A stretch of DNA of 49,955 nucleotides from Candidatus Azotimanducaceae bacterium (GTDB lineage Bacteria > Pseudomonadota > Gammaproteobacteria > Pseudomonadales > Azotimanducaceae): assembly GCA_047625245.1 (NCBI GenBank), contig JBLHQQ010000001.1:1-49955 (forward strand), given 5' to 3'. Made by a program: the position numbers and the translations under genes. Shown piece by piece: positions 1 through 49,955 of the stretch; the stretch's first letter is position 1, and each line of letters opens with the position of its first letter. The notes beneath the pieces are model-generated. The model did no database searches and had not been told where the DNA came from. It worked only from the letters and a program-made list of their open reading frames with translations.

Positions 1-147
1 ACTGCCATTGCTCTACCGTTCGACGTGTCGCTATTTGCTTTGTCATAGTTTGCTTCCTCCATTAAGAAGAGGCAACGTTATCCATGGCATGGCGCTAGCG
101 GAAGAACGGCGCGGAATGAACGCTTACAGCACAATGGCGGTTTGTCT

Positions 148-386
148 CCAGCTGAATCTGAGAAAAAACCTAAATCACTGTCCGGGATTACTTGACCACT
201 ACAGCGGGTGTAAATATTTCCGTGTAACTGGTTTAGTTCTACATGATCTGGCAGAGGCTCTTCGAACAGGCTCATGTTCAACCCGTGCAGTTACATAGAA
301 GTATTTACACCCTCTTTGCCAGTTGCACCAGTTGCATCTGGAAAAACTTAAAACACCGTCCAGGACTACTTGACGGCCACATAGGG
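148..386. repeat. composite repeat: two ~60-bp direct repeats (148-208, 328-386) flanking a 25-bp imperfect inverted repeat (206-230 / 289-312)
   Basis: Read directly. ccagctgaatctgagaaaaaacctaaatcactgtccgggattacttgaccactaca compares with ccagttgcatctggaaaaacttaaaacaccgtccaggactacttgacggccaca. gggtgtaaatatttccgtgtaactg pairs with cagttacatagaagtatttacaccc (22 of 25). ccagttgca is tandemly duplicated at 319-336. Confidence 0.5.
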
Positions 387-471
387 ATCATCACCCCCAA
401 ATAAGCCACATACTTTCAATACACCGATTTACTTGCAAAATCTAACGTTGACCAAAATACGCGAACGACTA

Positions 472-1215
472 CTAAAGCTTATCTTTGTCCGAGATGCATT
501 CAAACAAAATCGATGGTGACATGAAACAGGGCAGAAAATTCCCCGGACTACGATGAATTTTACGTATGATCATGTTGTGTCTAATCGTTTGGGCCAACCA
601 TCGCCAGTCAAAGCCTTTATGCTCTGTAGTATGCCTAGGTATACTGTCTTGCATGTATAAACTGGCCTTAATAGTTTCAGCAAAGCTATATTCTTTGTGA
701 CGTCTCCATCCAATCAACATCGAGCCGAAATTCTTAACCGAAATTATCGGCCCTTGCTCATTTGGAACGGAGCATACAAATAACTTAGGGCGAGACTTCG
801 CGATACTTTCAATAATACGTACTACATCAGCCTCGGGGATGTGTTCGCAGGTTTCAAAACAGGTAATGACATCGTAATCGTGTATATCTTCGAAATGGTT
901 CTGTACCAAATCATTTATGTATTTAAAATTTGATTGGTTACCATATCTTTCAGTTGCGACAGTAGCATGACGACTTTTATAATCAATGCCGGTGTAATGA
1001 ATATTAAAAGAAGGATTTAAAACACTAAATACTTTTGCCGCACCACATCCTATATCCAAAATTCTAATTGGAGATGTCTCTGATCTTCCAGATTGGAACT
1101 GCTTGATCAATTTCATCAGAACACTGTAGCGTCTTGCGTGCAATAAACTATTTATCTTTGAAAAATTCTGTCCCTGCTCGTATTCGGAGGGATTTTCAGC
1201 GATATCCTTTTTCAT
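472..1215 (-). CDS. class I SAM-dependent methyltransferase
   Basis: 247-aa ORF with SAM-binding motif I ILDIGCGAAKVF followed by HYTGIDY. A 566-bp spacer separates it from the glycan operon. Confidence 0.75.
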   Translation of the reverse strand: MKKDIAENPSEYEQGQNFSKINSLLHARRYSVLMKLIKQFQSGRSETSPIRILDIGCGAAKVFSVLNPSFNIHYTGIDYKSRHATVATERYGNQSNFKYINDLVQNHFEDIHDYDVITCFETCEHIPEADVVRIIESIAKSRPKLFVCSVPNEQGPIISVKNFGSMLIGWRRHKEYSFAETIKASLYMQDSIPRHTTEHKGFDWRWLAQTIRHNMIIRKIHRSPGNFLPCFMSPSILFECISDKDKL

Positions 1216-1400
1216 CTAATATTTCCTTACTGTAGCTCCAACATTATGCTGGATTTAAATTCTGACGGTAATAAGTTGACTCATCTGCCTCGTCAATTCA
1301 TCAACTTCAGCATTGTCGATTCGTAAAAGTATGCTATAAAGGCAACAAATGAGATTCTAGCCGCATCAAAGAAAAACGCAAATCAAATATCGGCGCACCT

Positions 1401-1446
1401 TTCGTAAGCGTCAGCCTAACGGTGTGGTTTGGCTAACGCTTACGAA
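1401..1446. repeat. 16-bp-stem palindrome whose inward-facing arms begin GTAAGCG (IS66-type terminal sequence)
   Basis: ttcgtaagcgtcagcc (1401-1416) pairs with ggctaacgcttacgaa (1431-1446) with one mismatch and a 14-nt loop. No U-tract follows on either strand. Confidence 0.5.
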
Positions 1447-1781
1447 TACTTATGTAGAACGCTATAACCGGACTGTAAGATATGACTGGTTAGCGCATCC
1501 CTTGTTCTCGTCGATCAGTGAAGTTCAGAACTTTGCGATGACCTAGCTTTGGACTTACAATCACGAACGGCCTAATATGGTGCCGGCCGATATAACCCCA
1601 AATCAGGAGTTGGCCATGGTCGCCTAACCTCTACTTTTGCAGCAAGTTAGAAAAGGGGAGATTATCCTCAGTCATACAGCACTCAAACTTGAGCACGGCA
1701 ATTTATCTCGATTGACTCATTCTACAGCGCTATGCCGAGACCTCTCGGCAACGTATCCGGACCTCAGGTGAAACATCATTG

Positions 1782-2462
1782 TCACGCGTCTGCATAATTC
1801 AGCGCCTTTTGAATCTCCAGTGGTGGTACAGGTAGATCAGGGAACACTTTCCAGACAAGGTCAGATTTCGAAAACAGCACGACATAAACCGTCAGAAATA
1901 TCAGCAGCAAGTATAGCCCCACACCAATTTTTGCCGCATACCATTGCTCAACACGGCCCTTGTAGGGACCGATATATTTTTCATAAACCACTCGAGGGTC
2001 GCTATCCAGCGCCATCAGCGCTTCTTCATCACGAAAGATAACCGATCCCATACCGCTTAGCCCTGGCATAACAGTTTCGATAGCCGCCCGTGATTCCGAC
2101 GAATAGGTACCATATTCCCGGCTGGTAACCGGGCGTGGGCCGATAACGCTCATATGCCCGAAGAAAATATTCAGCAACTGAGGCAGTTCATTGATCTTGG
2201 TTTTGCGCAGGAACGTGCCAAACGGTAGCACTCTTGGATCATCTCGCACAGTAACGGTACCTGGCCCAAGGCTCGGACTGGCTTTCAACATAGTGGCAAA
2301 TTTGTATATATTGAAAGGCAGCCCCTTGGCGCCAACTCGCTCCTGCAAATAGAACACTTCACGTTCACCAGTAAATCGCAAAACCAAACAAACAGGAATC
2401 AACAGTGGTGACAAGGCAAGTAAAGCAAGCCCGGATAAAATAATATCAAGCAGACGGATCAT
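1782..2462 (-). CDS. undecaprenyl-phosphate sugar phosphotransferase (small PglC/WbaP-C-terminal type, initiating transferase)
   Basis: Start taken at the internal ATG (MIRLLDIILSGLALL...), 1 nt after the upstream stop. One N-terminal TM helix, then FTGEREVFYLQERVG, YKFATM, DDPRVLPFG, KINELPQL and GPRP motifs of the Bac_transf family. Confidence 0.85.
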   Translation of the reverse strand: MIRLLDIILSGLALLALSPLLIPVCLVLRFTGEREVFYLQERVGAKGLPFNIYKFATMLKASPSLGPGTVTVRDDPRVLPFGTFLRKTKINELPQLLNIFFGHMSVIGPRPVTSREYGTYSSESRAAIETVMPGLSGMGSVIFRDEEALMALDSDPRVVYEKYIGPYKGRVEQWYAAKIGVGLYLLLIFLTVYVVLFSKSDLVWKVFPDLPVPPLEIQKALNYADA

Positions 2463-2466
2463 CAAT

Positions 2467-3654
2467 TCACATCCTCTGGTCAAGATACTTGCCGGTTTCC
2501 TTGTGGGCAAACTCAGGCAATATTTTATAAAAAAATTCGACGATGTCGCTCTTGGCCCAGGTAGGCTGGGCAAGCAAGGACTCAATTCCTGTCTTAAATG
2601 CTTCCAGTTGGTCCTCGCTGAAATCAGGTTCATTGCGAATGATGCCCACGCTTTCCAGACGTGACATATCAAGATTTTCCCGGTCAGTGAAAAATTCTTC
2701 AAAATCCTTTTCACCAGTTGTATCACTCTTGAAAAAGAAACAGGGCCACTGACGGTTGGCGATCAGTTCTTCTGCCCGATCCCTCGCTTCGTCTTCACTT
2801 GCGCACTCGAACGGCTCATAGCCGAGTTGCTTGAGATAACGTACAGCAATTTCAGAGAAGGTAATCAGGTGCAGTTTTTTACTCAATTTGGGGAAGAAGA
2901 TATCGCGATTTTCACCCAGCAGACAGGACATCAGACACAGCTCACCAGACTCCTGTGGTGTCACAAAGTATCGTCTTACGTCATTAGGCGCAGCAATCGG
3001 TTGGCGCTTGGCAACACGCTGGTTAAAGCCGTGCAACAGCGAACCATCAGAGAACGCAACATTAGCAAAACGTGCCATTGAAATCGTCTGGGTTAAGCTT
3101 TCGCGCATCAGGAACATTTCCATGATTCGCTTGCTTGCACCCATCATGTTCACGGGATTTGCGGCTTTATCAGTTGACACACAAAAATATTTTTTAGCGC
3201 CACTGGCACGGGCCAAGCCCAGGGTCTTTATCGTATTGAAAACATTGACCTCAACCATGCGCATTAGCGTGAAAGGATCCTTCTCACTTCTGACATGCTT
3301 CAATGCCGACAAATTGAGGACATAATCATAAGGACCTTCGGTGGCCATCAGTGCTTCAAACTCGCGACTGCCACAATCCAGGGCGAATGTGCGGAAATCA
3401 CCTTCACCATAACCAAGGGTACTACGAATATCTCGCACTAACTCAACCATGTTGTTTTCACTGATATCAACAACATGGAGCGCCTTCGGCCCGCGCTTGA
3501 ATATTTCCCGGGTAACGGCCTGACCAATTGACCCAGCACCTCCGATAACAAGAAATCGGGAATTGGCAACCTTAGTAGCCATGTCTTCGCTGTAGCGATT
3601 AATATCTGTGTCGAAGAGCAATGAGCTTCGGCCAATAAGTGATAGATAGTCCAT
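2467..3654 (-). CDS. CapD/WbpM/PglF-family NDP-HexNAc 4,6-dehydratase (soluble short form)
   Basis: 395 aa. Rossmann motif FLVIGGAGSIGQAV and a VSTDKAANPVNMMGASKR active-site region typical of the polysaccharide-biosynthesis CapD family. Adjacent to the initiating transferase. Confidence 0.8.
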   Translation of the reverse strand: MDYLSLIGRSSLLFDTDINRYSEDMATKVANSRFLVIGGAGSIGQAVTREIFKRGPKALHVVDISENNMVELVRDIRSTLGYGEGDFRTFALDCGSREFEALMATEGPYDYVLNLSALKHVRSEKDPFTLMRMVEVNVFNTIKTLGLARASGAKKYFCVSTDKAANPVNMMGASKRIMEMFLMRESLTQTISMARFANVAFSDGSLLHGFNQRVAKRQPIAAPNDVRRYFVTPQESGELCLMSCLLGENRDIFFPKLSKKLHLITFSEIAVRYLKQLGYEPFECASEDEARDRAEELIANRQWPCFFFKSDTTGEKDFEEFFTDRENLDMSRLESVGIIRNEPDFSEDQLEAFKTGIESLLAQPTWAKSDIVEFFYKILPEFAHKETGKYLDQRM

Positions 3655-3688
3655 AGATATTCCTTCATGTGATACAGTAATGCAGACG

Positions 3689-4633
3689 TTAAACGTCTTG
3701 AAGCGCTACCTTTAATCCTTCAGCGACGCTGACTGAAGGTACCCAGCCCAGCAGTTCACGATTTTTGTTAATGTCCACTTGCAAGCTTCCTAACACCCGT
3801 CTGGCGACATCCCCTTTTCCTATTATTTGCGCTGCTAGTTGCATAACGCCTACGGGAAACGGTAATAAACGGATCGGACAACCCAGCGCTTTGGCCATCT
3901 CCTCGATAAGTCCTCTGGTGGACAGATCCTCACCATCACTGACTAGAAATGTTTCATTGGCGGCTTTTGGATGCGCCAGGCATAAGGTGAGGAAATCTAC
4001 GAGATTATTCAGAGACACAAGACTTCGGCGATTATTCAAGAGGGATCCCAGAGGTAAGGGAAAACCTTTTTTTATTACACGCGCCAACGCTGCAAAATTG
4101 CCCTTAGCACCAACACCATAAACTAGCGGAGGCCTTACAATAACCACCTCAAGGCCAGTCTCACGACTGATTTGTCGTAAGCCCTCCTCGGCCTCGCACT
4201 TGGAGATACCGTACGGGTCTTCCGGATGAACAACATCAGCGGCAGTGTATTGCTCACCTTTTGTCGTACCATCGCCATTTACCTTAATCGAACTTAAATA
4301 TATGAATCTCCGCACACCAGCCGCAACCGCCTGGCGAGCCAAGTTTAAAGTGCCGCCAACATTGACCCGGCGAAACTCACTAAGGGGGTCCAGTGAGTTA
4401 TCGTTCATGACATGGACACGTGCAGCGCAATGGATAACGTTGTCTGCGTTCTCAAGTGCGGCGAGCCAATCTGTACTTTCATCGATATTACCAACGTGAT
4501 GTGCTGTCACGCCCTGTACAACCTGGATTGCGCTCGTGCGGTAACAGGCACACACGTCTATCTCCGCTGCAACCAGGCTATTTACCAGCCATGACCCGAC
4601 AAAACCATTGGCGCCTGTAACTACCGTAATCAA
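3689..4633 (-). CDS. NAD-dependent NDP-sugar epimerase/reductase (extended SDR, WbpK/4-epimerase-like)
   Basis: 314 aa. MITVVTGANGFVGSWL glycine motif and YGISKCEAE (YxxxK) catalytic motif. Confidence 0.75.
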   Translation of the reverse strand: MITVVTGANGFVGSWLVNSLVAAEIDVCACYRTSAIQVVQGVTAHHVGNIDESTDWLAALENADNVIHCAARVHVMNDNSLDPLSEFRRVNVGGTLNLARQAVAAGVRRFIYLSSIKVNGDGTTKGEQYTAADVVHPEDPYGISKCEAEEGLRQISRETGLEVVIVRPPLVYGVGAKGNFAALARVIKKGFPLPLGSLLNNRRSLVSLNNLVDFLTLCLAHPKAANETFLVSDGEDLSTRGLIEEMAKALGCPIRLLPFPVGVMQLAAQIIGKGDVARRVLGSLQVDINKNRELLGWVPSVSVAEGLKVALQDV

Positions 4634-4716
4634 TTAACGTTCCTCTATTAATGCTGTTAGCCTGATCTACCTAAATTTCTTGATCCAGCGACAAGTCCAA
4701 AACAACATGTCGCAGG

Positions 4717-6060
4717 CTAGATCTGTGCGACGGCCTGGCGGCCAACACCGATGTAGTCGAGACCAAAACCTGCCACCGTCGCAGGGTCGTAGATATTTCG
4801 GCCATCAAAAATCACTTTTTCTTTAAGCTTTGCTGCCAAAACCTCAAAGTCTGGCTGTTTGAATAGCTTCCACTCAGTCATGACGATCAGTGCATCGGCA
4901 TTGTCGATTGGATCATAGCTGTCCTTACAAAACGTCGCCTTTGAACGCTCCAGCACAGTCAGCGCTTCGTAGGTAGCATCCATTGCTTTTGGATCATAAG
5001 TGGCGACTTCAGCACCCTGCCTGACCAGTATTCTCAAGAGTTCGATGGCCGGTGATTCTCTGATATCGTCGGTATCGGGCTTGAAGGAAAGTCCCCATAT
5101 AGCAAATTTTTTGCCTGATAGATCACTGCCAAAGCGTCGGTGGACTTTATGGGCAAAACTGGCTTTCTGAGCTTTATTTCTATTGTCGACAGCTTTCAGT
5201 ATCCAGGGATCCAGTTCGCCAATGCTGGCCATTTCGATCAGGGCGCGCACATCCTTGGGAAAACAGGAACCGCCATAACCAACACCGGAATACAAAAATG
5301 AATAACCAATCCGTGTGTCAGAACCGATACCGCGCCGAACATTTTCTACGTCTACGCCATAGTGCTCACATATCATGGCTATCTCGTTCATAAAGGAAAT
5401 TCGCGTCGCAAGCATCGCGTTGGCCGCATATTTAGTCATTTCGGCATCACGAACGCCCATAAACTGCATTTTGTCATGATTTCTGGAGAACGGCGCATAG
5501 AGTTCTGACAAAATTTTGCGACTAGACTCGACGGTTGTACCAATGACGATACGATCAGGAGTCATAAAGTCCTTAATAGCCGCACCTTCCTTCAAAAACT
5601 CCGGATTGCTGACAACATCAAACGCAATATTTTCGCCACGCCGCGCTAACGCAGATTCTATTTCGGCTTTGACGAGATCTGCGGTGCCAACGGGCACGGT
5701 GGACTTATCAACCACAACAAGCTTTCGTGCCATTGTGTTGCCAATATTTTTCGCGACCGCCAATACATGTGATAGGTCAGCACTGCCATCCTCGTTGGGA
5801 GGTGTACCGACCGCAATAAACACAACTGCAGCTCGTTCCAGTGCTTTCTTAAGGTCTGCGCTGAACGTCAATCGTTCAGCACTGACATTACTCCGTATCA
5901 TTTCTTCAAGCCCGGGTTCGTGCATCGGTACAATACCAGCCTGCAATTTAGCAAGCTTTGCCATGTCGATATCTATGCAGGTGACATAATTTCCCATCTC
6001 CGCAAAACAGGTACCCGTAACAAGCCCAACGTAACCTGACCCTACAACTACAATATTCAT
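4717..6060 (-). CDS. ugd: UDP-glucose 6-dehydrogenase
   Basis: 447 aa. MNIVVVGSGYVGLVTG, catalytic-Cys region GGSCFPKD and C-terminal LSFKPDTDD motif. Confidence 0.95.
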   Translation of the reverse strand: MNIVVVGSGYVGLVTGTCFAEMGNYVTCIDIDMAKLAKLQAGIVPMHEPGLEEMIRSNVSAERLTFSADLKKALERAAVVFIAVGTPPNEDGSADLSHVLAVAKNIGNTMARKLVVVDKSTVPVGTADLVKAEIESALARRGENIAFDVVSNPEFLKEGAAIKDFMTPDRIVIGTTVESSRKILSELYAPFSRNHDKMQFMGVRDAEMTKYAANAMLATRISFMNEIAMICEHYGVDVENVRRGIGSDTRIGYSFLYSGVGYGGSCFPKDVRALIEMASIGELDPWILKAVDNRNKAQKASFAHKVHRRFGSDLSGKKFAIWGLSFKPDTDDIRESPAIELLRILVRQGAEVATYDPKAMDATYEALTVLERSKATFCKDSYDPIDNADALIVMTEWKLFKQPDFEVLAAKLKEKVIFDGRNIYDPATVAGFGLDYIGVGRQAVAQI

Positions 6061-6195
6061 TTTCAGCTGCTCTCTCGATATGTTGCGATATTTACCTGAA
6101 GCCTGATGTTTCGATCACGAGCGCCCAAAGGTATGTAACTTCAACTTCCTGGTTTGAACCGCATGCAGACAAACATCCAGCCAATGTATCAAGAG

Positions 6196-7128
6196 CTAAA
6201 TAACGCCCTTAAAGTATTCCACCGTTTTCCGTATGCCTTCATCAAGCTGCACTTTTGGTGTCCAATCAAGCATCTCCTTCGCCAGACTGATGTCTGGTTG
6301 GCGCTGACGCGGATCATCCTGAGGCAGAGGCATATGTATGATCTTTGAACTGGATCCTGTTAGCTCAATAACTTTTTCCGCGAGTTCAAGCATTCGAAAC
6401 TCACCCGGATTACCCAAATTTACCGGTCCGACAAACTCATCATCACTACCCATAAACTCGATAAACCCACTGATCAAATCATCGACGTAGCAAAAACTTC
6501 TAGTCTGCATGCCATCACCGAACATCGTGATATCTTCGTTTTTCAATGCCTGAACAATAAAGTTGCTGACGACACGGCCATCATTTGGATGCATTCTCGG
6601 ACCATAAGTGTTGAAGATACGAGCAACCTTAATTCGCACGCCATGCTGGCGATGGTAATCAAAAAACAGCGTCTCAGCACAACGCTTGCCTTCGTCATAA
6701 CACGCTCTGCGACCGATTGGATTCACCTTGCCCCAATAAGACTCAACTTGCGGATGCACTTCAGGATCTCCATAAACCTCACTGGTAGAAGCTTGAAACA
6801 CCTTGGCTTTGACCCTCTTAGCCAGACCAAGGATATTGATCGCTCCATGAACACTGGTCTTTGTCGTCTGCACAGGATCGAACTGGTAATGCACGGGTGA
6901 CGCAGGACACGCTAGATTGTAGATCTCGTCTACCTCAAGATAGAGAGGAAATGTTACGTCATGGCGCATAAGCTCAAAGGAAGGATTTGCTAACAGAGGC
7001 ATGATGTTCTGTTTCGATCCGGTAAAAAAATTGTCGACACAGATCACTTCATTGCCTAGACCTAACAATCTTTCACACAGATGGGAGCCCAAAAAACCGG
7101 CGCCACCGGTCACTAGTATCTTTTTCAT
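6196..7128 (-). CDS. uxs: UDP-glucuronate decarboxylase (UDP-xylose synthase type)
   Basis: 310 aa, nearly colinear with eukaryotic and bacterial UXS: [60 protein letters not shown]. Confidence 0.9.
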
Positions 7129-7155
7129 ATAATCTACTCAACCAAAATATATTTG

Positions 7156-7965
7156 TTATAAAGACTTAAGAATAATTCGATAATACAACGAAAATAGCAC
7201 ATGGGTCCCGGTGTAGAGGTAGCTCTTCCAGCCCAGTTGCGAACCATCGATAAACCGATACTCTTGCAGCACGAGCAATGTTCTTTTTAACATAGTCCAC
7301 TTTGAGCCAGAGATCTGGCCTTCACTGACGCGATAATAAACAAGCGGTGTCATGACTTTAACGCTTTCGCGGATGCTCTCGTGCACTCGCAGCCAGAGAT
7401 CGTAGTCTTCTCTAGCTTTAAATCTCATGTCCTCATTAAACGGTAGGCTCAGCAAAATCTCACGTTCAATCACCACGCTCGATGTAGGCGTTCGATAACG
7501 CACCAATTGACGGTAAAAAGTGATCGTTTCCATTGTCGGCACGCCGACATCATCAATAACGATGGTTGCGCTGTCATGAAAATCGTTCATCATAGCACTG
7601 CAGAATTTTGCACCAGAGTCTTGCAGAGCTTTCATCTGCACGGTTAGTTTTTCGGGATGCCAAAGATCGTCTGAATCAAGAAAAGCAATCCATTTACCCG
7701 CTGCTTGCGCAATACCATTATTACGAGGTCCCGCAGGCGCCCCATGATTTTCAGGCAGGTTCAGCAGTTTGATTCTGTCGTCTAAGGCAACATAACGCTC
7801 AACCACCTGCTGAGTACCATCCGTGGAAGCGTCGTTGATAACGATAAGCTCCCAGCCAATGTAGGATTGACCCAGAACAGAGTCTATTGACTCGCCGATA
7901 TACCGTGCAGCATTATAGGCAGGCATAATGACACTCACCTGAACTGTTTGTGGTCCCTCTTGCAC
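7156..7965 (-). CDS. family 2 glycosyltransferase
   Basis: 269 aa. VSVIMPAYNAARYI..SIDSVLGQSY and FLDSDD (DxD) motifs. Confidence 0.85.
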   Translation of the reverse strand: MQEGPQTVQVSVIMPAYNAARYIGESIDSVLGQSYIGWELIVINDASTDGTQQVVERYVALDDRIKLLNLPENHGAPAGPRNNGIAQAAGKWIAFLDSDDLWHPEKLTVQMKALQDSGAKFCSAMMNDFHDSATIVIDDVGVPTMETITFYRQLVRYRTPTSSVVIEREILLSLPFNEDMRFKAREDYDLWLRVHESIRESVKVMTPLVYYRVSEGQISGSKWTMLKRTLLVLQEYRFIDGSQLGWKSYLYTGTHVLFSLYYRIILKSL

Positions 7966-8100
7966 GCTACTCCCCTTCCAAAAACTTAAAAAAATCCTAG
8001 CCTAGATAGGCAAACCACTAACAACCAGGTATGAATTTTACTTCAGACACTTCAGGCGTACTTCCAAGAAATTGTAGATTCGCGCCGCCAGAGGTTAACT

Positions 8101-9192
8101 TTATTGCCCTGCTGGTAATACCGTGGCTAAAAACCGTTTGCAGGCGGCACGAAATTCTTCACTGTTGTCATAGAGACCAATGCCAATGACGCCCTCTTTA
8201 TCCGGCAAAATAAGACGTAACTGCGATGAGGTATTTTTCTTGTCTTTGGCAAGCGCTGTAAGCAGGTCATCCGCGGGGATATCCACCTGGCCAAAATCAC
8301 TGTAGTTGGCTGCCAAAACCGGGTGCATTCTCTCAAAGTGAGCCAGCGTGCTTACCCCCAGACTGGCTGCAACAAAATTTGCCATATCAGCGCCTATTGT
8401 TACAGCAACACCATGAGGCACACCAAAATTCGTCGCTGATTCTATGGCATGGCCAAAGCTATGACCATAATTCATCACGTTTCTAGGGCCCACATCAAAC
8501 TCATCCAACTCAACGATCTTCTGCTTGATCTTAAGTGATTTGAAGATGAACTCCTCCATGACCGCCTGATCATCGAGAATTTGTCCATAATTCAGGCTGA
8601 TTTCATCAAAAGACGCGGGTCCCTTGATTGCATGGACCTTTAACATTTCGCCGATACCAGAGCACAGTTCCTGCCGCGACAAGGTCTCCAAAAAGCTGGT
8701 GTCGATAATAATTTTGTTCGGTGGCGTAAAAGTACCCAGAATATTCTTGATTTTGCCAACATTGATGGAGCTTTTAGAACCAATGCAAGAATCTGCTTGA
8801 GCGAGCAACGTGGTCGGATAAAAAACCCAGGGTAAGCCGCGCATCATCGTTGTCGCAATAAAACAGGTGATATCCTGAATGATACCGCCTCCGATCGCGA
8901 TGAGTTGTTGACCCCGTCTCACCTTACCTTCCACAAGGTGTTCGATATAAACCTGAAATTTATCAAGAGACTTATTGGACTCAATGGCTTCAATGGCTAG
9001 ATAGGGCCTTACAGCCAACAAATTACCCAGTCGATCGCCGTAGAGTTCCACTATCTTCTTGTCGATGATGACAAAACAGTCCTCAGGAGGCGAGCTATTC
9101 AGCACGCTAATGCCATCAGCATCAAAGGCAGCGATATATTCCCCTTTATGTGACTGTATAACTAGCGACTCAGACACGTGAAAAACCTCCAT
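8101..9192 (-). CDS. 3-dehydroquinate synthase-like sugar-phosphate cyclase family protein
   Basis: 363 aa, colinear with AroB: IAIGGGIIQDITCF, YPTTLLAQADSCIGSKSSIN, GEMLKV, NYGHSFGHAIE, PHGVAV (NAD and metal ligand positions retained). Overlaps the upstream SDR by 23 nt. Confidence 0.8.
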   Translation of the reverse strand: MEVFHVSESLVIQSHKGEYIAAFDADGISVLNSSPPEDCFVIIDKKIVELYGDRLGNLLAVRPYLAIEAIESNKSLDKFQVYIEHLVEGKVRRGQQLIAIGGGIIQDITCFIATTMMRGLPWVFYPTTLLAQADSCIGSKSSINVGKIKNILGTFTPPNKIIIDTSFLETLSRQELCSGIGEMLKVHAIKGPASFDEISLNYGQILDDQAVMEEFIFKSLKIKQKIVELDEFDVGPRNVMNYGHSFGHAIESATNFGVPHGVAVTIGADMANFVAASLGVSTLAHFERMHPVLAANYSDFGQVDIPADDLLTALAKDKKNTSSQLRLILPDKEGVIGIGLYDNSEEFRAACKRFLATVLPAGQ

Positions 9193-9880
9193 CGATAATA
9201 ATATTTTGGCCTGTTAGATAAGTATTATTCTGACTGACGAGGTAAGAAACCAGTTGGGCTATCTCTTCCGGTTGTCCCATTCTTTTCATCGGGATCTTAG
9301 CTTGTGCCAACTTCATGCCTTCCTCACCTAAAACTCGCCGGGTGAGATCGGTGTCTATGAAGCCAGGCCCGACACTATTTGCAAGGATCCCATATTCCGC
9401 GATCTCAACTGCCAGAGCAGTAGTCATGCCGTCTACGCCAAACTTACTGGCGCTGTACGACGCTCGATACTCCTTGCTGATATGCCCAAAGATTGACGTT
9501 ATATTAACGATTCGACCGAAACTGACTGAGCGCATATACCCCAAAGCAGCCTGGCAGACCCGAAATGTCGCCTCTAGATTGACACGCTGAATATTTTGAA
9601 AATCCTCTAATTCTATTTTTTCAAACTCAGCAACTTTATTGATTCCCGCGTTGTTTACGACCACAACAAACTCGTGCCTTCTGACCTCCTCGAGGAACGC
9701 GAGAACTGAGGATTCCGACAAGAAATCAACCACCAGTAAACTACAACCCTTGGGTGGCTGGCTAGTCTCAGATGTGCCACTAACGTAAACCTCCATACCT
9801 TCTGCCAGTAGTTTCTCAGCGATCGCTTTACCGATACCACGCGTGCCGCCTGTGACAAGTGCTTTAGAGGATTCTTTCAA
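9170..9880 (-). CDS. classical SDR oxidoreductase (FabG-like)
   Basis: 236 aa. ALVTGGTRGIGKAIA, NNAGI and YSASKFG motifs. Confidence 0.85.
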   Translation of the reverse strand: MKESSKALVTGGTRGIGKAIAEKLLAEGMEVYVSGTSETSQPPKGCSLLVVDFLSESSVLAFLEEVRRHEFVVVVNNAGINKVAEFEKIELEDFQNIQRVNLEATFRVCQAALGYMRSVSFGRIVNITSIFGHISKEYRASYSASKFGVDGMTTALAVEIAEYGILANSVGPGFIDTDLTRRVLGEEGMKLAQAKIPMKRMGQPEEIAQLVSYLVSQNNTYLTGQNIIIDGGFSRV

Positions 9881-9998
9881 ACTATTAACTCTCGCTTTAA
9901 GATGACAAATGCCGGCCCATTCACATAACGGGGACCTTGGCGGAAAAAATGAGGCCTACACATGTGATGGTTCAACTTCGATTCGGAATCAGCGGCAT

Positions 9999-11279
9999 TC
10001 AGGCAGCTTTAACCTCGGCTGGTTTAATCCCAGAGGTTCTAATACCAGACGGTCTTCGGCTTAGGAAAGCATTCAATGTTTTAGGTCCTCCTGAAGGAAG
10101 GACAGCAACTCTGCGGAGCAATTTGGAGTACGTCGTGACTATCGCCATCATACCGAGGAAATAATACTCAAAATAGGAACCATAAAAGGACTGCTGGAGA
10201 AGATTTGCGATCATACCACATGCCAAGAGCGCCAGAAATTTGTTATTTGTCTTCAGCAACTTTTTCAGCTCTACGAACCACATAAGCAGCAAACCACCGA
10301 GCAAAACTGCAGATTGCATACCCCCTATCACACTCCAATTGAGGAGAGTCAGTGTTGAATTCCCAAGTGTTTGGGTTGCCTCTTTTGAGTCGAACATTTT
10401 CGACACTGTAGCTTCATCGTAGCCGTACGGACGGTCGTAAACCATTTGAATTTTTGTCAGAATCCCCAAAATCCTGCTCGTACTGGAGCCTGACTTATCA
10501 AACATCCAAGACAAAAACTCCGTATTCAGGCTATAAATGATATACCCAATAATTACCAGAAAAGGAAAGACCAACATGGCAGTTTTGCCACTATTGCGAG
10601 TATACAAAATGTACACCAGTACACCGCAGGCAATGGAAAAAAACGAAAATACAGAAAAGGTGCTTAAAATCGCCACAACGATTAAGTAGAAGACTATTTT
10701 GTACAAGAAGATATCTTTGCTGTAGTAGTAGCTCAAAAACAATGAGGGTGTCAGAAAGTAGGCAAGCCTGTTTGTTTCCGTAAAATATGAAATCGTCCTG
10801 AAGTAACTCTTATCATTACTGAAACCCGCCAGGATGTTGAAATCTCGACTACCACCACTTTCAACAAAATTGATGCTATCGTAAGGTAAGGTTACATCAA
10901 ACAGCATCAGTATGATGAGTATCAGTGCCTGAAGACCTAAATAGGCACTTAACAACAGTCCAGTCTTAATGAATTGGTCCATGAGCCGGGGATATTGATA
11001 AAAAGATGCACAAAGAAGCACAAAAAATATTGTCCTAAGCACATAGGAATGAAAAAGCAGACCATTGATGTAGCAGTAGATCACAGCAACAGCAGCCATC
11101 ACAAAAAAATAGCCAGCGAAGTTGCCAACCTTCCTAAAACCTAAAACACCAAATACACCGACGGACAATAGCAGGAGAAAATTTTTCAGATAAACCGCAG
11201 TGAACGTCGAATAGCCATAAAGCATGTTCGGCCAATGCAACATGATCGACGCCATTACGACATATATAAGGTATCGCAT
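9999..11279 (-). CDS. wzy: polytopic membrane protein, probable O-unit polymerase
   Basis: 426 aa, about 10-12 hydrophobic segments, visibly AT-rich. Called from position in a Wzx/Wzz locus; no diagnostic motif beyond topology. Confidence 0.6.
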   Translation of the reverse strand: MRYLIYVVMASIMLHWPNMLYGYSTFTAVYLKNFLLLLSVGVFGVLGFRKVGNFAGYFFVMAAVAVIYCYINGLLFHSYVLRTIFFVLLCASFYQYPRLMDQFIKTGLLLSAYLGLQALILIILMLFDVTLPYDSINFVESGGSRDFNILAGFSNDKSYFRTISYFTETNRLAYFLTPSLFLSYYYSKDIFLYKIVFYLIVVAILSTFSVFSFFSIACGVLVYILYTRNSGKTAMLVFPFLVIIGYIIYSLNTEFLSWMFDKSGSSTSRILGILTKIQMVYDRPYGYDEATVSKMFDSKEATQTLGNSTLTLLNWSVIGGMQSAVLLGGLLLMWFVELKKLLKTNNKFLALLACGMIANLLQQSFYGSYFEYYFLGMMAIVTTYSKLLRRVAVLPSGGPKTLNAFLSRRPSGIRTSGIKPAEVKAA

Positions 11280-11570
11280 AAGCTAGTCTTTAGTTCGTCG
11301 ATGTCTAATGAAATCACAATGTTCCAGCCAGTCAAATTGATTAGAGTCCGCCGCTGGGGACTGAAACACTCTAGATGGCATCATCAGGGCTCGTCAGCGT
11401 GGATTGCGGTCGCTCTCCACGCATCAAACGAACCCACGCTTCTACGTTCAGGTTTATCATACAACCACTCACATTGTACATCACTGAACGAAGAAGCCTC
11501 GCTACAAAACTCACCGAAAACCTACTATAAACCAGGTAATCTCCACCAAGACGCAACGGAGGCACTTCTC

Positions 11571-12173
11571 TTATTTAATAAATCGCATTAAATAATTACC
11601 GACAACATGGTCGATGATCATATGTCCGTCCTCGACGGGGCCATATTCACCTTTCTCAGATGGGATATGGACGGTATGGTCCACCAAAGGGCGCAGCTTT
11701 CCGCCGTCAAATCCAGTGAGCCCAATGGTTTTAGCACCAATCTTCTTCGCATACTCGATTCCTCGTATGACGTTGCCTGAGTTGCCTGAGGCAGAAATTG
11801 CGACCACGACATCATCCTTCTTAAGCAGCACTGCCAATTGCTCATAGAAAATATTATCGTAACCGTTGTCGTTGCCAATGGCGGTAATGACGGCGAGATT
11901 GTCACATAAACTCACTGCTCTAAAAGGCTTTTCAAAAGAACGTGTACCTATGGATATATCATTGGCGAAATGTGATGCTGTCGCTGCGCTACCGCCATTA
12001 CCGATAAAGTAAACTGTTGAGCCTGCTTGCCTTGCCGCTAAAAGGACGTCAACAAACGCAGCGATTTCACTGCGATCGATTTTCGCGAGCACTTGAGTCA
12101 AGTAACCCAGGTAAGAATCAACAAAGTCTGTACTATTGGCTGTTTCCGAAAAAATTCTATCTACGTTGTTCAT
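11571..12173 (-). CDS. SIS-domain sugar-phosphate isomerase, divergent GmhA-like
   Basis: 200 aa. VYFIGNGGSAATASHFAND, AIGNDNGYDNIF and ISASGNSGN motifs. Confidence 0.8.
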   Translation of the reverse strand: MNNVDRIFSETANSTDFVDSYLGYLTQVLAKIDRSEIAAFVDVLLAARQAGSTVYFIGNGGSAATASHFANDISIGTRSFEKPFRAVSLCDNLAVITAIGNDNGYDNIFYEQLAVLLKKDDVVVAISASGNSGNVIRGIEYAKKIGAKTIGLTGFDGGKLRPLVDHTVHIPSEKGEYGPVEDGHMIIDHVVGNYLMRFIK

Positions 12174-12422
12174 CTGAATGTTCCTTTAAATCCTCAAATT
12201 GAGATTTCATGCACAGCACGATGCATGCTAACGAATATTTACCCATAACCAAATGCAAACTGAGCCTATACTGGACAATTAATAGATTCACTGATCAATA
12301 TAATGGGCCGTGATAATCAATTTTCTGTCGCTATACACCTCCAATAATGAAAAGTGTGGGGCTACCAATACTAAGCTCCTGAGCAACCTCTAAACGACCT
12401 ACCCAAAAGCTGTCATCTACCA

Positions 12423-13958
12423 TCATGTTCGCGTTCCCAGACCCACACTTTGTGAGATCAGCGCTACCACTCGCCCAACGTAGTGTTTTTCTGTTGAATC
12501 CAACACAACAAGATAGATGAACAGGGCATACGACAAGTATTCAACCCCACCCTCCACAACCAGTCCCAACAATGAACTGTCACTAAAAATGGGGCCTATC
12601 AAGACCGCTACAGAGTAGGGTACAACGCCTAGAATAGCCAGACATAACATTCGCGCAAGAAACGGTAACGTTGGTATCTTAAAGTAGGCCAAAAATATTG
12701 CGACCGACACAGGGACGATAACCAGTAAGCCGACACTGCGACTGCTTGCTATTGCAAACAGGCCAAACTGATCCACTGTCGCTAATATGTACAAGGTGCT
12801 AATGCTGAATATTATCCAACCAAAGGAGGAAAATAGCCCCATTCTGTAGTTAATACCCAGAAATATCGAATTTCCATGGCTGATAAATAGCGAAAGCAGG
12901 GGAACCAGAAACAGAAACTGCATCAAATAGCCGTATTGTACGTAATCTATACCTACCCAGATTTCGATAATGTTATTTGTCAGTAAAACTAAACAGGTAA
13001 TGAATGGGACAAATATGAGCAGATTGAGTTTCAGACCGACAATGAACAGCCGATCTGTGGAACCCGCCCCACGAGTTGTCGATAGCTCACTTGCAACGGG
13101 GACAACAACAGCATTACCAAAACCAATGATGGTCTTCGCCAGATTCGGAACCTTTGAGACAATATCGTAGATCCCCAGCGCTGCTGGTGTAAGAATAGTT
13201 GTCACGAAAAATTTTGGAGACTGATTATACAAGACGCCGGCAATGCCTCCCGAAAAAAGCGCACCGCAGTACCTAAGAAACCGCAATTGCGTAGAACGTT
13301 CATGGCTCAAAGTGAATGAATATTTGCCATTTTTGAAGTTAAAAACCAGTAAACTGACTAAAAACGTCACAACATGCATCAAACTCAGCGCCTTAATAAC
13401 CTCTACATAACCATAACCGAAATGCAGGAGCGCCAATACGGAAAGGAAATATAGCAAGTAGCTGGATGTGTCTATCAACTTCGATGTCATAAACTGCTGC
13501 AATCCCTCGAGGTAGCCAAGCAGCACAAGATTAAAGAACTGGAAGTATACCGCGGCGATCACAAAATCAAACGCCCCTAAATAGTCATCGAGAAATTCGA
13601 GGGGTACGTTAAACACTGTTTGCAGCAAATAGACCTTGAAGCTGTATAGAAACAGTACGATCAATGAACTTATCAAAAAATAGAACACCAGCGCGCTATT
13701 GAGTAAAACGCTAATCTTCCTATCCTCGTGGGAGGCAGTAAACTCTGCTACAAACTTCGTCATTGCAGATTGAATACCACAAATAAAAATCCCTAGGACA
13801 CCATTACGAACAGAAAAGAACACTGTCAAAACGATCAATCCGTACTTTTCAGTGCCGACCGACGCTAATAATATTGGGACAAGTAAAAACCCAAGAAAAG
13901 AAGTCAACAGACTGTTAGATAGAACAGCAAATGTGTTTTTAACCATCTTGTTTATCAT
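12423..13958 (-). CDS. wzx: oligosaccharide-unit flippase (MOP/Wzx family)
   Basis: 511 aa, about 12-14 TM segments, N-terminus KNTFAVLSNSLLTSFLGFLLVPIL typical of polysaccharide-biosynthesis MOP proteins. 4-nt overlap with the upstream gene. Confidence 0.75.
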   Translation of the reverse strand: MINKMVKNTFAVLSNSLLTSFLGFLLVPILLASVGTEKYGLIVLTVFFSVRNGVLGIFICGIQSAMTKFVAEFTASHEDRKISVLLNSALVFYFLISSLIVLFLYSFKVYLLQTVFNVPLEFLDDYLGAFDFVIAAVYFQFFNLVLLGYLEGLQQFMTSKLIDTSSYLLYFLSVLALLHFGYGYVEVIKALSLMHVVTFLVSLLVFNFKNGKYSFTLSHERSTQLRFLRYCGALFSGGIAGVLYNQSPKFFVTTILTPAALGIYDIVSKVPNLAKTIIGFGNAVVVPVASELSTTRGAGSTDRLFIVGLKLNLLIFVPFITCLVLLTNNIIEIWVGIDYVQYGYLMQFLFLVPLLSLFISHGNSIFLGINYRMGLFSSFGWIIFSISTLYILATVDQFGLFAIASSRSVGLLVIVPVSVAIFLAYFKIPTLPFLARMLCLAILGVVPYSVAVLIGPIFSDSSLLGLVVEGGVEYLSYALFIYLVVLDSTEKHYVGRVVALISQSVGLGTRT

Positions 13959-14443
13959 TCAGAGGCTAGATTTTTCAATATCTTCGCCGGCACTCCACCC
14001 GCAATGACGGAAGAAGGCAAATCCTTCGTCACGACTGAACCGGCAGTAATGATAACGTTGTCTCCGATGGTTACCCCACCAATTATCGTGACGTTGGTGG
14101 TTATCCAGCAACCCGAACCGATTTTGATGTCATGCCCATGTTCTGGAGATTCTGCTACCTCAAGGTTAAAGTTTTTACGATGATACAATTTTTTTCTCAT
14201 TCCCCCTTCAAACTCATGAATACCCGTAGCAAGAACACAATTATGGCCAAATATTGTGTCATCACCTATTGCTACATTGCCGGAAGATACATTGATGACG
14301 GTATTGAGTAGTGATGTCCGTTTCCCCAATAGAACGCGGCTTCGCTTCCCATGAATGTAGGGTCGCCGGCCGGAATATTTTCGAACAAAATCGATCAACA
14401 CTCCCATGACGACTTCAACAAATTTTTGCCAAACTTTTAGCAT
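13955..14443 (-). CDS. left-handed beta-helix (hexapeptide) acetyltransferase, probable O-acetyltransferase
   Basis: 162 aa. Hexapeptide repeats IGSGCWITTNVTIIGGVTIGDNVIITAGSVVTKDLPSSVIAGGVPAKI. Confidence 0.8.
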   Translation of the reverse strand: MLKVWQKFVEVVMGVLIDFVRKYSGRRPYIHGKRSRVLLGKRTSLLNTVINVSSGNVAIGDDTIFGHNCVLATGIHEFEGGMRKKLYHRKNFNLEVAESPEHGHDIKIGSGCWITTNVTIIGGVTIGDNVIITAGSVVTKDLPSSVIAGGVPAKILKNLASE

Positions 14444-14447
14444 TTTT

Positions 14448-15800
14448 TCACGATTTTTTAGCCATAATTTTGTCTATCCGATCAATCGCAGTATCAATTG
14501 CACGGTCTTCAAAAAACTGGCGCAGATGCTCATAATCAGCCATCTTCTTTTGCGGCTCATGAATGGTCGTGAACATTTCCGCTAATTTGTCTTCAAAATC
14601 AGCTTCATTCGTGAAATATTTGAGCCCTTGGTAATATTTTTCGAGAACCGGCCACTGCCTATGGACAAACTGCTGGAGTTCAGCAGCCACCACCATCGTC
14701 GGGATATTGTAGGCTATGGGCATTGCCAGGGACGTAGTGAACTGTGAAACAACCATGTCCACTCTGGGTAACAGTTCATAGAAGGACTCATAGGTTATGG
14801 CATAACCCGTCAAGCCTACCTGATCCAATATTTTCCTATTCTCCGGTTCACTGCTCGAAGGATGCGGTTTTATGACAATGTTCACAGAGTAGCTTAGCTT
14901 ATCGACAACGTTTTTAAGCATCCTGTAGAAGCGCACAACCTCCTCGTAATCGAGGGTAAAATGATCATAGCCTTGTGGACGGACTTTACCTTCAGGCAAG
15001 CACTTCCGGGTCATCACCAAACAAGTAATACCATCGCGATCATCTGCATCTTGACGAATATGGTTCCACCATCGACTATCAAGGCTTGGGTAACCAATCT
15101 TAATGAATTGTGTCTTGTGCTCCATGGCGACCTCCCACGGCGTCCCAAATTTAAAAGGCATCCAGTGCTCTGTATAACTCGGCATCAAATTGCTGTTGTG
15201 TTCATCGAACCTGCAAAATTCATCAGTAGCATGGATATAATGAGGTGCATGGGGCAGAAGGATGACGGGCTTTCGCTCTTTCTCAAAATACCTGTAGAGC
15301 TCATCACGACCATAACAATCTGTGACGGTTCTGTTATCAAATAGAATAATGTCGGGCGCCAGCGAGGGTAGAATTCGCTTGGCCCGGACCAACAATGCAG
15401 ATATGCGTAACTCTACCGGTTTCATGTACCGAACCAGGACCGATTTGAGCACCTTACCAAAATTTCTAAACTTATCACGCCTCAGTTCAACCAGGCTTAA
15501 CTTGTCAGAGTAGGATCGCTCGAAGAAGCGCAGGATGAGGGCTTTGAAAACGGCTGGAACGCCAACAATAAACGAACTGTAGTCGTACTGCTGGATGTCA
15601 TTCTCACAGCAAAACTCTTCCAGGAAAATTGAATCCCTTAGAATTTGTTTCTTGTTAAGTGTCGTATACAGTATAGAGATTTTAGCCGTCGGATATTTCT
15701 GTCGGATACCCCATAACACTGGGAGAGAATAGTCCAGAGTACTCGTATTCTTCATTACAATTTGCAGAACGTGCATTGGCTTGGCGCTCGTTAACGTCAT
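14448..15800 (-). CDS. uncharacterised GT-B-like protein with xHP motif (candidate ulosonic-acid or phospho-alditol transferase)
   Basis: 450 aa. VIKPHPSSS followed by VDMVVSQFTTSLAMPIAYNIPT, a pattern seen in sialyl-, Kdo- and TagF-type transferases. No other recognisable motif. Confidence 0.45.
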   Translation of the reverse strand: MTLTSAKPMHVLQIVMKNTSTLDYSLPVLWGIRQKYPTAKISILYTTLNKKQILRDSIFLEEFCCENDIQQYDYSSFIVGVPAVFKALILRFFERSYSDKLSLVELRRDKFRNFGKVLKSVLVRYMKPVELRISALLVRAKRILPSLAPDIILFDNRTVTDCYGRDELYRYFEKERKPVILLPHAPHYIHATDEFCRFDEHNSNLMPSYTEHWMPFKFGTPWEVAMEHKTQFIKIGYPSLDSRWWNHIRQDADDRDGITCLVMTRKCLPEGKVRPQGYDHFTLDYEEVVRFYRMLKNVVDKLSYSVNIVIKPHPSSSEPENRKILDQVGLTGYAITYESFYELLPRVDMVVSQFTTSLAMPIAYNIPTMVVAAELQQFVHRQWPVLEKYYQGLKYFTNEADFEDKLAEMFTTIHEPQKKMADYEHLRQFFEDRAIDTAIDRIDKIMAKKS

Positions 15801-16789
15801 AGCCCATCAATTACTTGATTCAGTATCTGCAATGTATCTCTATTTATTCCTACTCTACGCTCGCAAGAAGCTGAATCCCTTGGTACTGCAAGCACCTTTA
15901 CCCCAATATAGTCTAGTTGACGATAGTCACATTCGAACAAGCAATTTCGCATTGCTTCGGCAGTCATCAAGGAATCTGGTTCAAAATCAACGATACCAGG
16001 CTCACGGGCGACCGGCAGGTGTAAGTCTGTCCATTGACCATAGGCCGACTCAACGGCGCTTGTGCCCGAAAAAATCAGACCTCGCAGCACGCCTTTTTCA
16101 AAAGCCTGCCTGACATGTTGAGCTGCACCATCTGGATGGCGATGCTCAATCACGGACCTCGCCCAATTTATAGTCATACCAACCTCAATAGCAGATGCGG
16201 CAAAGAGCTTTTCAATGGTCTGCAGCTCTTCTTCGATATTCAGAAAGCCTTTAACAGGTTTACTTTTAGTCCTGCCACTGTCGCAATGCTCAATGGCTAA
16301 CTTCGCGCCATCCCACTGGTAATTCGACATTGTCTCCAAAGACCGATACAGCGCATCAGCAGAACTGGAAGCAGTCGGGTGAGACAGCGCCGGGGAGGTC
16401 GCCACAGCAACGCTGACCACGGACCTCCGACCAAAATAATCATTAAGGGTACGAACCGCTGCTGCTGCTTTACTATAAAAAGTCAGAGCCGCTTGCCTAC
16501 CCTCCTCATTATTTGAAGCGAGGCCGAAATGGGGGTTCAACACGAGACCATCCATATTGCCTGGCAAGCACGTAATCGCAAACTCCCAGTGGTCCGCAAG
16601 TAAACTGAGAAAAAGTTTACTATCATGAGGATGAACTCCGTCACCCCAAAAAGGCAGCTCTAACCCACGAATAGTCCCTAATTCCTCGGTCATTGCCCTC
16701 ATATAGACAGTTTCAGCCTCGGCGTCCCAAACCTGAAGTGTCGGGGACGTTGCGTAAGCTCCAACCATGTACCTACTAAAATCAGCCAT
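15797..16789 (-). CDS. hypothetical protein, possibly a TIM-barrel enzyme
   Basis: 330-aa ORF coupled at both ends (ATGA overlap downstream, 8-nt overlap upstream). I recognise no motif with confidence. Confidence 0.5.
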   Translation of the reverse strand: MADFSRYMVGAYATSPTLQVWDAEAETVYMRAMTEELGTIRGLELPFWGDGVHPHDSKLFLSLLADHWEFAITCLPGNMDGLVLNPHFGLASNNEEGRQAALTFYSKAAAAVRTLNDYFGRRSVVSVAVATSPALSHPTASSSADALYRSLETMSNYQWDGAKLAIEHCDSGRTKSKPVKGFLNIEEELQTIEKLFAASAIEVGMTINWARSVIEHRHPDGAAQHVRQAFEKGVLRGLIFSGTSAVESAYGQWTDLHLPVAREPGIVDFEPDSLMTAEAMRNCLFECDYRQLDYIGVKVLAVPRDSASCERRVGINRDTLQILNQVIDGL

Positions 16790-17480
16790 TTAGATACTGA
16801 CCTCCATTAAGATCAAGTCCGCAGCCGGTCATATAGGTATTATCACGGCTCACGAGGAATGCTATGGCTTTAGCTACTTCGAGGGGTTCTACAATCCGTT
16901 GCAGGGGTATTTGCTGCTCTACTGTGCGCAACAGTTCAGGATCAACATTAGCGATCAACATCGGCGTAGCTGTCATACTCGGAAACACGGAGTTAATTAA
17001 GACACCGTCTACCGCAAATTCAATCGCCAGTTGTTTAACAACGCCACTCAGTGCAGATTTGCTGGTGGTATACTCAAACCCTGAAAATTGACTAAAGCTT
17101 CTGGCTGCTAGCGAATTCACCACAACTACCCGTCCCTTTGAGGCTTTCAATTGTTTGTAGGCGTGTTTCAGACACAAGAGCAAACCAGTAACATTGGTCG
17201 CCATGATGGCATTGAGGACCGCAGGATCAAAATCCTCTATAGATTGCTTTTTTGCAGTAATCCCCGCCGCATAAACAATACCTTCAAGAGGAGTATCCGG
17301 GTCAGAAAAAAACGCCTCAATACTCGCTTCGTCGGTAACATCAACCAACCGACTCGACCCACCAACACTCATTTCCTGCAGTTGGCGTCGGCCGCCTACA
17401 ATGGTATCGTATCCCAGTTCGCACAGATACTTTGCGGTCTCAAGACCAATACCAGATGTCCCCCCTATAACGGCTATCAC
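16782..17480 (-). CDS. classical SDR oxidoreductase
   Basis: 232 aa. IAVIGGTSGIGLETAKYL and YTTSKSAL motifs. Confidence 0.85.
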   Translation of the reverse strand: MIAVIGGTSGIGLETAKYLCELGYDTIVGGRRQLQEMSVGGSSRLVDVTDEASIEAFFSDPDTPLEGIVYAAGITAKKQSIEDFDPAVLNAIMATNVTGLLLCLKHAYKQLKASKGRVVVVNSLAARSFSQFSGFEYTTSKSALSGVVKQLAIEFAVDGVLINSVFPSMTATPMLIANVDPELLRTVEQQIPLQRIVEPLEVAKAIAFLVSRDNTYMTGCGLDLNGGQYLNG

Positions 17481-17482
17481 TC

Positions 17483-18622
17483 TCAGGCGTCACTGTCGCG
17501 AGGATAAACATGAGCCACATCTGAACGGCTTACGGCCATTCGAATTGCAGGCTTATTGCCACTGGCGGTTATTTTATGCTTACGCCCCTTCTGCATAAAT
17601 ACAATCTCACCTTTCTTGACAATTTTTACTTCGCCTTCAATTTCCCACTCCCATTCACCGTCGACGATGTACCACCATTCATTCCAATCTGGATGATAGT
17701 GGCGCCGGTTACCTTCCCCGGGCAATTGCGAAATGACGGTCATAGAATTACTGTCGGTGTCTATCACACGCTTGCTCCATGACTTGGAGGAATCCATCGA
17801 TTCAATTAGATCTTTGACCACAACAATCTCTTTATTGACGTCGTAGAGGTCATTAAACTCAACACCGTCCTTCTTAAGTATACTTTCGACATGAGCCTCA
17901 GAGTGATCTGAACTTGCTTCATCATAATATTCTATAGCTGCCGCGGTGTTCTGTTTTCTTGCGCTGATTATTGCCTGGGCTAGTTGGAAATCCTCCTCCC
18001 TGTCGATATCAATAGTTGACAGTCCTCTCAACTCAAAGTAGCCAGCCTTGCCGTCACCACCATGATATGCGGCGCCAAATTTTTCCATATTTTCCTGAAA
18101 ACTAGGGTAAGTCCAGCCCATCAGTGCAGTAGCATAAGCCATCACCGGTTCCATCGTCTGCGACGGCGGATTCACCTTACACATCTCAAAATTTATTGGC
18201 TCACCTTTATAAACGCTGGCAATCTGGTTATGTTCAACCGACACAAGTGTATCCAATTTCTGGTCTATCATCGCTTTCACAAACTCACGAATTTCAGAAA
18301 CTGATAGCAACGGCGAAGTAGGTAAAATTTGAATCAGAATATCGCCTTCAACATTCTTCATAAAGTCGAGGGAAAACTGGTCGTTTGTCGCCTGGTCGCT
18401 TGAAAAAACTTCTGGGCGCTTATAGAAGCTGATGCCCTTTTCCTCAGCGATGAGGCGAAAAACATCTGCTTCAGAGTTAAGATAAATTTCATCAAAAGCA
18501 TTCGAAGCCATCACACTTTCTATGATGTAAGAAATCAAAGGCTGACCGTCAATCAACCGGAGGTTCTTCTTAATTATTCGTTTACTGCCCAGGCGGGCTG
18601 GGATCATCGCAATTATTTTCAT
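17483..18622 (-). CDS. NeuA/KdsB-family cytidylyltransferase fused to a C-terminal cupin domain
   Basis: 379 aa. N-terminus MKIIAMIPARLGSKRIIKKNL..ILPTSPL (CTP_transf_3 type). C-terminus GNRRHYHPDWNEWWYIVDGEWEWEIEG..GRKHKI (cupin HxH..E..H pattern). Confidence 0.8.
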   Translation of the reverse strand: MKIIAMIPARLGSKRIIKKNLRLIDGQPLISYIIESVMASNAFDEIYLNSEADVFRLIAEEKGISFYKRPEVFSSDQATNDQFSLDFMKNVEGDILIQILPTSPLLSVSEIREFVKAMIDQKLDTLVSVEHNQIASVYKGEPINFEMCKVNPPSQTMEPVMAYATALMGWTYPSFQENMEKFGAAYHGGDGKAGYFELRGLSTIDIDREEDFQLAQAIISARKQNTAAAIEYYDEASSDHSEAHVESILKKDGVEFNDLYDVNKEIVVVKDLIESMDSSKSWSKRVIDTDSNSMTVISQLPGEGNRRHYHPDWNEWWYIVDGEWEWEIEGEVKIVKKGEIVFMQKGRKHKITASGNKPAIRMAVSRSDVAHVYPRDSDA

Positions 18623-19545
18623 TTTAAGCCTTTCTCGTATTCAATTAGTGATTCGATGGCACTTCGACCCATTGCCAATACTGACTCGATAGAATTGCCA
18701 CCGATATGCGGCGTAGTGATTAAATTTTCGATAGCAATCAGTTCTGCATTCTCGGGGGGTTCTTCATAATAAACATCAATTGCGGCGCCTGCAATCTGCT
18801 GGCTTTGCAACGCGTGCTTTAACGCTTCAAGGTCAATCAACTCTCCTCTAGCAGTATTCAATACAAGCGCAGAAGGCTTCATCATTCCAAATGCCTGTGC
18901 GTCGATAAGATGATCCGTCGAATCGTTCAAGGGTGTGTGGACAGTTATAATATCGGCCTCGCGATAAAGCACCTCTTTCTCAACATGTATAACCCCAACT
19001 GATGCATAATAGTCTTGCTGGTCAAGAATATCGTTCACTAGGATTTTGCAGTGGAATGGCTCAAGTAAACGGATGAGTTCTTTACCGATATGTCCGACGC
19101 CAATGATACCAATGACTTTTTCACTTAAATTTGCTCCACCACTCTTGTTCCAATTTGCCGCTTTCAACTGGTTTGATGTCAGATACAGATTACGAATCAA
19201 CATAAGCATAAAGCCAATCGCCATTTCAGCTACAGACAGCTTATTAACACCGGCTTGCCAGGCCACTTTCACGCCTTTCTCTTGACAGTAGGCAATATCA
19301 ACATTATTCAGACCGACACCGTACTTGGCCACGATTTTCACACCCGGACAGGCATCTATAATATCTTTATTAAAATCTTCTAAGCCTATTATCACAGCAT
19401 CTGCGTCAGCTATGAACTCAATCAGTGCCGAGCCGTTGTAACGCTCACCTGATTCGTTTATTCGCACGTCATCAAAGTATTCACCCAGTTCAGCGATCAG
19501 GGTATCATTGATGGAAAATGCCTTATTGGGAACCGCTATTTTCAC
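18619..19545 (-). CDS. D-isomer-specific 2-hydroxyacid dehydrogenase (PGDH-like)
   Basis: 308 aa. IGIIGVGHIGKEL, LNTARGELID and TPHIGG motifs. Confidence 0.85.
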   Translation of the reverse strand: MKIAVPNKAFSINDTLIAELGEYFDDVRINESGERYNGSALIEFIADADAVIIGLEDFNKDIIDACPGVKIVAKYGVGLNNVDIAYCQEKGVKVAWQAGVNKLSVAEMAIGFMLMLIRNLYLTSNQLKAANWNKSGGANLSEKVIGIIGVGHIGKELIRLLEPFHCKILVNDILDQQDYYASVGVIHVEKEVLYREADIITVHTPLNDSTDHLIDAQAFGMMKPSALVLNTARGELIDLEALKHALQSQQIAGAAIDVYYEEPPENAELIAIENLITTPHIGGNSIESVLAMGRSAIESLIEYEKGLK

Positions 19546-19572
19546 TTAATATCTCCAGAAGGTTTTCCCAAT

Positions 19573-20631
19573 TCAAGCATTTTGGTAATAGCCTGATTGG
19601 TCGTATATCGCCTCAATAAGTTCCATCACATTCATTGCGTCCGAACTGCGACCGTGAAGAACAGCTTTGTTACCATTAATCGCGTCAGCAAACTCATTGA
19701 TTTCAAGTTGCCATGAATCATCTTGCTCAAAGTTCATCACAATCTCATCAGGCTTGCCCATTGCATAGGTAATGTGTTCTTTTTCGCTTTTACCAATAAT
19801 CAACCGTTCCGGCGCATAACTTCTGGTTTCCGATAGAATACCGTCAAGATTCAGATAGCCATGTTCAAACATGATTTCAAGTAAGAACTTGTGTCGCCAC
19901 TGGGTAGCTGAGGAATGAATGGTACTGATCAGACCATCTTTTGTTTTCATCATGACGAAAGCATTGTCTTCCGCTTCAACATCCCAGTGAGCATTTGTTA
20001 GATATGCGTGAACGTCGGAGAATTTTTGACCGGAAAAATACAGCATAAGATCCAACATATGGATACCTTGATCCATCAATATTCCGCCACCGGAATATTG
20101 GCGATAGTTTCGCCACTCCTTGTGATAATCAATACTGCCGGCCTTACCATAGACACCGCGCATCCAGAGAATGTTACCCATCTCTCCGCTATCCATGATT
20201 TTCTTCGCCTCAATTACAGAATAGTGAAACCGATGGTTGAAGCCATATTTGAGGATCAAGCCGGTACTGTCTTCAATACGCCTAACAACCTCCAGCTCAG
20301 CTACGGTTTTTGCCGGGGGCTTTTCGCAAAAGACATGAAAACCTGCCTGAAGGCCTTTTGCTGCGTACTCAGAAGCTACACTATTAAATGCACAGATAAC
20401 CAACGCATCGATATCCTGCTTCAGCAAGTCATCGAAACTGGCACACCCAACCACGTCAGCTAACCCATCAAGCACACTCTCGTTAATATCAAATACGGCT
20501 ACCAATTCCATATCAGCATGGGCCAGAACTGCTTTCGCCCTGATTTTACCCATTTTTCCAAATCCTGCTATCCCAACCCTGATCAACGCTTGTGTCTCCC
20601 TTAATTTATTATTAGCTACCACGTTGCTCAA
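19573..20631 (-). CDS. Gfo/Idh/MocA-family oxidoreductase
   Basis: 352 aa. IRVGIAGFGKMGKIRA Rossmann start and CEKPPA motif. Confidence 0.85.
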   Translation of the reverse strand: MSNVVANNKLRETQALIRVGIAGFGKMGKIRAKAVLAHADMELVAVFDINESVLDGLADVVGCASFDDLLKQDIDALVICAFNSVASEYAAKGLQAGFHVFCEKPPAKTVAELEVVRRIEDSTGLILKYGFNHRFHYSVIEAKKIMDSGEMGNILWMRGVYGKAGSIDYHKEWRNYRQYSGGGILMDQGIHMLDLMLYFSGQKFSDVHAYLTNAHWDVEAEDNAFVMMKTKDGLISTIHSSATQWRHKFLLEIMFEHGYLNLDGILSETRSYAPERLIIGKSEKEHITYAMGKPDEIVMNFEQDDSWQLEINEFADAINGNKAVLHGRSSDAMNVMELIEAIYDQSGYYQNA

Positions 20632-21994
20632 TCATGGCGATAATGGTTGATGAAAACGTATCGATCTCAGGCAGGCTGTTAACATACAATTCGCCTGGCA
20701 AAGTCCTGTCCCAGACACGTTGAAAATATCTGGCCCGATCCGCCTCACTCGTCTCTTCAAGACTGAGCGCCTGTTTAAGCCCTGTCGCGAGTCCTGATAT
20801 ATGCTCAACTCGCACGACAAGTGGACTGTTTTTATAGAATGCGTCCCCCATCACCACTACGGGTTTACCTAACAAAGCTGCCTCCGCGCCTGATTTTGAA
20901 TTTATTGAAACGATGCTCGCCGCTGCACCTAGAACCTTATAGTTATTAACACCAGGATTAATGATTACCAAATTATCGTAACTTCGCACCATACTTTTTA
21001 CGCGATCAACATCAACAGCTCCTATCTGGGCTGGATGCTCCTTTATCGCGATCTTATAACCACTAGGAACCACTCTCACCAGATACTCGATCAACGCGAG
21101 TTGATCCAAGTATTCGGGAGACCTGAGAGTCAGCGCAGCATCACCAGGCACGTGCAATGGAAAATAGACGAAGGGACCTATCTGCTCTAACTCTGAATAC
21201 ATTGAACGCATGCGCACAGAATTGATCAACATCGAGAGATGCTTCATTGCGTATACGTAGATAAAACCAAACTCCTGATGTTTTCCCAAAACATGTTTAT
21301 CTATGATTTTCGCAACAAAACGGCGAAGATTTTTCAAATTCACAATTTTCTTTAGTGCTGCGTTATATTGATGTTTGTCTTTTTTTGGAATTACTATTGA
21401 CTGATTCGCAATAGCCTTACCAATATAGGACTCAACTTCCGGAGACACGACGGCGGCATATACGTCCCCGGCGTCAAGCGAGCCGTAGGTATTTACGAGG
21501 CCAAAAAGCATACCGCTAAAAAATGAGGGTTCCAGAAAATAATTGTCAATGTTATGTTTTTGAGCTACGAAATAGGCTGCAATGACGGACAAGAAACCAC
21601 CTAATTCCTGCACAAAATCAATTTTTTGCTCAGGATTTTCTGTAACTAGAATTTTCGTAACATTATCTATTGAGCGCAGGTAGGCTGCCAGACGCGAATT
21701 CAGCGCCACCGAATCGGCTATCGAAAATGTAATGCGCTCATGAGAGGTCCAAAGATTCGAGTCTTCGAGATCAAACTCTGCGAAAACATCTTCGGGCACC
21801 AGCTCACCTTCACTTAATAATCTCTTGCTCAGGCTCGGAATATCATAATTTCTTTGCCCTTTTGAACAAAGCATTTCGGTGCTTCTGGTATCAAAAGACA
21901 GGAAAACAACATCATGCCCCCTGGCTTTCAGCCCGATACCTACATTGATCCAGAATTCTGTCTGGTATTCCGCGAGCGTGGTAATAACAATCAT
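20612..21994 (-). CDS. KpsS/KpsC-like (Capsule_synth-type) putative ulosonic-acid transferase
   Basis: 460 aa. IAIKEHPAQ followed by IVSINSKSGAEAALLGKPVVVMGDAFY, which resembles the C-terminal signature of capsule-synthesis (beta-Kdo transferase-like) proteins. Confidence 0.55.
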   Translation of the reverse strand: MIVITTLAEYQTEFWINVGIGLKARGHDVVFLSFDTRSTEMLCSKGQRNYDIPSLSKRLLSEGELVPEDVFAEFDLEDSNLWTSHERITFSIADSVALNSRLAAYLRSIDNVTKILVTENPEQKIDFVQELGGFLSVIAAYFVAQKHNIDNYFLEPSFFSGMLFGLVNTYGSLDAGDVYAAVVSPEVESYIGKAIANQSIVIPKKDKHQYNAALKKIVNLKNLRRFVAKIIDKHVLGKHQEFGFIYVYAMKHLSMLINSVRMRSMYSELEQIGPFVYFPLHVPGDAALTLRSPEYLDQLALIEYLVRVVPSGYKIAIKEHPAQIGAVDVDRVKSMVRSYDNLVIINPGVNNYKVLGAAASIVSINSKSGAEAALLGKPVVVMGDAFYKNSPLVVRVEHISGLATGLKQALSLEETSEADRARYFQRVWDRTLPGELYVNSLPEIDTFSSTIIAMIEQRGS

Positions 21995-22065
21995 TTGGAA
22001 CCTCTAAACCGAGTATAGAACTACACGGCAGGTATATACATTAACGGTAATTAGTCGATGTAAAT

Positions 22066-23451
22066 TCAGCGTCGAATTCGAGCTCGAATGGACGTCAAAG
22101 ACATAAACGGGAGTAGCCCATCGACATGCGCAACATTCAGTTCAGCAGCATCCACACCACTTAACTGGAATAACTCGCGAACAGAGTGAACGTCAATGAA
22201 TTTATCCTTGCGTTTGGCTGAAAGTTTTGTCCTTGCAACGTTGACAAAACTTGACCCAAATATCATACAAACCGCCTTGTAGACCGTTTGGTGCACTGAA
22301 TCACGACCGGCAAAAAGGCCACTTCTAGCCACACTCTTAGTTTCCTCAACTTCCGCGCGTTGTTTTATGACTGAGGCGACCCTTTCACCCGCATCACCAT
22401 CACACAGGTAGAAAAAACCTTCTACATAGCTAGCAACCACACCTTCTTCAACAAGTTGGGCATATTTGACCCCTGGATGGTTAATGGCGTCTATCAAATC
22501 ATCTCGACCCAGAGCCCGGTAACTCACTTTAGAAGGAATCGGAGTATGTTTTGCCATCAAGGCATCGTTCAGGTACTCAATGGATATCGGCGGCACTTTC
22601 ATTATCAACGAATCCACTGCGGTTCCACAATTGAGGTGGACGACACACGCAGCCTGGGAAATAGCATCAAATACATCCCCATCGCCATCAACAATAACAT
22701 TTTCAAATTTTTCAAACGCTGCAGTATAGGGCTTAAGGTCTTCGAATGGGTGTGGCCTTACCACCACCTTTCTTGTCGGCATCGACTCGGCAATAAACCT
22801 TACCTCATCAATAAACTTGGGAAATATCGCCAACAAGTGTTCATACAATTCATCAACATAGCCCCCATCCCAGCCGACAGACTTAAACGCACTCTTCTCG
22901 CTTTCAACACTGGATCCAAATTTAGGGTTGATGGCCGAAAAATTTGCATTAACAAGAATGTGGTTTTCATAGCGAGGCTTTAGCATACCCACCCATTTTC
23001 GGTCACATTGGTCGTAGCGTGGGCAGCCTGTAAGAAACAAATCAGATTTATCTATCTGACTGTATGCGGAAAATGCTTCAAAAGTCTTAGCGCCCCAAAA
23101 GAAGTAACCGGCAACCAAGGCCCCCAAGCCCGTTTCTCCCAAGTGTCTTGCCCAATTCTCAGGTGAATCTATGCCGTCCGTAGAGAGTATCCCACCCTCA
23201 GTATCAAGCACATAAACTGGAACACCAGCAGCTTGGCACCTTTCAAGAAAAGCTCGATTATTCAAACGCACATAATTAACAACCAGTAAATCGACCTTTC
23301 CAAGGAAAGTGTCAACATGCTGAAAATACATGGGTATGAAGTGAACCTCATGCCCCGCTTTGATCAGGTGGGTGGCAAGTATCACTAACCCTTTCAAATC
23401 CCTTTTGGGGTTATCAACTATCAAACCAATTCTTTTCGCCATCGACACCAT
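22066..23451 (-). CDS. GT-B-like putative ulosonic-acid or surface-carbohydrate transferase
   Basis: 461 aa. VVVRPHPFED followed by VVHLNCGTAVDSLIMKVPPI. The start may be the second ATG (MAKRIGLIV). Confidence 0.5.
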   Translation of the reverse strand: MVSMAKRIGLIVDNPKRDLKGLVILATHLIKAGHEVHFIPMYFQHVDTFLGKVDLLVVNYVRLNNRAFLERCQAAGVPVYVLDTEGGILSTDGIDSPENWARHLGETGLGALVAGYFFWGAKTFEAFSAYSQIDKSDLFLTGCPRYDQCDRKWVGMLKPRYENHILVNANFSAINPKFGSSVESEKSAFKSVGWDGGYVDELYEHLLAIFPKFIDEVRFIAESMPTRKVVVRPHPFEDLKPYTAAFEKFENVIVDGDGDVFDAISQAACVVHLNCGTAVDSLIMKVPPISIEYLNDALMAKHTPIPSKVSYRALGRDDLIDAINHPGVKYAQLVEEGVVASYVEGFFYLCDGDAGERVASVIKQRAEVEETKSVARSGLFAGRDSVHQTVYKAVCMIFGSSFVNVARTKLSAKRKDKFIDVHSVRELFQLSGVDAAELNVAHVDGLLPFMSLTSIRARIRR

Positions 23452-23600
23452 CTATACCTGTCCATACATTCAAGTAAAAGTAAGCTATCGATCGGTGACG
23501 GAAGATCGAGCAGAACGACCACCATTCGACACTAGCACTGCCAAGGAACTATTTACGAACATCTAACTTACAAAATCCGACTCTAGCTAACCGGCTTCGG

Positions 23601-24713
23601 TTAACTAGCTTTTAAGGGTTGCTTCAATCGCCATTCCCCATCAACCATCTCCCAGATTTTGTGGTTCCGGAATTTCTCCACGGTATCCCAAAATTCCTCC
23701 TCAGTGACATGGTGAAAGCGGAGAAAGTCCTGGAAGTACTCAGCAGGAAACTCATCACTGAGCTTGCTGACAATTTCTACGGCATCTTTTCTACTAAGTC
23801 GGCCATTCCATATGTCATAGCAACATTGGTCTGTGGAACGCCAGAAGCCGAACTTCAGATACTTGAACCAGATGTTAATCTCACACAACTTCTCATCAAT
23901 ATTGTCGTAGTCAAGAAAATTACCCGCAAGTGGTCCACTTTTCCGACCCGTAAAACCTCTCTGGCTCACAATCTCATAGTTTTTACGCCCATACCATCGA
24001 AGGTAGTGACCTAGATAGATGCTGTTTATACCCGACGCTTCCAATTTCTCGTAAGCTGGGTACCTGTAAAACAGCGTATCTCTTTCGGAGATATCATCGT
24101 CCAACCAATCACTAACGGTCTTTTCCTTGATCAGGTCGTTTTTATCGATCGCCAAGGCGCTCGGCTTACTTTCCTGATTCTGTATACCACCAAATTCAAA
24201 AGCTATATCTTCCCCCCAGACGACCAAAGGCACTTCATAAATCAGGGCGGTATTTATCACGCTGGAAAACATCGCGCAGTGCTCCGCCCAATTTGGCTCT
24301 CCCTGCCGTATGAAACACTTCTTCCTGATAGCCCTGAACACACTGGGCTTAATCGTGATTTTCATATGATCGACATTCAAATCTTTGATCATATTATTAA
24401 GATTTTCGATACCTTCTGTGGTTGGAAGGTGCGCTGTAAGCGTCACGCAAAGTACTTTCAAACCATACTTTTCCGCCAGAATCATTGCCTGGAACCAACT
24501 ATCCTTACCACCGCTAACAGGCACTATGCAGTCATAAAATGGGTGATTAGCCGCCTTCACATCAGCCACAATCTCATCGAGCTGCTTGCCTCTTTCCACC
24601 CAATCAATTTTATCTTTCAGTTCTCGAGCACGACAGGCATTACACATCCCGCGGCTGTCGAGAACAACACCCGGTTTTGTATTTGGCATCACACACGTTG
24701 CACAATATTCCAT
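23601..24713 (-). CDS. N-acetyl sugar amidotransferase (WbuX/PseA/PtmG family, PP-loop ATPase)
   Basis: 370 aa. N-terminal Cys4 CATC..CNAC and intact PP-loop VPVSGGKDS. Confidence 0.85.
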   Translation of the reverse strand: MEYCATCVMPNTKPGVVLDSRGMCNACRARELKDKIDWVERGKQLDEIVADVKAANHPFYDCIVPVSGGKDSWFQAMILAEKYGLKVLCVTLTAHLPTTEGIENLNNMIKDLNVDHMKITIKPSVFRAIRKKCFIRQGEPNWAEHCAMFSSVINTALIYEVPLVVWGEDIAFEFGGIQNQESKPSALAIDKNDLIKEKTVSDWLDDDISERDTLFYRYPAYEKLEASGINSIYLGHYLRWYGRKNYEIVSQRGFTGRKSGPLAGNFLDYDNIDEKLCEINIWFKYLKFGFWRSTDQCCYDIWNGRLSRKDAVEIVSKLSDEFPAEYFQDFLRFHHVTEEEFWDTVEKFRNHKIWEMVDGEWRLKQPLKAS

Positions 24714-24718
24714 TTGTG

Positions 24719-26011
24719 TTAGCCCTCTACCGCTTTATAGTTAACTTCGTCCATATAGGCACGTCCCAGCAAAATATAACCTTCTTCTCGCTCTTCTACC
24801 TCTTTCAGATCAGTGAGCGCGTATTCATTGGCATTGGTACTTTCAAGTTGCACCTCCTCACTGCCAGCGTCATCAATATGCTCCATAACTGAGTCTCTAA
24901 GCATCCAGTCGCCATCTTTTTGCAGCCAGATTTGCGGGTCACGAAATTTATCGACCGTTGCCAAAAAATCCTCTTGGGACATGCCAATCCATTCAAGCAA
25001 AAGTTGGAGGTTTTCAGGAACAACTGATTGATATTGTTCTACTAGCCTGGCCCCTTCGGCACGGGTTATTCGCTTCAATCGTATGTCACGAGAGGCGTGG
25101 TCTGTTACTTTTCCGTAACCATATTTTAGGAATTTCACATAATCGTGGACGCTGGCGTTGTTCCAACAAGCAATAGACTCGAAAGTGTTGTACGTACGTT
25201 CCTGAGTCAAAGTTTCGTAAGAGAACTTTTCGATCATCTTTTCAGTCTGGATTTTAGAATCCCAGAAAATGTAGTTGCCCAGATACAGTCCTCGAACTCG
25301 AGATTTTTCTAGTTGTTCATCTGAAGGGTAGGTAAATGCCTGTAAATCCTTTGATGATATAGCAGCGCTCATGCCTATTAGAGATGCAGCATCAACACCA
25401 CGCATTGCATGTTCCTTCCTGACCTTCTTGGTCATCTCTACCTGATCATGATGAGAAAACATTCCTACCTGGTCAAGCCAACCGTTAACTCCCCATATAA
25501 TCAGTGGAATGTCCAGCTTCGTAGCCACCTGAACTGGGAAAGTGTTAATACCTGCAATCACATGCCAATAGATATCACCAAATTCTCGTAAAGTAACTCG
25601 GGTGATTTCCTTAACAGTGTCAGGTCCCACGGTCGACATCATATGATCACAGTCAAGTTCTGTGATTAGGCGGGCGAGATTGCGAACGCCGACTTTAGTG
25701 TTGAACTGGGAGTTGTAAGTTACGAGTAACGGGTTCATCCCAAATTTGTTTTTTATGGTGTCGACCACAAAAAAATCATCACCAATACCCGACACGGGAA
25801 TGATACAGTCATATGAAGTACCAGGCCTATGTTTATACTGGGCCAGAATATTTTCGAATTCTTGCTCTTTCTTGCTCCAGTCTATTTCATATTTTTCTTC
25901 GTGCACCAGACATCCACTACAAACACCCCTTGAGTCAAAGGTAATGTTTAATGGATGGTTTGCTGGATATAAACAGCGCGTACAATATCTCATAACGTTT
26001 CCATTACCCAT
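24719..26011 (-). CDS. N-acetyl sugar amidotransferase paralog with degenerate PP-loop
   Basis: 430 aa. Same Cys4 N-terminus (CTRC..CSGC) and colinear with the neighbouring paralog, but the PP-loop reads IPVSGIGDD. The start may be the second ATG (25993). Confidence 0.75.
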   Translation of the reverse strand: MGNGNVMRYCTRCLYPANHPLNITFDSRGVCSGCLVHEEKYEIDWSKKEQEFENILAQYKHRPGTSYDCIIPVSGIGDDFFVVDTIKNKFGMNPLLVTYNSQFNTKVGVRNLARLITELDCDHMMSTVGPDTVKEITRVTLREFGDIYWHVIAGINTFPVQVATKLDIPLIIWGVNGWLDQVGMFSHHDQVEMTKKVRKEHAMRGVDAASLIGMSAAISSKDLQAFTYPSDEQLEKSRVRGLYLGNYIFWDSKIQTEKMIEKFSYETLTQERTYNTFESIACWNNASVHDYVKFLKYGYGKVTDHASRDIRLKRITRAEGARLVEQYQSVVPENLQLLLEWIGMSQEDFLATVDKFRDPQIWLQKDGDWMLRDSVMEHIDDAGSEEVQLESTNANEYALTDLKEVEEREEGYILLGRAYMDEVNYKAVEG

Positions 26012-26016
26012 TCCAA

Positions 26017-26835
26017 TTAAAATGGTCGACCCATCAGGTCGAACTCAAAATCCTTATATTTGACATTCGAACTCAATCGAACATCTACTCCCGAACTTAC
26101 CAAATGCGCTTTAGCCGCAATAGTACTGTGTTCGGAATGTTGGAAAATATTAGCGGCTGAGACTGCTTCACACCCACCCTCAATTACTCCGGGTGCTAAG
26201 TGACGGAAGGAGCCCACTCCTCCGCAAGCAATAACAGGTATTTTCAACCGCGAACTGATGGAATGCAGTAGCTCAAGATCGTATCCCCTTCGGCTTCCGT
26301 CCCTATCCACAGAGTTAACAAATATCTCGCCAGCCCCCAAACTTTCCATCTCGACAGCAAGTGCTGCGGGACTTTGCTGCAACGCAGACTTGGCCAAGTA
26401 ATCATAGACCCGGTAGCCATCTGGCGTTTCTATCACATCTATCGAGACTGTAATGCACTGGCTCCCATAGGCTGCCGACGCCTCGGCGATAAAATTGGGA
26501 TCTCGTCTCGCTATTGAGTTGACACAAACTTTGTCCGCTCCCACTTTCAGTAGATCACGAATGTGTTGCTGCGTGGATATGCCACCGCCAATAGTCAATG
26601 GTACAAAACATTCAGTTGCCGCCCAACTAACCAGATCCAGGTTAAAAGACCGGCCTTCTCGGCTGGCATCGATGTCTATAACAATTATTTCGTCAACATC
26701 CCAATTGACAAAGAATTCAATCGCAGTCTTTATGTCCCCGATGGGGAGATACCTATTAAAGCCAAAACTCTGGACGACAAGTTCTCCCTTGGTGACGATA
26801 CAAGGTACGAGCCTTTTCTTAAGCATCCAATCCAT
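26017..26835 (-). CDS. hisF: HisF-like cyclase subunit (WbuZ/HisF2-type acetamidino-modification protein)
   Basis: 272 aa. KRLVPCI, DEIIVIDIDAS, PLTIGGGI and GADKVCVNS motifs of the IGP-synthase cyclase fold. Glycan-locus context. Confidence 0.9.
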   Translation of the reverse strand: MDWMLKKRLVPCIVTKGELVVQSFGFNRYLPIGDIKTAIEFFVNWDVDEIIVIDIDASREGRSFNLDLVSWAATECFVPLTIGGGISTQQHIRDLLKVGADKVCVNSIARRDPNFIAEASAAYGSQCITVSIDVIETPDGYRVYDYLAKSALQQSPAALAVEMESLGAGEIFVNSVDRDGSRRGYDLELLHSISSRLKIPVIACGGVGSFRHLAPGVIEGGCEAVSAANIFQHSEHSTIAAKAHLVSSGVDVRLSSNVKYKDFEFDLMGRPF

Positions 26836-27463
26836 CTCCTACCATATCCAAAAAATTCCTCAGCACGATCATGCCATTCTGTTGGCTTTTTTCCGGATGA
26901 CACTGCATTCCATAGATATTGCCTGATTGCACAGAAGCTGTAACCTCAATGCCATGGTCCACCGTCGCTGTAATATATCTCTCATCACAAACTGCGTGAT
27001 AACTGTGCACAAAGTAAAAATTTTTATCCTCGCCCAGGTTGTCCAATAACCTGCTCGGCACTCTAAATTGCAAGTTATTCCAACCCACGTGTGGGACACG
27101 ATAAGGTGATTTCACATCAATATATCTAACCGGACCAGGAATCCAGCCTAAACCTTTAGTCACCTGCCCCTCTTCAGAGCTATCAAAAAACAATTGCATA
27201 CCCAGACAAATACCCAGTATCGGCTTTTTTTCGTCAAAGGCTTGTTTCGACAAAATTGGAACGAGACCTCGCGACTCGAGATTATACATTGCATCACGGA
27301 ACGCACCGACACCTGGAATGACGATACAATCGGATCTTTCAATATCCGCCGGATCATTAGTTACCCTCACATCATAGTTACCGATATGTTTTATTGCATT
27401 TTCTATAGAACGAAGATTACCCATTCCATAGTCGACAATCGCTATCACAAAACCATCTTTCAT
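26819..27463 (-). CDS. hisH: HisH-like glutamine amidotransferase subunit (WbuY-type)
   Basis: 214 aa. IAIVDYGMGNLRS, GICLGMQ (catalytic Cys) and CHPEKS (His/Glu). Confidence 0.9.
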   Translation of the reverse strand: MKDGFVIAIVDYGMGNLRSIENAIKHIGNYDVRVTNDPADIERSDCIVIPGVGAFRDAMYNLESRGLVPILSKQAFDEKKPILGICLGMQLFFDSSEEGQVTKGLGWIPGPVRYIDVKSPYRVPHVGWNNLQFRVPSRLLDNLGEDKNFYFVHSYHAVCDERYITATVDHGIEVTASVQSGNIYGMQCHPEKSQQNGMIVLRNFLDMVGDGLDA

Positions 27464-27505
27464 TTAGCCTGTTTCCTACTTAAATCGATTGGTCAAAATC
27501 AGGGA

Positions 27506-28276
27506 CTAGACCGTAAATCCATCATCAACCACAATATTCTGCCCACAAACGTATTGTGACTGGTCAGAACATAAGAACAATACACTTCCAACAATATCCC
27601 CGGGATCTAACATCCCTTTACTTTGGCACTGGGCTCGATAGTTTTCGAGAAAGCTTTCGGGTTGGCGATCTAGAATCCCACCTGGACTTATACAGTTGAC
27701 CCGAAATTTCGACCCCTTTGTATATGCGGTTGCATAACTGGTGAGATGCAACAACGCGGATTTAATTGCTGCATACTCAACCGGTGTTGTCATCTGGGTT
27801 CCCGCATAAATGGAAAATTTAGGAGGAATAACCCCGTAAATGGACGAAAACTGAACGAGAGAAAACTTGCTGTCCTGGTCCAAGGCAAATTTCGCGGCTT
27901 GCTGCAGAACCATAAAATAGCCACCCAGATGCAACTGAAGGTTTTCCCCAAAATCCTCATAAGTCACATCAAAAAAGTGTCGGCCATAGTTTGGATTCCG
28001 GGGGTAAGAAGTATTAATCGCGCCATCAACCCGCCCCACGCGAGCTTTAACTGACAGGAAAAGAGCGGCAAGTAGTCCAGCATCAGCGATATCTACATAC
28101 TCAACGAACACCTGAGTGTTCCCGATGTACTTTTCCGCAAGACGATCTAACGCAACCTGACTATTATCAGCAGCACAAACTAGTGCGCCGGCATCCAAGA
28201 GATTTTGAAGCAATATCTGGCCAATCAGGCCACCGGCCCCAAACAATACGAAACACTTACCTTCCAAATCATTCAC
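27506..28276 (-). CDS. ptmA: PtmA-like SDR oxidoreductase
   Basis: 256 aa. FVLFGAGGLIGQ and YAAIKSAL motifs. Last gene of a ptmE-ptmF-ptmB-ptmA-like synteny block. Confidence 0.7.
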   Translation of the reverse strand: MNDLEGKCFVLFGAGGLIGQILLQNLLDAGALVCAADNSQVALDRLAEKYIGNTQVFVEYVDIADAGLLAALFLSVKARVGRVDGAINTSYPRNPNYGRHFFDVTYEDFGENLQLHLGGYFMVLQQAAKFALDQDSKFSLVQFSSIYGVIPPKFSIYAGTQMTTPVEYAAIKSALLHLTSYATAYTKGSKFRVNCISPGGILDRQPESFLENYRAQCQSKGMLDPGDIVGSVLFLCSDQSQYVCGQNIVVDDGFTV

Positions 28277-28949
28277 TTTTGATTAACGCCTCTGCGACTT
28301 TGAAATCATACAAATCATCAATATCTACGGCTCTTTCTTTCGGAATGATTACAGATCGAACCCTGCCTGCAAATACCCCCTTATTCGCCAGAACAAATGC
28401 AGGTCTTGCTACATAGGCAACAGTAGTCATATCGAAGACTTCGGGTGCATCCTGCCGGCGATGAAACTGACCGGCATCGTTAACGAGATGGCACAGACCC
28501 TGGTCGTCTAACTTCACCATATTGAACCAAGGACTTCGGGCCGCCGGCGTAACAGTAATAACCATATCTGTTTCACTATCCAAGACAGACAAGCAATCTC
28601 GAACATCTTCAATTGACCTCAACGGGCTCGTAGCCGGCAAGCTTATAAACCGATCAAATTCACCATAGGTTGACTCAACATGCCGCACCGCATGCTGCCA
28701 TGCAAGCCACTCAGAAGCAGTATCCGAAGCCAATTCTTCTGGACGATGAATGACCTCTGCACCGTGTTCAACAGCAACTTTGCTTATATAAGGGCAATCT
28801 GTTGAGACAAAAACCTTTGAAATAGAGCCTTCATTTCTTGCACAGTGAATTGAGTGAGCGACTAATGGTTTGCCTCCCAATATTTTGATATTTTTGCCGG
28901 GCAACCCCTTCGAGCCACCTCGTGCGAAGACAAATGCGTAGTTAATCAT
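28269..28949 (-). CDS. legF: acylneuraminate-family cytidylyltransferase (CMP-legionaminic acid synthetase type)
   Basis: Start taken at the internal ATG (MINYAFVFARGGSKGLPGKNIK), which overlaps the upstream stop as ATGATTAA. The longer ORF to 28997 would overlap the upstream gene by 56 nt. Confidence 0.85.
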   Translation of the reverse strand: MINYAFVFARGGSKGLPGKNIKILGGKPLVAHSIHCARNEGSISKVFVSTDCPYISKVAVEHGAEVIHRPEELASDTASEWLAWQHAVRHVESTYGEFDRFISLPATSPLRSIEDVRDCLSVLDSETDMVITVTPAARSPWFNMVKLDDQGLCHLVNDAGQFHRRQDAPEVFDMTTVAYVARPAFVLANKGVFAGRVRSVIIPKERAVDIDDLYDFKVAEALIKSE

Positions 28950-29967
28950 GGGCTGGAAACTCGATAGAAACGCGTTCACCGGACTGGCTTGAGTCACGAC
29001 AGGCCGCTATCAACGCCATGACGCTACGTGCTTGCGGTAACCCAACCGTTGCCTTTTGTTTACCTTCAATGAACCTGACAAAGTTATGAAGTTCATCGAT
29101 GTACATGTCATTGCGGTCATAGCCGTTACCTAGGTTTAGGAACTCCGGTTCTTTATCTGCAGTCATTACTGAAATAGTGTTTGTAAGTAGATCCCACTCC
29201 AGCGTGCCCTCCTCGCCAATGACTTTGCAATTGCGACTGACTACACGCTGCAAGAAGTCCAGATGGACATAGGCAACCAAGCCAGATTGAGAGGTGAAGA
29301 CCGCATCAATCTGATCTTCAACTTCTATGTCCAGAATGTCCGATCTACCCTCAATGCAGTAGACTGTATCAAAGCTTCCAAACAGCCAAAGCAAGTAGTC
29401 GAGCTCATGGCTCAGCTCCAGTAAAGCACCACCACCCAGCGTTTTTTTTGCAGAAACACTCTGTTTGTAGTCATCCACCACCCGCCAATCCGGGAGAAAC
29501 TGCCCGACCTGTAACATCACTGTAGTCAGTCTACCGATGCACTTCGTTTCAAGCAGTGTTTGCATTCGGATCGCAGCAGGTGCGTTACGAAGGTTGTAGC
29601 CAACATCAATCAGGTGTTTGTACTTCTGCAACTCTGAAGCAGCTTGGCGCGCACTTCCCGTCAACGTGTCACTCAACGGCTTCTCTATCAGTGTAGGAAT
29701 ATCCGCTCTCAAAAACTTGAGTGCATGCTCAAGATGAAGTGAAGCTGGCGATGCAATTATCGCAAATTTAGGCTTAGCAACAACCGCGTCTTCAAGACTG
29801 TCGAATACCAGATCGACACCGAGATCACTTGCGATAATCGTTCGTCCACTAGCAGAGACACAAGCCACAATCCAGGAAGCATCAATCTTGCGCAGGTTTT
29901 GTATATGACGACGGGCAATACTACCTGTACCAACGACAATGCACTGTATGTTTGGTGCCTTATTCAT
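28942..29967 (-). CDS. ptmF: Gfo/Idh/MocA-family oxidoreductase (PtmF-like)
   Basis: 341 aa. IQCIVVGTGSIARRH and IEKPLS motifs. Position matches C. jejuni Cj1330. Confidence 0.75.
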   Translation of the reverse strand: MNKAPNIQCIVVGTGSIARRHIQNLRKIDASWIVACVSASGRTIIASDLGVDLVFDSLEDAVVAKPKFAIIASPASLHLEHALKFLRADIPTLIEKPLSDTLTGSARQAASELQKYKHLIDVGYNLRNAPAAIRMQTLLETKCIGRLTTVMLQVGQFLPDWRVVDDYKQSVSAKKTLGGGALLELSHELDYLLWLFGSFDTVYCIEGRSDILDIEVEDQIDAVFTSQSGLVAYVHLDFLQRVVSRNCKVIGEEGTLEWDLLTNTISVMTADKEPEFLNLGNGYDRNDMYIDELHNFVRFIEGKQKATVGLPQARSVMALIAACRDSSQSGERVSIEFPAHD

Positions 29968-31019
29968 AGATTGATAATATCTTCCTGCGCTTGCTCAAAA
30001 TCTTCAGCACGACCGATATCCAGCCAATATTCATGCAGGGGAAAAGAACTGACAGCCACCTTCTTATTGATTTGCTGCAAAAGGAATTCTGGCATGTCTA
30101 TACGCTGCTGATAGGGCACATCGGTGAGCATCTCTGGAGAAAGCATATAAATGCCAGCATTGATGAAATATTTGTAGTTAGGCTTTTCTAAAATCCCCCT
30201 CACTTCGTGTCCGGAGCTTTCGACTACGCCGTAGGGGACGGCATGACTATATTCACGTACACACATAGTTGCAGCACAACTATTTGACTCGTGGAAATTC
30301 AGCAGATTCTGAAAGTTCAAGGTTGTGAGAAGATCGCCATTCATCATAAACATAGGTTTGTCTATTTCGTCTCGAGGCAAAAGCCCCAGAGCTCCCGCAG
30401 TACCTAAGGGAGTGGACTCATGTACATAGGAAATATCAATACCCAATTGGCTGCCATTGCCGAAGTACTCACGAATCATCTCAGACTTGTAATGGGTAGA
30501 TATGTAGAATCGATGAAAACCAGCACTGACAAAGTTATTGATAATCAGTTCCAGTAACGGCTTGCCCCCAACTTTCAGCATTGGCTTAGGACAGTTTTTC
30601 GTCAAAGATTTTAACCGTGAACCAAATCCACCAGCCATTAGAAAGACAGGATTATCCAGTCGCTTCAGGGTCAATAAATCCCGAACGGTTTCCAGTCCAA
30701 CGATAATATTATTCTGCGTTACAGGAATGGAATAGATATCATTCTCTTCCATAATTAGTCGAATGACTGACCTCTCGGTCGCTGGCCCGACAGTTTTGGG
30801 GTTCTTGTTCATCACTAATGACACTGGCATGGAGAGAGACACTTCTCTCAACAGGCCACGGCGAATATCCCCATCTGTGACGACACCAAGCAGACCACCT
30901 TCTGCATCCGCCACTAGCGCAATTCTTAGGGAACCTGACTCAATGGCTTTCATCGCGTCGCTTAAAGTAGCATCCGGTGAAATTAGAACTTCTCTCCAAT
31001 CCATCATATTATTCACCAA
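29964..31019 (-). CDS. ptmE: CBS-pair + sugar-1-phosphate nucleotidyltransferase (PtmE-like)
   Basis: 351 aa. N-terminal CBS pair (GVVTDGDIRRGLL), then FLMAGGFGSRLKSLT..PKPML. The start may be at 31007 or 31004. Confidence 0.85.
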   Translation of the reverse strand: MVNNMMDWREVLISPDATLSDAMKAIESGSLRIALVADAEGGLLGVVTDGDIRRGLLREVSLSMPVSLVMNKNPKTVGPATERSVIRLIMEENDIYSIPVTQNNIIVGLETVRDLLTLKRLDNPVFLMAGGFGSRLKSLTKNCPKPMLKVGGKPLLELIINNFVSAGFHRFYISTHYKSEMIREYFGNGSQLGIDISYVHESTPLGTAGALGLLPRDEIDKPMFMMNGDLLTTLNFQNLLNFHESNSCAATMCVREYSHAVPYGVVESSGHEVRGILEKPNYKYFINAGIYMLSPEMLTDVPYQQRIDMPEFLLQQINKKVAVSSFPLHEYWLDIGRAEDFEQAQEDIINL

Positions 31020-31938
31020 CCGGGTTTAAACGAGTACCAACTCTGAATCTGGGAACGTAACTCGGTCCTACCGCACCATTTGGGTCGATCCTCGCAACCT
31101 GAGTGATTAACAACGTGGAGCTTCCAGTCTTAACCACTACACCATTATCTCTGACCCCAACAACCTCACCGGTTGTTGCTATATAGTCAGGCGCGGCGGG
31201 TATCAACTCCGCTGCCAAAATGGCATATTCCAGCTGATTCCTGAATGTCCGAGCGCCTGGGCCGGGATGTGCTACTCCGCGGACAAAATTGAAACATCGA
31301 AGTGTCGAAGCTGACCAGTCAAGTATCTCATCACCATTAAGTCGGCGACCAAAATAGGCCCCAACGGGGTGTATAGTAGCCTGAACAAGGCGCTTCGTGG
31401 TGTTATCCCTGATATCCCTGATGGCCTGCAGGAGAACCAATCCACATTGATCTACAGCTTTCACCAACAAAGTACCGTAATCATCGTGTTCTACTATTTC
31501 ATACATTGTTTGCCGAAGAATATCGCCGGTATCTACGCCTTCATCGACATAGTGTACGGTGATACCAAAATGGCTCTCACCATTGATCAACACCCAATTC
31601 AGCGGATTTCGACCACGATAAAATGGTAACGCCCCAGCATGGCAATTGATAAAGCCAAAGGGTGCAAGGTCAATAATCTCTTTTCTTAGAATTTGGTTGA
31701 AAGACATAGACACCAGAAGGTCCGCGCCAAGCGACTTGATGGTCTGCAGAAACTCGGCGGAATTTACGTTCTCATGCACCAAAAATGGTACACCTAGCTC
31801 TTCGGCCCACTTTCGAAGTACAGGATCCTGAGTGTCATACCTAGGAGTAATGAAGACGATCTCAATATCCGCTTCATCACAAATCAACTTAATCGCCTTG
31901 TGCGACCAGGGTCCGTCGGCGAAATACCCTATTTTCAT
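31009..31938 (-). CDS. N10-formyl-tetrahydrofolate-dependent formyltransferase (Fmt/ArnA-N-terminal-like)
   Basis: 309 aa. INCHAGALPFYRGRNPLNW and VDEGVDTGD catalytic motifs plus an Fmt-like C-terminal domain. ATGA overlap with neuB. Confidence 0.85.
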   Translation of the reverse strand: MKIGYFADGPWSHKAIKLICDEADIEIVFITPRYDTQDPVLRKWAEELGVPFLVHENVNSAEFLQTIKSLGADLLVSMSFNQILRKEIIDLAPFGFINCHAGALPFYRGRNPLNWVLINGESHFGITVHYVDEGVDTGDILRQTMYEIVEHDDYGTLLVKAVDQCGLVLLQAIRDIRDNTTKRLVQATIHPVGAYFGRRLNGDEILDWSASTLRCFNFVRGVAHPGPGARTFRNQLEYAILAAELIPAAPDYIATTGEVVGVRDNGVVVKTGSSTLLITQVARIDPNGAVGPSYVPRFRVGTRLNPVGE

Positions 31939-33011
31939 ACAATAACCTCATCAGGACGATAGTCTCTTAGGGCAACAGAACCGACAAAATTCCAGTAATT
32001 CATCGGACTCTGACCAGAACCCGGCCTCTTAATAGTGAGCATATCGGCGGTGATGACCTCACCCTTTTTAATTGCATTTCTAGCCACCAGACTTTTTCTG
32101 GCTATCACAATATTTTTAACCTCAGAAGGCCTAGGTCCTTTCAGGCCATCACCGATAGCGCGTTCAATATTTCGGACAGAACTCACCAACAATGACAGTT
32201 CTTGAGGCTCCAGAGACGCCTTGTGATCCGGCCCCTCCATTGTACGGTCCAGAGTGAAGTGCTTTTCGATGATCCTGGCCCCGCGGGCAACTGCTGCCAC
32301 AGAGACTTCTATGCCAGTGCTGTGGTCTGAGTAACCTACCGGAAGACCAAATGCGGACCTCATGCTGTCCATAGCAGCCAGGTTAATGTCTTCAAAGGGC
32401 GCTGGGTATTCAGTCGTACAGTGCAACAAAGATACATATTCTTGCAGCATCCTTTGTCCTTCAGCAGAGAAATAGGCCTCGCGAAATTGATTTACACCCG
32501 GTTCCACACCTTTCTGGTTGACCAGCCCAAAAGCAAGGACACTCAAGCAATTTTCGATATCAGCCAAAGATGACATCCCGGTAGATACAATCATCTTCCG
32601 TTTGGTACGAGCAAAATCTAATAACAGCGGTCCATTGGTCACTTCACCTGAAGGCACTTTAAGCAGGGATAAATTGAGATCATTAACCAGAAAGTCCAAA
32701 CTCTCGCTATCGAAAGGTGTTGAAAGAAAACTGATACCCTTGGACTCACAATATTTGATTAGAACTCTATGGGAATTATGATCGAGCTCCAGTCGCCTCA
32801 GCATATCAATTTGTGGTTCTGCCCGTGCAGTATTCACAATTTGATAGTCCGCTTGCCTCGCGTCAGAGGTTACCAGGCTTGATGCCTTGAACGTCTGGAA
32901 TTTGATAACGTCAGCGCCGGCTTGCACCGCGGCATCTACCAGTGCTATCGCGATATCTAGGCTACCATTGTGGTTTACTCCGGCTTCAGCTATTACAGTC
33001 GTATGTAACAT
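31935..33011 (-). CDS. neuB/legI: N-acylneuraminate-family synthase (LegI-type, PEP-condensing)
   Basis: Start taken at MLHTTVIAEAGVNHNGS, 1 nt after the neuC stop. NeuB domain plus C-terminal SAF domain (..ITADMLTIKRPG). Confidence 0.9.
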   Translation of the reverse strand: MLHTTVIAEAGVNHNGSLDIAIALVDAAVQAGADVIKFQTFKASSLVTSDARQADYQIVNTARAEPQIDMLRRLELDHNSHRVLIKYCESKGISFLSTPFDSESLDFLVNDLNLSLLKVPSGEVTNGPLLLDFARTKRKMIVSTGMSSLADIENCLSVLAFGLVNQKGVEPGVNQFREAYFSAEGQRMLQEYVSLLHCTTEYPAPFEDINLAAMDSMRSAFGLPVGYSDHSTGIEVSVAAVARGARIIEKHFTLDRTMEGPDHKASLEPQELSLLVSSVRNIERAIGDGLKGPRPSEVKNIVIARKSLVARNAIKKGEVITADMLTIKRPGSGQSPMNYWNFVGSVALRDYRPDEVIV

Positions 33012-33012
33012 A

Positions 33013-34179
33013 CTATTGGGTCCTGACTTCTGGTTGATCAAAAAAAGACTTAATGGGATCTAGCACCATAGTCTCGAGTACTTTTCTAATCTGGCCGCTG
33101 GCATCGCCACGTCCATAGGGATTGGCGTATACCAGCTCATCATTGCGGAACGTTTCAGACAACCCAAGGCGGATAGAACGCACAATCGCATCTCTCTCGA
33201 CATCACAATGTATTACAGATGCCGCCGCAGCTCTGCCCTTTTGGCGGTTACCTACATTTATTGTTGGTACATGAAAGGATGGCGCCTCAATTATGCCACT
33301 GGAGGAGTTTCCAATGACCAGCCGGCAGTGTTTCATCGCACTCAAATACCTGACCTGGCCCAATGACGGTACACCAACCACACGTCCACCCGATGTCGCT
33401 ACATAATCATCAATTAACGCAATAATCTGCCGCCCACCTTCATCCGCATTAGGATAGGTAAAGACAATCTGATGGTCGCTAAAGCAATCAAGTGCTGTCA
33501 GTAGATGTCCAAAATCATCGATAGCACCACGCTTCGACATTGTTTCTGGATGATAAGTTATGAGGAAGAATGGACGGTCCAGCCTAAAACTAATTGAAGC
33601 TGACAATTCTTCCGATGACATGAGGGCAGTCTTGCTTACATGGTCCAACCCTGGAGCTCCGACATTCTTTACGCGATCAGGTTTTTCACCCATCTGTATT
33701 ACACGTCTTCGGTGCTCTTCAGTGGTGGTGCAATGATATGTACTCATTTTGGTAATAGAGTGTCTGATGGCATCGTCGTATGCTCCCTCGGTCAACTCAC
33801 CACCGTGGATGTGCAGAATGGGTATTTTGAGAATAAGTGCCGTTTGCGCTGCAGCCAATGCTTCAAATCTATCGCCGAGAATCACTAAAACATCAGGTGA
33901 TAGACGGCTAAAAGATTCGGCTAAACTAATAGTGGCTAATCCCATCGATTTCAAAACTCCGACGGGTGTGTCTGATGAGAGCAGAATTTCGCACTTTTCA
34001 TCAATGGCAAAACCATCGCTCTCAATTTGTTGATAAGTCAGGCCAAATTCAGGAGACAGATGAGAACCGGTCGCAACTATCTGCAAAGCCAGTGAATCAC
34101 TAGCCTGAATTTCCTTCAGCAGCCAGAACAGAAGACCATATTCAGCTCGAGTGCCAGTAAAAATCAGTATTCTTCGCAT
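33013..34179 (-). CDS. neuC/legG: hydrolysing NDP-HexNAc 2-epimerase (NeuC/LegG-type)
   Basis: 388 aa. MRRILIFTGTRAEYGLL and HIHGGE motifs of hydrolysing UDP-GlcNAc 2-epimerases. Confidence 0.9.
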   Translation of the reverse strand: MRRILIFTGTRAEYGLLFWLLKEIQASDSLALQIVATGSHLSPEFGLTYQQIESDGFAIDEKCEILLSSDTPVGVLKSMGLATISLAESFSRLSPDVLVILGDRFEALAAAQTALILKIPILHIHGGELTEGAYDDAIRHSITKMSTYHCTTTEEHRRRVIQMGEKPDRVKNVGAPGLDHVSKTALMSSEELSASISFRLDRPFFLITYHPETMSKRGAIDDFGHLLTALDCFSDHQIVFTYPNADEGGRQIIALIDDYVATSGGRVVGVPSLGQVRYLSAMKHCRLVIGNSSSGIIEAPSFHVPTINVGNRQKGRAAAASVIHCDVERDAIVRSIRLGLSETFRNDELVYANPYGRGDASGQIRKVLETMVLDPIKSFFDQPEVRTQ

Positions 34180-34183
34180 TCAG

Positions 34184-35329
34184 CTAAACTTCGACTGCGG
34201 TGCTGGGCAAATTAACAATTCGCTGTGCCAGCCATTCTGAATTATGAAGTTCACCTCGGAATGCATTGGCATACATCGGTAATGTGTGCATCAGGTTCCA
34301 AACAGGTCTTGTCATTACACCACTGTCGTTAGTTTCTTTCAGGAGGTTATTCCTAGCAGCAAAGTCCTTGCAGATAACAGCATTGAGCCAATAATTAGAG
34401 CGGCAATGCTCTGGTTCATCAACAAATGTATATTCTGAATCTACAAAAAATGCTCTATATGATGCCGCCAAATTGCGCTTTTGCGTAATTATCTCTGGCA
34501 ATCGCTCCAACTGCGCGCAGCCCAAGGCCGAATTCAAGTTGGGTAACCGATAGTTAAAGCCAGCCTCTTCATGATAGAACTCATAAGGATGCGGTTTCTT
34601 TGCGGTGGTAGTTATGTGCTTTGCCCTGACACCATCATCAACATCGGCACACAGAAGCATACCACCGCCTCCCGTTGTGATGATTTTATTACCATTGAAA
34701 CTCAAGGCTCCGTATCGAGACAAGGTGCCTGTGTGTTGCCCTTTATAATAGGACCCCAGGCTTTCAGCAGCATCCTCAATAAGTTCTATATGCCATTTAT
34801 CGCAAACCTGCTGCAACTCATCCATTTCAACCGGGTGGCCAAATGTATGCATAGGTAGCACCGCGGCGATTTTACATTTTGATACCTTATGTCGACAGAT
34901 ACCGTTTCCATCGATCTCGGCATTTGAGGCCAAATATTCATTAAGCGCAACCGGGCACAATCCAAGCGTTTTTCGGGATACATCAACAAATATAGGACTG
35001 ACCCCCATGTGAAACATAACATTACACGCCGCCACAAAGGTCATGGCCTGCGTGATCACATGATCGCCGACCTGTATTCCCGCAAGGTAAAGAGCTGCGT
35101 GTATAGCCGCCGTGCCATTAACTGTGGCAATTGCCTTTTTTGCACCCGTGAATTTTTCTATATTTTCCTCGAAACGGTTTACGTATTTACCAACGCTGGA
35201 AACGTAGGTGCTATCAATCGCCTCAATTAAATACTCTTTCTCCGCGCCTTTAAAAACCGGTTCGCACAGCGCGATAAACTCATCCGTGTGGTAGATCTGA
35301 CGAATAAATTTCACTAGTTTTTCTGTCAT
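34184..35329 (-). CDS. legC: DegT/DnrJ/EryC1-class PLP aminotransferase, LegC type
   Basis: 381 aa. LSFNGNKIITTGGGGML signature and DAAESLGS motif. Confidence 0.9.
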   Translation of the reverse strand: MTEKLVKFIRQIYHTDEFIALCEPVFKGAEKEYLIEAIDSTYVSSVGKYVNRFEENIEKFTGAKKAIATVNGTAAIHAALYLAGIQVGDHVITQAMTFVAACNVMFHMGVSPIFVDVSRKTLGLCPVALNEYLASNAEIDGNGICRHKVSKCKIAAVLPMHTFGHPVEMDELQQVCDKWHIELIEDAAESLGSYYKGQHTGTLSRYGALSFNGNKIITTGGGGMLLCADVDDGVRAKHITTTAKKPHPYEFYHEEAGFNYRLPNLNSALGCAQLERLPEIITQKRNLAASYRAFFVDSEYTFVDEPEHCRSNYWLNAVICKDFAARNNLLKETNDSGVMTRPVWNLMHTLPMYANAFRGELHNSEWLAQRIVNLPSTAVEV

Positions 35330-35458
35330 AATTCGCCACGCCCTGCCTGCTTCAATATGAACCTAGAGCTATCTAAAATTTCCCACCCCAAAAAGGTAAA
35401 CGAAACGACATCAGTCATTGGTCACTGAGGTGCCTCGTCATCCTTAAAAAATCATTTA

Positions 35459-36301
35459 CTACCAGACCGAACGACCACCATCCATAACGATATTCTGGCC
35501 ATTCATATAAGCAGATGCGTCAGAGCAGAGAAACTGGACTATTGAATGATACTCATCAACATGCGCCATACGTTGCATAGGGATTAGCGAGGTAAGTTTA
35601 TCGACGAAATCCTGACCCTGATTGTTTTCTACTCCACCCGGGGACAATGCGTTACACCTAACATTTTGCTCGACCCAATAGGTGGACAGGTAGCGAGTCA
35701 GCCCAACAAGCCCAGCCTTGATGACTGAGTAGGTAACAGGTTTTACGGGTTGCATGTCAGCAGGTATACCCTCTTTTTGATACAGTCTTTGATCAGGTGA
35801 AATAACAGAAAGATCAGAGGCAATATTCAAAATGACGCCACCACGGCCGCTTGACGCCATAACAGCACCAAAGACCTGACTACAAAGAAAAGCCCCGGTT
35901 AATCCTACAGAAATTTGCATTTCCCATTGCTCCAATGAGAAATTTTCAAGCCGCGAGGACTCTACCATTGACGAACTTGCATCGACTTTCGGGTCAATCG
36001 CTGCGTTGTTGACAAGTATATCAACTACTAAACCGGCATCCTGCAAACTTTGCTGTACACCTCGGATGGAGGACAGCGAGGCGACATTCATCTCTTGGAT
36101 TTGAATGTTTTCTGGATTGAATTCCGATTCCAGCTGCTTTTTTGCAGCCAATAGCCGAGTAGAGTCAATATCCGTTAAAACAACTGCAGCGTCCAAGTGC
36201 AGCAAGGCTTTAGCGTGCTCCATACCTAATAGACCCGCTGCCCCTGTAATCAGAGCGGTTTTACCTTCGAGGCTGAATTTCTGCAAACTGTCATGTTTCA
36301 T
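35459..36301 (-). CDS. PtmA-like SDR oxidoreductase (second copy)
   Basis: 280 aa. ALITGAAGLLGMEHA and YSVIKAGL motifs. Same subfamily pattern as 27506-28276. Confidence 0.7.
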   Translation of the reverse strand: MKHDSLQKFSLEGKTALITGAAGLLGMEHAKALLHLDAAVVLTDIDSTRLLAAKKQLESEFNPENIQIQEMNVASLSSIRGVQQSLQDAGLVVDILVNNAAIDPKVDASSSMVESSRLENFSLEQWEMQISVGLTGAFLCSQVFGAVMASSGRGGVILNIASDLSVISPDQRLYQKEGIPADMQPVKPVTYSVIKAGLVGLTRYLSTYWVEQNVRCNALSPGGVENNQGQDFVDKLTSLIPMQRMAHVDEYHSIVQFLCSDASAYMNGQNIVMDGGRSVW

Positions 36302-36314
36302 AGTGTCATCTCAA

Positions 36315-37079
36315 TTAAGCACGGACTTGTCCGCCATCTACGGTCAAAATACTACCGGTTATAAAATTCGACAGGGGTGAGGCTAAAAATATGGCAGCTC
36401 TAGCTATTTGATCTGGGGATCCCAGCGAGGAGAGTGCCACTTCCTTTCCCAGCATCGTTTCGACGGCGGACCTATTTTCCGCCAGTTTTTTCTCCCAGAC
36501 AGATCCATCAAAGAGCATGTTACCTGGTGCGATACCGCAGATTCGAACCCCTCTTTTACCAAGCGGCCTGGCAATACCTTTGATATAGGCATTTAAAGCG
36601 GCTTTCGCGACCGAATAGGTTACTGGAGCTCCGGGAATGACTTCGTTACCACAGATAGATGAAATGCACAGTATGCAACCTTGATGCTTCTGCAGTTCTG
36701 GCACGGCATGCTCGACAGTGTTAGTTGTGCTCCACAAATTGACGCTGAAAACCCTCTGCCATTCGCCAAAATCTTCTTCTCCAGGAGGTACAGAACGGCC
36801 AGAGCCGACGTTACAAACGACAATATCGAGACCGCCCAATTGCCTAACAGCCTCTGCAATGACATATTTGGCACCCTGAACTGTAGAAACATCGCCAACA
36901 ACCCCAACACTACCCGGTATTGATAGAATCGCTGCCTGCACCCGTGCGGACTCTCTGCCGTTTACAGCAACTGAGCAGCCTTCACTAGCAAAGTGTTGTG
37001 CAATGGATTTACCAATACCGCCGGATGAACCCGTCACTAAGACATTTTTGCCTTGCAATTCAAGCAGCATGCTGTTCAA
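36315..37079 (-). CDS. classical SDR oxidoreductase
   Basis: 254 aa. VLVTGSSGGIGKSIA and YSVAKAAL motifs. Confidence 0.85.
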   Translation of the reverse strand: MNSMLLELQGKNVLVTGSSGGIGKSIAQHFASEGCSVAVNGRESARVQAAILSIPGSVGVVGDVSTVQGAKYVIAEAVRQLGGLDIVVCNVGSGRSVPPGEEDFGEWQRVFSVNLWSTTNTVEHAVPELQKHQGCILCISSICGNEVIPGAPVTYSVAKAALNAYIKGIARPLGKRGVRICGIAPGNMLFDGSVWEKKLAENRSAVETMLGKEVALSSLGSPDQIARAAIFLASPLSNFITGSILTVDGGQVRA

Positions 37080-37899
37080 GCCAACGCTCTACCATCTGCA
37101 GGTAGCCCTTCAATACAGCCTGATGATTCTCATCAGTCGCCCTGGCAGTCTGCAGGATATAATTCCCCTTGTAACCCGACCTCGCAAGTAAGCGAAATAC
37201 TAAATCGAATAAAGCTGCTCCGCTTCCAAGTGGCACAGTTGTTCCTCCAAGAATACGATCTTTAACGTGTACATTAATAATACGCGAACCATAGCAGGCA
37301 AACTCCTCATTCGGATCAAATCCCAAGGCCGCACTGTTACCTATATCGTAATTAACACCAAAAGATTCTGCGTCAAGCCTACCGATGAACCGAGCAAGGT
37401 CTTCAGCCTTAAAATCACTCTCGAAGGCTATTCGCACCTTGCTGCGTTGAAAATAACTGACTTGTTCGCTCAAGAAATTTACCAGATGATCTTCTTGTTC
37501 ACGTGTATCAAGCCTTCCAGCATCAACCAGCGGTACAACGATGAAGCCTATTTTTAATTTGGCACAGGCATCAACAATTGCGACAAAATCCAGTTTCAAT
37601 CGGGAAGCCTGCTCGACCGTTGCAGCCTTCCAAAACGGCGCCTGCATAAAACAATCACCGGTCAGTGATGGGATACTGACAGCGTGTTGCTTTACTAATG
37701 CCTCAATACTCGCCCGACCTGGGTGAGTCATAATGGGGTTTTGATAAAGGTCAGCTTGGTCGAGTGTCCACTCCATGGCCCCTATACCAATTGCCGCCGC
37801 CGACGCAAATTCGTTCTGCCAGTTGGCTGCCGGAAACGCTTGGATTTTTCCGTCAACTAGGGCCGATAGACGACCCTGCATAAACCCTACTAAGCTCAT
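37060..37899 (-). CDS. xylose-isomerase-like TIM-barrel protein, UlaE/SgbU-like ketose-phosphate 3-epimerase type
   Basis: 279 aa. FESDF, NYDIGNSAALG, VHVKD and VPLGSGAALFDLVFRLLARSGYKGNYILQ align with L-xylulose/L-ribulose-5-P 3-epimerase motifs. Confidence 0.7.
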   Translation of the reverse strand: MSLVGFMQGRLSALVDGKIQAFPAANWQNEFASAAAIGIGAMEWTLDQADLYQNPIMTHPGRASIEALVKQHAVSIPSLTGDCFMQAPFWKAATVEQASRLKLDFVAIVDACAKLKIGFIVVPLVDAGRLDTREQEDHLVNFLSEQVSYFQRSKVRIAFESDFKAEDLARFIGRLDAESFGVNYDIGNSAALGFDPNEEFACYGSRIINVHVKDRILGGTTVPLGSGAALFDLVFRLLARSGYKGNYILQTARATDENHQAVLKGYLQMVERWLEQHAA

Positions 37900-38652
37900 C
37901 TATATTCCTTTTGCGGACCACCCGCCATCAACAAACAAGTCGGTTCCTGTTACGTAGCCAGATGCATCTGACGCGAGGTAGATTGCAGCTCCACACAGGT
38001 CAGAGGATTCTCCCCAACGCTTAATCATCATTCGATCCAAACGTTGCTCATGGAGTATTGGGTCACTAAAACTGCCTTTTGTCATATCAGTTTTTATATA
38101 GCCTGGTGCCAGATTGTTGACTCTGATGCCTCGAACAGCAAAATCAAAAGCGAGCGCCTTGCTCAACATTCGCAAACCGCCTTTTGAGGCAACATACGCG
38201 GGGTTACCTGGAAAGCCTAAAACAGATCCGATGCTAGTCACATTAATGATGGACCCACTAGCGCTAAGACTCATTAGGTCAGCAGCCAACATACAACACC
38301 GGTGCGTAGCTGAAAGATTAGTATCCAGAGTCCTCATGAATTGCTCACTATCTGCCGGTTGACTCGCTACTGGCAGAGTAATGCCCGCGGCATTAACCAG
38401 CACATCAAGCTGCTGGCAAGTTGCTTTAATCTCCTCAAAGAGATCACTTAGCTCTTTGCTATCCGTTACGTCACATTGTATGTAGCGCCAGTTGTTAGCG
38501 GTTTGACTCTCAATACTGCGACCGACGCCGATAACCACGCCACCGGCAAGATGCATGGCATCGGCTATGGCTTGGCCTATACCACGAGATGCACCCGTTA
38601 CCAGACAAACCTTCCCGTCCAAAGAAAACAGATTTTCGATATAGCTGCTCAT
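37900..38652 (-). CDS. classical SDR oxidoreductase (KduD/gluconate-5-dehydrogenase-like)
   Basis: 250 aa. VCLVTGASRGIGQAIA and YVASKGGL motifs. Confidence 0.85.
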   Translation of the reverse strand: MSSYIENLFSLDGKVCLVTGASRGIGQAIADAMHLAGGVVIGVGRSIESQTANNWRYIQCDVTDSKELSDLFEEIKATCQQLDVLVNAAGITLPVASQPADSEQFMRTLDTNLSATHRCCMLAADLMSLSASGSIINVTSIGSVLGFPGNPAYVASKGGLRMLSKALAFDFAVRGIRVNNLAPGYIKTDMTKGSFSDPILHEQRLDRMMIKRWGESSDLCGAAIYLASDASGYVTGTDLFVDGGWSAKGI

Positions 38653-39335
38653 TTGTTTAACTCGTAGCCCTTTATTATGGCCTCAATAAGGGCTATGTCC
38701 TCAAAGGTGTCTACTTGGTACATTTTATGGCGAGCCAGTTCAAACATACCAATTTTCCCACCCAGACGATTGTTAGTCTCACGCAACAAAGTTGGTGTAA
38801 ACACATAAAAAGAGCCATTTTCAAGATAGCTCGGTTGAATTTCCTGCCTGCGTTTTCGACTTTTAAAGTCGTAGTTGACTGACTCCAGCCCCTGAGCAGA
38901 TTTCCGCCAAACAAAATAGTCTTCCACTAACGTCACACTCAACAACGAGTCGTATCCACCAGATTTGAATTTCTCCAGAGCCCCTTTCAAGTCACTAGAT
39001 TCACGCACCGGTGAGGTTGCTTGCATCCCAACCAGAACACTGACATCTACGCCTGAAGATTCGATCTGGTTAAGCGCATCAATCCACGCGGACTCGGACG
39101 TCGCTAAATCACCGGCAATCTCGGCGGACCGCACTAGCGGGGATGCCCCATATTCTTCCGCAACACTCAAGATCTCATCACTGTCAGAGGTAACCCAGAC
39201 CGAATCGATACCGTCACACTTAAGTGCCTGTTCGATAGACCAGGCAATCAAGGGTTTACCCAGCATCGGATAGATATTTTTTCGAGGGATTCCTTTAGAA
39301 CCACCTCGTGCTGGAATTATTGCCACAGTGCTCAT
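38649..39335 (-). CDS. NeuA/KdsB-family cytidylyltransferase (CMP-ulosonic acid synthetase type)
   Basis: 228 aa. VAIIPARGGSKGIPRKNI and MQATSPVR motifs. Confidence 0.85.
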   Translation of the reverse strand: MSTVAIIPARGGSKGIPRKNIYPMLGKPLIAWSIEQALKCDGIDSVWVTSDSDEILSVAEEYGASPLVRSAEIAGDLATSESAWIDALNQIESSGVDVSVLVGMQATSPVRESSDLKGALEKFKSGGYDSLLSVTLVEDYFVWRKSAQGLESVNYDFKSRKRRQEIQPSYLENGSFYVFTPTLLRETNNRLGGKIGMFELARHKMYQVDTFEDIALIEAIIKGYELNK

Positions 39336-39337
39336 TA

Positions 39338-39943
39338 TTAGGAAACCTTAGCGTGCTGTGGAAAGTACAATCGTTCGACCATGCCACAGACGATATGGCC
39401 AATCAGTATATGACTTTCCTGAATTCTGGCAGTATCGCTCGAGGGGACACAGATACAACTTGCCAAAGACTTAAGTTTTCCTCCGCTCGCACCAGTTAAT
39501 ATCACTACAGGAACATCAAGCTCGCTTGCCGCGGCAACAGCATTAACTATATTTAAGCTATTACCACTCGTACTAATCGCTACAAAAATATCTTCTGGCT
39601 TAGCAATAGCCTGAATCTCTCGCGCGAAAGTCTGGTCATATCCGTAGTCATTACCAATAGCGCTCATAGCCGATGAGTTTGTTCCCAGTGCAATTGACGC
39701 GAGGGCCGGACGATCAAACAGGAATCTGGACGTGAACTCGGCAGAGAGATGTTGCGCATCTGCAAAACTTCCACCATTACCCGCAAATATTACCTTGCCG
39801 CCATTTTTTAAGCTGGCAAGGCACGCCTCGGCGAGGGCATGAATTTGACCAATGATACTGGCATCTGCTTTAAGTAGCTGTTTTACACTGATTGACTCAT
39901 CAATTTCAGCAACGATGCTCTGCAATACTTTGTTATCTGTCAT
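39338..39943 (-). CDS. gmhA: D-sedoheptulose-7-phosphate isomerase-like SIS protein
   Basis: 201 aa. VIFAGNGGSFADAQHLSAEF, AIGNDYGYDQTFAREI, ISTSGNS and ARIQESHILIGH, close to canonical GmhA motifs. Confidence 0.85.
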   Translation of the reverse strand: MTDNKVLQSIVAEIDESISVKQLLKADASIIGQIHALAEACLASLKNGGKVIFAGNGGSFADAQHLSAEFTSRFLFDRPALASIALGTNSSAMSAIGNDYGYDQTFAREIQAIAKPEDIFVAISTSGNSLNIVNAVAAASELDVPVVILTGASGGKLKSLASCICVPSSDTARIQESHILIGHIVCGMVERLYFPQHAKVS

Positions 39944-41826
39944 AACGTTCCTTCTAGTTTATCCAGGGCCACCCAGAAGCCTTCGCCACCGTTTTTATGC
40001 CCTTGCCATATTTCCGGAATAAAGGATGCAGACGGGCACCCATCCTTCAAAATACTCCCCAATTTATCGAAATCAATATCACCTTCACCCACCTGCAAAC
40101 CCTCGCCATTAACACCTGAAGCATCACCAATATGCAGATGCCCAGTAAAAGGCGCGACCTTTCTAGCGAATTCATAAAAGTCCGCATCGAAATGGTTGCA
40201 GGTCAATCGAGTATGTGACACGTCGAAACACATTCTTAAATTTAGTCGTTCACACCATGTGACAATCTCGTCAACATGAACAAACAGGTTCTGGTATCTT
40301 TGTCCTCCAAAATGCCAAGGAAAGGGCGCCATGGTCTGTGGAATCAACTCTGCGCCTTCAATATCGAGTTTAGACAAGCTATCTTCAAACCTTTCGTAAT
40401 ACCCTTGAATTTCACTAGATGGCAAAAGAGCATCCATCGTGAACCCGCCAATGTTCGCGACAATCATTGGTCGTTTTGTTGATGGGAAAAATCGTTTCAG
40501 AGACCTTGTGATATCAATAACTCTCTGTGTTTCTACAATCGAATAGTTTCGATAACTCTCATCAGGAGAGGCAAGATCCATCAAGCGACTACCTGAAAAA
40601 AGTTCCGGGGCGTGAACGACAAAGTCGCAATCGTATGTGCCTGTTAGGTACTCATCGATATTTAAGTCTAGATCCGTGTAGGAGAGATGGAATTCATAAA
40701 GGTCCGCCTTCACTCGCTCTTCGAACTGTTTGAAATCATGATATCGAACTGGAACACCCCAAGGCCGGTTGAAACCGAACGCCCTCGGTTCAACCCGACT
40801 ATCTTGTAGGTCTGAGGGATAGAAATAGTCCTCGGTCTCCATATCGCGACCAACAGTCATTCCAATCAATTGTTCATAATATTGGGCCGACAAGCCCTGC
40901 CCAGGACTCAACACCTTGAGATGCTCCGGCGCTATCGTAGTACCTTTAGCGAGGTTAGTTGAGGCAACCAGACTTTTCGCCAGATTCTCTCGATTTATCA
41001 TTTCACCTTGAGATATCCGCCGCGAAAGCCCGTCGCCTAATGCTTGTTCGATTTCTCGAATACCTTCCACCATTAAGCCAAACTCAGAAACCTCCAGGCT
41101 CGCAGCATGATCGGGGCCCTCCATTTGGCGGTCGAGGGTAAAGTGCCTTTCAACGACTATTACACCAAGCGCGACAGCTGCCAACGAAACAGCTGTTCCG
41201 CGTTCGTGACCTGAATAGCCAACCAATGGGTGAATGTCTCTGAGTTTAGTTAACCATTTGAGGTTTATATCTTGCAAAGGCGCGGGGTAGGTACTGTTGC
41301 AGTGCAGAAGTACAAAACTGCTTTCACGCTTGGTCAGGAACTCTACTGTAAAGGCAACCTCAGCCGGTGTGCTCATCCCAGTTGAAAGTATGAGAGGTTT
41401 GTTGGTCGCTGACAATCGATCCAACAGTGGCATATTCGTTAAATCAGCTGAAGCAACTTTATAGGCTGGGACGCCAAAATCCTCAAGAATATCAACACTT
41501 CGGTTATCCCAGGGGGTGCAGAGATACAAGATGTCATTATCAGCACAATAAGTCGCTAACTCCCGCTGCTCCTCCACGGACAACTCAAATCTTTCCAGTA
41601 GATCAAGAACATATTCGGTACCGAGATCCTCCCCGTCACGCCGCAATGACTTAGCTCGGTAGACATCTTTAAGATGCCGCATCTGGAATTTGACACAGTC
41701 CGCACCGGCCCTTTTCGCCTCACCTACCATATGCTTGGCACGTTCAAGGCTGCCGTTGTGATTGTTGCCTATTTCAGCAATCACAAATGTACGGCTACTA
41801 CCGATTTCGAATTTTCCAATATGCAT
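39940..41826 (-). CDS. NeuB-SAF ulosonic-acid synthase fused to a C-terminal xylose-isomerase-like TIM-barrel domain
   Basis: Start taken at MHIGKFEIG (AGGTGA 7 nt upstream; the ORF extension to 41898 would overlap the upstream gene). Roughly residues 1-290 are NeuB (IAEIGNNHNGS, HCNSTYPAP, GYSGHE, DH). A SAF domain follows. Roughly residues 370-628 are TIM-barrel (VVHAPE, FDVSH, HLHIGD, IPEIW). Confidence 0.85.
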   Translation of the reverse strand: MHIGKFEIGSSRTFVIAEIGNNHNGSLERAKHMVGEAKRAGADCVKFQMRHLKDVYRAKSLRRDGEDLGTEYVLDLLERFELSVEEQRELATYCADNDILYLCTPWDNRSVDILEDFGVPAYKVASADLTNMPLLDRLSATNKPLILSTGMSTPAEVAFTVEFLTKRESSFVLLHCNSTYPAPLQDINLKWLTKLRDIHPLVGYSGHERGTAVSLAAVALGVIVVERHFTLDRQMEGPDHAASLEVSEFGLMVEGIREIEQALGDGLSRRISQGEMINRENLAKSLVASTNLAKGTTIAPEHLKVLSPGQGLSAQYYEQLIGMTVGRDMETEDYFYPSDLQDSRVEPRAFGFNRPWGVPVRYHDFKQFEERVKADLYEFHLSYTDLDLNIDEYLTGTYDCDFVVHAPELFSGSRLMDLASPDESYRNYSIVETQRVIDITRSLKRFFPSTKRPMIVANIGGFTMDALLPSSEIQGYYERFEDSLSKLDIEGAELIPQTMAPFPWHFGGQRYQNLFVHVDEIVTWCERLNLRMCFDVSHTRLTCNHFDADFYEFARKVAPFTGHLHIGDASGVNGEGLQVGEGDIDFDKLGSILKDGCPSASFIPEIWQGHKNGGEGFWVALDKLEGTL

Positions 41827-41848
41827 ATTCACTTCACCTAAGTTCAAT

Positions 41849-43216
41849 TTAGTTGACCTGTTCTCGCACAGTCCAGGCACGCAGGCCATCTTGATCAAAG
41901 CGGAATGGCCTTACTGTTTTACCAGTTGCCTGCAAATGTTGCACCAGTTCGTGCTTTCGAAATGCAGATGCATAAAACAGGAAGAATCCGCCGCCCCCAG
42001 CGCCCAGCAACTTTCCGCCGATCGCGCCATTTTCTTTTGCTGCATCATAGATTCTGTCGAGATTTGGCGATGAGATTTTTTGACTGAATTCCCTCTTCAG
42101 ATTCCAAGCTTCGTCAAGGGCCAAACCGAATTCTGGCAGCCTGCCTCGTAACAAGTGATCCCTGATTTTATCCGTAAGCTCAACGTTAGCAATCATATGG
42201 GCTCGAACATCTGCATTTTTCATTCTATCCCGTTGATCCTGGTGAATGTCATGAGAACTATGATCGAGACCTGTGTCACAAAGCACCAGGCTCTCTTCTA
42301 GTTCGAGCAACAGGTCGGCATTGATTCTTAATGGATGTATTCGGTTTTGATCCATTCTGAATTCCATGAAATTAAATCCACCAAACACACTGGCATACTG
42401 ATCCTGCCAGCCACCAGCAACGCCCATGTATATCCTTTCGGCTTGATAAGCTAATTCGGCAATTTCATGAGAGTCCCATTTATCACTTCTAAACTGATTG
42501 AAGCATCCGAGGATGGTAGCTGCCACAACAGAGGAGCCGCCAAGCCCGGAGTTCATAGGGAAGTCCGAATTCAAATATAGTTCAAATCCAAAATCTGGAT
42601 GTATGGTCTTAAGTAAGGCCTGAACTAAAGCGAAAACGCTATCGGCGCGCAAAGCCTCCGCAAGATTGTCAGCTTCAAGAGAACAACCCAAATCTAGTGA
42701 GTGGAGGACAATTTTCTCGTCATCTCTCTTCTTGAGTGTCGCATGACTATAAATGGAAATAGTCGCATTAATTACCGCGCCTCTCTCGCTATTAAAAAAG
42801 TGGGTCAGATCAGATCCCCCGCCCCCGAAACTAACTCTGACAGGCGCTCTCGCCCTTGCATAGACCCTACCTTCATTACTAACGGGGAAGTGATCCCGAC
42901 TAACGATGCCCTGCAATTTTCGCTCATCGTCTAGAAGTGGTATTACGCGAATTTTATGATCGAGTCGTTTCATCAAAAATTCTCGCGAAACGAGGGGACT
43001 CTCCCACACAAACTCTTCATTGGTGCACAATGAGATCATATCATCTAGAGACCCCCCGTTCAGCAGCCTTCTGCGTATATCGCCATCAGTAGCCAGCCCG
43101 ACCACCTCTCCGGTAGCTAAAGTAGTCAGTATAATCCCATGGTGATTTCGCTCAATCAGCTTAAGCGCATCTCTGAGCGACGAGTGTTGGGCAATAAGAA
43201 AATTTTCTAAATTCAT
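41849..43216 (-). CDS. hddA: CBS-pair + GHMP anomeric sugar kinase (HddA/fucokinase-like)
   Basis: 455 aa. CBS pair (GLATDGDIRRRLL), then RAPVRVSFGGGGSD, PMNSGLGGSSVVAA, GGWQDQY and GAGGGGF motifs typical of D-glycero-D-manno-heptose-7-P kinase. Confidence 0.8.
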   Translation of the reverse strand: MNLENFLIAQHSSLRDALKLIERNHHGIILTTLATGEVVGLATDGDIRRRLLNGGSLDDMISLCTNEEFVWESPLVSREFLMKRLDHKIRVIPLLDDERKLQGIVSRDHFPVSNEGRVYARARAPVRVSFGGGGSDLTHFFNSERGAVINATISIYSHATLKKRDDEKIVLHSLDLGCSLEADNLAEALRADSVFALVQALLKTIHPDFGFELYLNSDFPMNSGLGGSSVVAATILGCFNQFRSDKWDSHEIAELAYQAERIYMGVAGGWQDQYASVFGGFNFMEFRMDQNRIHPLRINADLLLELEESLVLCDTGLDHSSHDIHQDQRDRMKNADVRAHMIANVELTDKIRDHLLRGRLPEFGLALDEAWNLKREFSQKISSPNLDRIYDAAKENGAIGGKLLGAGGGGFFLFYASAFRKHELVQHLQATGKTVRPFRFDQDGLRAWTVREQVN

Positions 43217-43920
43217 AACTCACCTTTCCGACCGCTCTCGATCCATTGACAGAATTTGTGATAATCATCAGGTATACCGATATCAATGAAACTGGTATCG
43301 AGAGTAATTGCTTTGAGTAACCGCTTGTTTACCAACTCAACCAATGTGCGATTTTCCAGAGAAAAGGGATGCCCATCCCAATTTGAAAAATACTCAGTGT
43401 TCAACCGGCAAATACCAGAGTTGATCCAACCAGGCCTCCGTTTCTCGGACTTTTCAGAAAAACGTGTTATTAACATTCTCTCGTCAAATTCAATTTGGCC
43501 ATAGCGACTAGTATCTGGCACTTCTAATACGCCGACAGCAGGCCCTTTGGAGGACGAGATTATTTTGTAGCCATTGCCAAGCCAGGTATCAGCGTTGACC
43601 AGTAAAAAGTCACCCGTTAACGACAACTCAGAAACTGCAAAAGCGACCGCGCCCCCAGTGTTAAGAGGAGTGGTCTCTATGACATATCTCACCTCACAGC
43701 CATTTAGAAGCGTGGATTCGTACTTATGCAAGAAAGCTAGAATCAGGTCCGCTCGGTATCCGAGTAAAAAAACAAATGACTTTGCCCCTTGCTCGATCCA
43801 CGCCTCCAGTTGAAGGTGGAGAAACGGAACGCCTCCTATCGGAGCAAGGGCCTTGGGTACATCACTGACCACTGACTTCAACCTGCTGCCTACGCCACCC
43901 GCGAGCACTAAGATTTTCAT
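43213..43920 (-). CDS. hddC: sugar-1-phosphate nucleotidyltransferase (HddC-like)
   Basis: 235 aa. MKILVLAGGVGSRLKS..PKALAPIGG motif. 4-nt overlap with the kinase gene. Confidence 0.8.
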   Translation of the reverse strand: MKILVLAGGVGSRLKSVVSDVPKALAPIGGVPFLHLQLEAWIEQGAKSFVFLLGYRADLILAFLHKYESTLLNGCEVRYVIETTPLNTGGAVAFAVSELSLTGDFLLVNADTWLGNGYKIISSSKGPAVGVLEVPDTSRYGQIEFDERMLITRFSEKSEKRRPGWINSGICRLNTEYFSNWDGHPFSLENRTLVELVNKRLLKAITLDTSFIDIGIPDDYHKFCQWIESGRKGEL

Positions 43921-43951
43921 CTATTTATCATTCCTACTGTCCCGTTAACAT

Positions 43952-44840
43952 TCATATCAACGTCATCTGATAGATATTCATTTGATCATGACGTAAAGAA
44001 TCACGTCGCAGCAAAGCCATCAAGTCTCGTTTATCAAAGAAATTAAGCTGTAGTAGGCGTAACATCAGCCGCATGCGTTTAGTTAACTTGGACTGGGGTT
44101 TAGAAGGGCCCTCAGCAGATAGACACATGGGGCAACCCATATCAGGGTCATCACCAAATCTTTATTGGTGCCAACAAACAATCTTATCCTCAGGTTTTGC
44201 TTGATCCACTTGAAGAACAATTCGACCTGCTATCTAGCTTTGTAAATGTCAGCGATGGTGCGTGCTGATAGCGTAAAGTTATTTGACAGAACGGTGTAGC
44301 GCTTGCCTGTTTCAACATTTTTGTAACCGATACGTCGCAACTGAACGAGGTATTTCTTGGCGTATAAGAACCGTGCACTCGATGGTATGGACACAGGTCA
44401 AACCCTTATTTTTCAACACAGGGTGGCGAAGAACAATTCTATGTTTGGCGTTTGACTTGAGCCGTGTCACAAAGAATCTTCTTCTTTCAGTCAAATGGTT
44501 ATACCTACCATAGTCGTTCTAGCGCTTGTCAATCGCTACCATGCTCCCCCTGGCGAAATTCAGTGAACGCCGAACGGTAATAACGGCTGCCTTGCCGTCT
44601 GTTGTCGCCACGAACTCGGGCGGGTAGCCGTCATGACTAAGCTCGATATCGAGCTTTACCGCGCCCCTGTGTTACTCGGAATTTGGCCAAGGGGGAAAAC
44701 CGACAAACATAGATCGACGGAGTCACGGGCTGAAACCATCGGGATGCAGTAGAAATACGAAGTCCACTCGGGTGTTGTTTTGCTAGAGTCTCAAATTCAT
44801 GTCTCTGCACTAGCTTTAGGAGTTGAGAAAGCATCGTCAT
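43952..44840 (-). pseudogene. IS4-family (DUF4372 + DDE_Tnp_1 type) transposase, frameshifted, nonsense-mutated and internally shortened
   Basis: Fragments in three frames: LSQLLKLVQRHEFETLAKQH (N-terminus), FFVTRLKSNAKHRIV, and RIGYKNVETGKRYTVLSNNFTLSARTIADIYKAR*QVELFFKWIKQNL, where TAG replaces the conserved Trp. Candidate terminal inverted repeats at 43928-43948 and 44938-44955. Confidence 0.75.
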
Positions 44841-45490
44841 ATTAGGTGCCGTCGCTTGGTTTTCTTTTTTCTCAAGGACTTGTTGTGATTTTATCGTAAC
44901 AAAACAGAGAGTTTTCTAGACCTCTTTATTTGGCATTTAACTGGACGGTAATGAGCGCTTGACTTGGTTAACCGGCTATCCTAATTCATTAATTCAGCTA
45001 AGTAGTACTTCGTTTTGGACTCACGCATCCCCAACGCAAGGCAGGCTGGCTGGCTGGAAAAGACCTTGTTGATTTCCGTAATCAAATATCGAAGAAATCA
45101 TCAGAAATAGTGATCAGAGGGCTACGCCCAAAATTTAGTACAGCACAATAAGAGATTAAACGCTTCAGTATTGGCATCGTTGATGTCGTAGATAAAAGAA
45201 GAAATTATCAAAAGTCCTCGTAGGAATTACTCATTTGTGCTCAAAGCTCAGGTGCAGACTCGTGCGCAGACCTTATCATGACTGGTGGTTGGCTGGTTGA
45301 GCCTCAAGTTCATGCCAAGCGATGATTGACCGTTATGATCAACTGCCTGTGGGCAAGGTTTATCCCAAAAAAGGGCCGCTCACTGAATTGTCCACTGAGA
45401 GCAGGCAAGAACCTATCGTCACCATGGACTATTGGTGAGCCAGCAGGCAACGCTGTAGTGCATCGATCAATTGCATCGACAGGCGCTTAA

Positions 45491-45511
45491 CTGGCCAATC
45501 CAGTTGGCCAG
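45491..45511 (-). terminator. weak hairpin downstream of wzz
   Basis: ctggccaa / ttggccag 8-bp stem with a 5-nt loop, 27 nt after the wzz stop. Only UU follows on the transcript. Confidence 0.3.
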
Positions 45512-45537
45512 AGTGAAATCTATCATTTTGGATATTA

Positions 45538-46566
45538 TTAAAGATCCTCTCTCTTTCTCGCGTAGTGCGTCACCAAGACCCACAAAACTGCCAACATACC
45601 ACCCAGTAGCGTGCCTAATACACAAATCAACGCCCTTGTAGGTTCGGATTTTTTTTCTGGAACGACGGCTGGGTCGATAATCTTGAAGGCATACTCCTGG
45701 CGCACCTTGGCCAACATAATGGTCTCGGTTTGCGACTGTATCAGCTCGAAAAACATGGACTGCAAATCTGTGAGCAAGGTCGCCTCAACCTGCTGCTTAA
45801 GATAGGCGATAGCGCGCTCGGCCTCTGTGACGTCTTGCTCCCGTAATGTGTTATTAATGTCCTCGATTAACCAAACAACCCACTGCTGCGCCACTACTGG
45901 CGAGTAATGCTTGATACTTAATCTGATAAAACCGCTATTTTTATCCTCAGCAATTGACAATAGCTCTTCAAACACTTCATAAGCCTCCTGGAGGCTTGGT
46001 AATGGTCGCTTTGGATGGGGAACGTCGCGAACCCATTTTTTTGTAGCGCTCTCATAGATTTCATTGTCTATTATCAAGTCCCCTGTTGACTGGTCCCAGC
46101 CGCTTGACGCCATCAGTGGTACAAGCAAATCGTGATGCTCGATGAATTCCGCAATGAAACGCCGAGACTTCATTACCTCTAACCCCAACGCGGTTTTGTC
46201 GTCACCCCCGCCGCCAGGTAACGATATTCCAGCCAGACTTGCCAGTCCACCATACTGCTTTGCTAGACCCCCCAGACCAGCACTACTGCTACTTGCAGGC
46301 GCCAGGAGGGCTTCCGATTGGTATATATTAGGTAGGCTGAGTGCAAATAATACCGCTATGATAGAGGCAATAGCCGTAATCCCACCAATCCACCACTTGC
46401 CACCCCAAAGCACTCCAAACAATTCCCGCAAATCAATCTCATCATCCGCATAGTCAGAATGATAATCAGAAGGAACTATTGCGCCTGTTTGATCAACCAA
46501 CTTACCCAAAATAACCGACCTCTTTAAAGTGCAACAACAGTAATCGCAGACTGGTAGATGATCCAT
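45538..46566 (-). CDS. wzz: polysaccharide chain-length determinant (Wzz/OtnB-like, PCP without kinase domain)
   Basis: DDEIDLRELFGVLWGGKWWIGGITAIASIIAVLFALSLPNIYQSEALLAP N-terminal Wzz signature, a coiled central part and a C-terminal TM helix. The true start is probably TTG at 46509 (AAGAGG 9 nt upstream); upstream codons look like wza remnant. Confidence 0.85.
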   Translation of the reverse strand: MDHLPVCDYCCCTLKRSVILGKLVDQTGAIVPSDYHSDYADDEIDLRELFGVLWGGKWWIGGITAIASIIAVLFALSLPNIYQSEALLAPASSSSAGLGGLAKQYGGLASLAGISLPGGGGDDKTALGLEVMKSRRFIAEFIEHHDLLVPLMASSGWDQSTGDLIIDNEIYESATKKWVRDVPHPKRPLPSLQEAYEVFEELLSIAEDKNSGFIRLSIKHYSPVVAQQWVVWLIEDINNTLREQDVTEAERAIAYLKQQVEATLLTDLQSMFFELIQSQTETIMLAKVRQEYAFKIIDPAVVPEKKSEPTRALICVLGTLLGGMLAVLWVLVTHYARKREDL

Positions 46567-46900
46567 ATGATGTCACGCCACCGGCAACGAACAGCGCCTG
46601 CATGACAGTAGATAGTGCCGAAACTGAGTAACTCCATGGCACCAGTACTTCGCCTGCCATAAAAATGCCTATAAACCGCAATCGCCCCATGGAGACGATT
46701 GTTTCTACACCAATCCACTGCTACTCATCCGAGCTGAATCAGCGTCTTGGCATCTTCAAAGGTTAATCCCGCAAGCACCACCGACCGAGTGTGGGATTAT
46801 TTATCTCGCCGTTGCGATCAATCTGCAGTGTGTTGCTCGCTTTCTTTGCCGTGAAAACTTGTCTGCAGTTCATCACCAGCACCGAAGATAGGCAGTATAA
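46510..46900 (-). pseudogene. wza: wza/otnA-like polysaccharide export protein remnant (frameshifted, truncated)
   Basis: Minus-strand fragments in different frames: PIFGAGDELQ.., IDRNGEINNPTLGR / VLAGLTFEDAKTLIQL (Poly_export motif), and GEVLVPWSYSVSALSTVMQALFVAGGVTSYGS (SLBB motif). The total is far shorter than an intact gene. Confidence 0.65.
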
Positions 46901-46941
46901 ACCACATTTTCCAAAGAACAGTTATGCATCGTAATTACTGA

Positions 46942-46987
46942 TGATCATCCAAACGGCTCATCATTTGATGAGCCGTTTGGATGATCA
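46942..46987. repeat. perfect 22-bp-arm palindrome
   Basis: tgatcatccaaacggctcatca tt tgatgagccgtttggatgatca. No flanking T or A tract. Confidence 0.9.
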
Positions 46988-47307
46988 ATGACTGTAATAG
47001 TGCTGACTTGGTAGCGCTGTACTGACGACCTGGATAAATACCGCTTTTATTCTGGCCTACGAAACATCACGCCGGCGCTAGCAATGGGGCCACCGATAAA
47101 GTATTTACATCGATACACTTTGTGAGCGCGCATAATTGGCAATACTGCCATAAATCGCCTCGGCGTTCTGTAACTACGTTGACCAGCATTGTTGTTTGTT
47201 GATGGGTGGTGTTGACATGACGTTCTCCTAGAATAAAGGGTACGTGGATGCCGACCTGGAATTAGGGCGACGTGCAGAAACAAAGGCATGCAAGAGATGC
47301 AAACAGG

Positions 47308-47319
47308 CAGGCTACCGCA
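47308..47319 (-). promoter_or_regulatory. ops-like (JUMPStart) element
   Basis: The minus strand reads TGCGGTAGCCTG, matching the ops consensus GGCGGTAGCGTG at 10 of 12 positions. It lies in the leader upstream of the export and biosynthesis genes, about 90 nt upstream of a strong SD + ATG (TAGGAGAACGTCATG, ATG at 47218). Confidence 0.4.
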
Positions 47320-47369
47320 GGATTTCGGAAAAAATCTCACATCAAAAACGCTAAGATGGCAGCGTTCAA

Positions 47370-47390
47370 TTGATGAACATGTTAAATCAA
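47370..47390. promoter_or_regulatory. imperfect 21-bp palindrome, candidate operator
   Basis: ttgatgaacatgttaaatcaa: central aacatgtt palindrome flanked by ttgat/atcaa. It lies just upstream of the ops-like element in transcription direction. Confidence 0.25.
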
Positions 47391-48107
47391 CATGGCGCAA
47401 TCCGCAACCAAATCAACAACATCGCTTTCAGCCTTCACGTAAGGCGCGGGACTCTAGCAGATAGGCGGGACTAATACTTTAGGTAGCAGTAATTCCGCCT
47501 CCTTGAAATCAGGGATCAACGTCGATTGTCAGCAGAGCCCAATTATCTACTCTGCAGCGCCCTCCGGTCTCGGCAGTATTTGTCTCATTTCACGGTTTTT
47601 TACTTACGGTACGCAAGCTACGATATTTCACCTTGCATCCTTACCGATTGTGAGATGTTCGCGGACGGCGTCAATACGTAACCCGAATAGACCAGAGGCA
47701 TCGCTCTATATTGATACCGCTTGGCACCCACGGATACCTACAAGAACCAAGTCTGCGACAACTACCGAGTTGTCAGATGTGATCGTTCAGCGCGGAGTCA
47801 AACAGGGCTTATACAAGCGGGCACACGGGTAGTTGCGAGAATCGGGAATCATTCGCACCCACCAATTCCCGTCCATCCGCCGCCTTCTGGGGAATCACTA
47901 TCGGCACACCGTAACGGCGGCTCAACTAAAACGCGACTAGCGTCAAAAGCTTGCTGCGGCACAGCATTGTTAATACGCGCGCTGATTGATCTATATATCG
48001 CTCCACCGCTTAAGGCCCCACTGACTTCAGCCACGGCATTAGAAGAACTCATTAACGCGATCCGAAGGCACATCATGATGAAAATTCACCCCATAAACAC
48101 CGATGTT

Positions 48108-48461
48108 TCAGGCCTCACTTGTATCGTTAACCTCACGCTGCAACAAGGCAATCTCTTCGCGCAACGCCTCGTATTCGTCTAGCTTACGCCTCAAAAACCT
48201 AGCAGTCAGCCGAGTCTTCTCATTAACGCCAGCCGGTGTGAGGATATAGGCGTAGCCGAGTTTCCGCTCTGCACGTGCGAAATTGCCCATCTTAATCAGC
48301 CCCTTCTCGGCGAGCGCTTTCAGGCAGAAGTTGACGCCCCCGAGGCTGACACCCAACTCAGAAGCAATCTGGCGCTGGCTCGCGGTTGGATTGTCCTCGA
48401 CAACGCGCATGACACGCAATTTGAGCTCATCGCGGCCGTTGGGTGGAGAATTTATGGTCAT
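48108..48461 (-). CDS. EPS-associated MarR-family winged-helix transcriptional regulator
   Basis: 117 aa. RVMRVVEDNPTASQRQIASELGVSLGGVNFCLKALAEKGLIK..YAYILTPAG, the pattern of small EPS-locus MarR regulators, with a C-terminal coiled tail. Confidence 0.8.
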   Translation of the reverse strand: MTINSPPNGRDELKLRVMRVVEDNPTASQRQIASELGVSLGGVNFCLKALAEKGLIKMGNFARAERKLGYAYILTPAGVNEKTRLTARFLRRKLDEYEALREEIALLQREVNDTSEA

Positions 48462-48683
48462 GGATTGGTCATCTTGCCAAAAATTGAGTTTCTTGCCATC
48501 AGGGGAGCGCGCTATCTGTTCACCCGTTGAACAACACTACTGCAACTCGCCCCAAATTAAAAGCTGCGCCTTGATTTACCTTGCGCTTGGGGTTCCTTTT
48601 TGTAGGCGCTCATGAAAACCATAATTTCCCCGAGCATCTCAGTGACATGCACTAAGACGGCCGACTGTTTAGCGACATGCCCC

Positions 48684-49178
48684 TCAGCCGTGCCTCGCCA
48701 GATCATCTGGAGTAAACCGCACCCGTTGCGCCTGACCCATAATCGTCATCAACACATCGATACGCTTGGCAGATACCCGCGAGGCGAGCCCCTCAAATCC
48801 CGCAAACGGTCCCTGAACAACCTTCACAGAATCTCCGGGCTTGAGTCCGCCATCAGCGGCATTGGCCTGCAGTATGGCCTCAACCTTGCGCAGGCGCTCA
48901 ATCACGTCGGGTTGGATTACAGCGATTTCGTGGCCGAAGCGCACTAAACTAATGACGCCCGGCGTTGATCTAACGGGCGCCATCGATTGCTCTGGCTGGA
49001 AACCACAGAAGCAGTAGCCAGGGAACATGGGTATGGTGCCGATCGGCTTGCCTAGCTTGTCAAGCTTCGCCACCAGAGGTAGGTAGGTTGAGAAGGTCTG
49101 TTCCGCGAGGCGCGCTGCTGAGTAATCTTCTTGCCTTGGCTTGGTCATGACCACGGACCAGGATATCTTGTCACTCAT
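48684..49178 (-). CDS. rfaH: RfaH/NusG-family operon-specific transcription antiterminator
   Basis: 164 aa. W.VVMTKPRQE.., PMFPGYCF, STPGVISLVRFG NGN-domain pattern and a KOW-like GDSVKVVQGPFAGFEG. Confidence 0.8.
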   Translation of the reverse strand: MSDKISWSVVMTKPRQEDYSAARLAEQTFSTYLPLVAKLDKLGKPIGTIPMFPGYCFCGFQPEQSMAPVRSTPGVISLVRFGHEIAVIQPDVIERLRKVEAILQANAADGGLKPGDSVKVVQGPFAGFEGLASRVSAKRIDVLMTIMGQAQRVRFTPDDLARHG

Positions 49179-49612
49179 CGAGAAATGTACCTGCCTGTTG
49201 ATTCTCTAATCGGGTTGCGCTGCAAGCCAGGCATTATGGTGAATTGGTACAGGTGACGCAAACGCTTCCGATCGACGGTGGCAGGTTCGTGGTAGGCTCT
49301 CATACCCACCTCTCATACCAAACAGGGATAAATCGGGGCATCTGGTGAATCGCAAAATACAGATACAAGGTTCCGCCTGCCGAACCCATGGGTGCATTTT
49401 CCGGGTAGCAGGGCCAGGTTCATATCACCGGCATGAGCAATCCAATAGTCCCCAAAGTAATTGATTCTCAGCAGGGCCCGCCCAGATAGCAACCACCACC
49501 AATTAAATCTGCGCCAGTTATCCAATCCCAAAGCATGCCTGGATAAGCAAGCCAAGTCACCTCGCCCCAACCTTTAAGTCACCTAAGCAATCAACCCGGC
49601 CGCCTGCAAGAC

Positions 49613-49955
49613 GTAAGCGTTCATTCCGCGCCGTCATTGACTCACCGATATAGATCAGACCGCATCGGTGAATCAGCAAACTTTTCCTTCCACAATCTGG
49701 GTGTCAGGGAAGCCACATCACTGGCAGGATGCAGGCTAACCCGTTGCAATACATCCACCAGGTAAGTGTAGGGGTCAACATCGTGCAATTTACACGTGCA
49801 GATTAGGCTCTGGATAATACCAACGTGCGCGGCACCAATTTCGGTCCAGCAAAATAACCAGTTACGACGACCCATCGGTATTGGGCGCAGCGCCCTTTCC
49901 AGATGGTTGGTGTCCAGCGGTACATCCGGATCTTCCAAAAATACCTTGAGTGCAT
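49613..49955 (-). mobile_element. IS66-family insertion sequence, right-hand end (continues beyond the window)
   Basis: The terminal sequence gtaagcgttcattccgcgcc starts at 49613, 28 nt beyond the transposase stop. GTAAGCG is the conserved IS66-family terminus. Confidence 0.8.
49642..49955 (-). CDS. IS66-family transposase, C-terminal part (5' end outside the window)
   Basis: DPDVPLDTNHLERALRPIPMGRRNWLFCWTEIGAAHVGIIQSLICTCKLHDVDPYTYLVDVL is the conserved IS66 transposase C-terminus. Confidence 0.9.
   Translation of the reverse strand, partial: ALKVFLEDPDVPLDTNHLERALRPIPMGRRNWLFCWTEIGAAHVGIIQSLICTCKLHDVDPYTYLVDVLQRVSLHPASDVASLTPRLWKEKFADSPMRSDLYR

What the first reader, a model, noticed from the sequence alone, without database searches (positions are those of the whole stretch)
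39940..41826. NeuB-SAF synthase covalently fused to a xylose-isomerase-like TIM barrel
The 628-aa product has a complete NeuB-SAF part (IAEIGNNHNGS ... GYSGHE ... SAF). It continues without a stop into a domain of about 260 aa with the HAPE / D.SH / HLHIGD / PEIW metal-ligand pattern of sugar-phosphate isomerase/epimerase TIM barrels. Characterised NeuB, LegI and PseI enzymes stop after the SAF domain. The fusion implies substrate channelling between a ketose/aldose(-phosphate) isomerisation or epimerisation step and PEP condensation. A free-standing paralog of the TIM domain (37060-37899) lies three genes downstream.
Basis: seen in the sequence. Interest (0 to 1): 0.72.

Follow-up and report, generated by a model that had tools for sequence, protein, structure and literature searches.

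The report
NeuB sugar-acid synthase fused to TIM barrel
This is a real, widely conserved two-enzyme fusion: a sialic-acid-type synthase joined to a metal-binding barrel domain of untested function, sitting in a conserved gene set that probably makes an undescribed acidic surface sugar.

Summary
ORF 39940-41826 (-) encodes 628 aa with NeuB, SAF and xylose-isomerase-like TIM domains in one frame. It is not a frameshift artefact. At least 578 species genomes from many phyla encode collinear full-length homologues; the best 80 are 63-76% identical.

The fusion has been noted before. A roughly 750-aa sister form carries an extra N-terminal CBS domain and is 49% identical end to end. It matches, by architecture and gene order, the Serratia marcescens capsule neuB required for KDN production (PMC9000132). 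The TIM domain's role was not tested there.

The window's subfamily is uncharacterised. It sits in a conserved cassette: HddC-like transferase, CBS-HddA-like kinase, the fusion, GmhA-like isomerase, CMP-transferase, a second TIM barrel and SDRs. No NeuC is present.

The NeuB part keeps its catalytic residues but lacks the arginine that reads the N-acetyl group. The TIM part has Gln at the first canonical catalytic Glu and extra invariant His/Asp/Glu residues. It occurs essentially only with this NeuB clade.

The "free-standing paralog" shares only the superfamily. The isomerase-channelling reading is possible but not favoured. I favour a hydrolytic release step and a heptose-derived product. 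Both are inferences.

The parts
39940..41826 (-). NeuB-SAF-TIM fusion gene (628 aa plus stop)
   Evidence: ORF and start site; Pfam domains; full-length homologues.
41017..41826 (-). NeuB catalytic barrel (about residues 1-270)
   Evidence: PF03102, 274 bits. Alignment to NmNeuB and CjPseI keeps E18, K46/Q48, T104, K123/S126, S148, S205/H207, E226/H228 and D239.
40807..40977 (-). SAF (antifreeze-like) domain, residues 284-340
   Evidence: PF08666, 40.4 bits. NmNeuB Arg314 aligns to Ser307 in a conserved SPGQGLS motif.
39943..40794 (-). C-terminal xylose-isomerase-like TIM barrel, residues 345-628
   Evidence: PF01261. AF2 pLDDT 79, pTM 0.84. Foldseek. hhalign to UlaE (95%) and Nfo (91%). Invariant E378, H380, H405, D535, H538, H565, D568, E575, E605, H610.
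41849..43216 (-). CBS + GHMP kinase, HddA-like; directly upstream
   Evidence: Pfam CBS and GHMP_kinases_N/C. NF049969 HddA, 249 bits, below the 600 cut-off. Present about 1390 nt upstream of the fusion start in 77/83 related loci.
43213..43920 (-). Sugar-1-phosphate nucleotidyltransferase, HddC-like
   Evidence: PF00483. NF049965 HddC, 130 bits, below the 300 cut-off. Present in 66/83 loci, truly absent in about 9.
39338..39943 (-). SIS-domain sugar-phosphate isomerase, GmhA-like; start overlaps the fusion's stop codon
   Evidence: PF13580. Phosphoheptose isomerase models score 170-190 bits, below cut-offs. Present in 63-65/83 loci.
38649..39335 (-). CMP-sugar-acid synthetase (CTP_transf_3)
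   Evidence: PF02348. PseF model, 130 bits, below cut-off. One of two cytidylyltransferase types is present in about 70/83 loci.
37900..38652 (-). SDR 1; lies in the variable slot of the cassette
   Evidence: adh_short_C2. Orthologue at more than 50% identity in only about 7 loci. Other loci carry aminotransferases, a glyoxalase-like protein or methyltransferases here.
37060..37899 (-). Stand-alone UlaE-like TIM barrel; conserved cassette member, not a close paralog of the fused domain
   Evidence: PF01261, 81 bits. L-ribulose-5-P 3-epimerase models match weakly. BLASTP against the fused domain gives E = 4.3. Present in 68/83 loci.
36315..37079 (-). SDR 2; conserved cassette member
   Evidence: adh_short_C2. 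Present in 58/83 loci by tblastn. The SDR cluster is present in 71 loci, usually with two copies.
35459..36301 (-). SDR 3 (PRK09186- and PtmA-like); last conserved cassette gene
   Evidence: Present in 69/83 loci at 44-68% identity, two weak hits aside.

Best explanation
Shown: the gene encodes a genuine, ancient, horizontally widespread bifunctional protein. Its N-terminal NeuB-SAF part is a catalytically intact PEP-condensing ulosonic-acid synthase of a distinct clade. It is not a NeuB, LegI or PseI equivalog, and it lacks the Arg that reads the 2-acetamido group. Its C-terminal part is a divergent metal-site TIM barrel found essentially only with this synthase clade.

Inferred from literature and context: the CBS-bearing sister form appears to be the KDN (mannose + PEP) synthase type of capsule loci.

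Inferred for this window: the fusion is the condensing enzyme of a self-contained nine-gene cassette. The cassette builds a manno/heptose-type sugar through GmhA-, HddA- and HddC-like enzymes, with a GmhB-like phosphatase in many relatives. It condenses that sugar, or a derivative, with PEP. Two SDRs and a UlaE-like barrel tailor an intermediate or the product. The cassette ends with CMP activation for use in the surrounding polysaccharide locus.

Favoured but unproven: the fused TIM domain catalyses the metal-dependent step next to condensation. The likeliest candidate is a hydrolytic release. That could mean freeing the aldose from its 1-phosphate or nucleotide form, or removing the terminal phosphate of the product. 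Sugar isomerisation is less likely.
For: - Fusion real and conserved.
- Catalytic NeuB residues kept; R314 becomes S307 and E134 becomes D128. Scores fall below the NeuB and PseI equivalog cut-offs.
- TIM subfamily tied to NeuB. Of the top 150 cluster representatives, 94 carry NeuB. Of these, 44 are 700 aa or longer and 27 are 590-699 aa. All three 'stand-alone' copies examined lie directly after a NeuB gene of the same clade, and two are on broken low-coverage assemblies.
- Cassette synteny in 83 loci from many phyla: kinase 77, SDRs 71, TIM2 68, nucleotidyltransferase 66, SIS 63-65, NeuC only 4. A GmhB that passes the TIGR00213 cut-off heads the cassette in 32 loci.
- Sister 750-aa form: 49% identical and collinear. 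It occurs as a CTP_transf_3 + fusion pair in Colwellia, Paraglaciecola and an Ensifer plasmid (1.9-Mb replicon); homologues are also recorded in Pseudoalteromonas and Marinomonas. ManC is directly upstream in Colwellia and Ensifer.
- S. marcescens neuB has a 2241-bp ORF with an extra COG1082 domain, with neuA upstream and wzx downstream. It is required for KDN and for minor Neu5Ac (PMC9000132).
- TIM site: Q497 sits at UlaE E155 / Nfo E145. D535/H538 align with Nfo D179/H182. H565 aligns with H211/H216, and E605 with E251. Further invariant residues are E378, H380, H405, D568, E575 and H610.
Against: - No enzyme assay exists for any member's TIM domain.
- The link to S. marcescens NeuB rests on the paper's description of length, domains and gene order. 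I did not have the Serratia sequence to compare.
- The best Foldseek hits are sugar epimerases and isomerases, not hydrolases. Endo IV ranks lower.
- The nucleotidyltransferase is missing from about 9 complete loci (SAR86, Bacteroidota). An NDP-sugar may therefore not be an obligatory intermediate, and the heptose genes could serve a second sugar of the same glycan.
- The GmhA-, HddA- and HddC-like proteins all score below their equivalog cut-offs. The sugar need not be D-glycero-D-manno-heptose.
- Making a sugar-1-phosphate only to hydrolyse it looks wasteful.
- The inter-domain geometry of the full-length model is unreliable (pTM 0.51).
Confidence: 0.45

Rival explanations
1. The TIM domain is a sugar or sugar-phosphate isomerase or epimerase that produces the aldose consumed by the NeuB domain, with channelling between the two sites.
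For: - Pfam AP_endonuc_2 membership.
- Top structural neighbours are UlaE, L-ribulose/ketose 3-epimerases and L-rhamnose isomerase.
- D535, H565 and E605 align with three of the four canonical ligands.
- About 30% of family representatives keep Glu at position 497.
Against: - Gln at the first catalytic Glu in about 70% of the family, including this protein and the 750-aa sister-form representative P0126.
- The cassette already has a SIS isomerase and a UlaE-like barrel.
- A two-gene KDN module has no obvious need for an isomerase when mannose-6-P or GDP-mannose is available. ManC is adjacent in two taxa.
Confidence: 0.25
2. The TIM domain tailors the condensation product (for example dehydration or epimerisation of the ulosonic acid) before CMP activation.
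For: - The superfamily includes dehydratases such as IolE and AsbF (established knowledge).
- The domain follows the synthase in the polypeptide.
- The cassette contains other tailoring-type enzymes.
Against: If the Serratia-type enzyme yields plain KDN (PMC9000132), no tailoring is needed in the sister family. That family nevertheless keeps the same invariant residues.
Confidence: 0.1
3. The TIM domain is non-catalytic. It would be a scaffold for oligomerisation or for docking the kinase or CMP-transferase.
For: The inter-domain arrangement is unresolved. Several conserved loops are modelled with low confidence.
Against: About ten invariant His/Asp/Glu residues lie at barrel-strand ends across representatives as little as 33% identical to the query. 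This is typical of a working metal site.
Confidence: 0.05
4. The fusion is an assembly or frameshift artefact of two adjacent genes.
For: A few database entries show NeuB and TIM as separate adjacent genes.
Against: Hundreds of independent genomes carry the single collinear ORF. Of the split cases examined, two are on coverage-2 to -3 contigs (L086, L099) and one on a scaffold with ambiguous bases (L098); NeuB is visibly broken in L098 and L099.
Confidence: 0.01

Closest known systems
Serratia marcescens KL1/KL2 capsule NeuB (Anderson et al. 2022, PMC9000132)
   Same: A NeuB synthase carrying an extra sugar-phosphate isomerase/epimerase (COG1082) domain in one ORF. It lies in a polysaccharide locus with a CMP-transferase. 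It is genetically required for a non-acetamido ulosonic acid (KDN). The matching 750-aa family is 49% identical and collinear with the window protein, and shares the SPGQGL, KVASAD, GYSGHERG and PFPWHFGGQ motifs.
   Different: It is about 746 aa, as in the 750-aa family, whose members carry an N-terminal CBS domain; the paper does not mention CBS. It works as a neuA-neuB pair without kinase, SIS or SDR genes. The window protein is 628 aa, the CBS is on the upstream kinase, and the protein sits in a heptose-type cassette. I did not compare it with the Serratia sequence itself.
Characterised bacterial NulO synthases: N. meningitidis NeuB (1XUU/1XUZ), C. jejuni PseI (8H2C), LegI
   Same: NeuB barrel plus SAF domain. 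Metal His pair and PEP-binding residues are conserved. Identity is 30-33%.
   Different: These end after the SAF domain. They use 2-acetamido sugars released by NeuC, LegG or PseG. They have Arg314, which is Ser307 here. The window protein is below the equivalog cut-offs. No NeuC-type gene is in the cassette (4/83 loci).
KDN-9-P / Neu5Ac-9-P route: B. thetaiotaomicron KDN-9-P synthase + HAD phosphatase; animal NANS + NANP (established knowledge; cited in PMC9000132)
   Same: A NeuB-type synthase is paired with a phosphatase that acts on the next step. This gives a precedent for a synthase-hydrolase pair and for KDN synthesis from a mannose phosphate.
   Different: There the phosphatase is a separate HAD-fold protein. 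Here the partner is a fused xylose-isomerase-fold barrel, and phosphatase activity is only hypothesised.
Xylose-isomerase-like TIM barrels: E. coli UlaE, ketose 3-epimerases, Endo IV (Nfo), M. jannaschii MJ1311 (3WQO)
   Same: Same fold (TM 0.5-0.6). Shared D-x-x-H, H-x-x-D and G-E-G-x-I-D-F motifs. MJ1311 is the only PDB sequence hit (E = 4e-6).
   Different: Only 11-15% identical. Gln sits at the first Glu. Additional invariant His/Glu residues are present (H380, H405, E575, H610). The family-specific loop MAPFPWHFGGQRYQN is present. The domain is always attached to NeuB.
GDP-D-glycero-alpha-D-manno-heptose pathway (GmhA, HddA, GmhB, HddC) and its octose analogue in lincomycin biosynthesis (LmbN/P/K/O; established knowledge)
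   Same: The same four enzyme types surround the fusion. A GmhB passing its cut-off is present in 32/83 relatives.
   Different: All three proteins present in the window score below their equivalog cut-offs. The kinase carries an extra CBS domain. No GmhB is in the window. The nucleotidyltransferase is absent from some loci.

Membership tests
NeuB / nonulosonic-acid synthase family (PF03102 + SAF) | NeuB catalytic barrel above the Pfam threshold | tested here: met
   274.4 bits against a cut-off of 22.1.
NeuB / nonulosonic-acid synthase family (PF03102 + SAF) | C-terminal SAF / antifreeze-like domain | tested here: met
   40.4 bits against a cut-off of 21.
NeuB / nonulosonic-acid synthase family (PF03102 + SAF) | Metal-binding His pair and PEP-binding/catalytic residues (NmNeuB E25, K53, K129, S132, S154, S213, H215, E234, H236; numbering recalled from the 1XUZ literature) | tested here: met
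   Aligned residues are E18, K46, K123, S126, S148, S205, H207, E226 and H228. They are invariant in 40 homologues.
N-acetylneuraminate synthase proper (TIGR03569) / pseudaminic acid synthase (TIGR03586) | Score above the curated equivalog cut-off | tested here: not met
   333.7 against 399.65, and 245 against 340.25. The window's other NeuB (31935-33041) passes with 479 bits.
N-acetylneuraminate synthase proper (TIGR03569) / pseudaminic acid synthase (TIGR03586) | Arg314 of the SAF domain, which contacts the substrate N-acetyl group | tested here: not met
   Arg314 aligns to Ser307, which is nearly invariant in the family.
Xylose-isomerase-like TIM barrel (PF01261) | Pfam score above the gathering threshold and an (alpha/beta)8 fold | tested here: met
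   61.6 bits against 31.1. AF2 domain model has pTM 0.84 with eight strands. Foldseek probability 1.0 to UlaE and 3-epimerases.
Ketose / sugar-phosphate 3-epimerases (UlaE, DTE type) | Glu-Asp-His-Glu metal/catalytic tetrad with both Glu residues as acid/base | tested here: not met
   The first Glu is Gln497 (Q 79, E 33 of 112 in the family). H565 and E605 align by hhalign; D535 aligns to Nfo D179 (the UlaE D185 region aligned poorly).
Endonuclease IV-type multinuclear metal site | Nine ligands: H69, H109, E145, D179, H182, H216, D229, H231, E261 | tested here: inconclusive
   D535, H538 and H565 align to Nfo by hhalign. E605 is assigned to E261 by analogy through UlaE E251. Q497 replaces E145. 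H380, H405 and E575 are plausible counterparts but are not aligned with confidence. No model coordinates were available to check geometry.
KDN-associated long NeuB (S. marcescens KL1/KL2 type) | NeuB and a COG1082/TIM domain in one polypeptide | tested here: met
.
KDN-associated long NeuB (S. marcescens KL1/KL2 type) | About 746-750 aa with an N-terminal CBS domain, and neuA immediately upstream as a two-gene module | tested here: not met
   The window protein is 628 aa without CBS. The CMP-transferase lies two genes downstream. The 750-aa type is described.
KDN-associated long NeuB (S. marcescens KL1/KL2 type) | Produces KDN | not testable with these tools
   Requires biochemistry or glycan analysis.
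GDP-D-glycero-alpha-D-manno-heptose pathway (for the cassette) | GmhA, HddA and HddC equivalogs above cut-off, plus GmhB | tested here: not met
   190 against 276, 249 against 600, and 130 against 300. There is no GmhB in the window. A GmhB above cut-off is present in 32/83 related loci. The proteins are related in kind but are not equivalogs.

The most novel reading that the evidence does not exclude
The 628-aa subfamily and its cassette make a CMP-activated ten-carbon 3-deoxy-2-ulosonic acid. This would be a heptose + PEP homologue of KDN, further oxidised, epimerised or aminated in some lineages. The fused barrel would be a new phosphate- or nucleotide-releasing hydrolase within the xylose-isomerase fold. 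That would define a new class of bacterial surface sugar present in hundreds of species, from Leptospira to SAR86 and Cyanobium.
Probability: 0.2. Interest if true: 0.85.

Novelty: new variant of a known kind. Interest (0 to 1): 0.58.

Why it matters
Bacterial KDN and other non-amino ulosonic acids have no fully worked-out pathway. The one genetic study that met this architecture left the extra domain unexplained.

This fusion is present in at least 578 species genomes across more than ten phyla. The residues of its barrel domain are conserved across cluster representatives as little as 33% identical to it. A simple set of assays could therefore assign a function to a large, uniformly mis-annotated family ("N-acetylneuraminate synthase").

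The heptose-type cassette around the window's subfamily points to a surface sugar that has not been described chemically. That matters for O-antigen and capsule typing, phage receptors and immune recognition. It also matters for mass-spectrometric surveys of nonulosonic acids, which would miss a C10 species if they do not look for it.

Tried and rejected
- Literature. A large NeuB phylogeny paper (PMC8208679) does not mention it. A search for C10 ulosonic acid terms returned nothing. The only relevant source is PMC9000132. Its follow-up, PMC12077157, adds nothing on the domain. The J Nat Prod cyclitol review was a false lead.
- Structure. The whole-protein Foldseek run was dominated by the NeuB half. 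Model coordinates cannot be inspected, so I could not test whether the two active sites face each other.
- Profile alignments. hhalign with the shallow alignment gave only fragments. A first attempt with the deep set failed on a coverage filter. The corrected run is.
- Look-ups. P0367 (Marinomonas) is not on record. Cluster-member names gave no Serratia entry. I therefore could not obtain the Serratia NeuB sequence.
- Recalled NANS sequence. It is no closer than bacterial NeuB and is unverified, so it is not used as evidence.
- Rejected ideas. Frameshift artefact is rejected because of conservation. The fusion does not belong to the window's legionaminic-acid genes: NeuC and DegT co-occur in only 4 and 18 of 83 loci.
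Full report
**1. The observation**

The minus strand carries one open frame from 41898 to 39940. That ATG is preceded by AGGTGA. It lies 22 nt after the stop of the upstream gene. The fusion's TGA overlaps the ATG of the next gene.

Pfam places three domains on the protein:
- NeuB at residues 33-266 (274 bits).
- SAF at 284-340 (40 bits).
- AP_endonuc_2, the xylose-isomerase-like TIM barrel, at 398-609 (61.6 bits against a cut-off of 31.1).

Base composition is even across the window. Solved NeuB, PseI and SpsE proteins are 290-385 aa and end after the SAF domain. The extra 280 residues are therefore unusual relative to characterised enzymes.

**2. Artefact or real?**

A search of 5.8 billion proteins returned more than 120 proteins of about 630 aa with the same three domains, 71-78% identical over 99-100% of the query.

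The best 80 are 63-76% identical over residues 1-628. They come from Alpha-, Beta-, Gamma- and Deltaproteobacteria, Bacteroidota, Leptospira, Cyanobium, Chlorobium, Nitrospinota, Nitrospirota, Planctomycetes, Verrucomicrobia, Chlamydiota, Bdellovibrionota and Armatimonadetes.

A frameshift in this window is excluded. The fusion is old or highly mobile, and it is under strong constraint.

**3. The neighbourhood**

I ran tblastn and ORF clustering on 83 related loci. Both show a fixed co-directional cassette:

| Gene | Position relative to the fusion start | Loci (of 83) |
|---|---|---|
| Nucleotidyltransferase | about -2.1 kb | 66 |
| CBS-GHMP kinase | -1.39 kb, often overlapping the fusion's start | 77 |
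| NeuB-SAF-TIM fusion | 0 | 83 |
| SIS isomerase | +1.9 kb | 63-65 |
| CTP_transf_3 cytidylyltransferase (two types) | downstream | about 70 |
| Variable slot: class III or IV aminotransferases, glyoxalase-like protein, methyltransferases, or an SDR as in this window | downstream | variable |
| 279-aa TIM protein | downstream | 68 |
| Classical SDRs, usually two copies | downstream | 71 |

NeuC is present in only 4 loci and DegT in 18. The legionaminic-type genes downstream in this window (26017-35329) are therefore a separate pathway.

By NCBIfam, the kinase, transferase and SIS proteins are closest to HddA, HddC and GmhA, but all score below the equivalog cut-offs. In 32 loci a phosphatase that passes the GmhB cut-off heads the cassette. 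The window has none.

About nine loci with complete upstream sequence (SAR86, Bacteroidota) lack the nucleotidyltransferase.

**4. The NeuB half**

Alignment to N. meningitidis NeuB and C. jejuni PseI keeps the metal histidines and the PEP-binding and catalytic residues. Two substitutions stand out. Arg314 becomes Ser307, in a conserved SPGQGLS motif. Glu134 becomes Asp128. PDB entries 4IPI and 4IPJ are the R314A and R314K mutants of NeuB. That this residue contacts the N-acetyl group is recalled from the literature.

The protein scores below both the NeuB and PseI equivalog cut-offs. It is a competent PEP-condensing enzyme with a different acceptor, most simply one without a 2-acetamido group.

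**5. The TIM half**

Modelled alone, the domain is an eight-stranded barrel (pLDDT 79, pTM 0.84). Foldseek finds UlaE, L-ribulose and ketose 3-epimerases, L-rhamnose isomerase, MbnB and Endo IV at TM 0.5-0.6 and 11-15% identity. By sequence, the only solved relative is the uncharacterised MJ1311.

A search of 1.84 billion cluster representatives with the domain alone found 862 clusters (214 at E <= 1e-30). Of the top 150 representatives, 94 also carry NeuB. Of those, 44 are 700 aa or longer and 27 are 590-699 aa. The long ones are CBS-NeuB-SAF-TIM.

I examined three apparent stand-alone copies. Each lies directly after a NeuB gene of the same clade. Two of them are on visibly broken low-coverage assemblies. 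The subfamily is therefore essentially specific to this synthase.

A family profile aligns to E. coli UlaE (95% probability) and Endo IV (91%). The correspondences, checked against the real E. coli sequences, are:
- Gln497 falls on UlaE E155 / Nfo E145.
- D535/H538 fall on Nfo D179/H182.
- H565 falls on UlaE H211 / Nfo H216.
- E605 falls on UlaE E251.

Across 112 representatives, position 497 is Q in 79 and E in 33. Residues E378, H380, H405, D535, H538, H565, D568, E575, E605 and H610 are invariant or nearly so.

A Q/E-tolerant position cannot be the essential general base of a 3-epimerase. The His-rich ligand set looks more like the multi-metal members of the fold than like the mononuclear E-D-H-E epimerases. 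This is suggestive, not decisive.

The free-standing TIM protein at 37060-37899 is UlaE-like and has no detectable pairwise similarity to the fused domain (E = 4.3). It is a conserved cassette member, not a duplicate.

**6. The sister family and the literature**

The 750-aa form is 49% identical and collinear with the window protein. It shares the clade-specific motifs. It occurs as a minimal pair, CTP_transf_3 followed by the fusion, inside polysaccharide loci. Those loci lack kinase, SIS and SDR genes.

I saw this arrangement in metagenomic contigs, Colwellia, Paraglaciecola mesophila and an Ensifer canadensis plasmid (1.9-Mb replicon). Homologues of the 750-aa form are also recorded in Pseudoalteromonas and Marinomonas. 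A bifunctional ManC gene is directly upstream in Colwellia and Ensifer.

Anderson et al. 2022 (PMC9000132) describe exactly this arrangement in S. marcescens KL1/KL2:
- neuA, then a 2241-bp neuB, then wzx.
- Deleting neuB abolishes sialic acid production.
- The capsule contains KDN, with Neu5Ac at about 1:20.

The domain's role was not examined there or in the follow-up. I could not fetch the Serratia sequence, so this link rests on architecture, length and gene order.

**7. How it most likely works**

Shown: a bifunctional protein whose two halves are co-inherited as a unit. It has an intact condensing site and a conserved metal-type site.

Inferred: in the sister family the pair (CMP-transferase plus fusion) suffices, with housekeeping mannose metabolism, to make CMP-KDN. 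The TIM domain must therefore do something that plain KDN synthesis needs. There are three options:
- It frees mannose from GDP-mannose or mannose-1-P.
- It removes the 9-phosphate if the synthase uses mannose-6-P. Animal NANS/NANP and the Bacteroides KDN-9-P synthase/phosphatase pair work this way (established knowledge).
- It supplies the aldose by isomerisation.

I favour a hydrolytic role at about 45%, against about 25% for isomerase or epimerase. The reasons are the Q497 result, the redundancy of another isomerase in a cassette that already has SIS and UlaE-like enzymes, and the need for a releasing step that no other conserved gene obviously provides.

In this window the same chemistry is embedded in a heptose-type activation pathway. 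The simplest reading is that a manno-heptose or a derivative is condensed with PEP, tailored by the SDRs and the second barrel, and then CMP-activated.

Three caveats apply. The nucleotidyltransferase is not universal. The heptose-type enzymes are not equivalogs. The heptose genes could serve a second sugar of the same glycan.

**8. Novelty and verdict**

The architecture is catalogued by automatic annotation as "N-acetylneuraminate synthase family protein" or "SpsE/sugar phosphate isomerase/epimerase". It has been remarked on once in print. The fusion itself is therefore not a discovery.

What is open:
- The function of the barrel domain.
- The identity of the product of the 628-aa subfamily's cassette, which is conserved across many phyla.
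- Whether that product is a ten-carbon acid. I found no paper naming such a sugar.

I rate this a new variant of a known kind, interest 0.58. The most novel admissible reading (a C10 KDN homologue plus a new hydrolase activity in this fold) has probability about 0.2.

Noticed in passing
window 26017-35329 (-): A second, separate nonulosonic-acid pathway of the legionaminic type. It comprises DegT aminotransferase (34184), NeuC-like hydrolysing epimerase (33013), a canonical NeuB that passes the TIGR03569 cut-off (31935), formyltransferase (31009), CBS-nucleotidyltransferase of PtmE type (29964), GFO/Idh/MocA oxidoreductase (28942), cytidylyltransferase (28269), SDR (27506), and a glutamine amidotransferase + HisF-like pair (26819, 26017). 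This suggests N-formyl or acetimidoyl decoration. No 4,6-dehydratase was seen next to these genes.
   Followed up: partly
window 15797-21994 (-): A third cytidylyltransferase, fused to a cupin domain (17483-18622). Its neighbours are an SDR, DUF4862, a D-2-hydroxyacid dehydrogenase, a GFO-family oxidoreductase and a KpsS-like Capsule_synth protein. The locus may therefore encode three different CMP-activated sugars.
   Followed up: no
window 8101-12173 (-): A second GmhA-like SIS protein (11571-12173) lies near a 3-dehydroquinate-synthase-like protein (8101-9192) and an SDR (9170-9880). A sugar-phosphate-cyclase-type enzyme in a polysaccharide locus is unusual.
   Followed up: no
window 43950-45500: A 1.6-kb stretch between wzz (45538-46566) and the cassette holds only short broken ORFs on both strands. 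It may be decayed insertion-sequence debris.
   Followed up: no
window 41849-43216; L088 10001-12256; window 29964-31019: A CBS domain sits on a different enzyme in each related pathway. It is on the GHMP kinase in the 628-aa cassette, on NeuB itself in the 750-aa form, and on the nucleotidyltransferase in the legionaminic pathway. It looks like a portable regulatory module.
   Followed up: partly
L036 and L079 (SAR86); L031, L040, L050, L052, L053, L062: These cassette variants keep the CBS-kinase (and GmhB in SAR86) but have no nucleotidyltransferase. In L079 the SDRs, TIM2 and SIS genes lie upstream of the kinase. In L099 the transferase and phosphatase lie downstream of SIS.
   Followed up: partly
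L001 18513-19682; L093 11337-12443: A polysialyltransferase-like gene (PF07388, A-2_8-polyST) follows both the 630-aa cassette (L001) and the 750-aa pair (Paraglaciecola). It is a candidate transferase for the new sugar acid.
   Followed up: no
window 45538-46566 versus L004 1723-2694: The window's Wzz protein is nearly identical to that of a 'Candidatus Azotimanducaceae' MAG. That MAG also gives the best genome hit for the fusion (76%). The window probably comes from a related marine gammaproteobacterium.
   Followed up: partly
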